Shown in pieces: positions 1 to 64,000 of a stretch of 64,000 nt of DNA. Source of the DNA: Stegostoma tigrinum (Eukaryota). A program made the position numbers and the translations under genes. The notes beneath the pieces were generated by a model. It searched no databases and was not told the DNA's origin. It saw only the letters and a list, made by a program, of their open reading frames with translations. The DNA lies in the NCBI RefSeq assembly GCF_030684315.1, contig NC_081368.1:23865899-23929898 (forward strand), written 5' to 3'. Within the stretch, counting starts at the first letter, position 1. Each line of letters opens with the position of its first letter.

Positions 1-180
1 CATCCTGACTCAAATATATTTCCCTCCTTCCAGTGTCACTGGGTCAAAGGTCTGGAATTCCGTTCCTGAACAGCATCGAGGGAGTACCTACATGAAGACC
101 TACGTGAAATACACTACAGTAGTTTAGTAAGACAGCTCATCACCAACAGAATAGAAATAAATGGTGGCCCAACCACAAAA
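1..180 (+). mobile_element. 3' end of CR1/L2-group LINE (family X)
   Basis: gtcactgggtcaaag...ctggaattcc...gcagctca...aataaatg terminal block, also seen at ~3780-3950, 40920-41075 and 56900-57070. Confidence 0.7.
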
Positions 181-199
181 CTCAACAGTAACAACAACA

Positions 200-640
200 A
201 TGTTTACTAGACTGATTCCTGCAACAGAAGGAATGATATATAAAAAGAGAGACTGGATTAGTTAGGACTACCTCACTGGGGTGTAGAACAATGAGGGAAG
301 ATCTCAAAAAAACCATAAACTTCTAACCAAAAACGTTCCTAAAGGTTGGTGAGTCCAGAACCAGGCCTAAGACTATTTAGTTGTGTAAGAGAAATTTATT
401 CACCCAGGGTGGCAAGTCTGTAGAATTTTCTGTCACAGAAAGTGGTCAAGGCTAAAACACTGAAAGATTTCAAGGAGTTAGATATACTTCTGAGAACTAA
501 AAGGATCAAGTGTATGGGGAGAAAGCAGGAACAGGGCGCCGAGTTGGATGCCCAGCTATGATCATATTGAATGGTGGGGCAGGCTCAAAAAGGGAAAATA
601 GAAAGCAGGAGCAGGATTTGGTTATGTTTCTGAGTTTACC
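200..640 (+). mobile_element. CR1 LINE 3' fragment
   Basis: Degenerate CR1 RT C-terminus and 3' UTR (gatcatattgaatggtggggcaggctc), similar to other CR1 ends in the window. Confidence 0.7.
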
Positions 641-1309
641 TATGATTCCACCCTGATTCCACTTTTGCTAGGGAGCTTTGATGTCACAGTCAAATTCTGC
701 CTCAGTGTCAAAAGGCAGCCACCCTCACCTTACACAAGTACTCAGTTCTTTTGTCCATGTCTGGAACACTTATAATAATCTGATTGGCCAGTATGGAACC
801 CAAATGCAGTAGTGTGCAGGTTATTGCTGAGCAGTGTCACTGCACAGCACTACCAAATGAAACTTCTTTCACTTCAATGGCAGATAGGGTGCTAATTGGC
901 CAGATTAAAAATCCCCAACCAGGGCAGATTTAAGTAGTGACCCCTAGTTTTAGATTGTCTGTAAGAGAGAACATATTGTTGACATTAACCTGCCAAGATG
1001 CCTCAGGATCTTGTGTTTCAATTAAGTCACATCTCACCTGTTCAAAACTGCAGAGCACACAAGTCTAAAATATCGAATCCTTTTTCCCCCTGCCTCAGAA
1101 CAATCCATTTAGCCTAGGTATTAAATTGGGCATTAAGCCGATGAACTATTTCCAAAACATTTATACTATTTCTTAAGTAAGGTGAGCAGTAACGTGCATA
1201 AAAAGACACTCTCAGTGTCCTACACGAAGCATGACCTCCCCACTTTTGTATTAAACTCTACTGGTGATAATATTCCGTTACCTCTCCTAATTACATACTT
1301 TTGTAATCA

Positions 1310-3950
1310 TTGTGGTGAGGCTTTGGTATTGCTACTGATCTAGCAATCCAGAGACTCCGATGCAAATTCCATCATGGGAAATGGCAGAATTTAAATTATC
1401 TGTAATTTAATTGTGGCTGTGAAACCACTTGACTATCACAAAACAGATTTTTGGTTCATTAATGACCTTTAGAGAAGGAGAACTGGTGTCCCTGTCTGTT
1501 CCGGAACACCCGACTCCTGACCCACAGTAATGTAGTTGACTTTTAATTACCACTTGCAATGGTCTAGCAACATCAAAATCAAACTCAGTTGTAATAAACG
1601 CTATTAGTAGGGCTATCTCAGAAGCAGTGGTGGTACAGTGAATATACGGTGGGGGTGGGGGGGGGGGGGGGGGGGGGTGGGAGGGAGGGAGGGAGAGAAG
1701 AGAGAGGGGAGGGGAGAGCGTGCGAGAGCGTGCCAGAGAGAGAGATTGAAACCTAATGGAATCAGGTCAAACATGGGCAAGGGAACCTCCTTACTACATC
1801 ATTCTGTGCTTCCCCTTCTTCACTCAAATCAGCTGATGAGTCAGGGCTACTTCACGTTGAACTGCACTGGAGGAAGTACAAGAGGGTGGCAAGGGTGGAG
1901 GACAAATGTCCAGCACTAAACAGTAGCTGGACAGCAGCACTGACTGACTGAGCTGGTAGACTGGGTCTGTGGCAGGCAGCGAGCAATCCAGTAGGAGGGG
2001 GAAAAGCATATTTGACCTCATCCTCACCAACCTGCCAACCCAGATACATCTGCCCGTGACTACATCAGCAATAGTGATCTTTGGACAGTTCTTGTGGAGA
2101 CCAAGTGCCTTTGTCACATTGCTTGTAATACCACTGTGCTCCACAGAATAACTTTGAACAGATCTAGCAACAGAAGACTGGGCATCCATGAGGCACCAGC
2201 AGCAGAATTGGACTCAAACACAATCTGCAATCTTACGGACGAACATAACCCTCACTCTACAAATTAGCAGCAAACCAGGGGATCAATTCTGCTCCGAGGG
2301 GAGAGTGCCAACAGCAGCACCAGTTACTGGTGAAACCACAACTTGCAATATAAACAGCAAATGATAGACAGGGTTAAATCAGTTCCACAACCAACAGATC
2401 AGATACAAGCTCTGTAGTCCTACCACATCCAGCCACAAAATAGCGGTGGACAGTTTAAAACCCCATCCTTAAGGGAGCAGGAAACCTGACACGAGTAGAA
2501 AAGGGTTACGAGCAAAGCATTCCCAACAATGTTCAGGCTGAAGGTGCAAGTGAATGATGCAATTTTGCGTCCTCCAGAAGTCTCTGACCTCTCAGTTGCC
2601 AGCCTTCAGACAAGTGAATTCACATCTCTTGATATCAAGAAATAGCCAGAGGCACTGGATTTGGAACCCAACAACTTTCCAGCAACAGTGACAACAATGG
2701 CTTTACCCAAATGTACAAAATTACTCATATGTGAGGTACAGGAAAAAAAACAGGTCACATCCAACCTGGTCAATTATCACCCAATCCATCTGCTCTCAAC
2801 AGGAGTGCTAGGAAGCAGCACTTGCTTGGCAACAACTTGCTCACTGACTCAGTTATTGTTCCACCAAGGCTACTCGACTCCTGACGTCATTACAATCTGG
2901 GTTAAAAGTTAGATCATTTCCAGAAGCAAGAGGAAAATTACTGTCCTTGATAAGTGCGACAAAGAGACCTAGGAAAACACTCCTTTGGTTTGCGCCATCC
3001 CGGACATAAACGAAGATGGTTGTTGTTGCTGCAGGTCCTGAAATTGAGATGAATGACATCTGTGCAACAGTTCCTCAGGGAAGCATGCTGGGCCCAACTA
3101 TCTTAGTTGTTTCAAGACCACCATGAAGTTAGAAATGGGGGTGTTCGTTGATGATTGCACAAATGTTTTAGCACCACTGGCGGCGACTCAGATACTGAAG
3201 CAGTCTACATCCAAATGCAGTAGGATCTGGGTTGACAAGTGGCAATTAATCTCCACACCACATATCTGCTAGGGAATGATCAACAAGAATGAAACTACCA
3301 TGCTGAAATCACCCGCTATCAATATTCTGAGTGTTACCCTCGACCCGAAGCAGAATTGGATTAACTACACAAGTATTATAGTGACTGCAGTTCAAAGGTG
3401 ATTAATTCAGCAGTGAATAACTCACCGAGTCTCCAAAGCATGCTCACATTCCAGCAAGCACAAGTTAGAAATGTGATGGAACACTCCCCACTCTTCAGGA
3501 GGTCCAACAATACTCAAAGAGCTTGAGACCAAGCATGATAATTCCTTCTTCACGAGCATCAATCCACAAATATTCACTAGCTTTACCAATGTTGAGTAAT
3601 AGCATTGTGCAACATCTACAAGGTGTACTGCTGAAATATACCAAGACCACTTTGCATCTTCCAATTCCATAACCACTACAGCCAAGGACAAGGGCAGGAG
3701 ATAGATGGGAATACTCTCTCTCTTCAAGTATAACTCAAAGCCACTCACCATCTGACTTGGAAGTGAAATCACCATTCCTTCTCTGTCACTAGGTCAAAGT
3801 TTAGAACTCCCTCCTTAACAGGTATTGTGGATTCACCTATACCAAATGGACAGCAGCGGTTCAAGGTGGCCGGTCACCATCACTTTCCCAATGGCAAGTA
3901 CAGACAGAAATCCTGGCCAAGCCAGCAATGCCAACATCTCAACTGAATCG
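1310..3950 (+). mobile_element. Decayed CR1/L2-group LINE (family X) with SINE-like 5' head
   Basis: Endonuclease relic (RGKSIFDLILTNLP, ORF 1969-2151), RT relics (NYHPIHLLS, QGSMLGP, FVDD at ~3144) and the family 3' end at 3780-3950; many frameshifts. Confidence 0.75.
1648..1745 (+). repeat. Poly-G / (GGGA)n / (GA)n purine tract
   Basis: About 20 consecutive G followed by GGGA and GA repeats, read directly. Confidence 0.9.
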
Positions 3951-4179
3951 TGACAAGGCATTGGGGCATGCAGAGTTTTGTAATCTCGTACCATTCACAA
4001 AATATGCCTATTTGTTCTGGCTACCAAAATGGACAGTTTCACATTTTCCCCACATTATCCACTGAGCTCTCTCCTCAGTTTCCTTTACCTAATTACCAGT
4101 CGACATCATCCAATTTCAAAATTACACCTCCCACCTTTCATGCTATTAATTATGACATTTGGACTCGCAGTGAGGGAAC

Positions 4180-5490
4180 AAGCAGATGTGTACAGGACGT
4201 ACCCATGCAATGTTTCTGCACTGAAAGAGTAGTGGAATAGCTTGGCTTGGGAGCACAAGTCTTCAAAACTATGGCTGGAATATCATGGGGGCCTGTTGTC
4301 TTTGCGCTTTCCAGTACCTTTTGGCAATTCTTAATATCACAGTTATAACTGACTGCACACTAGCACAATGGCAACCTCAGGAAGAAAGGGATTAATCACT
4401 CACTCAGCACTTCCGGCTGGGGATGGCTGCAATTACTTCAGCTTTATTCGTGCTTTATTGTTGAGGATTGGGATATTTGTAGAGCTTCTTTGTGCTGTTT
4501 AATTCTCCATCACCATATGTGGTTGGTCGCAGGAAGACTACAGAGCTTAGATCTGCTCCATTGGTTGTGAAGTTACTTAGATGCGTCTATACCGTGGCAC
4601 TTCCATTGGTTCGGATGCAAGATGACATCTTATTTCAGCATGCCTGGTGCTACCCCTGAGAAAGCCTAGCGCTCAGCTAAGGCTGAGTCCACAGCTTGGT
4701 TGTAACAGTAAAGTGGGGAATAAGCCGCTAACAGGAGGTTAGAGATTTTGATGGAATACACTTCTGATGAGCCATATCAACTCACGAATGCCCAGTTTTG
4801 ATTTGCTGGATTCACTTCAAATCTCTATTTAAAACTGTGATAGTGCCAAATAAAAGGATGGAGGGTATTCTCAATATGAAGATGGTACTTCTCCTCCATA
4901 ATGATTGTTATCACGGTACCTACCACAGTCTTACATGGATTTATACATTTTCAGCATGTAGATTAATGAGGACAAAGTCAATAAACTTTTTAATCTTTTG
5001 TCAGTTCCATCATTTTCCGTCACAAACCCGATCTAACAGCTGTGTTCTTAAAGGTTTGGACAGCTCAGTAACATATAGACATTGTACTGTGGTTGGGGGA
5101 CTTCATTCTGTTCCAAATGTACCCTCACTGCTGCTTCCAAGTGCTGTTGAACATTCATTGCCCAAGAGTGATAATCAGAAATGGATTCCTTCCTCCAAGT
5201 TTGAGCTGATGCCAAGAGTTTTCAGTGCCAGAAACAAAGTTGACCTCTTCGTCAGCAACGCTCGTGACGGTAGACGACCATGCTGCCACACATCCAGGGA
5301 CTATGGCATTTGACACTGTCTGTGAGGTTCAATTCATTGACTGACTGTCAGCTTGTTGCTTGATTAGTCAACGCGCAGACCTATGTCAGTAACGATGGCT
5401 TTGCAGGACAGATGGGGCTGGATGTGCCATTGTTGTTTTCTCTGCCTAAGTCAATGCAGGGTAGTTCACCCAATGTCGTGCCTTGTCTTT
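4180..5490 (-). mobile_element. Family X LINE fragment (antisense)
   Basis: Reverse-complement similarity to 1900-2700 (e.g. gattaatgaggacaaagtcaa vs ttgacctcatcctcaccaacc; cagagcttagatctgctccattgg). Confidence 0.65.
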
Positions 5491-5669
5491 TCTGAAGAGG
5501 TTTGAACAGTTTTAAAAGCATAAACAGAAAATGCATTAGAATATTACCTTTACATGGAACAATAGAATCAAAAAACTGCAAACCCAGAGAGAGCTATTGA
5601 CTATCCTCAAGTCATTAAGTATTGTGAAACATTCCAGCAAGTTTTCACACACAGTGCAAGTTCTGAAAA

Positions 5670-7875
5670 ACCAAAGTATCCTTGACCTCTTCATCTCTAA
5701 TTGTCATCGAAACATCTATCACCTCAACCTCTCCACCCCTCTCACCCACACAACGTGCAGCCCTCTGCTCCAATCCTGACCTCACCATAACACCTGCAGA
5801 CAAGGAAGGTGCAGTTGTAGTATGGCATACTGACCTCTGCATCACTGAGGCCCGGTGCCAACTCTCCAACACTACCTCCTACCACCCCTTGGATCATGAC
5901 CCCACCCCCAAGCAACAAACCATCAACTCCCAAACCATCCACAACCTCCTCACCTCAGGTGACCTCCCACCCACAACCTCCAACCTCACCTGTCCCCCAA
6001 CTCTGCACTGCCCGCTTCTACCTCCTTCCCAAAATCCACAAACCTGGCTGCCCTGGTCAACCCACGTGTCCGCCTGCGAACTTATCCCCACCCATCTGGA
6101 TTCCATGTTCTCCCCCTTGGTCCAGGAACTCCCTAGCTACGTCCATGACACCATTCACGCGCTCCATCTCCTCCAGAACTTACAATGCCCCAGTCTCCAA
6201 CATCTCATTTTCTCAATGGATGTCCAGTCCCTTATACATATGCGCAGATGGCCTAAAAGCCCTCAGTTTCCTCCTGACGCGCATGCCTGAGCAGTCCCCA
6301 TCCACTGACACCCACATCCGCTTATCCAAACTCATTCTCACTCTCAACAACTTCTCCGTTAATTCCTCCCAGTTCTGACAGACAAAGTGGGTGGCCATGG
6401 GTACCCGTATGGGCCCAAGCTATGCCTGCCTCTTTGTAGGGTACGTGGAACAATCCTTATTCCAAAGCTACACTGGCCCTATCCCCCATCTCTTCCTCCG
6501 TTACATTGATGACTGTTTCGGCACCATCTCGTGGTCCCGAGGAGCTCGAACAGTTCATCCACTTCACTAACACCTTCCACCCCAACCTTAAGTTTACCTG
6601 GACCATCTCTGACACCTCTCTCTCCTTCCTGCACCTGGAAACCGATATCTATTTTAAGCCTACTGACTCCCACAACTACCTCAAATATTCCTCGTCTCAC
6701 CCACCTTCCTGTAAAAAAGCCATCCCCTATTCCCAATTCCTTCGCCTCTGCTCCCAAGATGAGGCATTCACTCCTGAACATCCCAGATGTCCTTTTTATC
6801 CCCCTCAAGAACCACAACTTCCCCTCCACAGTGATCCAAAATGCCCTCGACAGCATCTCCCTCAACTCATCCCTCACACCCCCTATCCACAATAATAACC
6901 AAAACAGAATCCCCCTCGTCCTCATGTACCACCCCACCAACCTCCAAATCCAACGCATCATCCTTCGACACTTCAGCCATCTGCAATCTGACCGCACTAC
7001 CAAATACATTTTTCTCTCCCCACCCTTGTGCGCCCTCCAGAGAGACCACTCTCTCCATGACTCCATTGTCCGCCCCACACTCCCTCCAGTCCCACAACCG
7101 CCGGCACTTTACCCTGCAACCACAGGAAGTGCTACACTGTCCCCATACTTCCCCTCTCACCCCCACAGGCCCTAAGATGACTTTTCACAAACAGATGTTC
7201 ACCTGCACATCTGCTAATGTGATATACTGTATCCACTGTTCCCGTTGTGGCCTCCTCTACATCGGGGAGACCAAGCAAAGGCTTGGGGACTGCTTTGCAG
7301 AGCACCTGCACTCAGTTCGCAACAAACAACTGCACCTCCCAGTCATGAACCATTTCGACTCTACCCTTCCCCCATCCCCCAAACCACTCAGACGACATGT
7401 CCATCCTGGACCTCCTGCATTGTCACAATAACGCCACCCGAAAGATGCAGGAACAGCATCTCATATTCCGCTTGGGAACCCTGCGGCCCAAGGGTATCAA
7501 TGTGGACTTCACGAGCTTCAAAATCTCCCCTCCCCCAACCACATCCCAAAACCAGCCCTGCTAGTCCCCGCCTCCCTAACCATTCCTCCCATCTCCTATG
7601 CATGAACCTTATCCCACTTCCTTGACCTGTCCGTCCTCCCGGGACTGACCTATCCCCTCCCTAATTCCCCACCTACATTGACCTTCACTGGCTCTAACCC
7701 CACCTCTTTGACCTGTCTGTCTCCTCTCAGCCCATTTTCTCCTTCATCCATCTTCTATCCCTCTCCCTGTTATTTCAGAATCCCCTTCCTCTCCCCCAAT
7801 TCTGAAGGATCTCAGCCCGAAATGTCAAACTTTCCTGCTCAGCCTTCTGTGTTCATCCAGCTTCACACTATAAGT
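5670..7875 (+). mobile_element. Penelope-like retroelement family A (RT + GIY-YIG), frameshifted
   Basis: Motifs ITPADKEGAVVVW, ARFYLLPKIHKPGCPG, MDVQSL, LTLNNFS, AMGTRMGPSYACLFVG, RYIDD (6499-6513) and GIY-YIG ANVIYCIHCSRCGLLYIGETKQRLGDCFAEH, split across frames; C-rich 3' region and degenerate hammerhead at ~7802-7826. Confidence 0.92.
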
Positions 7876-9349
7876 AGGTAGTGCTTCAGAACTTACATTA
7901 AGCTTGATATAGAGATTCAAAAGCCTGGTGAAGGAATCACAAAAAAGTATGTACAAAAAAAAAAATTTCTGTACCATGATTGAGATCTTCCAATCAGGAT
8001 TAGAAGCCCTAGAGACCAATCCAGGAGTGCGCGCAATCAGCACAGGAGTGGTGAAGTTTGGAAAGCAGCAGTAAATGGCTGTACCAAATATCATTTTAAA
8101 AAGCTCCTGCAGCCACTTTGGCAGCTAAGGAAAAATTATGTAAGATACCTGCCACCTTAACCGACAGTTAAGTACTTACCTGGTGCTTGAAATTTGGAAG
8201 ACTGTGGATGTGAAGGTGGCGCTGTTAGCAGTTCAATAGTGAATTGGGAAGGCTCAGTTTAACACTATTTTTAATCCTTTAACATTTCCTGGGCAACAAT
8301 TAAACGAACGGAAATAAAACCTCCATTTAACTCTAAATTGGGATCCATTTTTTGGACAGTTCCAGATGCTGGATAATCACCCCCAAGAACTTTCAACTTC
8401 CTGGGCAATTCTCAAAGTCAACTGCCTAGTCCAGGCACACAACTTCAGCCTACTGTATAGAAACAATTCCCTGGACATCAGAATTTCTAGGTCCAAGTAT
8501 CTGTCACAACTCATGAGAAACACTGAAAAGAACAGAAAACTCCAGACATTTTAAATATGGAAACTTGTAAAAGGTGCACCCCATGGTCCATTTACATTAA
8601 ACATGGTTAATTTTAAAGGGTCTCTATGACTTGCTAATATGCAGTATTGGAAACTCACTATGGTGACTAATTTAACCTGGTGATATGGACAGTCTCCAGC
8701 ATGCTTTTTTAAAACCAATGGCTATCAAAAATTGAGTTTCTATGCTTGAAATCCTTTGATCTTTGCTTTGGTTGATTTCTGGTGAACAGCACTGTAAATA
8801 TCAGTATAAAAAAGGTAGTGGGAACTCCAGGCCAGGATGTTTAACACTCTGGTATTTATACACCTTTACAGAGAATCTAGTAGTAAATCTTGCAAAGTGC
8901 TATGCAATGTCTGCTTGATGTGCACAAATTTTTGAATAAATTTGGATACCCTAATTTACAAGTTAAAAGGAACAATACATAGGTTAAGCTGCTGAGTTTC
9001 CCCCCCTGACCCACTTGAAGTACCAACATTTAATGCTCCCAAAGTATTCAAAGAATTAACAGATCATGACAGATGAGAATGTTTTATTACCAGAATACTA
9101 ACTTTAGTATAATTATTAAATCAGTAAAAATCCTGATTACTAATACCTTGAGAAAGCGAAAACATTTTCAAAGCTAGTTATACCACTACCTGCATTTGCA
9201 GATTCAATCAACTAATTACAATTCAAAGCCTATGATCTAGGCCACCTTGCAGAATTTTCAAGTTCCAACAATACTGAAGTAAGTCATTTTGTCAAAGTCT
9301 TTTTTTGCCTTTCAATCTTCAGGACAATTGCCCAAGTTAAGCTTGTGAA

Positions 9350-11755
9350 TCAGGATATAGTCTAACAGGTTTATTTGAAATCACAAGCTTACAGAGCATA
9401 GCCACTTCATCAAATGACATGAAAGAGAAGCACATAAACACAAGAATTTTTCAGCGGAGAAATCAAAAGATCGTATAAATGGTGAGTGTGTTGTGGAATA
9501 GTAAGTCTCTGCAGGTGATCAAAAGTGTCAGGCGGAGAGGGTAAAGCGTCAACAGCTGAACAACAAGTGAAGGGATGACCTATGATCTGGTTAAATGAGA
9601 CAAGGGAGATAGAAAAAATTTCAAAAATACGGTGATGATCAAGACTAACCAAATGCCTGGAATAACAACTTACCCTGAAACCAGCACCACTGTAGGAAAT
9701 CCATCAACTTGTCTGACCATACCCTTTGATGTGATAAAAATTGAAGTTCTCAGCCAAGTGCTCAATTTCTGCCCCACTATCAAAATGGACCCCATTGGTC
9801 TCCAGCAGATACAGAGGAATTCACCTGGTGAATGAGGTTCCGGGAATTCTTCCACAAACCCTAAGCGAACCCAATGAGACAAACAAACAAATCGGCACAG
9901 TCAGAGAGATTCGTACTGCAGCAACCAAAGAAGACAGTGTCAAACTGGACCCTTCCAGAAGGCAGTTGCCCTAGGCTCAACATATATGCTCAAGCTGTCA
10001 GATGTGTCAATGCCAGATTCATCAGCCACACCCAGGAGATTGTGCTTGGGTGACGTTCTTGCACTATGCAACGTTATTCATGCTCAAGACCGATTGCAAC
10101 ATTATCAAACCAAAAGGAGAAGCCATTATCATACAGAAGAAAACAGGCTGGTGCAAAGGTGCAAACCAACTGAACAACCAGGAACACTACAACTACCTGC
10201 CAATTCAACCAAACAAGACATGTCAACTGAACAGACTGATCAAGTCCTTTGATCCAGGCCTTCAGAATATCCTAGGAACTCTCATCCTGCATACTACTTG
10301 CACAGGAGGCTCCCACTGTCTTCAGAAGATACACGAAGCCACTATACCTGGACGTCCCATCATAACAGGCAATGGGACCCAAGGAGAGACTTCTCTGGCT
10401 ATGGCAAGGGCATCTTGAAACCTACTGTCAAGGAATCCCCAGCTTTTATCACAACACTACAGGTTTGTTACTGAAACTTAGCACCCATAGATCAGTCTCA
10501 CCAGGATCATCCATATGCCTCCACTTCTTGCCTTTAAACAATCACAAAACCTTAACTAGGCCACCTAGCCTTCAGGACAACAAAATCGGCCACAACATCA
10601 CACAACCCTGCTACAGCAGCCTCTGCAAGACATGCCACATTATGGACATGGAGATTACCATCACACATAAGAACATGACCAACCAGACATATGGCAAATA
10701 CCTGTGGCACTTGCTGATGCTGTCTATCTTATTCATTGCAGACCAGGATACCCCGGAGGCATGGTTAACTGGCAAGACCATGCAGACAGTGCAATAACAG
10801 CTGAATGGACACCGCACACTAATTGCCAGGCAGGAACGTTCCCTCCCAGTCAGTGAACACTTCAGCACAAGGACTTCAGCCTGTAATCTTCAGGTAAATG
10901 TCTTCCAAAGCAGCCTTCAGGATATATAACAATGCAGAATCACGGAGCAGAAACTGATAACTAAAGTTCCATATCCATGAAAATGGCCTCCACCATGATA
11001 CTGGGGTTCATGTCAAGCTACATGCAACCCCGCCAACGCTGTGCTGTATCTGCAAAATTTTCCTTACTGCCCTGTTTTGACTTCACCTTGATAAACTTAT
11101 GATTTCTCTACCTTAGTTTGTACAGTTTTTAAGATGACTTATTAACTTGGTTAGACCCTTGACATGCAACTCTTATACCTATCACGTCTCCAGCACCACC
11201 TTAATTTTTTGTAGGTATCTACTCAGTGGTTAGCACTACTGCCTCACAGCACCAAGGACGGAATCAAATCTGGGTCCTTGGCTGATTGCCCGTGTGGAGT
11301 TTGCACATTCGTCCTGTGTCTGCATGTGTCTCCTCCCACAGTCCAGAGATGGGCAGGCTAGGTGGATTGGCTATGCTAAACTGCCCATAATGCTCAGGGA
11401 TGAGTATATTAGGTGGGTTATAGGGTGATGGGATGCTCCAAAAGTCAGTGTGGACTTGAGACGAAGGGCCTGTTTCCACACCGTAGAGATTTTGAATCTC
11501 TCTACCTCATTTAATCAGATTATAGATCATCTCTTCGCTTGTTATTCAGCTGTTGACTCATACTGCCCAACACTTTTGATCATCTGCAGAGACTTATTAT
11601 TCAACATTCCACTCTCACTATTTGTATGATCTTTTGATCTCTCTAACTATAAATTCTGTGTCTGTGTGCTTCAGTCTCCCTTCACCTGACAAAGGGGCTA
11701 TGCTCTGAAAGCCTGCGATTTCAAATGAACCTGCTGAACTATAATCTGGTGTCGA
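9350..11755 (+). mobile_element. Penelope-like element family C with inverted 5' terminal copy
   Basis: Relics EVLSQVLNFCPT, QLNNQEHY, QKIHEATIPGRPIITGNGT, QPCYSSLCKTC, WLTGKTMQ, SLPVSEHFS; 9350-9660 is the reverse complement of ~11170-11755; large internal RT deletion. Confidence 0.82.
11222..11495 (+). mobile_element. HE1-like V-SINE inserted in the PLE terminal repeat
   Basis: ctcagtggttagcact head, tgtggagtttgcacatt V-domain, gggcctgtttccacac tail. Confidence 0.85.
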
Positions 11756-11954
11756 TTGGTACTGGAACTCAGGGAAATACGAGCAGATGGAAAAGAGGTG
11801 ATGATCAGACTGAACAAAATCCAGAAAAACTTTTAAAGGTGAAATAGCTGGTTGCTTCAAAAAGTATGAAAATAGAGTTGGCTAGAGGATAAGTGTAAAT
11901 AACTAGCCGTATGGAGAAAACATTTGTACTTAACTATTGTGTCAATATCTTCTA

Positions 11955-12100
11955 TTAGGTACAGTTGGCTGTACATCTCATTTGTGATGCAGGGTGACGC
12001 CAAAAGTGCGGTTTCAATTCCTGAACTGGCTGAGGTTACTATGAAGGACTGTAATCACCAACTTTTCGCTTCACAGTGAGCCACCACCATTGTTCTACTG
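11955..12100 (+). mobile_element. tRNA-derived SINE (other family), degenerate
   Basis: A-box-like ggtacagttgg and B-box-like gtttcaattcc about 55 nt apart. Confidence 0.5.
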
Positions 12101-12309
12101 CAATACTCAAATGATTCTTCTAAAGATGGGAATTAAGAGAAAGTTTCTCAGACTTTAAAGCTGCACATTGCGCTGTGTTGGATTTTTTTTAAATTAAGAA
12201 TTCACAGTATGTGGTTTTCACAGGTAATACCAACATAGACAACAGGCTTAGATACAGGATCTGGATCGCTGCAGGCTTAGAGGGCTGAAGAGCCTGTTCT
12301 TGTGCTGTA

Positions 12310-13250
12310 ATTTTCTTTGTATTTACTGCCATGAGTAGGCAGCAACAAGTTACCTTCTTGAACTGTCACAGATTGTAAAGATACATTTATAATGCTGTCA
12401 GGAAGGAACCTGCAGTACATTTGCAGTTACATTGTCCCAAATTGGAAATATGTGCACTTTTAGATACAGGTGATGCTGCATGCACAGATGCTAGAGATCA
12501 CGGTGCTTTTTAAGAGATGGGGAGGAGCCTTCACGAGCCTACATTGTGTCTTGCATATGGTAAGCAATAGAACCACACTGTGCTAGCAGTTAATTCTGTG
12601 CAAGTTTAGGGCAAGAACAGGATGCTGACAGTTTGCTCTCCATCATACTGAGCTGTATGTGATGTACAGATTTTGGGAGGGTAGTAAGTGAACAATACAT
12701 TGAAGAATGCCCAAGTCTGGCCTGCTCACGTAGTATTGTACAGTTGGCCCAGTTAAGCTTCAAGTGAATTGTGGCATCACAGCATCCTTGGACATTGTCA
12801 AATCAGGTGTTTAATAATATTCAATATTCTGGGAAGATGACAAGACTCCCACTTGTTGGAGATGATCACTGCTGTTCAGTAATGCAGCATGTCCCTTATC
12901 GACCTACCCTGAACATTGCTCAGGACAGTATAAAATTTTAAAAACTGACTTCTTCAAATACATCGTGACACACCTCTGGAGCAGGTGGGGCTTGGGCCTA
13001 GACTTTGTGTCCCAAAGATAAGGACATTATCATTGCCAAAGACCCCAAGATCTTTTGAATGCAGACACACTTCATAATCTGAAGAGCTGCAATGGAAGAG
13101 AACATTATTCAATCATCAGTAGACACTTCTAAGCTCATGACTGATGAAGCAGCAGCAGATGGTTGGGTCCTGAATGTTTTCCAGCATAAATGCCCAGAGG
13201 TTGAGGTGGCTTGTGTCCAACCATAATTCTCATCAGCCCTTGTAGTAGAT
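12310..13250 (-). mobile_element. Family X LINE fragment (antisense)
   Basis: Reverse complement of the family X 3' end and RT region (ccttcttgaactg, gatggttgggtcc...cccagagg). Confidence 0.6.
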
Positions 13251-14089
13251 CTAGCTCCACCTGTTGACTTCAACTTTATGACATTCACAAAAAATTAGCA
13301 CTTGATAGAATAACATTTCTGATGAATTCAAGTGGCTGATTGTGAGAACACACAAGAAAGCAAAGAATAGCAGGATGGGCAGTTGCAGTACAACATGAAA
13401 TACTGTAACGCACTCTAAAAGAGCACAGAATGGAAATACAGAGTAAACAGTACGTTTTCCAGTGGATATCATAGACTTAGTAAACAGTTTAGTAAAATAT
13501 TAGTGTCAGTGAGAGCACCAGAAAAGACTTACCAAATGTTTAGTTTCATATCTTGGCATTGTGCTCAGTTCAAAGCTATATAAAGAAATCTAGTATGATT
13601 GCAACTGGCTATCTTCTACAGAATTTTAGGCACTCATGAAAATTGATGTAGACATTTTACAAAGCCAAAGGCAAATTACTTTTGCCAATTTTCATAAGAT
13701 ATTACAAGGATGATAATGGAGAATTGCAAACTTACAATTTGGCCCTCTGTTGGAGCATTGAAGGTTGATGAGTGACCTAATGGAGATAGAGTTAGTGACA
13801 AAGTAACCTAAAGTAAATCATGGTAGATTTTCTACTTGTTAGTGAAACAGTAACAAGGAGACTTGTAAGATCACAAGAATTAAGGGTTAGAAAAGGTGTA
13901 AACTCCCTACTGACCGAAAACAAATTTGTAATTTCTTTTTTGTAACAGGTAAGGAATACATGCCCAGAAAAAGTGCAAAGACATGCAGAAGTGGAAACAA
14001 ATGCTACAAATCTTTATAAGTAACTTCTGGTGTTGAAAGATTTTAAAAGGAGGTCAAGTTAATGAATTACTATTAATGAATTGTGCAGG

Positions 14090-14175
14090 TGAGAGTCTGG
14101 GGTGGTGTGCTCTTCAGAAGGCTGGTGTGGACTTGACAGGCCAAATGGCCTGCTTCTACACTGTAGGGATTTTAC
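14090..14175 (+). mobile_element. V-SINE 3' fragment
   Basis: gtgtggacttg...ggccaaatggcctgcttctacactgtagggatt tail. Confidence 0.7.
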
Positions 14176-15854
14176 TACAATTGTACAAGGCCAGTAACCC
14201 TTCATCTGCTCTGCACCGAATTCCTAGTGAAGTTTCTGTGCTCATGCTCCTGCAGCCAAACAGTAGAATTTTCTTTGCTATCCGAAATTCCTCCCTTAGC
14301 AGCACACTGACTTCACTAATATATGCCTTTAATACTTTCCACTCAGGGTCAGCTATTCTATAGAAGCCAAATTTTGACAGTTTGTTCTGCCAGGGCCCAA
14401 ACCAAATCTAGGGACAATTTATCTATGCTTCCACTGATCCAATGCTACATATTACCTCACTGATGCAATCATTTGAAATTTGTGGATTCTTGTCTTTAAA
14501 AGCCTCGCATATATTTATATAGAGAAACTTGTTTGATCACCAAAGCTAATGATTATCAGCAGTACACTGTTTTCCATATTTACATAAATCTTCATACATC
14601 TCAAGTTGGAATAATTCTACACAGAATCCAAGGATCCTTTGTGCCACAGGAGGCCACTCAACCTACTGAGTTCATGCCAGCTCCCCAAAGGGCAATTCAA
14701 TCAGTATCACAACCTCATTAAATCCCAAATAACCAGCAGTATAATTTCTACAAGTCCCCAATAAATTCCCTCAAAAAAAAAATTAGGAATTGTTTGTACT
14801 GCACCATGTCCTCGGCCATTACCACTTACTGAGCAGAGTTCTTCTTAACAGTTCCCCCATATCCCTTTGCCAAAATCTTAAAGCTGTGCCTCCTGGTACT
14901 GTTACAATCAGGTTATGGCAGAAGATTATCTTTGTCCACCTTACCTAAACTTGTCAACATTTTGTACACCTTTCAACCTCTTCCTCCAGACTTTCCAACC
15001 CATTGCTGCAACCCCACTGCGTCTTTTCACTACCTCTTACTAACTTATTCACATGCTGGTGGAGATATTTGAATTCCGTTTCATGTTGATTTCCGTTCTA
15101 TTCTCATTTTCTATCTGCCAATCTTATTTCAGTCTTCACCTCAAATCTCAACTTGTAGTACCTGACCTGATTTTCAGCAAATAACATGCAACATTACACT
15201 TTTTAGCTCTATCATAATTTCCATCTGCCTCATCATCCAAGAGGCTGAGTTTTTGGCTCCATTACCCTTCAGCCTGGTTCCTGCAGAATTCTTATCTTTT
15301 GACCTGTTAGTTTTTCCCCTAGCAGATTCTGGCTAAATTCCTCCACTGAGGACATTTCTTCACTTTCGAGCACCTCAAGGCAGAGAATTCCACCACAAGA
15401 CTAAGTAAACTTTCTTCCCACAATTTTTGCATATATAGTACAAACATTGAGCATTATAAATATTTGGTCAGCGCCGATCCTGGGCCAGTAACCCCGAAAA
15501 GTAAACTTCACATTTTATATTAACAATTGACAACATAGCAAATGCTTTAAAAAGCGTGTATTGACTCAAATTTACTACATGCAATTGTAAGCTTCATATT
15601 ACAATACATGCACTGTTATTCTTCTGACATCCCTTGAAATGTTTTATTAAACAAACTTATTCTTGTTATTTGTGTGAGCAGTTTCCCCTGCTAATGAAAC
15701 CAGAGTGTGATTGAGGACATGACAACTCAACCTATAGTTGGTACCAAATGCAGCTTGTGAAAAGGGAAAATGTACAGAACACACAAGATGGAATCACAAT
15801 TCTTAAGTTTAATTTTATTGTAGTGTAAAACTAACAGACGAGATAATACCATAT

Positions 15855-16100
15855 GGGGTGGCACAGCTGACTGTCAACGCCAGGGACCCAAGTTCAAATC
15901 TACCCTCGGGTGACTGTGCAGAGTTTGCACATCCTTAATGTCTGTATTGGTTTCCTCGCACCATCCAATGATGTATCAAGCTAGATGTATCAGCCATGGC
16001 AAATGCAGGGTTACTGGTATAGGGTAGTGGGATAGCCTGAAGATCAGGGTGAACACGATGGGCTGAATGGCCTGCTCCCACACTGTAGGGATTCTATGAA
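15855..16100 (+). mobile_element. HE1-like V-SINE
   Basis: ggggtggcacag head, gttcaaatc B-box, gagtttgcacat, cactgtagggattctatga tail. Confidence 0.8.
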
Positions 16101-16289
16101 TAATTTTTAAATTGTCCCAAAAGTTAGGAGTTCTTAATGAATGGGATGTAAGATCCCTAAAAATAGTACCGAACATGGAGGGCATGCCAACTTCACTGCA
16201 TCCAGCATCAATTAAAAAAAGTCATATCCCATCCAAATAGCAAATATCCATTCATTATACAAGTCTAATCAGTAGCCACCATAAAAGAT

Positions 16290-16960
16290 GCAACAGCTGC
16301 CCACATACCACCACCCTCACTTCCATTCAGGGCCCTAAACAGTCCTTCGAAGGGAAGCAGGGCTTCACTTGCATCACGTCCAACTTAAGTCTATTGCTCC
16401 TTTTGTGGCCTTCTCTATGTAGGCGAGGCCAAATGTAGACTAGGTGACCATTTCGTTCAGCATCTTTGCCTGACCCATAATAGCCATCCTAACCTCCCAG
16501 TCACCACCCCTTTCAACTCTCCACCCCAATCTCCCTCCATGTCCATCCTCAGCCTCCTCCAATGTGGTGATGCAAAACTCAAAGAAGAGCATCTTGTCTT
16601 CTGTCTGGGCACCCTAGAGCCTGGAGAACTCAACACTCAGTTCTCCAATTTCAACTAACATTCCCACGAATTCCCCCGGCTCTCCTTCCAGCCCCACCTC
16701 ATTCCTTCCATTCCATCTTCAGACCCTCCCTTCCAGCCACTAACTAGATTTATCCGTCCCACTGACCACAGGTTGTACCTACTACTAGTGTTTACCAATC
16801 ACCACCATTCCACCTGCCCCTCTCTATCTGCAGCTACCCCAGCCCCACATCCCATCCTGAAGGGTAATACCCGAAACGCTTATTGCTTCTTTCCTCCAGA
16901 TGCTGCCTGGGTTGCTGTGTTCTTCCAGCCTCCTGGATTCCAGCATTTGCAGTTCTTTTT
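16290..16960 (+). mobile_element. Older PLE 3' fragment (GIY-YIG + terminal repeat)
   Basis: CSFCGLLYVGEAKCRLGDHF at ~16395-16455; degenerate hammerhead ctgaagggtaatacccgaaacg at 16857-16878; tail gattccagcatttgcagttc. Confidence 0.75.
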
Positions 16961-17299
16961 TGTCTCTCTTGTCAACAACATTTTCAACTTGTGTACTCTG
17001 GAACAGCTGGAAATTTTTTAATGTTTCTTTAAACTGTGTACCTGAAGACAAACTTTTTCCCATTCATTCTCATACTATTTGCATTTCAATGTAACGAAAC
17101 AAGTCACTGAATTGGAATTACGTGGCAGTTTATTTTGTCAATCTTTTCACATCAGCGCACAAATCACACTTCTAATATTTAAAATGAAAAACTGTCCAAA
17201 CTTTAGTTGTAAAGCACAATAATTTAACGAAAAGCATCGGAAGTTTTCATGCCTATTAAATAGCTTTAACAAGGTGAAAAAAGTCATGCAGAAATACAA

Positions 17300-19060
17300 A
17301 CCGATTTGCTGAAACGGACTCGACGAAACGTGTTCCTCTGATATTTTAGGAGTGGTAACTCGATTCATTCAAAACCAAAAATAACAATTTACCAAAGTGT
17401 GTTTTTTTTAACATGAAGCAGCGTCGATAGCTTTGATATTTGGAAGTTCTTAGAAGATAACTTGACCTCGTAGCCTGCAAATCCTACAAGAACACGGTTT
17501 GTGTCACAACAAAGTTGACGCCGGTCCGGCAGCAATCAACCATATCCACATTATTTTATTTAGGTTGCTTCAAGTTGATTTGTAATATCGGCAAAAGGTA
17601 TAACAACAAGTAGTTGTTTTTACAACACTTCCCTTTGGCTATGAGCACAATCACAGCAGGATCGTTCCGAAGTTGCCCTGAAAAAGCAATCACTGAATGG
17701 ACGGGCACGGGACTCTCTTCATACACGAAACTAGCTTCGATCGAGTGGAAGAAACGATTCGATTCTCGTATAACCTGGCGAAAGTCACTCAGTTACACTA
17801 CTTTAAAAGCGCTATTAAAAACCTGTCTGAACACTGAGTGCAAGCAAACACATCGCAGGACAGAAAACTAAAAGTTGTATGGTCGATCCAAAACAGGCTG
17901 TGGAGTTTGTTCCGACAAACTTGGAGAAGAAGGCAAGAAGTTATTTCCTTTGTTTATGAAGTTCGCACACAAAACCTCTTGGAAACGGGCAGAGAACTGC
18001 ATTTCTTTCTACTTGTTACGAGATTTCCCAGCGGAGCAAATAAATCAGAGAAATAAAAACAGGCAGCAGTTTGATATGTTAGAAACCGAAAACGCACACT
18101 TAAATCGAAAGAAAATCCGAGACCGGCCGGCGATGCCATGCCAAGGAGTTTGGGTACTTACTACGGGTCGTTGGTGAATCGTGGGCTCCGGGGCGGCTGA
18201 TATCCGTACAAATGGCAGTACAGGACGTCGAAGCAGAAGCAGCACATCTCCGAGTTGACCACCATGTTCCTGCCACCAGGGCAGCCACTGAAACCGTTAG
18301 CGCGGGTCACGTCCTTGCAGTGGTTTTCGTTAGAGTTGTTAGAAGAGGTGGAGGACGAACAGCTCGATAGCTTCTGCTTCTTCACTCCACAGCACCCCGC
18401 GGCCATCTTGGAATCCACCGGCGCTTCCGCGAAGCCCCGCTTTCTACCCATACTCCTCCGCGGTGTCGAAGGGGCGGGGCTGGGAGAGGAGGGGGCGGGG
18501 CTGAGCCGGAGCGCGCTTGCGCCTGGCGGTCCTGCAATGGGAAGGGGGGGTGGAGTAAGAAGAGGAGCGAGACAGAGAAAAAAAAATACTGGATCATATC
18601 GCACGTGCTGTGGTCCACGAGGTCCTGTCATTAACAGCCAACCGAACGGGGTTCAGCCCCCTCCCGCGCTATCATCACCATGGTAACGCGACCTACTGAA
18701 TGCCAGCTGTCAACTCGCACACGCACAAACCAAACACCCCGGAGTTCGCCACCTACGATATGCCGCTTTCCGTGAGTGATCCGATTTACAGTTACTTTGA
18801 ACCCACGCAGCCTGTATTTTTAAGTGTCATATGCCCGGTCCCGCATCGTCGGGAATTCTTTGCGAGAGGGCCGGTCTCTGCACATCGGGAATGCTCTCCC
18901 AATTATTCATACTTATTCCAACTGGTCAGGGCCGGCCCTCTCCCCTAGTATGAACCGTGCGAGCAGACAACATAAGCAAGCAATCCCGGAATCTCCTTCA
19001 AAAACAAGAAAATAACCCAGTGCTGCGGCTAGAGGATCCTGAGTATGGGTGGATCGATGG
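17300..19060. promoter_or_regulatory. CpG island / AMMECR1 promoter
   Basis: High CpG density against a CpG-depleted background; GC boxes GGGGCGGGG at 18471-18479 and 18492-18500; GCACGTGC E-box 18601-18608; X-box-like ATCACCATGGTAAC 18674-18687; YY1-like AAGATGGCCGC over the ATG at 18406. Confidence 0.85.
18162..18451 (-). CDS. AMMECR1: AMMECR1 first coding exon (partial CDS; gene continues leftward)
   Basis: Translates MGRKRGFAEAPVDSK-MAAGCCGVKKQKLS...RNMVVNSEMCCFCFDVLYCHLYGYQPPRSPRFTNDP, matching vertebrate AMMECR1; KQK, MVV, CCF and GYQ favour AMMECR1 over AMMECR1L. The apparent TAG stop is TA plus a GTAAGT splice donor starting at 18161 (split Tyr codon). Canonical ATG at 18406, in-frame upstream ATG at 18451. 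Confidence 0.93.
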
Positions 19061-19718
19061 GGTGAATATCTTTCCCCTCTCTATGTGAATGACTTAACCT
19101 GTACACTCACAATCTTAGTAAGTTACTACAAAACACACGCTTGAAAAAAGTCGCAATCACGAAACAGATGGGTCCAGTAAAGTATTGTGTAATGTTATAA
19201 TATGTATGACTTATAATTTAGTCGGAGTTATAACACCAGGTTTGCTGCAAATTGCATGATAGGAAACCATTCCACGAATTGCAAGACTTATTAGAAGGAG
19301 TCTTTAACAACTGATTTATAAACAGAAGAATCTTGGGTTCATTTACAATTTACACAATGCCTGTATTTCTAAAGATAAAACTGCAATTCACACTACTATT
19401 GCAACTACTTTGGCTGACGAGATTAGGTATGGTGAATGATGGGGATTTTAATGACAGCTAGAAACTGTGCAAAAGGGAACAAATCACAAAGCAAATCAGT
19501 GGCTTAAACACGTTTTAGGCAAGAGAGTAAAGATGTCACAAGATCACTTGAACAAAAACATTATTAATTTTATAAAGGTTGGGATACTGCTGTGTAAGAC
19601 ATTGGCAGGTGCAAGCCAGAGTACTGTAGAAACTGTCACCTTATCAATGCACAACCTTTAGAAAACAAACCGACAATTTAAGACAAATATTGGAAACACA
19701 AGAAAAGACTAAGAAATT

Positions 19719-19898
19719 TGAAAGCAAAAGAACTGAGGATGCTGTAAGTCAAAAACCACAAAACAGAAATTGCTGGAAAAACTCAGCAGCTTTGGCAGTT
19801 CAGAGGAAGAGTTATTCGACTCTAAACACATTAACTCAGACTTCTATCTACAGATGCTGCCAGACCTGCTGAGTTTTTCCAGCAATTTCTGTTTTGTC
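19719..19898. mobile_element. Fold-back PLE-end insertion, family B
   Basis: Perfect 32-bp inverted arms 19758-19789 / 19866-19897; imperfect TSD actaag(g)aaatt at 19708-19718 and 19899-19910; degenerate hammerhead in the loop. Confidence 0.75.
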
Positions 19899-20384
19899 AC
19901 TAAGGAAATTCAGCTTGTTTCAGAAAAGAGAAATTTAAGTTTGAAATTGCAAAGGTAATTAGTAAAGCTAAATGAGGCAATCACAACAAGCTCCATCTCA
20001 TGCATCTATTCAATATAAAATTTTAAATTACACTCTCATCAACAAAATAATCTTCTGGGCTGAGGAGGAGACAGAATTAAGCACTGTGGAGTCTGAGTTG
20101 TTGATGAACTCTTAGCCATCAAGGTCTATGGGGTAACATTTTCAATATGATATATTATTTTGTCAATGGCATCTAGAGAATAGAAGGAAAGGATTCAGCT
20201 ACTGAAAGTTTACACCAGTGATAAAAAAATCAGGAATGGCATTCAGATTGATTGGGTGTAATATACAGGAGAAAGAAACTTAAAAGGTGGAACTTTTAAC
20301 AGAATGAAGAAAAAAAAGACAGGAAATGTATTCTCAAATGGTGATTGGACTAAAATTAGTATTGAAAATAATGAAACAAAACAG

Positions 20385-23050
20385 TATCAGAGATAATGGG
20401 AACTGCAGATGCTGGAGATTCCAAGATAATAAAATGTGAGGCTGGATGAACACAGCAGGCCAAGCAGCATCTCAGGAGCACAAAAGCTGACGTTTCGGGC
20501 CTAGACCCTTCATCAGAGAGGGCGATGGGGAGAGGGTTCTGAAATAAATAGGGAGGGAGGGGGAGCCGGACCAAAGATGGATAGAGGAGAAGATAGGTGC
20601 AGAGGAGAGTACAGGTGGGGAGGGGATAGGTCAGTCCAGAGAGGACGGACAGTCAAGGAGGAGGGATGAGGTTAGTAGGTGGGAAATGGAGCTGCGGCTT
20701 GAGGTGGGAGGAGGGGATAGGTGAGAAGAAGAACAGGTTAGGGAGGCGGGGATGAGCTGTGCTGGTTTAGTGATGCAGTGGGGGGAGGGGACGAGCTGGG
20801 CTGGTTTTGGGACGCAGTGGGGGAAGGGAAGATTTTGAAGCTTGTGAAGTCCGCATTGATACCATAGGGCTGCAAGGTTCCCAAGCGGAATATGAGTTGC
20901 TGTTCCTACAACCTTCGGGTGGCATCATTGTGGCACTGCAGGAGGCCCATGATAGACATGTCGTCTAAGGAATGGGAGGGGTAATTAAAATGGTTCGCGA
21001 CTGGGAGGTGCAGTTGTTTATTGCAAACTGAGTGGAGGTGTTCTGCAAAGTGGTCCCCAAGCTTCCGCTTGGTTTCCCCAATGTAGAGGAAGCCTCACCG
21101 GGTACAGTGGATACAGTTTACTATATTGGCAGATGTGCAGGTGAACATCTGCTTAATATGGAAAGTCATCTTGGGGCCTAGGATGGGGGCGAGGGAGGAG
21201 GTGTGGGGGAAAGTGTAGGACTTCCTGCGGTTACAAGTGAAGGTGCCGGGTGTTATGGGGTTGGAGGGGAGTGTGGAGCGGACAAGTGAGTCATGGAGAG
21301 AGTGCTCTCTCTTTAAGGCAGACAAGGGTGGGGATGGAAAAATGTCTTGGGTGGTGGGGTCGGATTGTAGATGATGGAAGTGTCGGAGGATGATGCGTTG
21401 TATCTGAAGGTTGGTGGGGTGGTATGTGAGGACAAGGGGGATTCTTTTAGGGTGGTTATTGCGGGGGCGGGGTGTGAGGGATGTGTCGTGGGAAATGCGG
21501 GAGACACGTTCAAGGGGTTCTCGAGCACTGCGGGGCGGGGGGTGAAGTTGCAGTCCTTGAAGAACGCGACCATCTGGGATGTGCGGGAGTGGAATGCCTC
21601 ATCCTGGGAGCTGGTGCGGCCGAGGCAAAGGAATTGGGAATAGGGGATGGAATTTTTGCAGGCGGGGTGGGAGGGAGGAGGTGTATTCTAGGTAGCTATG
21701 GGATTCGGTGGGCTTGAAGTGGACATCAGTTTCTAGCTGGTTGCCTGAGATGGAGACAGAGAGGTCCAGGAAGGTGAGGATGTGTTGGAGATGGCCCAGG
21801 TGAACTTGAGGTTGGAGTGGAAGGTGTTGGTGGAGTGGATGAACTGTTCAAGCTCCTCTTGGGAGCAAGAGGTGGCGCCGATACAGTCATTAATGTAACG
21901 GAGGAAGAGGTGGGGTTTGGGGCCAGTGTAGGTGCGGAAGAGGGACTATTCCATGTAACCTACAAAGAGGCTGGCATAGCTTGGGCCCATGCGGGTACCC
22001 ATGGCCACCCCCTTTGTAGGAAGTGGGAGGAATCGAAAGAAAAGTTGTTGAGGGTGAGGATGAGTTCGGCTAGGCGGATGAGGGTTTCAGTGGAGGAGAA
22101 CTGGTCAGGCCTGCGGGACAGGAAGAAGCAGAGGGTCTTAAGGCCATCTGCATGAGGAATGCAGGTGTATAGGGACTGGACGTCCATGGTGAAAATGAGT
22201 TGTTGGGGGCCAGGGAATTGGAAGTTCTGGAGAAGGTGGAGGGTGTGGGCAGTGTGACGGACGTAGGTGGGGAGTTCCTGGACCAAGGGGGAGAAAATGG
22301 AGTCCAGATAGGTGGAGATGAGTTCAGTGGGGCAGGAGCAGGCGGAGACAATAAGTCAGCCAGGGCAGACGGGTTTGTGGATTTTGGGAAGGAGATAGAA
22401 ACAGGCAGTGCAGAGTTGGGGAACAATGAGGCTGAAGGCTGTGGGTGGGAGGTTACCTGAGGTGATGAGGTCATAGATGGTATTGGAGATGATGGTTTGG
22501 TGCTCGGGGGTGGGGTCATGATCAACGGGGCGGCAGGAAGGTGGTGTCGGAGGGTTGGCGTTTGGCCTCGGCGATGTAGAGGTCAGTGCGCCATACTACC
22601 ACTGCGCCTCTCTGGTCTGCAGGTTTGATGGGGAGGTTGGGGTTGGAGCAGAGGGCTGCCCATACTGTGGGGGAGAGGTTTGAGTGGGTGAGAGGGGTGG
22701 AGAGGTTGAGGCGGTTAATGTCTCGATGACAGTTGGAGATGAAGAGGTCGAGGGAGGGTAGGAGGCCTGGGGATGGTGTCCAGGAGGCGGGTGAAGGGCT
22801 CAGTGGAGGGAGGGATAGGCTCCCAGTTAAAGAAGTAAGCGTGGAGGCGAAGGCAGCGGAAAAACTGCTGTATGTCCAAACGTGACTGGTATTCGTTGAT
22901 GTGAGGTTGGAGGGGGACAAAGGTGAGCCCCTTGCTTAGGACTGACCGTTTGTTCTCAGTCAATGGGAGGTCTGGGGGGATGGTGAAGATTCGGCAGGGC
23001 TGAGTAGGTGTCGGCTGTGGGCGGGGTTCCGTCAGTGTTGGCTATGGGCA
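20385..23050 (-). mobile_element. Penelope-like retroelement family A, longest copy, inactivated
   Basis: SVLSKGLTFVP, IKPADQRGAVVVW, IFTMDVQSLYTCIPHADGL, LILTLNNFSF, RYIND (catalytic Asp mutated, ~21886-21900), CNRRKSYT and GIY-YIG region; complete 3' terminal repeat with hammerhead and tail. Confidence 0.93.
20489..20516 (-). ncRNA. Minimal type I hammerhead ribozyme motif (family A)
   Basis: CTGATGA-A-GGGT-CTAG-GCCC-GAAA-C-GTC: intact CUGAnGA/GAAA core, stem II, palindromic ACGT helix III, GUC triplet; stem I only ~2 bp. Confidence 0.72.
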
Positions 23051-23929
23051 GGGTATTCAAAACCATTAGTTATGCTGTACACTGAACTTGTGGATTCTGA
23101 TAGCCGAAGAGCAAAAATCTCTGTGCACCCTAAGAGGATTTTTAATCAGCTCTGAATTATTTAAGTTAATATGCAGTTTTACAAGAACTGTACTGTTCCA
23201 TTTCATGGAACAGTGTGTAATGTCGCAAAAAGTCTTACAATCACATAAATTCTTAGAATTTAGGAATAACCACTCTCTGTCAAATGTTAGCAGTCGTACA
23301 TGATAAAAAAAATTGTTATAAAATTCTACCATATTATGTCTAGTTTTATCTTAGTACACTAATTAGTTATATACTTTCAGGCTCCAACAATGTAAACTGT
23401 GCTTTGTAATTTGTGAGGTTTGTGCAATATTTTGTCATTATTCATTGACAGTAAAGAAGATGATGAAGCATCTGTATTGTAAGAAAATTAAGCATTTAAT
23501 TGTAGTTCAAATCTAAAGATTTGATTTGGTTTTTAGACATCAAGTTAAGCTCATTAAGGGAGGAATGGGGCATCTGAAAATTTAAAAACAAAAATCTCAA
23601 ATTGATCATTATATTTCTACCAAGGCCGATTAAAGCAGGAAGGTTTTGTGCATTTCATAAAGAAAATATATGAACAATTAGCTTTATATAGAACCTAGAG
23701 CTAGATTTTCACCCAGTTCACAGTCAAATTTTAACCTAATTATCTAATATCCATATCAACATAGACTGCCTCGTTCATTTGTAGGATGCTTCAATATACT
23801 TAGCATCCATAGATTCTTGTTGTTTAATAATTAACATGTTAGTTCCTTTCTCCTGAACTGCTGTATCAATAGAAAGATCCTGAAGTGAAACAGTCCTTTT
23901 TTTAAAAAAAAATTCAGTAAGTTGAGACA

Positions 23930-24014
23930 AATGCTGCTTGGCCTGTAGTGTTCATCCAGCTCTACATTTTGTTATCTTGGATTCTCCAGCATCTGTAGTT
24001 CCCATTATCTCTGA
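23930..24014 (+). mobile_element. Very short PLE family A terminal insertion with TSD
   Basis: atgctgcttggcctg...gttcccattatctctga flanked by taagttgagaca (23918-23929) and taagttaagaca (24016-24027). Confidence 0.8.
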
Positions 24015-24207
24015 ATAAGTTAAGACACTTGCATAAGAATTAATTTGACCTGTAAATTCAATGACTTCACAAATTCATATTTTTTAGGGGGTCTGGAGGT
24101 GCCCTCTAGAAAGGTAGCGTGCAGAAAATGATTACAAAAGCTCACCTGTTATAGAACTGTCTGTCTTTGTAAATATCTGTATGAACCAGATATAGCTTGC
24201 TTGACAG

Positions 24208-24333
24208 AGGAGATAATGGGAACTGCAGATGCTGGAGAGTCCATGATAACAAAGTGTGGGGCTGGATGAACACAGCAGGCCAAGCAGCATCTTAGGAGCA
24301 CAAAAGCTGACGTTTCAGGCCTAGACCCTTCAT
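24208..24333 (-). mobile_element. PLE family A terminal fragment
   Basis: gagataatgggaactgcagatgctgg...gacgtttcaggcctagacccttcat; truncated inside the hammerhead core. Confidence 0.85.
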
Positions 24334-24829
24334 AAAACTACCTATTAAAGTGCTTGGATAGTAAAATTTAAGTTTTAAAACAGAACAATGACAGGGTCTT
24401 ACTGAAGGAAATGAAGCTTACTTACTTGAATTATCTGAAACAATTCAATCTTTAACTTTCTGCTTACACAAAATTGTTTACAATAGTTTTCAATAAATGC
24501 AAAACAAAATTATTCATCTATGCCCTTATGATATATACCATCCCAACAATACATCATTTGACAGTTGAGATTTTAAAAAATAGTGAATTTTTTTTAATAA
24601 TGTTAGCTAGGGTATGTATAAACATGATGAATAAACATGTAATATACCAGACAGAATAAAAGAGGAAGACACAGCCAGAAACAATAAACCTTTTCTTTGT
24701 ATTGTGTCTTTCACAACTGCAGAACATCCCAAAGCATTTTACAGTGAATTGTGCGCTTTTGATGTGTAATGACTGCACTAATGGAGGAAAGTGATGGAAA
24801 CTGGTGATGACAATTCTATCAAGTGGCAC

Positions 24830-25930
24830 TCAGCAATAACTTGATGTGTAGTTAGGTTGTACCAAAACCACTCAGCTCCAGGCCTCATTAACAGCTTTGG
24901 TTCAAATGTGAACAAAAGAGATGAACTTAAGAGATAAGGTAAGCCTAACTATCCTTAACATCCAGACAGCATTTAACTGTTAGTCATCAAGAAAAGGTAA
25001 ATTGCAGGAATAACCCTCCACTGGTAAATACTCACACATAGATGTTTATCATTATCGTAGGTCAGCCATCTCAGACTCAGGACATCATTACAGGGACTCC
25101 TTAGAGTGGTGTCCTTAACCTAACCATTCACAGCTGTATCAATGACCTTCCCATCATCATGTGGCCAAAAGTGGGTATGTTCACTGAAGATTGTATAATG
25201 TTCAACACCTTTTGCAAGTCTTAAATATCAGATTCAGTGTCTATATACAGCAAGACCTGAACAAATTCGATGCTTGGACTAGTAGGTACCAAGTAACATT
25301 TACACCACATAAGTTCCAGGCAACCACCATTTCCATATGAGACAATCTAACTATTGACATTTAATGACATTACTATGGATGAATTCATCACTATCGATAT
25401 CCTGGGACTGTTGTCAAGAAATTGAACTGGACCAATCATATAAATACTGTGGCTACAATAACAGGTCAATGTTTGAAATTCTGTGGTGAATAACTCCTCT
25501 CTTCCCAGTACCTTCCACCATCAAAGTACAAGTCAGGACTGTGATGTGTTGCATGTTGTTGGGCATGCAGCTCCAACAACATTCAAGAAGCTTGATACTA
25601 TCCAGGACACAACAGCCCACTTGACTAGAATACTACCTATCACTTTCAACATTCACTTCATTTATCGCTGATGCACAGTGGCAGCAGTGTGTACCATCTA
25701 TATGATGCACTGCAGGAACTCACCAAGATTCCTCTGACAGTACCTTCCATACCTATAACCTTTACCACTAAGGTCAAAAGAATAGATGCATGGAAACACA
25801 ACCTGTAAGTTCCTCTTCAGACCACACAACATCTTAACTTAGTACAGTATCATCAGATCTTCATTGTCATTGCATCAAAATCCTAGGACTTCCTTCCTAA
25901 CAGTACTATGGGTGTCTACTCATCCTAAGA
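24830..25930 (+). mobile_element. Family X LINE 3' half
   Basis: Collinear with 2830-3850 (GLLRVVSL/FTED RT relic, gaaattgaactggacc, caaaatcctaggacttccttcctaacag). Confidence 0.7.
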
Positions 25931-25984
25931 CCTCCGTGACTTAGAGGATAAGGCAAGTTGAGACTGGGGATCAGACAAGTATTT

Positions 25985-26360
25985 TTGTGATAGTCAAAGT
26001 ACTCTAATATGAAACGTCACCTTCATGCTGCCCAGGGTAAGAGATGTTACAGAATATCTACAGGACCTACTTCTGGGAGAGGTGATTAGCCAGTGGTCAT
26101 GATCAACATTTGTACCAACGGTTTGGTTAGGAATAGGGGTGAGGTTCTGAAACAGATTTCAGAGAACTGGGTAAAAGATTGAAAGGCATGACCTCTAAAG
26201 CATTAGTTTCACCTTTTCTCCCAATCCTACTTGCTAATGAGCATAGAAATAGGAGACTCAAGCAATTGAACATGAAACTGGAAAGCTGGTGTAAAGAGTG
26301 AGTATCAGATTTCTGGGGAAGATGTGAGCTATATAAGCTGGATAGTCAACATTTGGGGGA
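25985..26360 (+). mobile_element. CR1 ORF1 SGNH/GDSL-esterase relic
   Basis: Frameshifted RVRDVTEYLQDLLLGE / PVVMINICTNG / DFRELGKRLKG / NEHRNRRLKQLNMKLESWC / RFLG, resembling the CR1 ORF1 esterase. Confidence 0.7.
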
Positions 26361-28056
26361 AAAAATGGCTGCTACAGATAGAAAAGTGGTGCTGCTGCAC
26401 CCCAGACTGGCCAGGATTTGTAACACGGAACGTTAGGCATAGAAACCTACGGATCTTACACCAATATCATTATTTTATATTAGCCTACACCAAGCTCCTG
26501 GACACATAATGTTGGCTAACACCATCTCCAAGCTACAAATTGTAGGGCCTAAGTATCCAAGTTCAGCATGATATCCATAAAATGTCTTCAAAATTTTAAT
26601 ATCTTTGTGTCACGTCCAAGCTTTCCCAAATGTTTGAAGAACAAAGTGTCAGTTTTACATACATATCTGAGGCAGTTTCAGTCGAACCCCAAAGAAATTA
26701 AAAATTAATGGTCAAGAAATGTGCAATGGTCATTTTACACTACTTCAATACAACGTACTTCAAGGTCAGAGATAATGTCTGTGTAAGTAAATTGCAACAA
26801 TGTAAAATTTTCTTGGAAATTGACAAAAAATGTAGCTTCTCTATGATCTGTTTAGGTCATGGAAATGATTTTACGCATTCTTTTCAAAGACAAAAAATGA
26901 ATAAACTCTTTTTCAGTCACTAAACATTTTTAAATGTTTCAGATATACCGGATTCTTTACAATTGACATGCATTCTTACAAAGCAAAAGAGTATCACTTT
27001 CATTATGTTTATAGTGGCAATTTTCATGTGCCATGGATTAAAAATTTAACCGAACTACTTTATTTGTGACCTTTTAAATTAATCTCAATCTTTGTAAGTC
27101 CATCATGATGGTCTGATGTTGTTTGTTTAATTTAAAATAATGATACGCTCTTGCATTTACAAAACGTTTTCTTCATTTAATAATGTCAAGATCTTACATT
27201 TTAAATGCATAGATATGTGACAAGTAACATATTCAATAAAAAATTAACAAGTTGTTCAGTCTGATCTTTTAAAAGACTTGCCTTTTATCAAACAGAGAAA
27301 ATTGAGGAGTTTAATGGAGTTTTTAAAATCTGGAAGTATTTTGTGTGGATACCAGTGAAAGATTATTTTTTCTCTCAAATTGCTTGGTGAACCGTTGACA
27401 AAGTGACGTGGAAGAATGAAGGATGAAGATAGAATTTTCTTTATATAACGAGCCTTGATTTTAACCCCACTCCCATAGATCCCTTTCCAATATCCCACCC
27501 AGCCATCACCCTAATCTTCTAGAAACTTGGTGATAACTGAGGAATAGGCGACTTAAATAAAGTGTAAAACTTACCCAATTTTTTTTTGCCTTCATATGAC
27601 CAACTATTATCATAAATTCCAGGATTCAAAACCACCCACTACAAATTGGCAGTCTCCTATCTAAGTAAAGACATGATAGGTATCATCTGGAATTTTTATC
27701 TGAGAAATTTATCATCAGGAAAATAACTGTCACAGAGTGAAGTCAACATCAGAAATGACCCAAATAGGTACATTTATACTTTTTCTTTAATATTTATGGT
27801 CCAGGAGAAGCAGGAGTGTTCTTCTGCACCCCATGAGGAAACAATGGGCCACTTCATTGTACCTGATCACAAAAATCTTGCTGCTACTAGACAATCAGAC
27901 AATATCTTCTACAAATTCAATCTAGAGTATGATCTTGAACATGGAAATAAAACTTGGAGCGCCAGGCCTCAGCATTTGAGTTTGTCATTTGTCTTGGCTT
28001 CTCCTATGTACCAGTGTTACCCTGAGATAAAATCAACAGCACAGTTACTAGAATGT

Positions 28057-29000
28057 GGGGTTGAATTTTACCAGAACTCAGCTAAGTGTACAATTTCAGG
28101 AAGTTTCATGGATAGTTTCTCTCCTTGAGCCCAACAGGTTTTCTCATGATGTTCTCCACAACTCATTTCATTACCCATCCACCATTTTCTAAGGCAATCT
28201 GCTCACCCTATCTTCCCTTTCATCAGAGATGGAAATACTTACCACTGCCACAACTTTCTGGAATTCTTGTGTCATATTTAAAATGGAGTTGTGCACCTGT
28301 TCAAACATTGTCACTCAAGAACTATACTGTACATTGCAGTCCTGAAGAAGATGGACAAGGGCAAGACAGCTGCACACTTCACCAACAGGGACCTAGAGCT
28401 TTTGATGCAGAGGAGGTTATTCTCTTCGGATCATCAGTGGAGCCCGTGTCAAAAGATCCTGGTCTGAAATTGCCACCAAGGTCAGTGTATTGTCCACAGT
28501 CTGGAGGAACACCCAGTAAGGACACAATATTGTTCAAGACCTCTCTGCTCTGTGAGTAAGTGTCACCATCTTCTCTCAGCTAATTCACAGTCAATCTAAA
28601 TCTGCTACTGCACCCAACTTTCACGAAGGCTCACTGAGTACCACATGTAACATTTTCTACCACTCACATTCACCCACCAAATCCCCCACACTACCAACAC
28701 ACCTCTGGGCTGCCTGCTCACTCACATGAGACACCGTTCTCCCATTTACATTAGAACTGACAGCTGTGTCAGCCACTCAATTCATCCTTTTATCTCATTC
28801 CAGGAGAAAACAGTCCACCATATGGCAGAGTAAGCCATGATATGTTGTGGGATGCCCGACATTCGTCTCCTCATTCCCTACGAGGAGAGGATCCTTATGC
28901 TACATGGAGAAGACAACCATTCATATGGTGATGTCAAAACCAACTGACTGCATCCAAGTCCCTGGACTGCTAACAGACACTGCCCTTAACTTAACTGTGC
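28057..29000 (+). mobile_element. Harbinger-like DNA transposon relic
   Basis: Starts ggggttgaatttt (TIR-like) and carries a two-exon Myb/SANT-like gene relic; right end not identified. Confidence 0.55.
28351..28925 (+). pseudogene. Myb/SANT-like (NAIF1-type) transposon gene relic with intron
   Basis: Exon 1 MDKGKTAAHFTNRDLELLMQRRLF...(frameshift) WSEIATKVSVLSTVWRNTQ*...VQDL; donor GTGAGT at 28552 or GTAAGT at 28556; acceptor tttatctcattccAG ending 28803; exon 2 EKTVHHMAE*...GMPDIRLLIPYEERILMLHGED. Confidence 0.65.
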
Positions 29001-29140
29001 TGGAAGACCGTGATTGAAAGCTGTCTCCATTGCCTTTCCTGAGAACTCTCCTTAGACTTTGAGACATAGCTATTTGATTGAAACATAAGCAGTGTGATTG
29101 TCATGTAGGTTACTGTCAGTTCTGTAGTACAGTGTCAGTA

Positions 29141-29250
29141 TGGTTCTGAGGAAGGGTCACTGGGCCCGAAATGTTCATTCTGTTTTTTTCTGTCACAGAT
29201 GCTGTCAGACCTGCAGAGTTTTCCCAGCAATTTTGTGGTTTTTATTCCTA
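29141..29250 (+). mobile_element. PLE family B terminal fragment with hammerhead motif
   Basis: CTGAGGA-A-GGGTC-ACT-GGGCCC-GAAA-TGTT at 29146-29175, then cacagatgctgtcagacctg. Confidence 0.75.
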
Positions 29251-30533
29251 CTGGAGTTTAAAAGAGTGATGAGTTGCTTGACTGAAGTGAATGCAATCCC
29301 AAATGATCTTGACAGGGTAAACATGGAAAGGAAGTTTCCTGTTGTGGATCAGTCTACAAATAGGGTCACTATTTTAAAAATAGTTCCATTTCAGGCCAGA
29401 ATTGAGGAGAAAGTTTTTCCCTTATGCAGTTATGCACCTTTTTATCTCTCTGGTTTAGAAGGCACAGAAGGATGTCATTGAACATTTTTAAGAAAGGGAT
29501 CGATAAATTTTTGTTAGGTAAGAGAATTAAGGGTTATTGGATAGTTTGGAATATGGAATTTAAAACACAAACAGATCAGCCATAATCTTATTGGAAGATA
29601 GGGTAGGCTTTAAGGGTCAAATAGCCTACTTCTACTCCTATTGTATATGTTTTGCTTGCAAACCTCCTCTGAATTACTTCCAATATATTTACATTCTTTT
29701 TTAAATAAGCTAACAAATATTGTACACAACACTCCAAAGGTGTTCTCACCAATGCCCTGTATAACTGAAGCATAACTTCTCTCCTTTTATAGTCATTTCC
29801 CTTTGCCATAAACAAAATATTTAATTAACTTTCCTTTTACTTAATGAACTTGCATAATAATCTTTTTGATTCATGCACTAGGACACCCAGATCTCTCAAC
29901 GGCTTAGCGCTCTGCAGTCTTTCACCAATTAGTTATCATTGTTTCTTTATAACTCTTCTACCAATATGGATAATCTCACACTTTCCCGTATTTTACCCCA
30001 TTTGCCAGATGTCTAACCACCCACTTTATTTAGATCCCTCTGTAGCACCCTTATGTCCTTTCACAACGAGCTTTCCTGCCTCGCTTTGTGTCATCAGCAA
30101 ATTTGATGTCCAAACCTTCAGTTTCTGCATCTCCATCATTTATATGAATTGTAAAAAGCTGACAGCCCAACACTTATCACTGTGGCATATTGCTCATTAC
30201 ATTTTGAGAAACAGAAAATGACCAAGTAATGCTTTATTCTCTATTTCCTGTTAGCTAGTCAATCAACTATTCAGTAGAGTTTGTTACCCCTATACAGATA
30301 GTTTCTGAAACAACATTTGATGTAACACTTTCTCAAATGCCTTCTTAAAATCTAAGTTCAGAATGTCCACTGGTTTCTCTTTATCCACTGAACATGTTAA
30401 TTCCTCAAATAGCTCCATTGAATTGGTAATACATGATTTTCTATTCGCAAAACCACATTGACACTTCTCTAAATGCCCTGCCAAAATGCATTTAGTAATA
30501 GCTTCTAATGTCTTTCCAAGACAGATGTTAAAC

Positions 30534-31176
30534 CATTGGTTTCCAAATCTTTTCCCATCATAACCCCATTTTGGTACTTGAAAGTTCCGGAGACCACAGA
30601 CCCTTAAGGGGGTGGAGAAGGAAGATACCTCAGAGAATGAAGAGGAAATGCCTGTAGAATGGAGTTGGGCAAGTCAAGATGGGCAGAACACCTTTTCGAG
30701 CTGAGAGGAGGAATAAGTATGGTGATGGGAGGGGGGGGGAGCAGATGTCTGGGTCAGAGGAAAAGTTCTGTCAAGGGGGTGGGGATGTTAGTGAGGGAAA
30801 CATCTGTTGGGAGGGGGGAGGTGGTGCCAGAAGATGCCTGAGGAGCACAACGTCTGGCAGAGGGGTGGGGGAGAATTCATATTGTGGTGGAGGAGGTAGG
30901 GAGGAGGTGAGAGAAACGCGACAGCTGCAGGAAGAAAACTCTTTCATCCAAAGGGTTTTTACATTAAAAAAACTAACTTCATTTTACTTTTTAGGACAGG
31001 TTTCAGGCCTACAAGATTAGACAGTTTGACCACACCCACTATTTTAATAAAAACTGTTGTGAATTAAATGGATCGTCCAGCTGTGAGAACTTGCTTAAGG
31101 CCCCACAACAATTATTGCTGCATTGGAGCTTGTGGCCAACCCTACTGGGGTCACAACCCAAAGTCTGTAAGGCTTG
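30534..31176 (+). mobile_element. hAT (Charlie-like) non-autonomous element inside CR1
   Basis: Left end cattggtttccaaatctttt, right subterminal ggggtcacaacccaaagt; 8-bp TSD tgttaaac (30526-30533) / tattaaac (31177-31184); CR1 sequence resumes afterwards. Confidence 0.55.
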
Positions 31177-31368
31177 TATTAAACTAACTGGTCTATAGAT
31201 TCCTGAATTCTTCTCCCTTTTGAACAAAAAAGTCACATTTGCCCATTTCTAATCTCATGGAACCTTGCACAAATCTTGGGAATTTTGAGCAATTAAAACT
31301 AATGCATCAACTATTTCTCCAGTCACTGCTTTTAAGATACTAGGACATCAAGTTTCGGGGCTCGTCGG

Positions 31369-31473
31369 CAACATTCCCACTAATTTTTTATCTTTTACAA
31401 AGACTTCTGAAATCCATGCACAACTGATTGCCATGTGTCGACCCTCAAAGTGTGCACCTTAGAGGGAACATTG
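31369..31473. mobile_element. ~105-bp hAT-like MITE
   Basis: TIRs caacattcccactaa / ttagagggaacattg (12 of 15 matching); TSD unclear. Confidence 0.55.
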
Positions 31474-32474
31474 TAAGCCCACAAACCCCAACAATTTGCT
31501 CAATGTCGCTTGTAGTTTTCTTGAGTTCCTCCTTCACCTCTATTTTATAGTTCACAGCTATTTCTGGGACTTGTATCTCGTATAGCAAAGACAGATCCCT
31601 GGGGCATACCGCTAGTTAAGAGTTGCTACCCTGAAAATGTCCCCCTCATTCCAACTCATAAATTTCTTTTAGGTAGCCAATCTTCCTTCCATGCTAATAT
31701 ACCACATTCAACACCATCCAATTAAGTAGCCTAATGTGTGGCACCTTATTGAATGCCATCTGAAACTCCAGATATATTACACCCATTGCTTCCTCTTTAT
31801 CTAACTTACTTGTTACTCCTCAAAAGAATTTTAGTAAATTTTTCAGGCATGATTTCTCATTAATGAAGCTATGCTGATTCTGCTTGATCATATTATGCAA
31901 CTTAAAATGCATGTATCCTTTATAGTAGATTCTGATGTTATTCCCAACAACAGACATTAAGATAACTGGCCTATAGTTACCATTTTTTTCTGTCTGTCCC
32001 TTTTTACATAAACATGTTACATTCAGAGTTTTCCAATCTTTTGGGACTCTTCCAGAATATAAAAACTCCTGGAAATTGCTACTAGTGCATCTTTGAGTCT
32101 GCTGTGCCATTCAATATAATCATAGCCAATCATGCAATTCAGTACTCTGTTTCCACTTTCTTCCCTCACCCTTTGATCTCTTCAGCTGTAAAAAACAATT
32201 GTGACTCCTTGAAAATATTCAATGTTTTGGCATAAACTGTTTTCTCTAACAGAGAAGTCCACAGAGTCTGGGTGAAGAATGTTATCCTTCACTTGGTCCT
32301 AAATGGCCAATTCTGTGTTCTTAAACTGTGACATCTGACTCTGAACTTCACAGTTATCAGAAATGTCTTTTCTGCGTTTACCTTGTCTGGACCTGTTAGA
32401 ATTTTAGAGGTTTCAATGAAATCTACCCTAGTTCTTCTAAACTTCAGTGAATACAGTCCTAACCAATTCAGTCT

Positions 32475-33800
32475 TTCCTGGACCTCTCGGTCTCTATTTC
32501 TGGCATCCACCTGGAAACTGATATCCATTTTAAGCCTACCGACTCTTACAACTACGTAGCATACTCCTCCTCTCACCTACCTTCCTGTAAAAAGGTCATT
32601 TCCTATTCCCAATTCCTTCGCCTCCGCCGCATCTGCTCCCGAGATGAGGCATTCCACTCCTGAACTCCCAGATGTCCTTTTTTTCAAGAACCGCAACATC
32701 CCCTCCACAGTGATCGAAAATGCCCTTGACTGTGTCTCCCACATTTCCCGCAACACATCCGTCACACCCCCTATCCGCAATAACCAAAACAGAATCCCCC
32801 CTCGTCCTCATGTACCACCCCACCAACCACCAAATCCAGCACATCATCCTCCGATATTTCCGCCATCTGCAATCTGACCCCACTACCAAAGACATTTTTC
32901 CCCCCCCACGCTTGGTGTTTTCAGGAGGGACCACTCTCTCCATGACTCCCTTGTACGCGCCACACTCCCCTCCAGCCCCACCAGCCCGGGCAGTTTTCCC
33001 TGCAACCGAAGCAAGTGCGACACCTGCCCCTATACCTTCCCCTTCATCCCAATCCCAGGCCCTATGAAGACTTTTCACATCAAACAGATGTTCACCTGCA
33101 CATCTGTCAATGTGATATACTGTATCCGCTGTTCCCATTGTGGCCTCCTCTACATCGGCGAAACCAAATGAAGGCTTGGGGACCACTTTGCGGAACACCT
33201 TCGCTCGGTTCACACTAAACAACTGCACCTCCCAGTTGCGAACCATTTCTCCTCCCCCTCCTACTCCTTGGATGACATATTCATCCTGGGCCTCCTACAT
33301 TGCCACAATGACGCCACCTGAAAGATGCAGGAACAACATCTCATATTTCGCTTGGGAACCCTGCAGTTCAAGGGTATCAATGTGGACTTCACAAGCTTCA
33401 AAATCTCCCCTCCCCCGACCACATGCCAAGACCAGCCCAGCTGGTCCCCACCTCTCTCAACATTCCTCCCACATCAAGCCCCACCCCCATCCCCTACCCA
33501 CTAATGTCATCCCACGCCCCCCTGACCTGTCTGTCCTCCCTGGACTGACCTATCCCCAACTCCCCACCTACATTTACCTTCACTGGCTCTAACCCCACCT
33601 CTTTGACCTGTCTGTCTCCCCTCACCCTATCTTCTCCTTTATCCATCTTCTATCCGCCTCCCCCGTCTCCCTATTTATTTCAGAATCCCCTTCCCCTCCC
33701 CCATTTCTGAAGAAAGGTCCCAACCCGAAACATCAAGCTCTCCTGCTCCTCTGATGCTGCTTGGCCTGATGTGTTCATCCAGCCTCACACCATGTTATCT
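32475..33800 (+). mobile_element. PLE family A 3' half
   Basis: PLVLMYHPTNHQIQHIILRYFRHLQSDPTTKDIF, CNRSKCDTC, IYCIRCSHCGLLYIGETK; hammerhead CTGAAGA...GAAACATC at 33707-33734; ends at gttatct without the tail. Confidence 0.9.
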
Positions 33801-33899
33801 CCAGTTATTTTGTAATGTGTCATTTATAATCTGTTGTTCATTCCACACAGTCTTTAACCAACCTATACAAACTGGTCTACAATTAAAGATATGGAGCAA

Positions 33900-36100
33900 C
33901 AACAAGCACTTATGTCTTTAACATAAAGTGCCTTTAACATTAAAAAAAATTCCAAGGTCCTTCATAGGGGCATAATCAGAGAAGGGTTAAATTTTTTGCA
34001 GGGCCAAATACAGGATGTGACAAAATCTTAGCCAAAGCTGGAAGTTTCCAACAAGACCATAAAATACCAAAGTGACATTGAGGAAGTTAGACAAAGACTT
34101 GGAAAGCATGAACCCAGATTGCAGAAGTTTAGCCACTAATGGTAACAAAAGAGCTAGTGATGTAGAAGAGATCAGAGTAGAGGAGTAGGAACAAGATGAG
34201 CATTTTAAATTGGAGTAAAGGACTAGAAACCAATTTAAGTCAGCCATGTCAGGAACGAAGAATGGGTAGGATGCTGTGGATTAGGTTATGGGGCTGTAGT
34301 AATTTGGACAGGGGACCATAGGAAGCATGCCAAGTTTGAAACTAACAAAGACATGGGCTAAGGTAAAGGCTGAAATTATATGTTACAGAGATGGAAATTA
34401 GTTGTCTTCATGACGTTAAAGACTGATATTGGAAGTTAAATTCTGGGTCAGATAGGATGAGAAGTTGTGAACTGTCAGAATAAGTTAATATCAATGACTG
34501 GGAGACGGCTGTATCCAGTGGTGAGTGTACAAAATTTGTGGTGAAAGGCTGAAAATATTTATGTCACTTGTTTCAGTATTCAACTGAATAACATTATCTA
34601 CTGTCAAAGACTCATGATGGACATGTGTACTGGCAAGTGAGAGTTTGGGGAGGGTAGAATTTTGTGACATTAGCAGATACATGAAATCTGATCCCATATC
34701 TGATCCCATGTCATCAGGCCCAGGGCACAGTGATTAAAAAGGACTATAATTGGGCAAAGATAATGGGAACTGCAGATGCTGGAGAATTCCAAGATAATAA
34801 AATGTGAGGCTGGATGAACACAGCAGGCCAAGCAGCATCTCAGGAGCACAAAAGCTGACGTTTCGGGCCTAGACGCTTCATCAGAGGCTCTGTGCTCCTG
34901 AGATGCTGCTTGGCCTGCTGTGTTCATCCAGCCTCACATGTTATTATCTTATAATTGGGCAAAGTTTGATGGTTTGGTGCTAATTGTTGCTGGGATGGTC
35001 TATCTAAGATTAGATAGATGAGAGTGCACCTACTGGCAGCAGTACCACTCAGCTGGGCAATGGAGAAGCTTTTGTTTTCAATTCACTCACAGTATGTGGG
35101 CAATTCTGGCTTGGTCAACATTTATTGCCCTTCCCTAATTGCCCTTGAGAAGGTGTGGTGAGTTGCCTTCATGAACCACTACAATCTATCTGATGTAGGT
35201 AGACCCCCCAACGCCATTACAGAGTTCTATGCTTGTGACCTAACAACAGTGGGGGAATGGCAGAGCAGGATAATGTGTAAGTTGCCCAAGGTAGAGTTTA
35301 AGTAGGAACAGGACATGAAAAGCATTCTAATCATACAGAAAATCATTTGTGACTTTGACTAATGATGTATCAGCATTGTCTTAGAACTGTAAACCTAATC
35401 AGAAAGATTCAAACATTGACTTGTTGGTAAGAAGGGCATAAACATAGCAAGTGAAAGCACTTCCGAGATCTTTAAACATGAAAGAGAGGCTGGAGATGTG
35501 GCTTCAGTTTACATCATAGAAGGGTCAAACATGGGTTTGAGGTTGATTGAAGATGATTGTGAAAGGGATGAGAATACTACGTAAGGAGAATGAATTATTT
35601 AAGTATAACTAGAATGGGAATGCAATGTTTAAATTGGGTTATCAGCAGTTCACTAGAATCGGAATCATGGAGACAGGAATTTGTCTTATGGAATATCTCA
35701 GAAGCCATGAGAAGAAATTGGATTTGGACTAGAAGAGTCTATGGCTTCAGGATTAGATTGGAGGGAAAGCCTTAATTTGCTCTCCTGGGAGAAGAAAAGG
35801 ATGCTGCAGCACTGAGGTGCTCAACAGATTGTCATGAAGAATGAAACAAAGAAGCTTATGAGTTTCATGCACTTATTGTTGCAAGTGATTACAATACAAA
35901 ATTGTGTAACATGTGCTTAGAAATGTAGAAATGCATCATGTGGGCATCATTTGTTTGATAAAAATAAGCTAGGCTGTTTAGAAAGAATAAAATTATTCGG
36001 CAGTTCATCTCTACTTTCCTTTATATTTCACACCATCATATACCAGACATCTGAGGTATCCATCCTCTTTCGCAATGTCATGAAATTTGGCTATTGTTGC
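33900..36100 (-). mobile_element. Ancient L2-like LINE remnant
   Basis: L2-type 3' end (aagtgcctttaacat...ccaaggtccttca) and a degenerate FHxYADD-like segment at ~34665-34690; heavily diverged. Confidence 0.5.
34760..34949. mobile_element. Fold-back PLE family A insertion with 15-bp TSD
   Basis: TSD tataattgggcaaag at 34745-34759 and 34950-34964; 60-bp arms 34791-34850 / 34891-34950 (1 mismatch); hammerhead on the minus strand at 34857-34884 in the loop. Confidence 0.92.
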
Positions 36101-37039
36101 TTTTGAACAATTCTAAATGTAGATAATACCATTTTAGTATCATGATCAGCACAATTTTACTAGATACAATAGAGAGCATATTTACGGAATTACATCATTG
36201 TCTACATCTGTACAGACAAAAAATATAACTTTTAAGTAAACTATTTAAAAACTTTAAATATTTGGTATAGAAACTAGATGTAAATAGTTGGCTATTATTA
36301 GTTAAGATAACCTGATAGAAAGAATTATAGAAATTTACAGCATGGGGAGAAGTCATTTGGTTTAGTACATCCACACTAATCAACATTTAGCCATCCAGTC
36401 TAATCCAACTTTCCAGCTCCTAGTCTGTAGCCAAGAGGGTTATGACAGTTCAAGTGCCCATGCAAGTACTTTTGAAATGTTGAGAGGGTTTCTGCTTCTC
36501 CCATTCTTTCAGGCAGTGAGATCCAGATTACATCACACCCTGAAATTGACTTGACTTTTTCTGAATCCTGTACTACTTATCCTAAATTTGTCTTCTAGTT
36601 ATGAACCTCTTAAACTATGTTTTCTATAGCACAGTGACAAGAAACATCACAGTACACAACTATAGCTGGAAAAAATATCCAAAAGCTTCCCTCTTGAACA
36701 GCTGCAATAATTTTAGAAATAGCCAACAGCTAAATAAATGAAAATGGCATGAGGAAGGAGAATTGACTACACTCAGCTTTTTATGACAAGAGACCTGAAA
36801 TGGCATATTTTGGGAAAATTTCTAAATGAATATTGAAATACTTGGTAAAATTTATAAACTGGGTATCAAAATAGGGATTTTCCCCCCCATTTTCAATTAG
36901 GACACAGATAAGAATAGAATGTGGGGAAGGAACTGCCAAACTCATCCAATCTGGGATTTTTGTTGACTATTATGTTTTTCAATGTCAAAAGAAAACTGGC
37001 AAGGTTGTCTATAGGGAAACCGAGCAGTAATTTTGTGTG

Positions 37040-37229
37040 ATAATAAAATGTGAGGCTGGATGAACACAGCAGGCCAAGGAGCATCTCAGGAGCACAAAAG
37101 CTGACGTTTCGGGCCTAGACCCTTCATCAGAGATGTGCTCCTGAGATGCTGCTTGGCCTGCTGTGTTCATCCAGCCTCACATTTTATTATCTTGGAATTC
37201 TCCAGCATCTGCAGTTCCCATTATCTCTG
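37040..37229. mobile_element. Fold-back PLE family A insertion with 14-bp TSD
   Basis: TSD agtaattttgtgtg at 37026-37039 and 37230-37243; 58-bp arms 37039-37096 / 37134-37191 (1 mismatch); tail on the right arm only. Confidence 0.92.
37103..37130 (-). ncRNA. Minimal hammerhead ribozyme motif (family A)
   Basis: CTGATGAAGGGTCTAGGCCCGAAACGTC, identical to 20489-20516. Confidence 0.72.
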
Positions 37230-37379
37230 AGTAATTTTGTGTGTACGATTTATGATGCTTATTCTGGAACTTGGGTAGAAGTAAGAAAATAAAAAGGAAG
37301 AAACGTTAAGATAGCAGGGAGAATATTAAAAAAGCACTATCAGAAGTGAAAACAAAACAAGGTAATAGCAAAGAGAAAT

Positions 37380-38180
37380 TACGTGAACCACAAGTCGAAA
37401 AACAAAATGTCAAGCAGAATCTAGTGTACACACGATCTGTGGTGTAAACGGACTGCCGATTTGAAGCTGACGTACAGCTAACAAATCATCCAGATAAACA
37501 ATTACCTATTCTTCGACACAGCAGCCGGAAAATCAAAACTGCCAAATCACTCGATGATTTAAATTCATCATCAAGAAATGTCCCACACGGACTCCAAAAG
37601 ATTTCTCTTCCGGCTTCACGAGCGACTTGCACTTCTATGGGACTTTCACGGAGCATAAAGGCTTTAGAAGGGGCGCTCGGGGGTGGGGAACGACCCGGTG
37701 GTCGGCATGAGACAAACTTGTGTCGAAAGTCAGAATAAATTGAAAAACTGGCCAACAGAATTTTAACTGGCGAGGCAGGTTCGAAGAAGCCTTTGAAGGC
37801 CAGAGAGGAGGGATAGCAAGTTGAAGTTGGAGGCTGCCAATCCAATGTATCTTCTCGGTTTTCAATATCACCTAAATCTAGCGTCATGATTTTTTTTTGA
37901 AACGGGAGACAATGCTTCCTTCCCCAGACTGATCCTGAGCCGCTTAGGAATTGTCTGTTGAGAATCTGCAGCGTTTTGAACAGGCCAACTATTCTGACAT
38001 GATCTTCGTAATTTATGTTATCACCTCCTGTGACATAACATGCCAAAGAATTCTAACTCAGCGGACACAGGCCATAACGAGAACCGGAAAGTGAAAATAC
38101 TCAAGTCACTTCAGGAGCAATGAACTTTTGAATAGGCTAGAGCCGGCTTCACAAGTGGAAGCATTTGCTTAAAGCGCAGA
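37380..38180. promoter_or_regulatory. Orphan CpG-retaining region (candidate promoter/enhancer)
   Basis: Many CpGs at moderate GC content, no repeat similarity seen; ETS-like CCGGAA motifs (~37525, ~37607 reverse, ~38084), TGCCAA and CCAAT motifs. Confidence 0.5.
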
Positions 38181-38269
38181 AACCATGAACTTTTTACTCA
38201 AACTACTAGACTTTTGATTTTGAAATTAATGAATTAATTTTGACATTTGCAGTACTATCTCAACGTTTA

Positions 38270-39060
38270 AAACAGCTACAACTCGCTTTAGAGGTACCAC
38301 TATCGTGCTGTAAGCTAGAGAATTCTGGGATATTGACCCAGACATAACAAAGGAATGGCAATGTATTCCCAAGTCAAGATGGTGCTGTAACTTGGAGGGG
38401 AACATGGGGCTACGGTACATCCATTGACACATGTTTCCCAAAGGAATGCGGCGCTGCCAAAACAGCTGACCCCTTCAGTGTCACGGCTGGAACCAGACAG
38501 CTGCCAACCATTTGATTTGCAGGCAGTGCGCTGAAGGAGAACTCTTTCTCCCACCCCACCCCCCCACCATGGGAACAGAAGAATTGGTTGAAGTCTTTCT
38601 TCAGTGATGGTGGAGAATGAGGTGGACCTTCTGGGTGAAGATGATTGCAAAAGCTTCAGCCTTGTCTCTTGTACTTATACTCACCTCCACCATCTTTGAG
38701 GATGGGATAATATACTCATGAAACCTTCTTCTTCCATTCAACTCTGGATGTGCAGGGCTATAGAACTTTGATCTGATACATTTGACATGTAATTAGATGT
38801 CATTGAGATGCTATTTAATATGCATATAATCCTGCTTGTAACTTCACCTGATATTATTACCTCATTTTCAGGTATATTCAGAGCTATTCCTGGCAGACAC
38901 TTCAACATTCCTTTTTTAGGCAAGGCAGATGCACTGACTAGTTGGTATAGTACATTAAAAGATTTGCTGGTCTGTGAGATTACAAATTATGGTGGAGTGC
39001 GAGTCTGTTGCTGCTGTTGATCCTCATCATCTCATGGATGCCCAGTTTCGCACAATCCTC
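38270..39060 (-). mobile_element. Family X LINE fragments (antisense)
   Basis: Reverse complement of the family 3' end (ttgacccagacataacaaaggaatggcaatgtattcccaagtcaagatgg) and internal blocks. Confidence 0.6.
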
Positions 39061-39089
39061 ATAAGCTGATGGTGATCAAGTGTTAACCA

Positions 39090-39194
39090 CCTGAAATAAA
39101 AACAAAGTACTGGAGAAACTCAGCAGGTCTGGCAGCATCATTTGAGAGAGAAACAGTGATAACACTTTCAATCCAAAATGACTCTTCTTCAGAA
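39090..39194 (-). mobile_element. PLE family B terminal fragment with hammerhead motif
   Basis: Minus strand CTGAAGA-AGAGTC-ATTTT-GGATT-GAAA-GTGTT at 39161-39192, then gatgctgccagacctgctgag. Confidence 0.7.
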
Positions 39195-40789
39195 TGCTTT
39201 TATTTGTTTTAAACAGTGTCTTGTGAGGTATGACACTTAAACCTGATATGAATCTATTTATCATTTGGCATGTTGGTAGTGTCAATGCAGTGGAAGATAT
39301 TTCTTCAATGACAGACATTGCACAGGAATTGAAAGGTCACTTGTATCAGTACTGTCATGTATCAGCACCAGATAGGTTGATGAGGACTGTTCAACATACT
39401 GATATTTATATGTTGAATTAGGCAACTAAAAATTTCAGATAATTACAAGGACTTAGCACAGGCACTGGCTTCAGCTTTCCCTTGTGACACCCTTACCCTG
39501 TCTAAAAGCCACCGCCTCCTGGGGAAGAACTCAACACTAGATATTTTCATCAATTGGTTTATTTTCAGATGTTATTACACACCTTTGGAGCAGGAGGGAC
39601 TTGAACTAAGGTCTCCCAGCTCAGTACATCACCACTGTATTACATAATCCCAGAACATAGCTCTATTTCATATTTCTTTGTTCAGGGAAGCTGTTACACA
39701 ACTCTGGATGTTTTTCCTTCCAGCACCAAAATCACCTCTGTTTCTAATCAAAGAACAATTATCATCCATTACCCACCAGATCAAGTGCAACAATAATAAA
39801 TGTAGGGGAGATGAGGGAAAGACACAGGAACTAAATTAAAATCAAGCTGGAGGCAAAAGAACCCAACCCTATGTGCTTTCCAAATCACCTGTGTTACCTT
39901 TTCTTCCCACTTTTCTACCAACAGATCATGCAGGTTTTTAATTAAAATAAAAAATTACAAGCACTGCCTATAAAGAGCAGTGCAACAAAAACAAACTTGA
40001 GAAAATGTAGGGAGAGAAGGAGAGGACAGAACCAGCACTAGAAAATTTTTAATCAACCTGTTCAAAGATGTGAAAGTACTTTTTAATCAGCCCATTCAAA
40101 TATGTTATGATACATCCCTAGAACAGCTGGGACATGGACCTGGGCCTTCTAGCTCAGAGACAAGGACACTAAGTCCAATGAATATCACCTGCTGTCATTC
40201 AACTCTGAAGCTGTTCTGGTTGACCTTGTTAGGTATCTGCATTTCTAACATTGACATGAACAACTTCAAAAGGATTCTTTTTCTGTGCTGGTTCTTTAAC
40301 TCATTGATACATCTCAGTGATAGTGCATCTAAACAATTTAAGTGATAAATATTGAGATTTCCTATCCAGAGTAAATTCTATGACTGTTCTTTCTTCAGTA
40401 CTTCTTCCGAACAGTGCTCAACACATGGAGGAGTGCTAACGTATCAGCTGAAGAATGGTTTAGGTGGAAATCAGCCAAAGATTTCCTTACCAACTGAAGT
40501 AAAATAAATTCAGTTGCATTGTTATTATCAGTTTACTTTAATTTTTTATTATGATAGAAACATTATTTTTTAACTGCAATTAAACGTTTGGCTAAAATGT
40601 TTTTCCTGTGCTTATTAGAATAGTTACCAGTTTACTCCTTACTTTTCTTAGAACTTCCTGACAGTCCAACTTCCTTTGTCTTGCCAGCACTCCTTTCTTA
40701 GTCATTATATTGTTTTAATTTGAACAATTGGTCAAATTATAAAACATGTTCTTTGCCATCTGAACTTAAACATTGGGATTCCTTAGACA

Positions 40790-41830
40790 GTTCCTACAAG
40801 ACCCTCGGCCACTTTCATCTAGAAGGAAAAGATCAGCAAATACATAGGAACACCATCACTGGCAAGTTTCCCCGCAATCCACTCACCATTCTGACTTGGA
40901 AACATATCATGTTTCCTGCAGTGTCAGTGGTTCAAAGTTCTAGAAATTCACCTATAAAGCATAGACTGCAGCAGTTCAAGAAGGCAGCTCACCACCTCCT
41001 TTTCAAAGGCAACTAGGGCCAAGAAATAAATGCTGGCCAAGCCAGTATGACCATCATTCCACGAATGAATGAAAAAACTCCCAGTGAAACACAAGTGAGT
41101 GTGGAAAAGAACAAAAGCAGATAAATGCATGGTTACGAAGATGCTGCATGAGGAAGGACTTCAGATTCCTGGGATATTGGGACCATATAGGGAGGAGAGA
41201 GAACCTGTCCTTGTTGCTTGCAACTAAAGAGCCAGGACCAATTTCCTTTTGATGCACTCTGTTCATGCTGTTGGGAAGCATTTAAGCTAATTGGGCAGGG
41301 GCATGGGAATCAGAAGGTATTTTTATACCAGATGAATATCGGGATGCATAGAACACTGACAGAGACAGACAGCACTAGAGATTATTTATTCATTTGTGGG
41401 ATCTTGGTATCACTAGCCAGACCACCATTTTTTGCCATCCCTAGTAGTTCTTGAGAAGCTAGTGGTGAGCTGCTTAATTGAACTGCTACTGTCTATTTTG
41501 TGTAGGTATTCCCTCAGTGATGCTTCGGGTTAATTCCAGGATTTTGATCTAATGACACTTAAGGGATGGCAATATATTTCCAAGTCAGGATGGTATTTGG
41601 CTTGGAGTAAAACTGGCAGTTGACGATGTTCCCAAGTCTCTGTTGCCCTTGACCATTCAGATGGTAGTGGTCATAGGTTAGAAAGATGCAGTTTAATGAG
41701 CCTAGGTATGTTTCTTCAATACATTTTGGGATGATATATAGTGCTACTATTTAGCAATACGGTGAACAGAATGGATTTGGTGCCAGTGGAGGCAGATTGA
41801 GGCCCTTAAATGCCAACTCATTGGACCAGA
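40790..41830. mobile_element. Family X LINE 3' ends (+ at 40790-41075, - at 41385-41830) around a CR1 ORF1 fragment
   Basis: gactgcagcagttcaagaaggcagctcaccacc...aataaatgctggcc and its reverse complement; WLRRCCMRKDFRFLGYWD at ~41129-41183. Confidence 0.7.
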
Positions 41831-42959
41831 ATGGCTTCCTTCTCTATTTTCACAATGTGAATCTGTAATTAATATGTTTTGGTTCCTAAACAAACAGATG
41901 AAGAACCGGAAAGGAACAAGGTTATGCCAAACTTGCATCTCACCTTGTTTCAACCACATGTGGTATGCTGTACGCAGTTTTGGTTTCCATATCATAAATG
42001 GGATATAGAAATGATTCACTAGAATAATAAGAGTTGAGAAGACATGCTTATGAAGAAAAATTGATTCTAGCTTAGGCTTGTTTTCATTAGGAAAGAAAAG
42101 GTTGAATGATGAATTAATAGAGAATTTTAAAATTATGAAAGGGCTTGATATGGTAAATGCCATATGAACAGACATCTTTTTGATCTGGCTGTGAGAAACA
42201 CAGAAATCACTGACAAGTTTCTTGTAACAAACACCTTGTGTTGTATGGCAGACTTTGAAATACCATGGTGAGAGTGATCCTTGTCAGGACTGCTGCACAG
42301 CCTATCTCAACTCCTGCAGCCTCAGTACACATCCGTTATGCACTTGGAGAGGGGACATACCAACACAATATGGCAGATGAATTGTATTAAACTTAACAAA
42401 TGAGGAGACAATTGCCTGGTTTTGGGGATTTGCATTCGCTAGATAAATAAATAAGATAGGTGTAAAGAAGATGTTTCCACATGTAGGGGAGATCAGAACT
42501 AACCATAGCCATAAATATGAGAAAGTCACCGATCAGAAATTCAGGAAAAACTTCATACCTGTAGAATGGATAACATGTCGATTTCGCTATTAGGCTGTGA
42601 GCACAGATGCATGAAGGGAAAGTTAGATACGCCAATATGGAGAAAAGTATACAAGGCTACATACCAATAGCATATACCAACGGTGCTAGGTGAAGAGGAA
42701 TGAGAAGGCACTCATATGGACCACAAATGCTAGAAAACCTATTGGGCCAAATGGCCTCATTACATTCTGTATACTTTATATAATTCTGTATATTAAGGCA
42801 GTACTGGAATGGATTCAAAAGATATAATAGAATTACCAGGTCAGCTCTAGAATCTGGGAGCACGAGGAAAGGGCTACTGGAGTTCAAAGTATATTTAAAC
42901 AGAAGGCTTCAAGATCACTCGGTCAGGATGAAGAATTGTTCCAGAAAGAATCTGAAACC

Positions 42960-43340
42960 TTGGGAGTCAAGGAGGCGGAGATGAGAGGGTGGTTTGGCTA
43001 TAGGATGAGGCTGGGGGTGTGTCCAAGCCTCCTGCTCATCCCCACCTCCTTGACCTGACACAACTTGTCCATCTTCTCTACCTATCTGTCCCACCCATGC
43101 CATTGACCAATCGCCACCACTCCCTATTTGCACTCACCTATCACCATCCCACCTACTTCCCTAGCCCCACCCCTCCTCTCTATTTATTTTCCAGCTGCCT
43201 TTCCCCTCACCCTTTCTGAAGAAGGGTCCCAACCTGAAATGCCAACTTTCCTGCTCCTCTGATGATGCCTGGCCTGCTGTGCTCCTCCAGCTCTATACTG
43301 TGTTATCTCTGACTCCAGCATCCGCAGTTCTTGCTATCTC
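42960..43340 (+). mobile_element. PLE terminal region with short inverted start
   Basis: C-rich 3' region, CTGAAGA-AGGGTCCCAACCT-GAAA-TGCC at 43216-43243, tail gactccagcatccgcagttc. Confidence 0.75.
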
Positions 43341-43749
43341 TGGAGACAATCTTAATCTGCTTCTGTTTGACTGTAATGTTAGATTCCAAAGACTCCTGCC
43401 CAAAGCTAACAAGGTTTTTGTTTAATTATACAAACAGCTTTAATAATGTCATTGGGGTTTGATCAAGGCTAAGGCTGCATGTAAACAATAGTGATGGTTA
43501 CCCAGGAGATCAAAGCTGAAAGGATTCCAGAAAATCAGCGCGTTTTTCTTTGAAAATCTCTTAAGTTTCTTTGTGGGGAAGGAGAAGCAGAGGTACTCCT
43601 GACCAGCTGACCACATTTACACCTGGGACTTAACATTGACCCTCTGTTTGATAATCTGTGATGAAAACTGCAGTGACTGTAACAAGGTCAGTGGAGTCCC
43701 AACGATGAGTTCCCTGACTGGGGCTGTTAACCTGGTACAATCGGAGCCG

Positions 43750-44621
43750 TCAGAAATAATGGGAACTGCAGATGCTGGAGAATCCAAGATAACAAAGTGT
43801 GGGGCTGGATGAACACGGCAGGCCAAGCAGCATCTTAGGAGCACAAAAGCTGACGTTTCGAGCCTAGACCCTTCATCAGAAAAGGGGGATAGGGAGAGGA
43901 TTCTGAAATAAATAGGGAGAGAGGGGGAGGCAGACTGAAGATGGATAGAGGAGAAGATAGGTGGAGAAGAGAGCATGGGTGGGGAGGTAGGGAGGGGATA
44001 GGTCAGCCCGGGGAGGACAGACAGATCAAGGGGGTGGGATGAGGTTAATAGGTAGGAAGTGGAGGTGCAGCCTGAAGTGGGAGGAGCGGATAGGTGAGAG
44101 GAAGAACAGGTTAGGCAGGCGGGGACGAACTGGGCTGGTTTTGGGATGCAGTGCGGGGAGGGGAGATTTTGAAGCTGGTGAAATCCATATTGATACCATT
44201 GGGCTGCAGGGTTCCCAAGCGGAATATGAGTTGCTGTTCCTGCAACCTACGAGTGGCATCATTATGGCACTGCAGAAGGCCCAGGATGGACATGTCATCT
44301 AAGGAATGGGAGGCGGAGTTAAAATGGTTCGCGACTGGGAGGTGCAGTTGTTTACTGTGAACTGAGCGTAGGTGTTCTGCAAAGTGGTCCCCAAGCCTCC
44401 ACTTGGTTTCCCCAATGTAGAGGAAGCCACACCGTGTACAGCGGATGCAGTATACCACATTGACGGATGTGCAGGTGAACATCTGCTTGATGTGTGAAGT
44501 CATCTTGGGGCCTGGGATGGGGGTGAGGGAGGTGGTTTGAGGGCAGGTATAGCACTTTCTGCGGTTGCAGGAGAAAGTGCCGAGTGTGGTGGAGTTGGAG
44601 GGGAGTGTGGAGCGGACAAGG
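43750..44621 (-). mobile_element. PLE family A 3' part with open GIY-YIG domain
   Basis: ORF 44111-44503 FTCTSVNVVYCIRCTRCGFLYIGETKWRLGDHFAEH...LPVANHFN...EQQLIFRLGTLQPNGIN; full terminal repeat and tail. Confidence 0.93.
43852..43879 (-). ncRNA. Minimal hammerhead ribozyme motif (family A)
   Basis: CTGATGAAGGGTCTAGGCTCGAAACGTC; core intact, one G-U pair in stem II. Confidence 0.68.
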
Positions 44622-45119
44622 GATTGACAGATATAAATAGGAGTGTCAGAGGTTCAGCTCACTCTGACAGCTGGCTCTGAGGAAGCCAGACAAGTTTCAA
44701 GTATTGTATGCATGTGAATAATGGGTTACAGGAACACCAGCCTCTGGAGTTATTTCAAAAACAATTGTTAACCTACTTCATCAAATTCTTAGTTTGCCTG
44801 ACATAAAAACATTGAGAATCTATAATCTGTTGCTTATACAATCTGGAAATTTTCTAGCCTGTATACTGACTGATGCACTGATTAAACTGATACATTATTC
44901 AAGACGTACATTTGCAGAATGAGAACTTATGATTGAAGGCGCTCTTTAACTATTGTAGGTAGAAGTCATCACTCATAGCTTCGAAAATAGGCTAAGGCTT
45001 TCAGAAAATAAGTGAAAACACAAATATGTTGTAAAGTTGATTCATTTATCAAATTTAATTGTTGTTGTATAAAATATAGAATATAAGATTGACAAGGATT
45101 AAAATTATGAACTAATGAA

Positions 45120-48100
45120 GAGCTTATCCCGGACTTACAGCAGTACATTCTAGAACCTATCAAACATCAGACTATTCTAGACCAATAAGCAACAAGATAG
45201 AATTAGTCAATAACCTGATGGTAAGGGAACCTCTCAATGACAACAATCATAACAATCACGTTTAGTTTAAAGGGAGAATAAAGACTTGGATATAAAGACT
45301 AGTGTTTACAACATAAATCAAAGTACCTGCAACAATATAAAGACAGAGCTGGCTAAAATGAACGAAGAAACTAGGTTATAAAAGGTTAGACAGTAGAGAA
45401 GTAGTGGCAGAATTTTAAGGAAATATTTAATAAATCTTAGCAATGATATATTCCAGTGGGAAAAACACTGAGAAGGATGCGTCATCCATCACTAAATAAG
45501 GAAGGTATCAAATTGAAAGAAAAATTCTACAAATCTGTGATAGTGTTAGATCAAAAGATTGAACAAATTTTATAAACCAGCAAAGAATTATGAAAAAAGT
45601 GGGAGAAAATAAAGCATGAAACAAACGAAATGCAGTTGGTTCTACTATAATGTGCGTCCCACCAACGCGAACCGGCGATAATGCAACCGATGAATAGGAG
45701 AATGCTATTTCTAAATTGCAAACTTGTGTTGGCTATAACACAATTCCATTGGTGCTCCTCATCTTTGGATAGTGTACCAAGCAATTCTTCCACTAATGGT
45801 GAGCCTTCTGAAAACATAAAAGTGCTATTTCTACCCCCAAACACAACCTCTCTTCCCTCAACCCATTGACTAGGGTGCAATAACAGTTTTTCAAATGTAT
45901 TATTTATGGTGCACATTTAAGAGGCTGATTAGAGTCACCGAGCGGGATAAGGACAGTATTTGTCAATTTTGGAAGAGCTTTAACATCAGGACTGCAATTG
46001 GCACTATTATGGAACTCTGGGTGATATCAGTAAGGACTGCTTGCATGCAGTTTAGTGGAGGTTTCTCCAGATTTTTTCAAGATTTTAAAGGTTTTGATTC
46101 ATCAGAGGAGCTCCCAAGGAATCAAGAACATTGTGTTGATCTTGCAAAGCAAGTTGTATTTGAAAAAGTGGAGAGTGAGGATGTTGAAAAGCTGCTTGAG
46201 TCCAACTGTGAAGATCTCTCTAAAGCTGACCTGTAACAATTTGGCGCTGAGGAGGAAGTGAAAGCTGGGGATGAAGATGAAGTCCAGGATGCTGCACCAT
46301 GAGAACTTTCCACTTCTGTTTTGTCCATCCTGAGGGAAATTGAGAAGCAGTTGCAGCTCTTAGAGGACAACAATTACAATGCAGAACACAGCAGGGTAGC
46401 AGCTCATGGGATAAGATCTTATTTGCCACCCAATGAACAGCTTTTTCATGAAAGAAGAAAAAAGAGCAAGGCAGTAAAAGCTGGATGTCCTTTTAAAGAC
46501 ACCCCCCAAGAAACAGCCAGAAAACAATGACCCACAGCCATATACCTCTGGATTTTTTTTTTGCCCTAACCCTGCAGCCATAACTGAACCTGAAGGTGAT
46601 AATGTTGACGATGATGATGATGATGACCCTCAGCCCCTGCATTAACAACAGAGCAACCTCAAAATCTCCTCCCCATCAAGTCACCTTGACATTTTTTCAA
46701 GGCAATGTGTTAAATTTACCATTATTTCATTATTAAATATGAATTAAACATTTATTCAAATTTTGCTATACTTCGTGTTAGGCTTTTGAATGATTTTTGA
46801 GTCATTTTGAGTGGTATATTTTGGTGGTCTGCCCCTAACCCTGCTTTTCGCATAGCGTAATTTTCTATAACTCAATGTTATGCAGGAACACAACTATTGT
46901 GTTGTAGAGGAACCGACTGTAGTAAAATTACCAGATGAAAAGAATTTTGTTCAAGTATTTAAATTAGAAACAAATAAATAAAGTTAATTCTGGTCCTGAG
47001 GAAAATGCATTTGGGGGAATTGATAATAGAAATTTAGGCATTGAATGCATATTTAATTAGCTGCAGAAGACTTAGAAATTTTCCTAAAGGTATTTGAAAA
47101 TTAAGAGGTGAACAGGATGGAGGAATTTAAAACAATTGCCATCACCAGAGAAAGGTACTGAGAAAACTATTAGACCTCAAGTCTCTCAAATCTGCTGCCT
47201 AAACTCATAAAAGAAGTAGTTGCAGCGATAGAAGCATTGGCTACTATCTTCCAAAATTCCTTGATTCAGCAGATTGGAAAATAACTAACATCATTATTCA
47301 AGAAAAGTGGGAGACAGAAAGCAGGAAACTACAGATCAGTTAGCCTAACATTTGTCATCGAAAAGAGTCCCTTATTAAAGAGATTATAATAACGTACTTT
47401 GAAAATTTCAAAGTAATCAAGCAGAGTCAATATAGTTTTGTGATGGAGAAATCATGTTTAACAAGTTTGGTAGCATTAATTGAAGAAGAAACAAATAAGA
47501 CGGATAGACGGAATCTGTGAATGTGGTGTAATTTCAATTTCCAAAATGCATTTAAGTATGACCTCATTGTGTAAGGGATAACATATTATCAATGTTTAAA
47601 GGACTGGTTAGCTAACAGGAAGTACCTGGTAGGGATAAATGACTGGCACCAATAGAAGAACAATGTACCATTTAAATTAAGAAAGATTGCAGAATTGGGA
47701 GGTACATAGAGTCTGGGAATCCTAGTACATGAATCAAAGAAAGTTAATTCCAGGTACAGCAAGTAACAGGGAGGCAAATGGAATGCCAGCATTTATTGCA
47801 AGGAAAATGGAATATATGAATAGGCAAATTTTAGTGCAGCTGTACAAGACCTTCCTGAGACTACATCTACTGCACTGTGTACAATTTTGGTCTCTTTATT
47901 TGAAAAAGGTAGTACTTTCATTAGAAGTGGTTCATAGAAAGTTCACTTGATTCATTTCTGGACTGAGGGCTTATTCATTGAAAAAGGTTGAGCAGGCCTT
48001 TATCCATTGAAGTTCAAAAGAATGAAAAGAGGCTGATGAGTGACCCTCTAGAGGTTTATAATATCATGAGGGATACAGATAAAGTCAATAGCCAATGTCT

Positions 48101-48780
48101 TTTTCCAAGGATAGGGGAGATCTAAAACTAGTGAACATAGGTTTAAGGTGAGAGGGGAAAGATTCCAAAAGGAACCTGACAGGCAACATTTTCACACAGA
48201 GGATGGTGAAAATATGGAATGAGCTGCCAGACCAAGTGATAGAGGTGAGTACAGTTACAACATTTAAAAAGACATTTGGACAGATGTATGAATAGGAAAG
48301 GTTTAGAGGGATATGGGCCAAACATGGGCAAATAGGACTAGTTCAGTTTAGGAAACCTGGTCGGCATGGATGAATTGGAATGAAGGGTTGTTTCCATGCT
48401 ATATGGTTCAGACTCTAGGTGCTTTTTTTTGAAACATGTAAGATCTTGAGAACATTTGACGAGGTAAGTTCTAAGAGGATATTTCCTCCTGTAGGATACA
48501 TACATCTCAGGGTCTCAATTTAAGGATATGAGGTCTCACTTTTAGGACAGAGCTGAGAAGAAATAATTCCTCTTAGAGGATCATTATTCTGTGGAATTCT
48601 TTTCCCCAGAAAATAATGGAGGCTCACTCGAGGCTAAAGTAGATAGACTTTTGACTGACAAACGAGACAATGGTTTATGGGTTTCAGACGGAAAAGTAGA
48701 GTCAAAGCCAAATCAGATCAATCAAAATCATATTGAACAGTGGAGCAGACTTGATGGGCTGAAAGCTATATTCCCAAAAT
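45120..48780 (+). mobile_element. Old CR1 LINE hosting nested insertions
   Basis: Degenerate ORF2 (KAGNYRSVSLT, RQILVQLYKTFLRLHLLHCVQFWS) interrupted by a Tigger element and by a second CR1 3' end at ~48030-48415. Confidence 0.75.
45633..46919 (+). mobile_element. Tigger/pogo DNA transposon, internally deleted
   Basis: TIRs cagttggttctactataa / ttgtagaggaaccgactg flanked by TG and TA; transposase relics NIKVLFLPPNTTSL, QFWKSFNIRTAI, EDVEKLLES. Confidence 0.85.
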
Positions 48781-50929
48781 CTATCTTTGAGTGTCACTGT
48801 TTTATTATTCCCAACTTTAAAACAGAAAACCTAAAAGATATTTCAGAAGTGCATAGTATATGGGAACCTTGGTGTGACTATGCATTTTCAGGTTCATATG
48901 CCAATTAATACAAAGTAGAAGCATTGGCATGGAAACCTGGAGATGCCCACTTTCTTAGAAATCATAGGGTACAATCCCTGTGCTAGAATTTTGAGACCTG
49001 AGGTGATCCCAATATTGGACCTCAGGATTATTTCCAAAGTGTTGACCTTACTCGACCTGTTATTGTCATGAAAAGGCTCAAGGGAGGTTGAGTCTTTTGT
49101 CAGGATGAATAGAGACTGCTGGAAACTTTATCTCATTCTAAACTTTCGTATAATTCTTTATATAGTACAGGTTAGCACAATACTTAATAGAAGTTTTCTC
49201 TGTAGAGTTTTGTTAAATGATCACTTACATTTTAGATGTATATTATTACACCTAACTTATGAAGTGTGATTAAAAGTTGATCTACAACATTGCTCACCTA
49301 AAAAAGAAAGGGAGAGGACAGTATGGCTTAGGTGAGGAATGGTGACTGGTGGCTTGTGGGTTATGGTCTCTACCAATACGATATATGGTATACCAAGGAC
49401 TGTATTGGTTCAAGAAAGCAGCTCAGTTCCACCTTCTCTAGAGAAATGAGAGATGGGCAATAAATGCTTGTCCAGCCATAATGTTGATATTTTTAAGACA
49501 AATGAACAAAAATTTATGTGCATTTTGCCAGCCACTTTGGAGGCCATTTAGCACCTGAAATAAAGGCTCAGAAAACTAAGCATGAAATGCCTGTATTTCG
49601 AGGCCATTGCCTGCCACACAAAGTGGCATGTTTAACATGTAAGTACATATTACAACAATCACAACACAAAGGAACAACAGATATTTATGGACAGCAAGTA
49701 CAGCAGGTGTTAGAGTCAGAATTAACTCTGTGTGGAGTTGGAGGAACACAATAGGTCGGGCAGCATCAGAGGAGTGGGAAAGTTGATGTTTTGATACGTT
49801 TTCAGTTAAATGACTCCCCATATCCTGAATCGAATATATAATTCACAACTTTAAAGGTAGCTTTGATATTTTATTTTCACAACATGAAGAGAGTACAATT
49901 TCTTAATCTTTCAGTCAGATTTGATGCAACATATCAGTATATATGTAATTAAAGGTGTAAAGATTATATCTTTTTACTCTTTAAGGTTTGCGTGTAGAAT
50001 AAAATTGTAAAAAGATTTTTAAACCTAAAGACTGAGAAAAGAATTCCTGCATGCTTATAAACAAATTACTGGAACTCATTATGAATTGTGTTTACACTAT
50101 TGCTTTGCAAGCAGTAGGGAAGGAGAGACAAGACAGCACAGTACGGGGTGTGTATGCAGAGTGAGATTCAGCTCCAACAGCTTGATTTCTTTTGCCCAAC
50201 TGTGAACGTTTTTGAATGCCAGAGATCATCAGCCTGGCAAAAACTCCCTGATTGGCTCCTCAGCAGGTAAACAGGTTAGGTATTAGCAATAGAGAGTGAT
50301 AAGCCCCCAGACTGCTGGAAGACCAGGTTCTATGTCTCTGTTTCTCTGCAGTAGAGTAACTCAAGAAGCCAGCTATTTTTTTCCCCCTCCAGTTACTGCA
50401 AGCTATTTCCTTTAACCAAGAGAATATTTGTAATAGTGCACCAATTACTCTATGTCTCCTACAAAGAAGTGAAAGAATCTGGAGGCGATCAGAGGACAAA
50501 AGGTACAAAGAACAAGGAAGCAAAAGTAGCATCTCATCAAATCTGTGGAATGCTGCTATTGAAGGTTGTTTCTCCAGTACTTTCCTTTTTACCTACATCA
50601 CTAATTTTTTTTTTGCTTGGCTGTGTCTGCTTTATTATGATCAACTGGGATATTGGGCTATAAATTGTGTCCTACTGTTCCCAGAATTGTACCAAATGTT
50701 AAAGATTTTTAAAACATGTACACAGTATCCCTATTTTCCTGACTTTTGTATCAAAGTTGATAGACAAGACAGACCAGGTTTCTGCAGTGACTAATGTTTA
50801 TTATTTGTTAAAATAATTAAACTATAGCCACAGGCAAACAGATATAAAGCAATAACATACATAGCTACTAACTAAAATTCTAAAAATCATATGTGCACAC
50901 AGATACACACAAACATATAAGGAAAATAG

Positions 50930-51030
50930 ATACAAAAACAGAAATTTCTCAAGAAACTCAGCAGATGTGGCAACATCTGTGGAGGGAAAATAGAGTCAAT
51001 GTTTTGGGACCAGCATTTCTTTAATGAGCT
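50930..51030 (-). mobile_element. PLE family B terminal fragment
   Basis: acaaaaacagaaatt...aaactcagcag...catctgtggag, matching the arms at 19758 and 39100. Confidence 0.65.
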
Positions 51031-51539
51031 CAGAAAGTTCAATTCATGATAATGCAAAGCTAATTCTTAAAACAACTGGCAAACATTGGTTAACATCTAA
51101 GCTATAATATGGAATCAGAATTATATTGTCTTAATCCTACACAGATATACTGACACAACACAAAAGACAACAGATTCTGCAAAGATTATTTGCTTTCCAA
51201 AAAAGGCACAAAAAATCTCGTTGGCCAAGGATCTTAAAGAATAGAATCTGATGAATCCTCCAATCCTCAAAGTCCACCAGGTTTCTTATATAAAAAAAAT
51301 CGAACTGATGCCAGGTATAGATTGGTGGCATATCTTCAGTTATCCTGGAAAACAAACTGGATCCAAGTCTTTGGAAAGTGGTGAGTCAGCTTTTCAGAGT
51401 TTATGAGGCATTCAGAAATACTGATATTTTATAGTTTTTATCAGATTCCCAAGAATTTACTGTGATGGAGGGAGGGAGAGAAAGATACTTCCAGCTTCAG
51501 GGGCTTTTTTTTTGCTGAGTTTGTTGAGTTATCCACAGT

Positions 51540-52120
51540 TTAATCTGGGTGAGGGTGAGATGCCACCTTTTGGGAGATCAAATGTTAAGGAAAAGTATAC
51601 AGTTAACGTCAGGATTCTGAATAGCATTGATGTACAGAGTGATCTTAGAGTTCATGTCCACAGCTCTCTGAAAGTGGCCACACAAGCAGATAGGGTGGTA
51701 AAGAAGGCCAATGGCATTCTTGCCTTTATTGGTCCAGCAATTGAGTACAAGTGTCAGGGTGTCATGTTTCAGCTTCATAAGTTGGTTACGCCATGGCTAG
51801 AGTATTGTGTTCGATTCTGGTTGCCACATTACAAGAAGGATGTGGAAGCTTTGCAGAGGGTGCAGAGGAGGTTTACCAAGATGCTGTCTGGATTACACAG
51901 TATAGCTATGAGGAGAGGCTAGAAAAACCCAGGTTGTTTGCTCTTGAATGGTAGAGGCTGAGGGAAGACTTGATATAATTTTATAGAATTCCGAGATGCA
52001 TAGATCGGGTTGACGGCCAGAATCTTTTTCCCAGAGTTGAAATCTCTAATACTAGGGGGCATGCTTTTAAGATGAGAGGGGGAAGTTCAAAGGAAATGAA
52101 AGGAGCAAGCTTTTTGTTTT
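51540..52120 (+). mobile_element. CR1 LINE 3' RT fragment
   Basis: ORF 51512-51922 DLRVHVHSSLKVATQADRVVKKANGILAFI...ALQRVQRRFTKML. Confidence 0.88.
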
Positions 52121-53665
52121 GTACAGAGTGTATCCTGGAGGACTGAGATAAATACAAAGAAAAGAACTGCATTTTTTTTGCGTTCACCCTCAGTTTCCAT
52201 TGGAAATTAAACAGCATTGTAAAACATTCAAGGAAAACAAAAGCAGCAGTAAGTGAAAAAAGGTTACTATACAGAAACTTGTGACTCACATGGATCAAAG
52301 AAAAACTAGGCAACTTCAAATATACCAGTGTCTGTTACTTACTGTCAGATGTTTGTGATATTCGATACAATTAATAAGGCAATGCCTGATGCACTGTGAC
52401 TGCAGAAGCCTGACATTCACAATACATTGTTGCACTCAGTGCTTCCAGGAAGGTGACCAGCACCATCTAGGTACCAGTGCACAATCTGCCCAGATGTGAT
52501 GATCATATTAAATTTGTGGCATCTCCCAAATATTCAGCTGTGACTGACCAGCATTAAGAAAAGCTTAGGCTTCTTGGGTGCACACACACCCAATTAATTT
52601 CCTGTGTCAACACTGGGGCTCTGAAGGCCATTAATTTTCCTATAAATGTTTTTTCACGTCCCCACTCTAAATTCCTGATCAAAAACTCAGTGTTTTACAA
52701 ACATATTTGTTCTGGTTCAATATTCAGGCCTCTGCTCTCTGTAGAAAATAGAGTACATTGTAAGATTTCCAATATCAACAAAAGAAGCAATGACAGACAT
52801 TATTATAGAAGCTCGTAACTCAAACCAGATGAACCAGAAAAAGGCAATATAAATCTGAATCGCAACAGTCAAAATGTCCCCTTTTGAATTAGAATCGCAA
52901 TGCCAGGACTTAAAAAGTCGGGCAATACTACCTCGACCAAGGTCCATTGCTTAGAATTTTGTTTAGTGTCATTTAAAAATATTTTAAAGTAGTGATGCTT
53001 TATGAAGTCAACAATGCAATAATTATGAATATTGTTAGTGGTAAAGGACTGAAAATGTTGATGGCAATTGTTCAAAAATAATCCAATGTTACAGAGAACA
53101 ATGTTACACCCCTAAGGAGAAAATGTCCTCCTTGTCAAAAAAGACAGTCAAGTAAAGAGGTAAGAGAGAACATAGAACTGAATTTTTCAAACATGCAAAA
53201 GACTGTGCAGATCAGGTTGAATGGAAATGTAGCAAAAACAGGTAATACAAGCACAAAAAGTATGTATGAAAAGAAATGTATAAATATAAATCAATACAAA
53301 GAGAACACCAATTCCGTTAGGAAGAAATGGAGTCAGAAGCAATATGGACTTCTTGAAAACTGTTAATGGTAATGCTGTTAACGAATATAAGGAAATGGAA
53401 GACATTCTGAACAACAGCTTTGCATTATGATTTACTGATAATGAAGGGGTTAACATGTTGGACATCCCAAAGAAATTATTATAGGATCAGGGCCAGGGTC
53501 TTAAGAAAACTAACTGATGTAAAGTAACAGCAATGGAGTAGATAATTAAGCACTTAAGAGGGACAATGTCCAGGACTACAAAGGACATAATACCTTTTTC
53601 TTAATCTATAACTTTTGACCAGGAAGCAATCTTGTATGAAAAATTCATAACTTCTGAATCTGTCA

Positions 53666-53840
53666 GAGATAATGGGAACTGCAGATATTGGAGAATCCAA
53701 GATAACAAAGTGTGTAGCTGGATGAACACAGCAGGCCAAGCAGCATCTCAGAAGCACAAGAGCTGAAACATCAGCTTTTGTGCTCCTGAGATGCTACTTG
53801 GCTTGCTGTGTTCATCCAGCCCCACACTTTGTTATCTATG
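53666..53840. mobile_element. Fold-back PLE family A insertion with 10-bp TSD
   Basis: TSD gaatctgtca at 53656-53665 and 53841-53850; ~67-bp arms 53700-53766 / 53771-53837 separated by only 4 nt. Confidence 0.88.
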
Positions 53841-53904
53841 GAATCTGTCATTGGGTTTAAGAATGTATGAAAATTACTTTTAAGTTTAATTACATTGCAC
53901 CAGT

Positions 53905-54215
53905 GGCGGCGTGGTGGCTCAGTGGTTAGCACTGCAGCCTCACAGTGCCAGGGACGTGGGTTCGCTTCCAGCCTCGGGAGACTGTGTGTGGAGTTTGCAC
54001 ATTCTCCCCGTGTCTGCGTGGGTTTCCTCCGGGTGCTCCAGTTTCCTCCCACAGTCCAAAGATGTGCAGACTGGGTGGATTAGACATGCTAGATTGCCTG
54101 TTGTTTTCAGGGGTGTGTGGGTTATTGGGGGATGGGTCTGGGTGGGATGCTTCAAGGGGCATGTGGACTTGTTCGGCCGAAGGGCCTGTTTCCACACTGT
54201 AGGGAAGCTAATCTA
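53905..54215 (+). mobile_element. Full-length HE1-like V-SINE
   Basis: A-box TGGCTCAGTGG 53915-53925, B-box GGTTCGCTTCC 53959-53969, V-domain tgtggagtttgcacattctccccgtgtctgcgtgggtttcctccggg, LINE-like tail. Confidence 0.92.
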
Positions 54216-54482
54216 AATCAATTGTGAAGTGATCAATTATAATCTTCTTTGATAATAACTAATACTGGTCCACATAAGCCAATGCCTGTTGACCTGGAAG
54301 CAGGAAAGAAGCTAAGAGAAAAGCTGTGTGGCTGGCAGTCACAAAGGAGAACAGCAGATACAGAAGATGGCTGCAAACAGAGGTGCTGGAAGGTGAAGAT
54401 GATTAAAGCACAGATGTAGACACAAAGGAAAAGAAGGCAGAAAAAGAAAGAAGAGCTGTGAATTCTTGTGAGGGGTACAAGA

Positions 54483-54572
54483 GAAGGGTCTAGGCCCAAA
54501 ACGTCAGCCTTCCTGCTCCTCTGATGCTGCTTGGCCTGCTGTGTTCATCCAGCTGTACACCTTGTTATCTCA
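54483..54572 (+). mobile_element. PLE family A terminal fragment (tail-less)
   Basis: gaagggtctaggcccaaaacgtcagc...cttgttatctc. Confidence 0.8.
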
Positions 54573-54669
54573 GGAGGAGATTGGGTTTTATGTTTAGCAG
54601 TAAAGGAGAGAGGAGTTTTTAGAGTTTAAAGAAGCCCAGTTGCAGGAAAGTTGTGCATTCAGCTCAGAG

Positions 54670-54850
54670 ATAGAAACCTACAGTGTGGAAGCAGGCTATT
54701 TGGCCCATCCATTCCACTCCAAACCCCAAAAAACCCAGACCCACCCTATATCTTATGTTTGCATTTCCCACCCTAGACACAATGGCACATCTTTGGACCA
54801 TGGGAAGAAACTGAAGCACCTGGAGGAAACCCACACATACATGGGGAGAG
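54670..54850 (-). mobile_element. V-SINE fragment
   Basis: Reverse complement of the V-domain and tail (ctacagtgtggaagcaggc...ggaggaaacccac). Confidence 0.8.
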
Positions 54851-55439
54851 ATTCTAAACAGCTGTAAGCAATGCTCTAAGTACACATGCGCAGATAGTGC
54901 ATTTAGCTGCTAAAGTGCTCAAAACACCAAGGAAAATTCCATCACAGGATGACCAAGCAGAGAATAGACAACTTTGCAAACAGAATTTGACAGAACTGAC
55001 AGAATTGGCGACGAGCTTCTCCTCTTATCTTAGGCTATTTCACACCCATGCTTGCAACTGCTAGCTTCATGAAACATACTGGTGATAGCACTGTACCTTT
55101 TAAACTCAAAGATGAAAGCTGTTGTCAGATAGGACCCCTGACCTCTCCAGGGTATATAAAGTGCAATATATTCTGGAACTGTGTAGCTATGTAGCATAAC
55201 ATCTGTGTGAGGAGTGATGTGACTGCTAATAGTGAAGCATGACATACCTTTGTTGTATCAACTAACTTTATTATTTGAAGTATCATTTCCCTGTTAATTC
55301 ACGTGTAATTTACGTTAGTTTTGACTTATGCTGAAGTAAGAAGAAGTCTTAAAATCTTATTGATTTTTTTAAAAAATTGGTCATTTTGGTTTACAGCTCC
55401 CCATTGGGATCATGATAAACACCACGACTGACCAATCTA

Positions 55440-57070
55440 ACTAAGTCCTGAAGTTGTTGAGAGAACCAACAAGAGGAAAACATCTGATTAACCTCATCCT
55501 CACCAATCTACCTGTCACACATGCATCTGGGCATGATAATATTTGCAGATGTGAGTACCACACAGTCCTTGTGGCCTTTAAATCATGGTATTGTGTAGCT
55601 ATCCATGGGACACAATGAGTCAGCAACAGAGTTTCATTTAGTCAAGAACTGTAATTCACAACCTGGCATATCCCTCACTAAACATTACCATGAAGCCAGG
55701 AGCAGCACCAAAAATGAGGTGCCAATGAGTGAAGCTGAAACACCTACAAGGTGTACATGTGTGATGGATGGTGGATGGAGCATAATAAAGACAAAACTAG
55801 GTGATCCCAAAGCCAACATTCCAGTGGAAATACTGAATATTTGTGCTCCAAAGCTATCTGTACAATTAGCGAAGCTATTCCTACAGAGGAACAATGTTGG
55901 CATCTAACTGATAATGTGGAAAATGGCCCAGTTATTTCCTCTCCATAAAAAGCAGTGAAAATCTGGCCTGGCCAATTTACTGGTTAATCAAATTACTCTC
56001 AATAATGAAGAAAATGAAGGAAGGGTCATCAACAATGTTATCAAAATGCCCTTGCTCATCGATGCTCAACTTGGGTTCCACCAGGGACACTCAGCTCATT
56101 ATTTGTTCCAGGCATAAGCAAAATATCTGATTTCCAGAGGTGTGATGATTCTGACTACTCTTGATATCAAGCCAGACTTTGATTGAGTGTAGTATCTAGG
56201 AGCCCTAGCAAAACTAGAGCCAATAGGAATCAGTAGGAAAAGTTTCCACTGCTTGGAGAATATCTAGCACAAAGAAAGATAGTTACGGTGTTGAAGGCCA
56301 ACCAGCTTACACCCAGGAGATCTCTGCAGGTGTTCCTCAGTGTAGTGTCCTGACAGCACATGTTACACCATCTTCAGCCACATCATCAATGATCTCTTTT
56401 CCAATAGAAAATTAAAACTGGCGATATCTCCTAATATTTCCACAATATTCAGTATTATTTACAACTCTCCAGATTCTGAAATAGCTTCTAACCCATGTAT
56501 TGTGGTTCTCTAGGTACAAAGGTCATCATTCTATTAACCTTTTTAAATTATATTCTCGTCCCCTGATTCCCCTGCCTCCCATCCACAAGGCACAAATCAG
56601 GAGTGTGATAGAATGCTTTCCACCTGTCTGGATAAGTGCAGTTCCAAAAATACTCAAGAAATTCAACATTTTCCCATAAGAAAACAGCTCAGAATCACAT
56701 CCATTTCTTTTACTATTCACTGCCGCAAATTGCAGTATCTATACCCTCTACAAGAAGTATTGCTGTCTCTAGCCTAATGTACCCATGCCAATTAATACCT
56801 AGTAGGAAAGAGCAGCAGGTGCAGGGGAACACCACCACCCGGAAGCTCCCTGCCAATCACACATTGTCCAGTCTTGCAAATGTCCCACTGTTCCTTCACA
56901 GTGGCTCAGTGAAAATTGTGACACATCTTCTCTAAAAGCACTGTGGATCTAACTATGACACATGGACTGCAGCAGTTCAAAAAGGTAGCTGAATATTAAC
57001 TCTCAATGTCAATCAGGGATGGAAAATAAATGTTAACCTTGTGAGCATCCTGCACATTCTTTACATGAAT
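55440..57070 (+). mobile_element. Family X LINE, decayed
   Basis: ILTNLPV relic, NIPVEILNICAPKLSVQLAKLF, GVPQCSVL and the family 3' end. Confidence 0.72.
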
Positions 57071-58211
57071 TAGAACATAGAACATAGAACAGTACAGCAC
57101 AGAACAGGCCCTTCAGCCCACAATGTTGTGCCGACCATTGATCCTCATGGATGCACCCTCAAATTTCTGTGACCATATGCATGTCCAGCAGTCTCTTAAA
57201 TGACCCCAATGACCTTGCTTCCACAACTGCTGCTGGCAACGCATTCCATGCTCTCACAACTCTCTGCGTAAAGAACCTGCCTCTGACATCCCCTCTATAC
57301 TTTCCACCAACCAGCTTAAAACTATGACCCCTCGTGCTAGCCATTTCTGCCCTGGGAAATAGTCTCTGGCTATCGACTCTATCTATGCCTCTCATTATCT
57401 TGTATACCTCAATTAGGTCCCCTCTCCTCCTCCTTTTCTCCAATGAAAAGAGACCGAGCTCAGTCAACCTCTCTTCATAAGATAAGCCCTCCAGTCCAGG
57501 CAGCATCCTGGTAAACCTCCTCTGAACCCTCTCCAAAGCATCCACATCTTTCCTATAATAGGGCGCCCAGAACTGGACGCAGTATTCCAAGTGCGGTCTA
57601 ACCAAAGTTTTATAGAGCTGCAACAAGATCTCACGACTCTTAAACTCAATCCCCCTGTTAATGAAAGCCAAAACACCATATGCTTTCTTAACAACCCTGT
57701 CCACTTGGGTGGCCATTTTAAGGGATCTATGTATCTGCACACCAAGATCCCTCTGTTCCTCCACGCTGCCAAGAATCCTATCCTTAATCCTGTACTCAGC
57801 TTTCAAATTCGACCTTCCAAAATGCATCACCTCGCATTTATCCAGGTTGAACTCCATCTGCCACCTCTCAGCCCATCTCTGCATCCTGTCAATGTCCCGC
57901 TGCAGCCTACAACAGCCCTCTACACTGTCAACGACACCTCCGACCTTTGTGTCGTCTGCAAACTTGCTGACCCATCCTTCAATTCCCTCGTCCAAGTCAT
58001 TAATAAAAATTACAAACAGTAGAGGCCCAAGGACAGAGCCCTGTGGAACCCCACTCACCACTGACTTCCAGGCAGAATATTTTCCTTCTACTACCACTCG
58101 CTGTCTTCTGTTGGCCAGCCAATTCTGTATCCAAGCAGCTAAGTTCCCCTGTATCCCATTCCTCCTGACCTTCTGAATGAGCCTTCCATGGGGAACCTTA
58201 TCAAATGCCTT
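57071..58211 (-). mobile_element. Young 5'-truncated CR1 (HER1-like) LINE with open RT C-terminus
   Basis: Open frame from AFDKVPHGRL through SGVPQGSVLGP and KFADDTK to stop at 57159; 3' UTR ends in (GTTCTAT)n tandem tail at 57071-57090. Confidence 0.95.
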
Positions 58212-58249
58212 AATAATTATAAACTAATTATATGGACAGTTAGAAGATA

Positions 58250-60420
58250 TTCAAGGAAGCTCCATATAACAGACTGGTAGTTGTAGCTGATGCAGAATGA
58301 GAAAGAGAGTAGGAATAATGAACAGCTTCTTTAATTGGCAGGATGCACTCAGTGGTGTCTTGCAAGGATGCATGGAGGCTTCATCATGTCTGATTAAATT
58401 AGTAGAGCATTTTGAAGACATCTCAGCCAGAGTGGATAGAGGGGAACATGTAGATGCGTTGTATTTGGACTTCCAGAAAGTTTTAAACAAGATACCTCAT
58501 ATAAATTTAAGTCATAAGGTAGGAGTCCATGGTGTTGGAGGTGACGTAGACAGAAAATTGGCTAATGGGCAAGAAACAGTGAATGGGAATAAGGGGTTCT
58601 TATCTGGGATCTTTGTACCTAGTTGTAACAGGACCTGAAGGAAAGAAATGAATGTACTATACCAAATTTACAGGTGACATGAACATAGGTCAAAAGTGAA
58701 GTTGTGAGAAGGATAAAAACAGTTTACAGACAGACATCCGTAAGTTAAGTAAGTGGGCAAAAGTTGGCAAATAGAGTGTAACATAGGAAAATATGAAGTT
58801 GTTCATTTTGGAAGAGAGAATAAAAGAATGGTGCATTATTTAAATGGAGAAAAGTTGCAGAAAGCTGCAGCACAAAGGGACTCGGGAATACCTATGCACA
58901 CATCACAGAAAGCTAGCACAAAGGTGCAGCAGGTGACCAGGTACGATAATGTACTTTTGTTCCTTATTTCAAGGAAGTTGAAGCATAAGAGGAGGGAATT
59001 CTTACTACAACTGTATAAGGTGCTGGTCCATCTACATCTGGAGTACTCTATGCCACTTTGGTCCTTATATTTAAGAAAATATATTATTTCATTGGAGGCA
59101 GTTCAGACAAGCTTCACTAGGATGACCCCTGGTATGAGGGATTGTCTTATAAGCAAAGGTTAAACAGGTTGGGACTTCACTCACTGGAATTTAGAAGAAG
59201 GAGAGGTGATTCCATTGAAACATATAGGATCCCTAAGGGGAGTAAATGCTGAAGAGTGTTACACCTCATGGGAACATCTAGAATCAGAGGGCATAGTTTC
59301 AGAAGTAAGGAATGCCAATTTAAGACAGAGATGTGGAAGAATTTCTTCTCTTAGAAGATTTGTGTGTCTTGGAATTTCTTGCCATAGAAAGCTGTGGGTG
59401 TGGGGGAGGCGCGGAGAAGTCCTTGTGTGTATTGAAGACTTGAGATGGAAAGATTTCTGATCAATAGGAGAATCAAGAGTTACAGGGAAATGACAGGAAA
59501 GTGAATGTGAGGAGTGTTGATCTGATCAGCCATGAACCTATTGAGTGGTGGAGCAGGCTTGGGGGGCCAATGGCTAGACCTGTTCCCATTTCTTACGGTC
59601 TTATGTCTTAACTAGTCACTGCACTTATCATTCACTTACATGAAAGGATAAAAAGGCACATGTTCAAATTTTCCAATGATGAAATTAGCAAGTATTTAAA
59701 TAGTTTAACATTAAAAAGATATTGTCAGATCAAATGAATGGGAAAACTGTGGCAAATAGGTTTCAGAGTAGCTATGAGGTCATCTACATTGGATCTAGAA
59801 AAGGATCTATAAAACAGTATTTTCTAAAATATGAAAACCTAGAAAAAGTGATGGTTAATTAAAACTTGGGGTCCAGATAGATTTTCATCATGTCATGAGC
59901 AGGTATAAAAAGTAAATTAAGAAGATTAACAGAATGCTGCCCTTTATATCTAGAGGACCATAACACAAGGTCAGAAGCTATGCTTCATTCATAGAGTTCT
60001 GCTCAAGCACCTGAAGCAGTATTAGTAATTCTGGACACCAATTTTCACAAATTCCAGATTCCCTGGAATTTAGACGACTTCCAAGATGTTATGTAGAATT
60101 AGCTAAGTAGGTAGAGAGAAACTATTTTTGCTGGTGTAGAAGTATAAGTCTTGTGAGCATAGTCTAAAAACTAGAGTTAGACCTTTGGGAGTGAAATTAG
60201 GAAACTTGCCTTCATACAAAGGGCAGCAGCCATTTGGGAGGCCTCTTTCTCATCCAGCATTTGATGCTAGATGATCGGCTTTAAAACTGGTTTGTAGATT
60301 GGAGTAAGCAGTAGCCATACAGGATATTAAGTAAATCTTGGCAAAAACCAAATTACTGATCAGCCATGGTGTCACTGGAATAGGCTGAAAAGATTAAAAA
60401 GCTTATCTCTGTTCAAATCG
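58250..60420 (+). mobile_element. Two decayed CR1 RT/3' fragments in tandem
   Basis: VDALYLDFQKVLNKIPH, YEVVHFGREN, LLQLYKVLVHLHLEY; 3' ends at ~59610 and ~60415. Confidence 0.8.
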
Positions 60421-60937
60421 GGTTCATCACAAATTACATGCTGTGAATGTCCAAAATAGTTTAAATGAGCTAACCTTAAATAACAAAACTTCAATTGGAA
60501 TCCACATGGAATGAGTCTGAGCTGGAGGCAGTCACTGAGAAAACATCAAATTATGTGATACCAACTGGTATTTTGGGCACGAGTATGATGATCATCTTAC
60601 AAATTGCATTTCTGATGCTATTGCATGAGAACTATGTTACTGGCACTAATGTTATACAATAAGATTTTCATTGTTAAAGAACAAATGTAATCATTTATGA
60701 ACATAAAAATTAGGAACAGAAGTAGATCATCAAAACTTGCTCCAGCTTTCCATAAGATCATGTCTAATCTGTTTGAATTCCACATTTCCATCTACCCTGT
60801 TAAACTAACAAAGTCTACGTGCACCTTAAAAATATTCAATATCCACACCTTTACCAATTTTTGAGGCAGAGAGTTCCAAAATCTCTCAAACCTCTGAGAA
60901 AATAATTCCATCTCGCATTATTCCTGTTAAAGGTACT

Positions 60938-61075
60938 GGAGTTCCGAGGAAGGTTCACTGAACCCAAAATGTTAACTCTGATTTTTCTTCACAGATGCTG
61001 CCAGACCTGCAGAGCTTTTCCAGCAACCTCTGTTTTTGTTTCTGAGTCACGGTATCTGCACTTCTTTCAGTTTTT
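60938..61075 (+). mobile_element. PLE family B terminal fragment with degenerate hammerhead
   Basis: GAGTT-CCGAGGA-AGGTTCACTGAACC-CAAAA-TGTT-AACTC; 5-bp stem I retained, core mutated. Confidence 0.7.
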
Positions 61076-62319
61076 CTTTTGTATTGGTTGCCATTGACTT
61101 CTCACCTAAATTGCCTTTCAAACAGGTTCAATTTTCAAGGTTCATTTAAAAATTATATAGATTTTCATATCTAAGATTTGTCTTTTTATCAAGTTGGCAG
61201 TGTCATAGGTGTCGCCTATTCAATCAGATATTCCACCACTAAACCAGCAAACCAATCTTCTTTGATAACCAATTTTCTTGCCTGACACTATTAGACAAAT
61301 GACACCACTGCAATTTGCACACAGACATGTAATAAAATAAAAACATAAAATGAATCTCAAGAATGACAAGATCATTTTATCTTCAAATTCCTGACTTCAT
61401 CAGCACTCCAGGAAACATTTAGCTTCACAGCACAATATAAATAATGAAGTCAGTCCTCTTTGGATAGGTACAAGATTAAAAATACACTAAAGTCATAATA
61501 GAGTACGTGAGCAGATTTTTAAGATAAAACATGCCTTTGTTAGCAAGGCTAGTACACTAGTCAGATGCATTGTGGGCTCCCAGGTTGGGACACCCTATCA
61601 AATGCAATGCCATTATGATCTTTTGAAAGCGCTGCGCACACAAACAGAATGTAATACACTGCGTTGTAATGTACAGGAACAAAATTGCTTCTGAACCTTA
61701 GACAATACTTGAAGTATTGTGGGCAATTCTATTCTCCAGATTATAAAATAAACTGGGCAAGTTGCAAAAAGGGTTGACCAGAAAGTCACTAGAACTATGA
61801 GGTTATACCTATCAGGAAAGATTGAACACACTGGAAAGCTCTCTTTTGATACAAGTGAGTTGTATTCCGTTAGAGACCCTTAATGTTATGATGTAATAGA
61901 CACAGAAAAGATGAGAGTAAAAAATGAGGATGGAATTGTGATGTGCGATTAATCTGTAGCTATTTATTGTGATGCAGACAGCCTATAAACTTTGTGGTGT
62001 TTCCTCATTTAGATGATTGTAGTTTTCAGCCAGCATAAAGTGCACTGCTAAGCAGTTTTATTCCTTAGCAAGGGCGGAAAATTGTCAGAGGTCAGCACAG
62101 TTCAAGCTAGTGTTGTACCTTAAACTACAAGAAATTTTGGTCCAGTAACCATATTATATCTTAAGACATTTATTGCTTATTATAAGAACAGCTCCCTTAT
62201 TCTTATGAAGAAAGATCCCTAACTTGACAAATAGGACTATATAAGTCTATTGTTTGTGCCAAGAACATAGCTCTAACACAGACTCTGAAACGCAACATTT
62301 ATAAACTTGAACAGGCTCA

Positions 62320-63190
62320 CAGACATTGACAGCACAGAAGGAGGCCATTCAGTTCATCATGTATGCCCTGGTCAACAAAGATCTGGCAGCCCTAATCCCA
62401 TTTTCCAGCTTTGGACTAAAGCCTTGGAGTCCATGGCAATATAAGTGAAAACTATTACTAAAATGTTACAAGGGTTTCTGTCTCAATCACCCTTTCAAAG
62501 AATGTGTTCCAGTTCCCAGCTGTCTCTTGAGTTAAAAAAAATCTTCTCTTAGCATTCTCCTTATAACTTTAAATCAATGCCTCTGGGTTATTGAATCCTC
62601 TGCTAATGGAAAGAGTGCCTTCCGATCCACCCTATCTAAGCCCCTCATAATCATTTATATCTCTATTAGTTCCCCTCTCAACTTTCACTGCTTCAAGGAA
62701 AGCAACCAAAGTCCATCCAATCTTTCACCGTTTCTCAGACTCTAGTCCAGGTGGAATCCTGGTAAATCTCATCTGCATCCTCTCTAATGTGAGTATATCC
62801 TCCCTAATGTGGTGACTATAAGTGCACGCAGTAGACCAGTGTAGCCAAACTAGCATTTTATACAGTTTCTCTTTGTGCTTGTATTCAATGCCTCAGATAA
62901 TAAGGGTCAGTCGGTCTTCATAACCACCTTATCCATCTGTACTGCAAACTTCATCAATATGTGCATCAAGGTCCCTCTGAACTGCAATACTTTCCAGGGT
63001 CCTAACATTTAGAGTGTAATCCCTTGCTTTAGTCTTCCCAAGTGCATTACCTCATAATTTTCTGGGTTGAATTCAATTTGACCTCCGCTGGACATGTGAC
63101 AACACTTTTCATACCCTCCTGCAGTTTACAGCTGTCCTCACTTTTTGCCACCTTACCAATTTTCATTTCATCCATGAACTTCTTTTCTGA
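62320..63190 (-). mobile_element. CR1 LINE 3' fragment
   Basis: cagcacagaaggaggccattcag end; collinear with the 57071-58211 copy. Confidence 0.8.
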
Positions 63191-63659
63191 CCCTGAGATT
63201 AAGTCCAGAATTCCAGAGTGGAAGTGAGAATGTCAGCCCTTGACATCAAGGCTATATTCAAACAAGTGTGGCATCAAAGAACCCTAGCAAAACTGGAATC
63301 AGTAGGTATTGGGAGCAAATTCTCCGCTGGCTGGAGTCATACCTGGAACATAGGAAGATGGTTGCTGTTGTTGGAAGTCAGTCATTTCTAGATCACGTCA
63401 ACCATGTTTCCCAAACTGAACAAATCCCACTTACCTGCGTTTGGCCCATATCCCTTCAACCTTTCCTATTCATGTACCTATACAAATATCTTTTAAATGT
63501 TGTAACTCTACCTGCATCCACCACGTTCTCTGGCAGTGTCAATGAAGGTAATGCTTTTGATGTGATTTACGTGGACATTAACAAGACTTTTCATAAGGTC
63601 CTTCAGCACACTCTGGTCAAATAAGTAAGAGCCCATGGGATCCAAGGCAAAGGGACACG

Positions 63660-64000
63660 ATGTACTGGCCTGAAGGTGAGGTTGAAACAATGCAGTTCCA
63701 AGACCTCCCCACCCCAGCGTACACCTAGCAAATTTTCAGGCTATTAAAATTAAAATGGTCGAACTCAGATCTGGACTCACCTTCCAGAGGAAACTGACAG
63801 ACTGTTGTGTGCTCTGTTTAACGGAGACTTGGCTCTCCCCTGCCATTCCTGACAAGCTGATGGGTTCTCCATACATTGATGGAATGCACGGCGCTCTTGG
63901 TTAAGGCAAAGTGCAGTGGGGCATGCTTCCTGAGCAACACCTCCCGGTACTTGGACACAGTGACCCTGGCAAGCCATTACTCCCCAAACCTAAATTACCT
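63660..64000 (+). mobile_element. Rex1/Babar LINE endonuclease relic
   Basis: KMVELRSGLTFQRKLTDCCVLCLTETWLSPAIPD, typical of the Rex-Babar APE domain N-terminus. Confidence 0.72.

Follow-up and report, generated by a model that had tools for sequence, protein, structure and literature searches.

Penelope-like elements (PLEs) are the sister group of telomerase. How they integrate, and how their inverted repeats and one-sided tail arise, is stated as open in the accessible parts of two papers (PMC8557442, PMC11167929). In the available text on EN+ PLEs as published, an inverted copy is frequent, a tail of 30-40 bp is optional and the duplication is variable (PMC8557442, PMC3846280); the accessible parts of the former also give the DKG and CCHH definitions of the group. 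For the anole Poseidon element PAc, the portions consulted of PMC11167929 describe nicking and extension of both strands in vitro, with two internal start sites bounding the tail. The features of the minimal type I hammerhead used here for comparison were taken from PMC4209133, in which the in vivo role of PLE hammerheads is stated as unshown.

The window, a stretch of 64,000 nucleotides from Stegostoma tigrinum, contains three short inserts near 34.8, 37.1 and 53.7 kb. We consider it likely that these belong to the short end of a size series of head-to-head insertions which a single, very common Penelope-like family has left across the genome. Each insertion probably arose separately, when the element's RNA was copied onto the two ends of a staggered cut.

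Three inserts and their parent family

Arms were numbered from the predicted hammerhead cut, the base immediately following it being +1. Sequence comparison revealed that in each insert the element's terminal repeat is present twice, head to head, as delimited by BLAST, between exact direct repeats. Insert 1 has a left 15-bp target-site duplication (34745-34759), a tailed arm on the minus strand (34760-34886, about -29 to +97, or to +101 by BLAST), a 4-base joint, a tail-less arm on the plus strand (34891-34949, +7 to +65, or to +66 by BLAST) and the right duplication (34950-34964). Insert 2 has 14-bp duplications (37026-37039 and 37230-37243), a tail-less arm on the minus strand (37040-37133, -30 to +63/64) and a tailed arm on the plus strand (37134-37229, +7 to +102). 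Insert 3, which belongs to an older subfamily, has 10-bp duplications (53656-53665 and 53841-53850), a tailed arm on the minus strand (53666-53766, -1 to +100, or to +102 by BLAST, 91% identical to the reference copy) and a tail-less arm on the plus strand (53765-53840, -7 to +73) overlapping the other arm by 2 bases. As the first-pass annotation had described, the tail was confined to a single arm in all three, and the hammerhead motif lay in the tailed arm at 34.8 kb (34857-34886, minus strand, one stem II base changed) and in the tail-less arm at 37.1 kb (37103-37133, minus strand), with only its last 8 bases left at 53.7 kb. A single copy of the duplication at an orthologous empty site was found in a relative (organism B) for the 37.0-kb locus only; none of the organism B contigs bridged the 34.8-kb site.

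Other copies of the family also lie in the window: a long, 5'-truncated and broken copy on the minus strand (20387-23005) with RT and GIY-YIG remnants and a terminal repeat bearing hammerhead and tail, which served as the reference copy; a 5'-truncated copy with a GIY-YIG frame and a tailed end (43750-44623, minus strand); a lone tailed arm whose partner was not found (24210-24333, minus strand, -24 to +99); and another on the plus strand (23931-24014, +19 to +102) with a 12-bp duplication containing one mismatch. Pfam searches with the broken frames of the window gave only a weak GIY-YIG match and a PDB search gave no match. A natural copy, L105, has one open frame with RVT_1 (E=5e-5) followed by GIY-YIG (E=0.003), both scores being under the Pfam cut-offs. 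Its motifs PADKGG (DKG) and VVYCIHCTRCGFLYIGET, with two His downstream, fit CCHH with two Cys between GIY and YIG, and its RT and EN are separated by a CX2-5CxxC linker (CNRRKCYTC), as in the Neptune/Nematis type, to which the family may belong. In three near-full-length copies, two of which begin at -29 and -26, the terminal repeat and tail run on into the N-terminal coding region. The tailed and tail-less arm ends are about 36 nt apart, matching the 30-40-nt tail of EN+ PLEs, and the inverted truncated copy and target duplication that characterize the group were both present. Judged by its sequence, the parent family is thus an EN+ Penelope-like element, with RT followed by a C-terminal GIY-YIG, in agreement with every feature tested.

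Pairing of the arms and the target site

A census of 1.12 Mb, in regions partly centred on exact arm matches and hence leaning towards young copies, yielded 54 pairs with at least 88% arm identity, most of them two bare ends; the 27 of 81 pairs below this identity, which were set aside, comprised 23 tailed plus tail-less pairs and 4 scored as tail-less twice. A hold-out of 69 loci, three of which yielded no pair, gave 66 pairs. One tailed and one tail-less arm were found in all 54 census pairs, in 63 of the 66 hold-out pairs and in 84 of 85 junction-selected loci, a set that includes duplicates. The arm ends, called fixed in the first-pass annotation, proved clustered but occupied windows of several bases, +61 to +65 for tail-less arms (84/107) and +96 to +103 for tailed arms (88/107). 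The supposed class of about 180-190 bp dissolved into a size series of 108-2735 bp with the three inserts at its short end, only 4 of 54 pairs measuring 175-200 bp and 21 measuring 200-250 bp. The joints gave 50 distinct signatures in 54 pairs; a best-hit DNA search with the 37.0-kb insert, being biased to the query joint, was excluded from this count and from the hold-out but included in the target counts.

Duplications of at least 10 bp flanked 46 of 54 census pairs, compared with duplications of at least 11 bp in 4 of 300 mismatched flank pairs, and are therefore not due to chance. No duplication was found in 7 of the 54 pairs or for 72 of 91 testable single arms, both of which count against the reading favoured here. 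Single arms numbered 50 tailed and 46 tail-less, of which 8 and 11, respectively, had their own duplication of at least 12 bp. The modal duplication was 14 bp, and 14-bp duplications had A at -7 in 37/43 and T at +7 in 33/43, with flat composition 40 nt further out; in the pooled hold-out, A was at -7 in 74/112. These target counts left out duplicate loci and duplications outside 12-18 bp. Both duplication ends are flanked by a mirror-image motif, roughly AAMMA at -8 to -4 with A/G at -3, which lends support to the staggered, symmetric cut and recurs in the hold-out.

The first-pass annotation had read the inserts as independent two-primer products, with two priming sites on a staggered cut, and had named identical joints, random arm ends and the lack of a single-copy target at empty sites as contrary outcomes. 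All three went the other way, the empty site at the 37.0-kb locus, so that its interpretation is supported, although it had missed the size continuum, the hot spots of inner ends and the apparent common template of the arms.

Inner joints, template and alternatives

The hammerhead motif, as read from the sequence, matches the minimal type I PLE hammerhead in its CUGAnGA core, extra base before stem II, G-C closing pair, GAAA, palindromic 15.2-16.2 and GUC, and it is carried by the tail-less arm in 31 cases and by the tailed arm in 9. Its predicted stem I is of 2 bp only, which speaks against cleavage; Rfam did not call a hammerhead, giving only sub-threshold miRNA-type hairpin matches, and folding of the single strand (monomer) did not yield the hammerhead shape. 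Self-cleavage is a prediction for which the joints at +1 are the one, indirect, line of support.

Inner ends fell at -33 to -22 in 65 of 204 arms, and 27 were at +1 to +11 compared with 5 at -10 to 0 (p=1e-4). Joint patterns were tallied by eye over the first 50 or 100 places listed, mostly on the largest contigs. Among the first 50 of 1368 places, 28 were perfect joints on the 4-base palindrome at +1; the corresponding figures were 13 among the first 50 of 204 for the palindrome lying 5 nt upstream and 11 among the first 50 of 132 for that at +28. The zone -8 to -21 gave 1844 joints, with looser anchors admitting older families, which counts against the favoured reading; the +1 peak thus stands about 15-fold over its upstream neighbour and only about 1-4-fold over stem II joints. 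The joints likely mark the RNA start (about -31) and the predicted hammerhead cut. It is possible, if less likely than not, that the +1 hot spot reflects, instead of a hammerhead cut, a microhomology that is favoured or copying that halts where an RNA fold begins, and -31 may similarly be a stop at a C-rich tract instead of a transcription start. Palindromic and AG-overlap joints place the end no better than +1 to +3, ends spread up to +8, stem I is weak, and for anole PAc the accessible parts of PMC11167929 describe hammerhead cutting as not needed and RNA reads as not ending at the cut, which likewise counts against the favoured reading. However, those joints in the 50 rows listed that lack microhomology have their end at precisely +1, three of them being blunt +1/+1 joints and several others containing inserts, and among the listed joints neighbouring 4-base palindromes are used far less.

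Both arms appear, from sequence comparison, to derive from one template, a relation overlooked in the earlier annotation. In 46 of 54 pairs the two arms had their inner ends in a common zone (p=2e-13), four-site haplotypes agreed between arms in 84 of 97 pairs (shuffles: mean 37, maximum 49) and in 49 of 59 of the hold-out, and private rearrangements were seen in both arms of the same pair. The 8 mixed pairs with inner ends in different zones, including the inserts at 34.8 and 37.1 kb, count against the favoured reading in that cutting or stopping must have intervened after one copying event and before the other. It is unlikely that each target end was copied from a separate RNA of the same source locus within one particle. 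The arms cover the same sequence, so that a single RNA would need strand displacement, dimeric RNA is considered the active form of minimal hammerheads (PMC4209133), and mixed -30/+1 joints number 1079; yet two equal RNAs predict tailed-tailed and tail-less pairs, which made up 0/54 in the census and 3/66 in the hold-out, as well as independent 5' ends, whereas the observed ends are strongly correlated.

Still less probable is a snap-back, in which a single cDNA would fold, copy itself and halt before the tail, with later central deletions making the arms unequal, a scheme related to the self-priming proposal in the available text of PMC3846280. Shared variants, correlated ends, arm ends at most 10 nt apart in 26/54 pairs and short snap-back-like inserts after the +1 end in several joints all fit such folding. 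On the other hand, 16 of 54 pairs have a tail-less arm that extends 5' beyond its partner by 10 nt or more (by more than 1 kb in one), and 12 have a tailed arm that does so, such that neither is simply copied from the other. Intact duplications surround 11 tail-less singles, young pairs (8/15) show the asymmetry no less often than older ones (20/39), and in the accessible parts of PMC11167929 copying of RNA in vitro begins at either start site. Very improbable, and largely refuted as a general source, with secondary spread of a few stubs possible, is the amplification, as units, of a small number of fold-back masters, perhaps a single one, that existed beforehand and were either MITE-like or derived from a source copy's inverted 5' end, since recurrent joints (some 770 for the +1 palindrome, extrapolated from the first 50 listed) and near-identical copies of the 37.0-kb joint among the best hits are set against 50 distinct joints in 54 pairs, the same joint in four subfamily haplotypes with matching arms, hammerheads on either arm and a continuous size range. 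MITEs are defined by uniform size and interior, symmetric terminal repeats and a short fixed duplication; sizes of 108-2735 bp, 50 joints in 54 pairs, asymmetric ends and duplications of 13-16 bp do not fit a MITE.

The enzymatic steps of copying RNA onto both ends of a staggered cut are those that we infer from the insertions. A symmetric, probably dimeric enzyme would place one nick in each strand, at a spacing of about 14 bp that leaves 3' overhangs, and both target ends would prime reverse transcription on the same RNA, near +100 and near +64. Both cDNAs would extend to the RNA 5' end, about -31 if uncut and +1 after hammerhead cleavage, or might fall off earlier where priming took place at the downstream repeat. 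Joining of their 3' ends, through microhomology of 1-12 bases, as blunt ends or across short templated inserts, would be completed by fill-in synthesis. Most of the short stubs would result from priming within the 5' repeat, just 65-130 nt from the RNA start. More tentatively, double-ended priming may be the normal integration route, with a symmetric dimer cutting a mirror-image target 14 bp apart and its two RT sites loading a single RNA at points about 36 nt from each other. In tens of thousands of stubs the joints would then record both the RNA start and germ-line hammerhead self-cleavage. If so, they would be genomic evidence that the minimal Penelope hammerhead cuts in vivo and that the cut RNA is still copied.

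Comparison with known systems

The layout and the two start sites are already published. EN+ PLEs, including Adineta Pen2a, share with the present family, in the parts consulted of PMC8557442 and PMC3846280, head-to-head repeats, a tail at one end, a duplication around the unit, a hammerhead in the repeat and RT followed by GIY-YIG; in contrast to those accounts, the present family has a near-absolute tail asymmetry, a 14-bp duplication peak and mostly bare-end pairs. A search of mostly open-access literature yielded no account, for PLEs, of strict pairing (paired twin priming), of a symmetric target or of joints at the cut site. The stubs give exact predictions for the existing in vitro system, namely nick spacing, target motif, one start site per strand, same-RNA origin and ribozyme-cut joints, and thousands of seemingly MITE- or miRNA-like hairpins in such genomes would be dead-end insertion products.

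Anole PAc shares with the present reading two-strand nicking and extension, two start sites and a predicted dimer, but differs, in the accessible parts of PMC11167929, in having no strand difference in start site, a preference for cutting at ATT and no description of paired products. The present family has a CX4CxxC linker, which Penelope/Poseidon lack. Non-LTR retrozymes (bioRxiv 10.64898/2026.07.22.740005), in the portion available, likewise derive from the Penelope terminal repeat, are short and non-coding and bear a hammerhead, but form head-to-tail arrays with a hammerhead per unit, whereas the present stubs are head-to-head and have often lost the hammerhead; the three inserts are therefore not retrozymes. 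Tandem units were present at a separate locus, L151. L1 twin or dual priming, as far as described in the accessible text of PMC2837659, is similar in that a second nick primes a second cDNA on RNA, inverted pieces lie within one duplication and the joint has microhomology. In L1, though, it is a variant process whose pieces do not overlap and whose products show an internal deletion and end in poly(A). The inserts, whose arms cover the same sequence and lack poly(A), are not products of the L1 type, the mode of working being similar and the product different: in the present family, double priming is apparently a main route, the second start site is fixed and the arms overlap.

Anatomy of the inserts and their parent family

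Each of the three inserts consists of two head-to-head copies (arms) of a terminal repeat, the same repeat that ends a long copy at 20387-23005, and, as the first-pass annotation had described, they are bordered by exact duplications of 15 bp (34760-34949), 14 bp (37040-37229) and 10 bp (53666-53840). With +1 set at the base directly 3' of GUC, the predicted hammerhead cut, BLAST placed the arms at -29 to +101 with +7 to +66, -30 to +64 with +7 to +102, and -1 to +102 with -7 to +73, respectively. At the 37.0-kb locus, contigs of a related organism (three samples, three studies) aligned through the left duplication copy to 37039 and then ran straight into the sequence past the right copy, apart from a single insertion of 8 bases; in two runs, a single contig spanned this empty site. 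The single-copy duplication anticipated at an orthologous empty site is thus present, which shows that DNA was inserted at 37.0 kb and that the duplication around it is genuine.

An exact 25-mer from the arm occurs 113,897 times in the 3.2-Gb genome. One natural copy (locus L105) has RT followed by GIY-YIG in a single frame, both matches being under the Pfam cut-offs, and also carries DKG, CCHH and a CX4CxxC linker; by the definitions in PMC8557442, this linker would make the parent family one of Neptune/Nematis type. In three near-full-length copies the terminal repeat and tail extend into the coding start; two of them start at -29 and -26, one of these two having an inverted arm immediately upstream. 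The three inserts are ordinary dead-end copies of this Penelope-like family.

Copies of older, related Penelope-like families, 72-85% alike, lie at 5680-7871, 32475-33800, 43170-43342 and 54482-54571, several stopping at the tail-less point. The window also holds an older palindrome (19758-19897, 140 bp) from another repeat family, single arms of which lie near 29143 and 60941, and, on the minus strand, a LINE-like open stretch of 354 aa (57159-58223; RVT_1, E=6e-20) and a GC-rich exon-like frame (18161-18652), which we take to resemble the AMMECR1 N-terminus. If this likeness holds, the three inserts are upstream of an AMMECR1-like frame.

Tails, duplications and target sites

A census of 1.12 Mb of fetched DNA, in part centred on arm matches and with arms kept at 88% identity or more, yielded 54 pairs in head-to-head orientation, plus 96 arms that stood alone. 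The tailed plus tail-less combination was found in all 54 pairs and in 63 of the 66 pairs obtained from 69 hold-out loci (duplication mode, 14 bp), confirming that arm end points are non-random; the single arms were 50 tailed versus 46 tail-less. Duplications measured 13-16 bp in 39/54 pairs and at least 10 bp in 46/54, and mismatched flanks, as control, reached at least 11 bp in 4/300. Pair sizes ranged from 108 to 2735 bp (39/54 at or below 300 bp); the proposed size class of about 180-190 bp is not typical, only 4/54 pairs being 175-200 bp. Inner junctions do vary between loci as proposed, with 50 joint signatures among the 54 pairs. Exact-anchor searches for short joints in six zones gave 9839, 1844, 204, 1368, 132 and 1079 matches, so the stubs number more than ten thousand in the genome. 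At six loci (L011, L013-L015, L022 and L027), the same filled site recurred together with its flanks on contigs C13 and C827, as part of a segmental duplication.

Mirror-image copies of one motif flank the duplication on both outer sides. Among 43 sites with 14-bp duplications, A was present on the left at -8, -7 and -3 in 29, 37 and 28, and T on the right at +8, +7 and +3 in 29, 33 and 23, respectively; pooled over 107 sites, p was down to 3e-25, and the signal was flat 40 nt further out. The motif was seen again in the hold-out (A at -7 in 74/112 flanks), lending support to the suggested staggered symmetric cut, and would fit a symmetric enzyme with nicks on both strands about 14 bp apart.

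Inner ends and arm concordance

The inner ends of 204 arms fell at -33 to -22 (65), -45 to -34 (3), +1 to +11 (27) and -10 to 0 (5), the step between the last two zones being significant (p=1e-4). Perfect joints numbered 28 among the first 50 of 1368 matches listed for the self-complementary 4-mer at +1; for the 4-mers five bases upstream and at +28, the corresponding figures were 13 among the first 50 of 204 and 11 among the first 50 of 132, respectively. Ends exactly at +1 also occurred in blunt joints and in joints with inserts; among 100 mixed joints listed, 17 started exactly at +1 and 12 more were +1-compatible (counted by eye). We read -31 as the probable RNA start and +1 as the predicted hammerhead cut. 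Structure-induced stops at both positions would be a somewhat improbable alternative. Against +1 as a special end point, joints through stem II and the 4-mers in it are likewise common (1844), which is what annealing and subsequent trimming of cDNAs that had reached -31 would produce.

The paired arms appear to share one template. Their inner ends lay in the same zone (beyond -45, -45 to 0, or after 0) in 46/54 census pairs (p=2e-13), four diagnostic sites matched between arms in 84/97 pairs (shuffled mean, 37) and in 49/59 hold-out pairs, and rare variants and private deletions were found in both arms of a pair. Fold-back copying of a tailed cDNA, however, cannot yield longer tail-less arms or duplication-flanked tail-less singles without later deletion; the longer arm was tail-less in 16 census pairs and tailed in 12, 11 tail-less single arms had their own duplication, and arm-length asymmetry did not increase with age (8/15 young versus 20/39 older pairs). 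The occurrence of the +1 joint in four subfamily haplotypes indicates recurrent origin and speaks against descent from a single master.

In mixed joints, the hammerhead stayed on the tail-less arm in 31/40 (24/30 in L196-L225 and 7/10 in L301-L310), hinting at which of the two priming events came first. Two internally deleted derivatives were also noticed. In L077 (4277-5005), the same private deletion joint crosses both arms. L151 (about 4940-6220; C22 near 10.005 Mb) has tandem 301-bp hammerhead-bearing units in which a deletion fuses the start of the coding region, at the 5' side of the element, to the 3' end. The units face each other head-to-head, three on one side and one and a half on the other; one outer end of the locus is tailed and the other tail-less, and a duplication of 15 bp bounds it. 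It is a retrozyme-like derivative, probably inserted in the same way as the stubs, and its layout would fit copying from a tandem or circular RNA.

Proposed integration and known systems

Sequence data establish the anatomy, the one-sided tail, the duplication, the empty site, the symmetric target, the concordance of the arms and the hot spots, and from them we infer the steps of integration. Staggered symmetric nicks would be made on the target strands, one RNA would be primed by both target 3' ends, near +100 and near +64, cDNA synthesis would end by run-off or drop-off, and the two cDNA ends would be joined via microhomology, bluntly or with templated inserts. The stubs carry a testable mechanistic message. 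The head-to-head layout of these elements is already known. In the literature covered by our searches on Penelope-like elements, no description was found of the near-absolute pairing of tailed with tail-less arms, of evidence for a shared template, of a mirror-image target or of joints at the cut site. In earlier work, self-priming was proposed for the inversions (PMC3846280), minimal hammerheads were described as cleaving weakly, as dimers (PMC4209133), and hammerhead cutting was dispensable in the anole system, whose protein nicks and extends both strands, with two internal start sites bounding the tail (PMC11167929).
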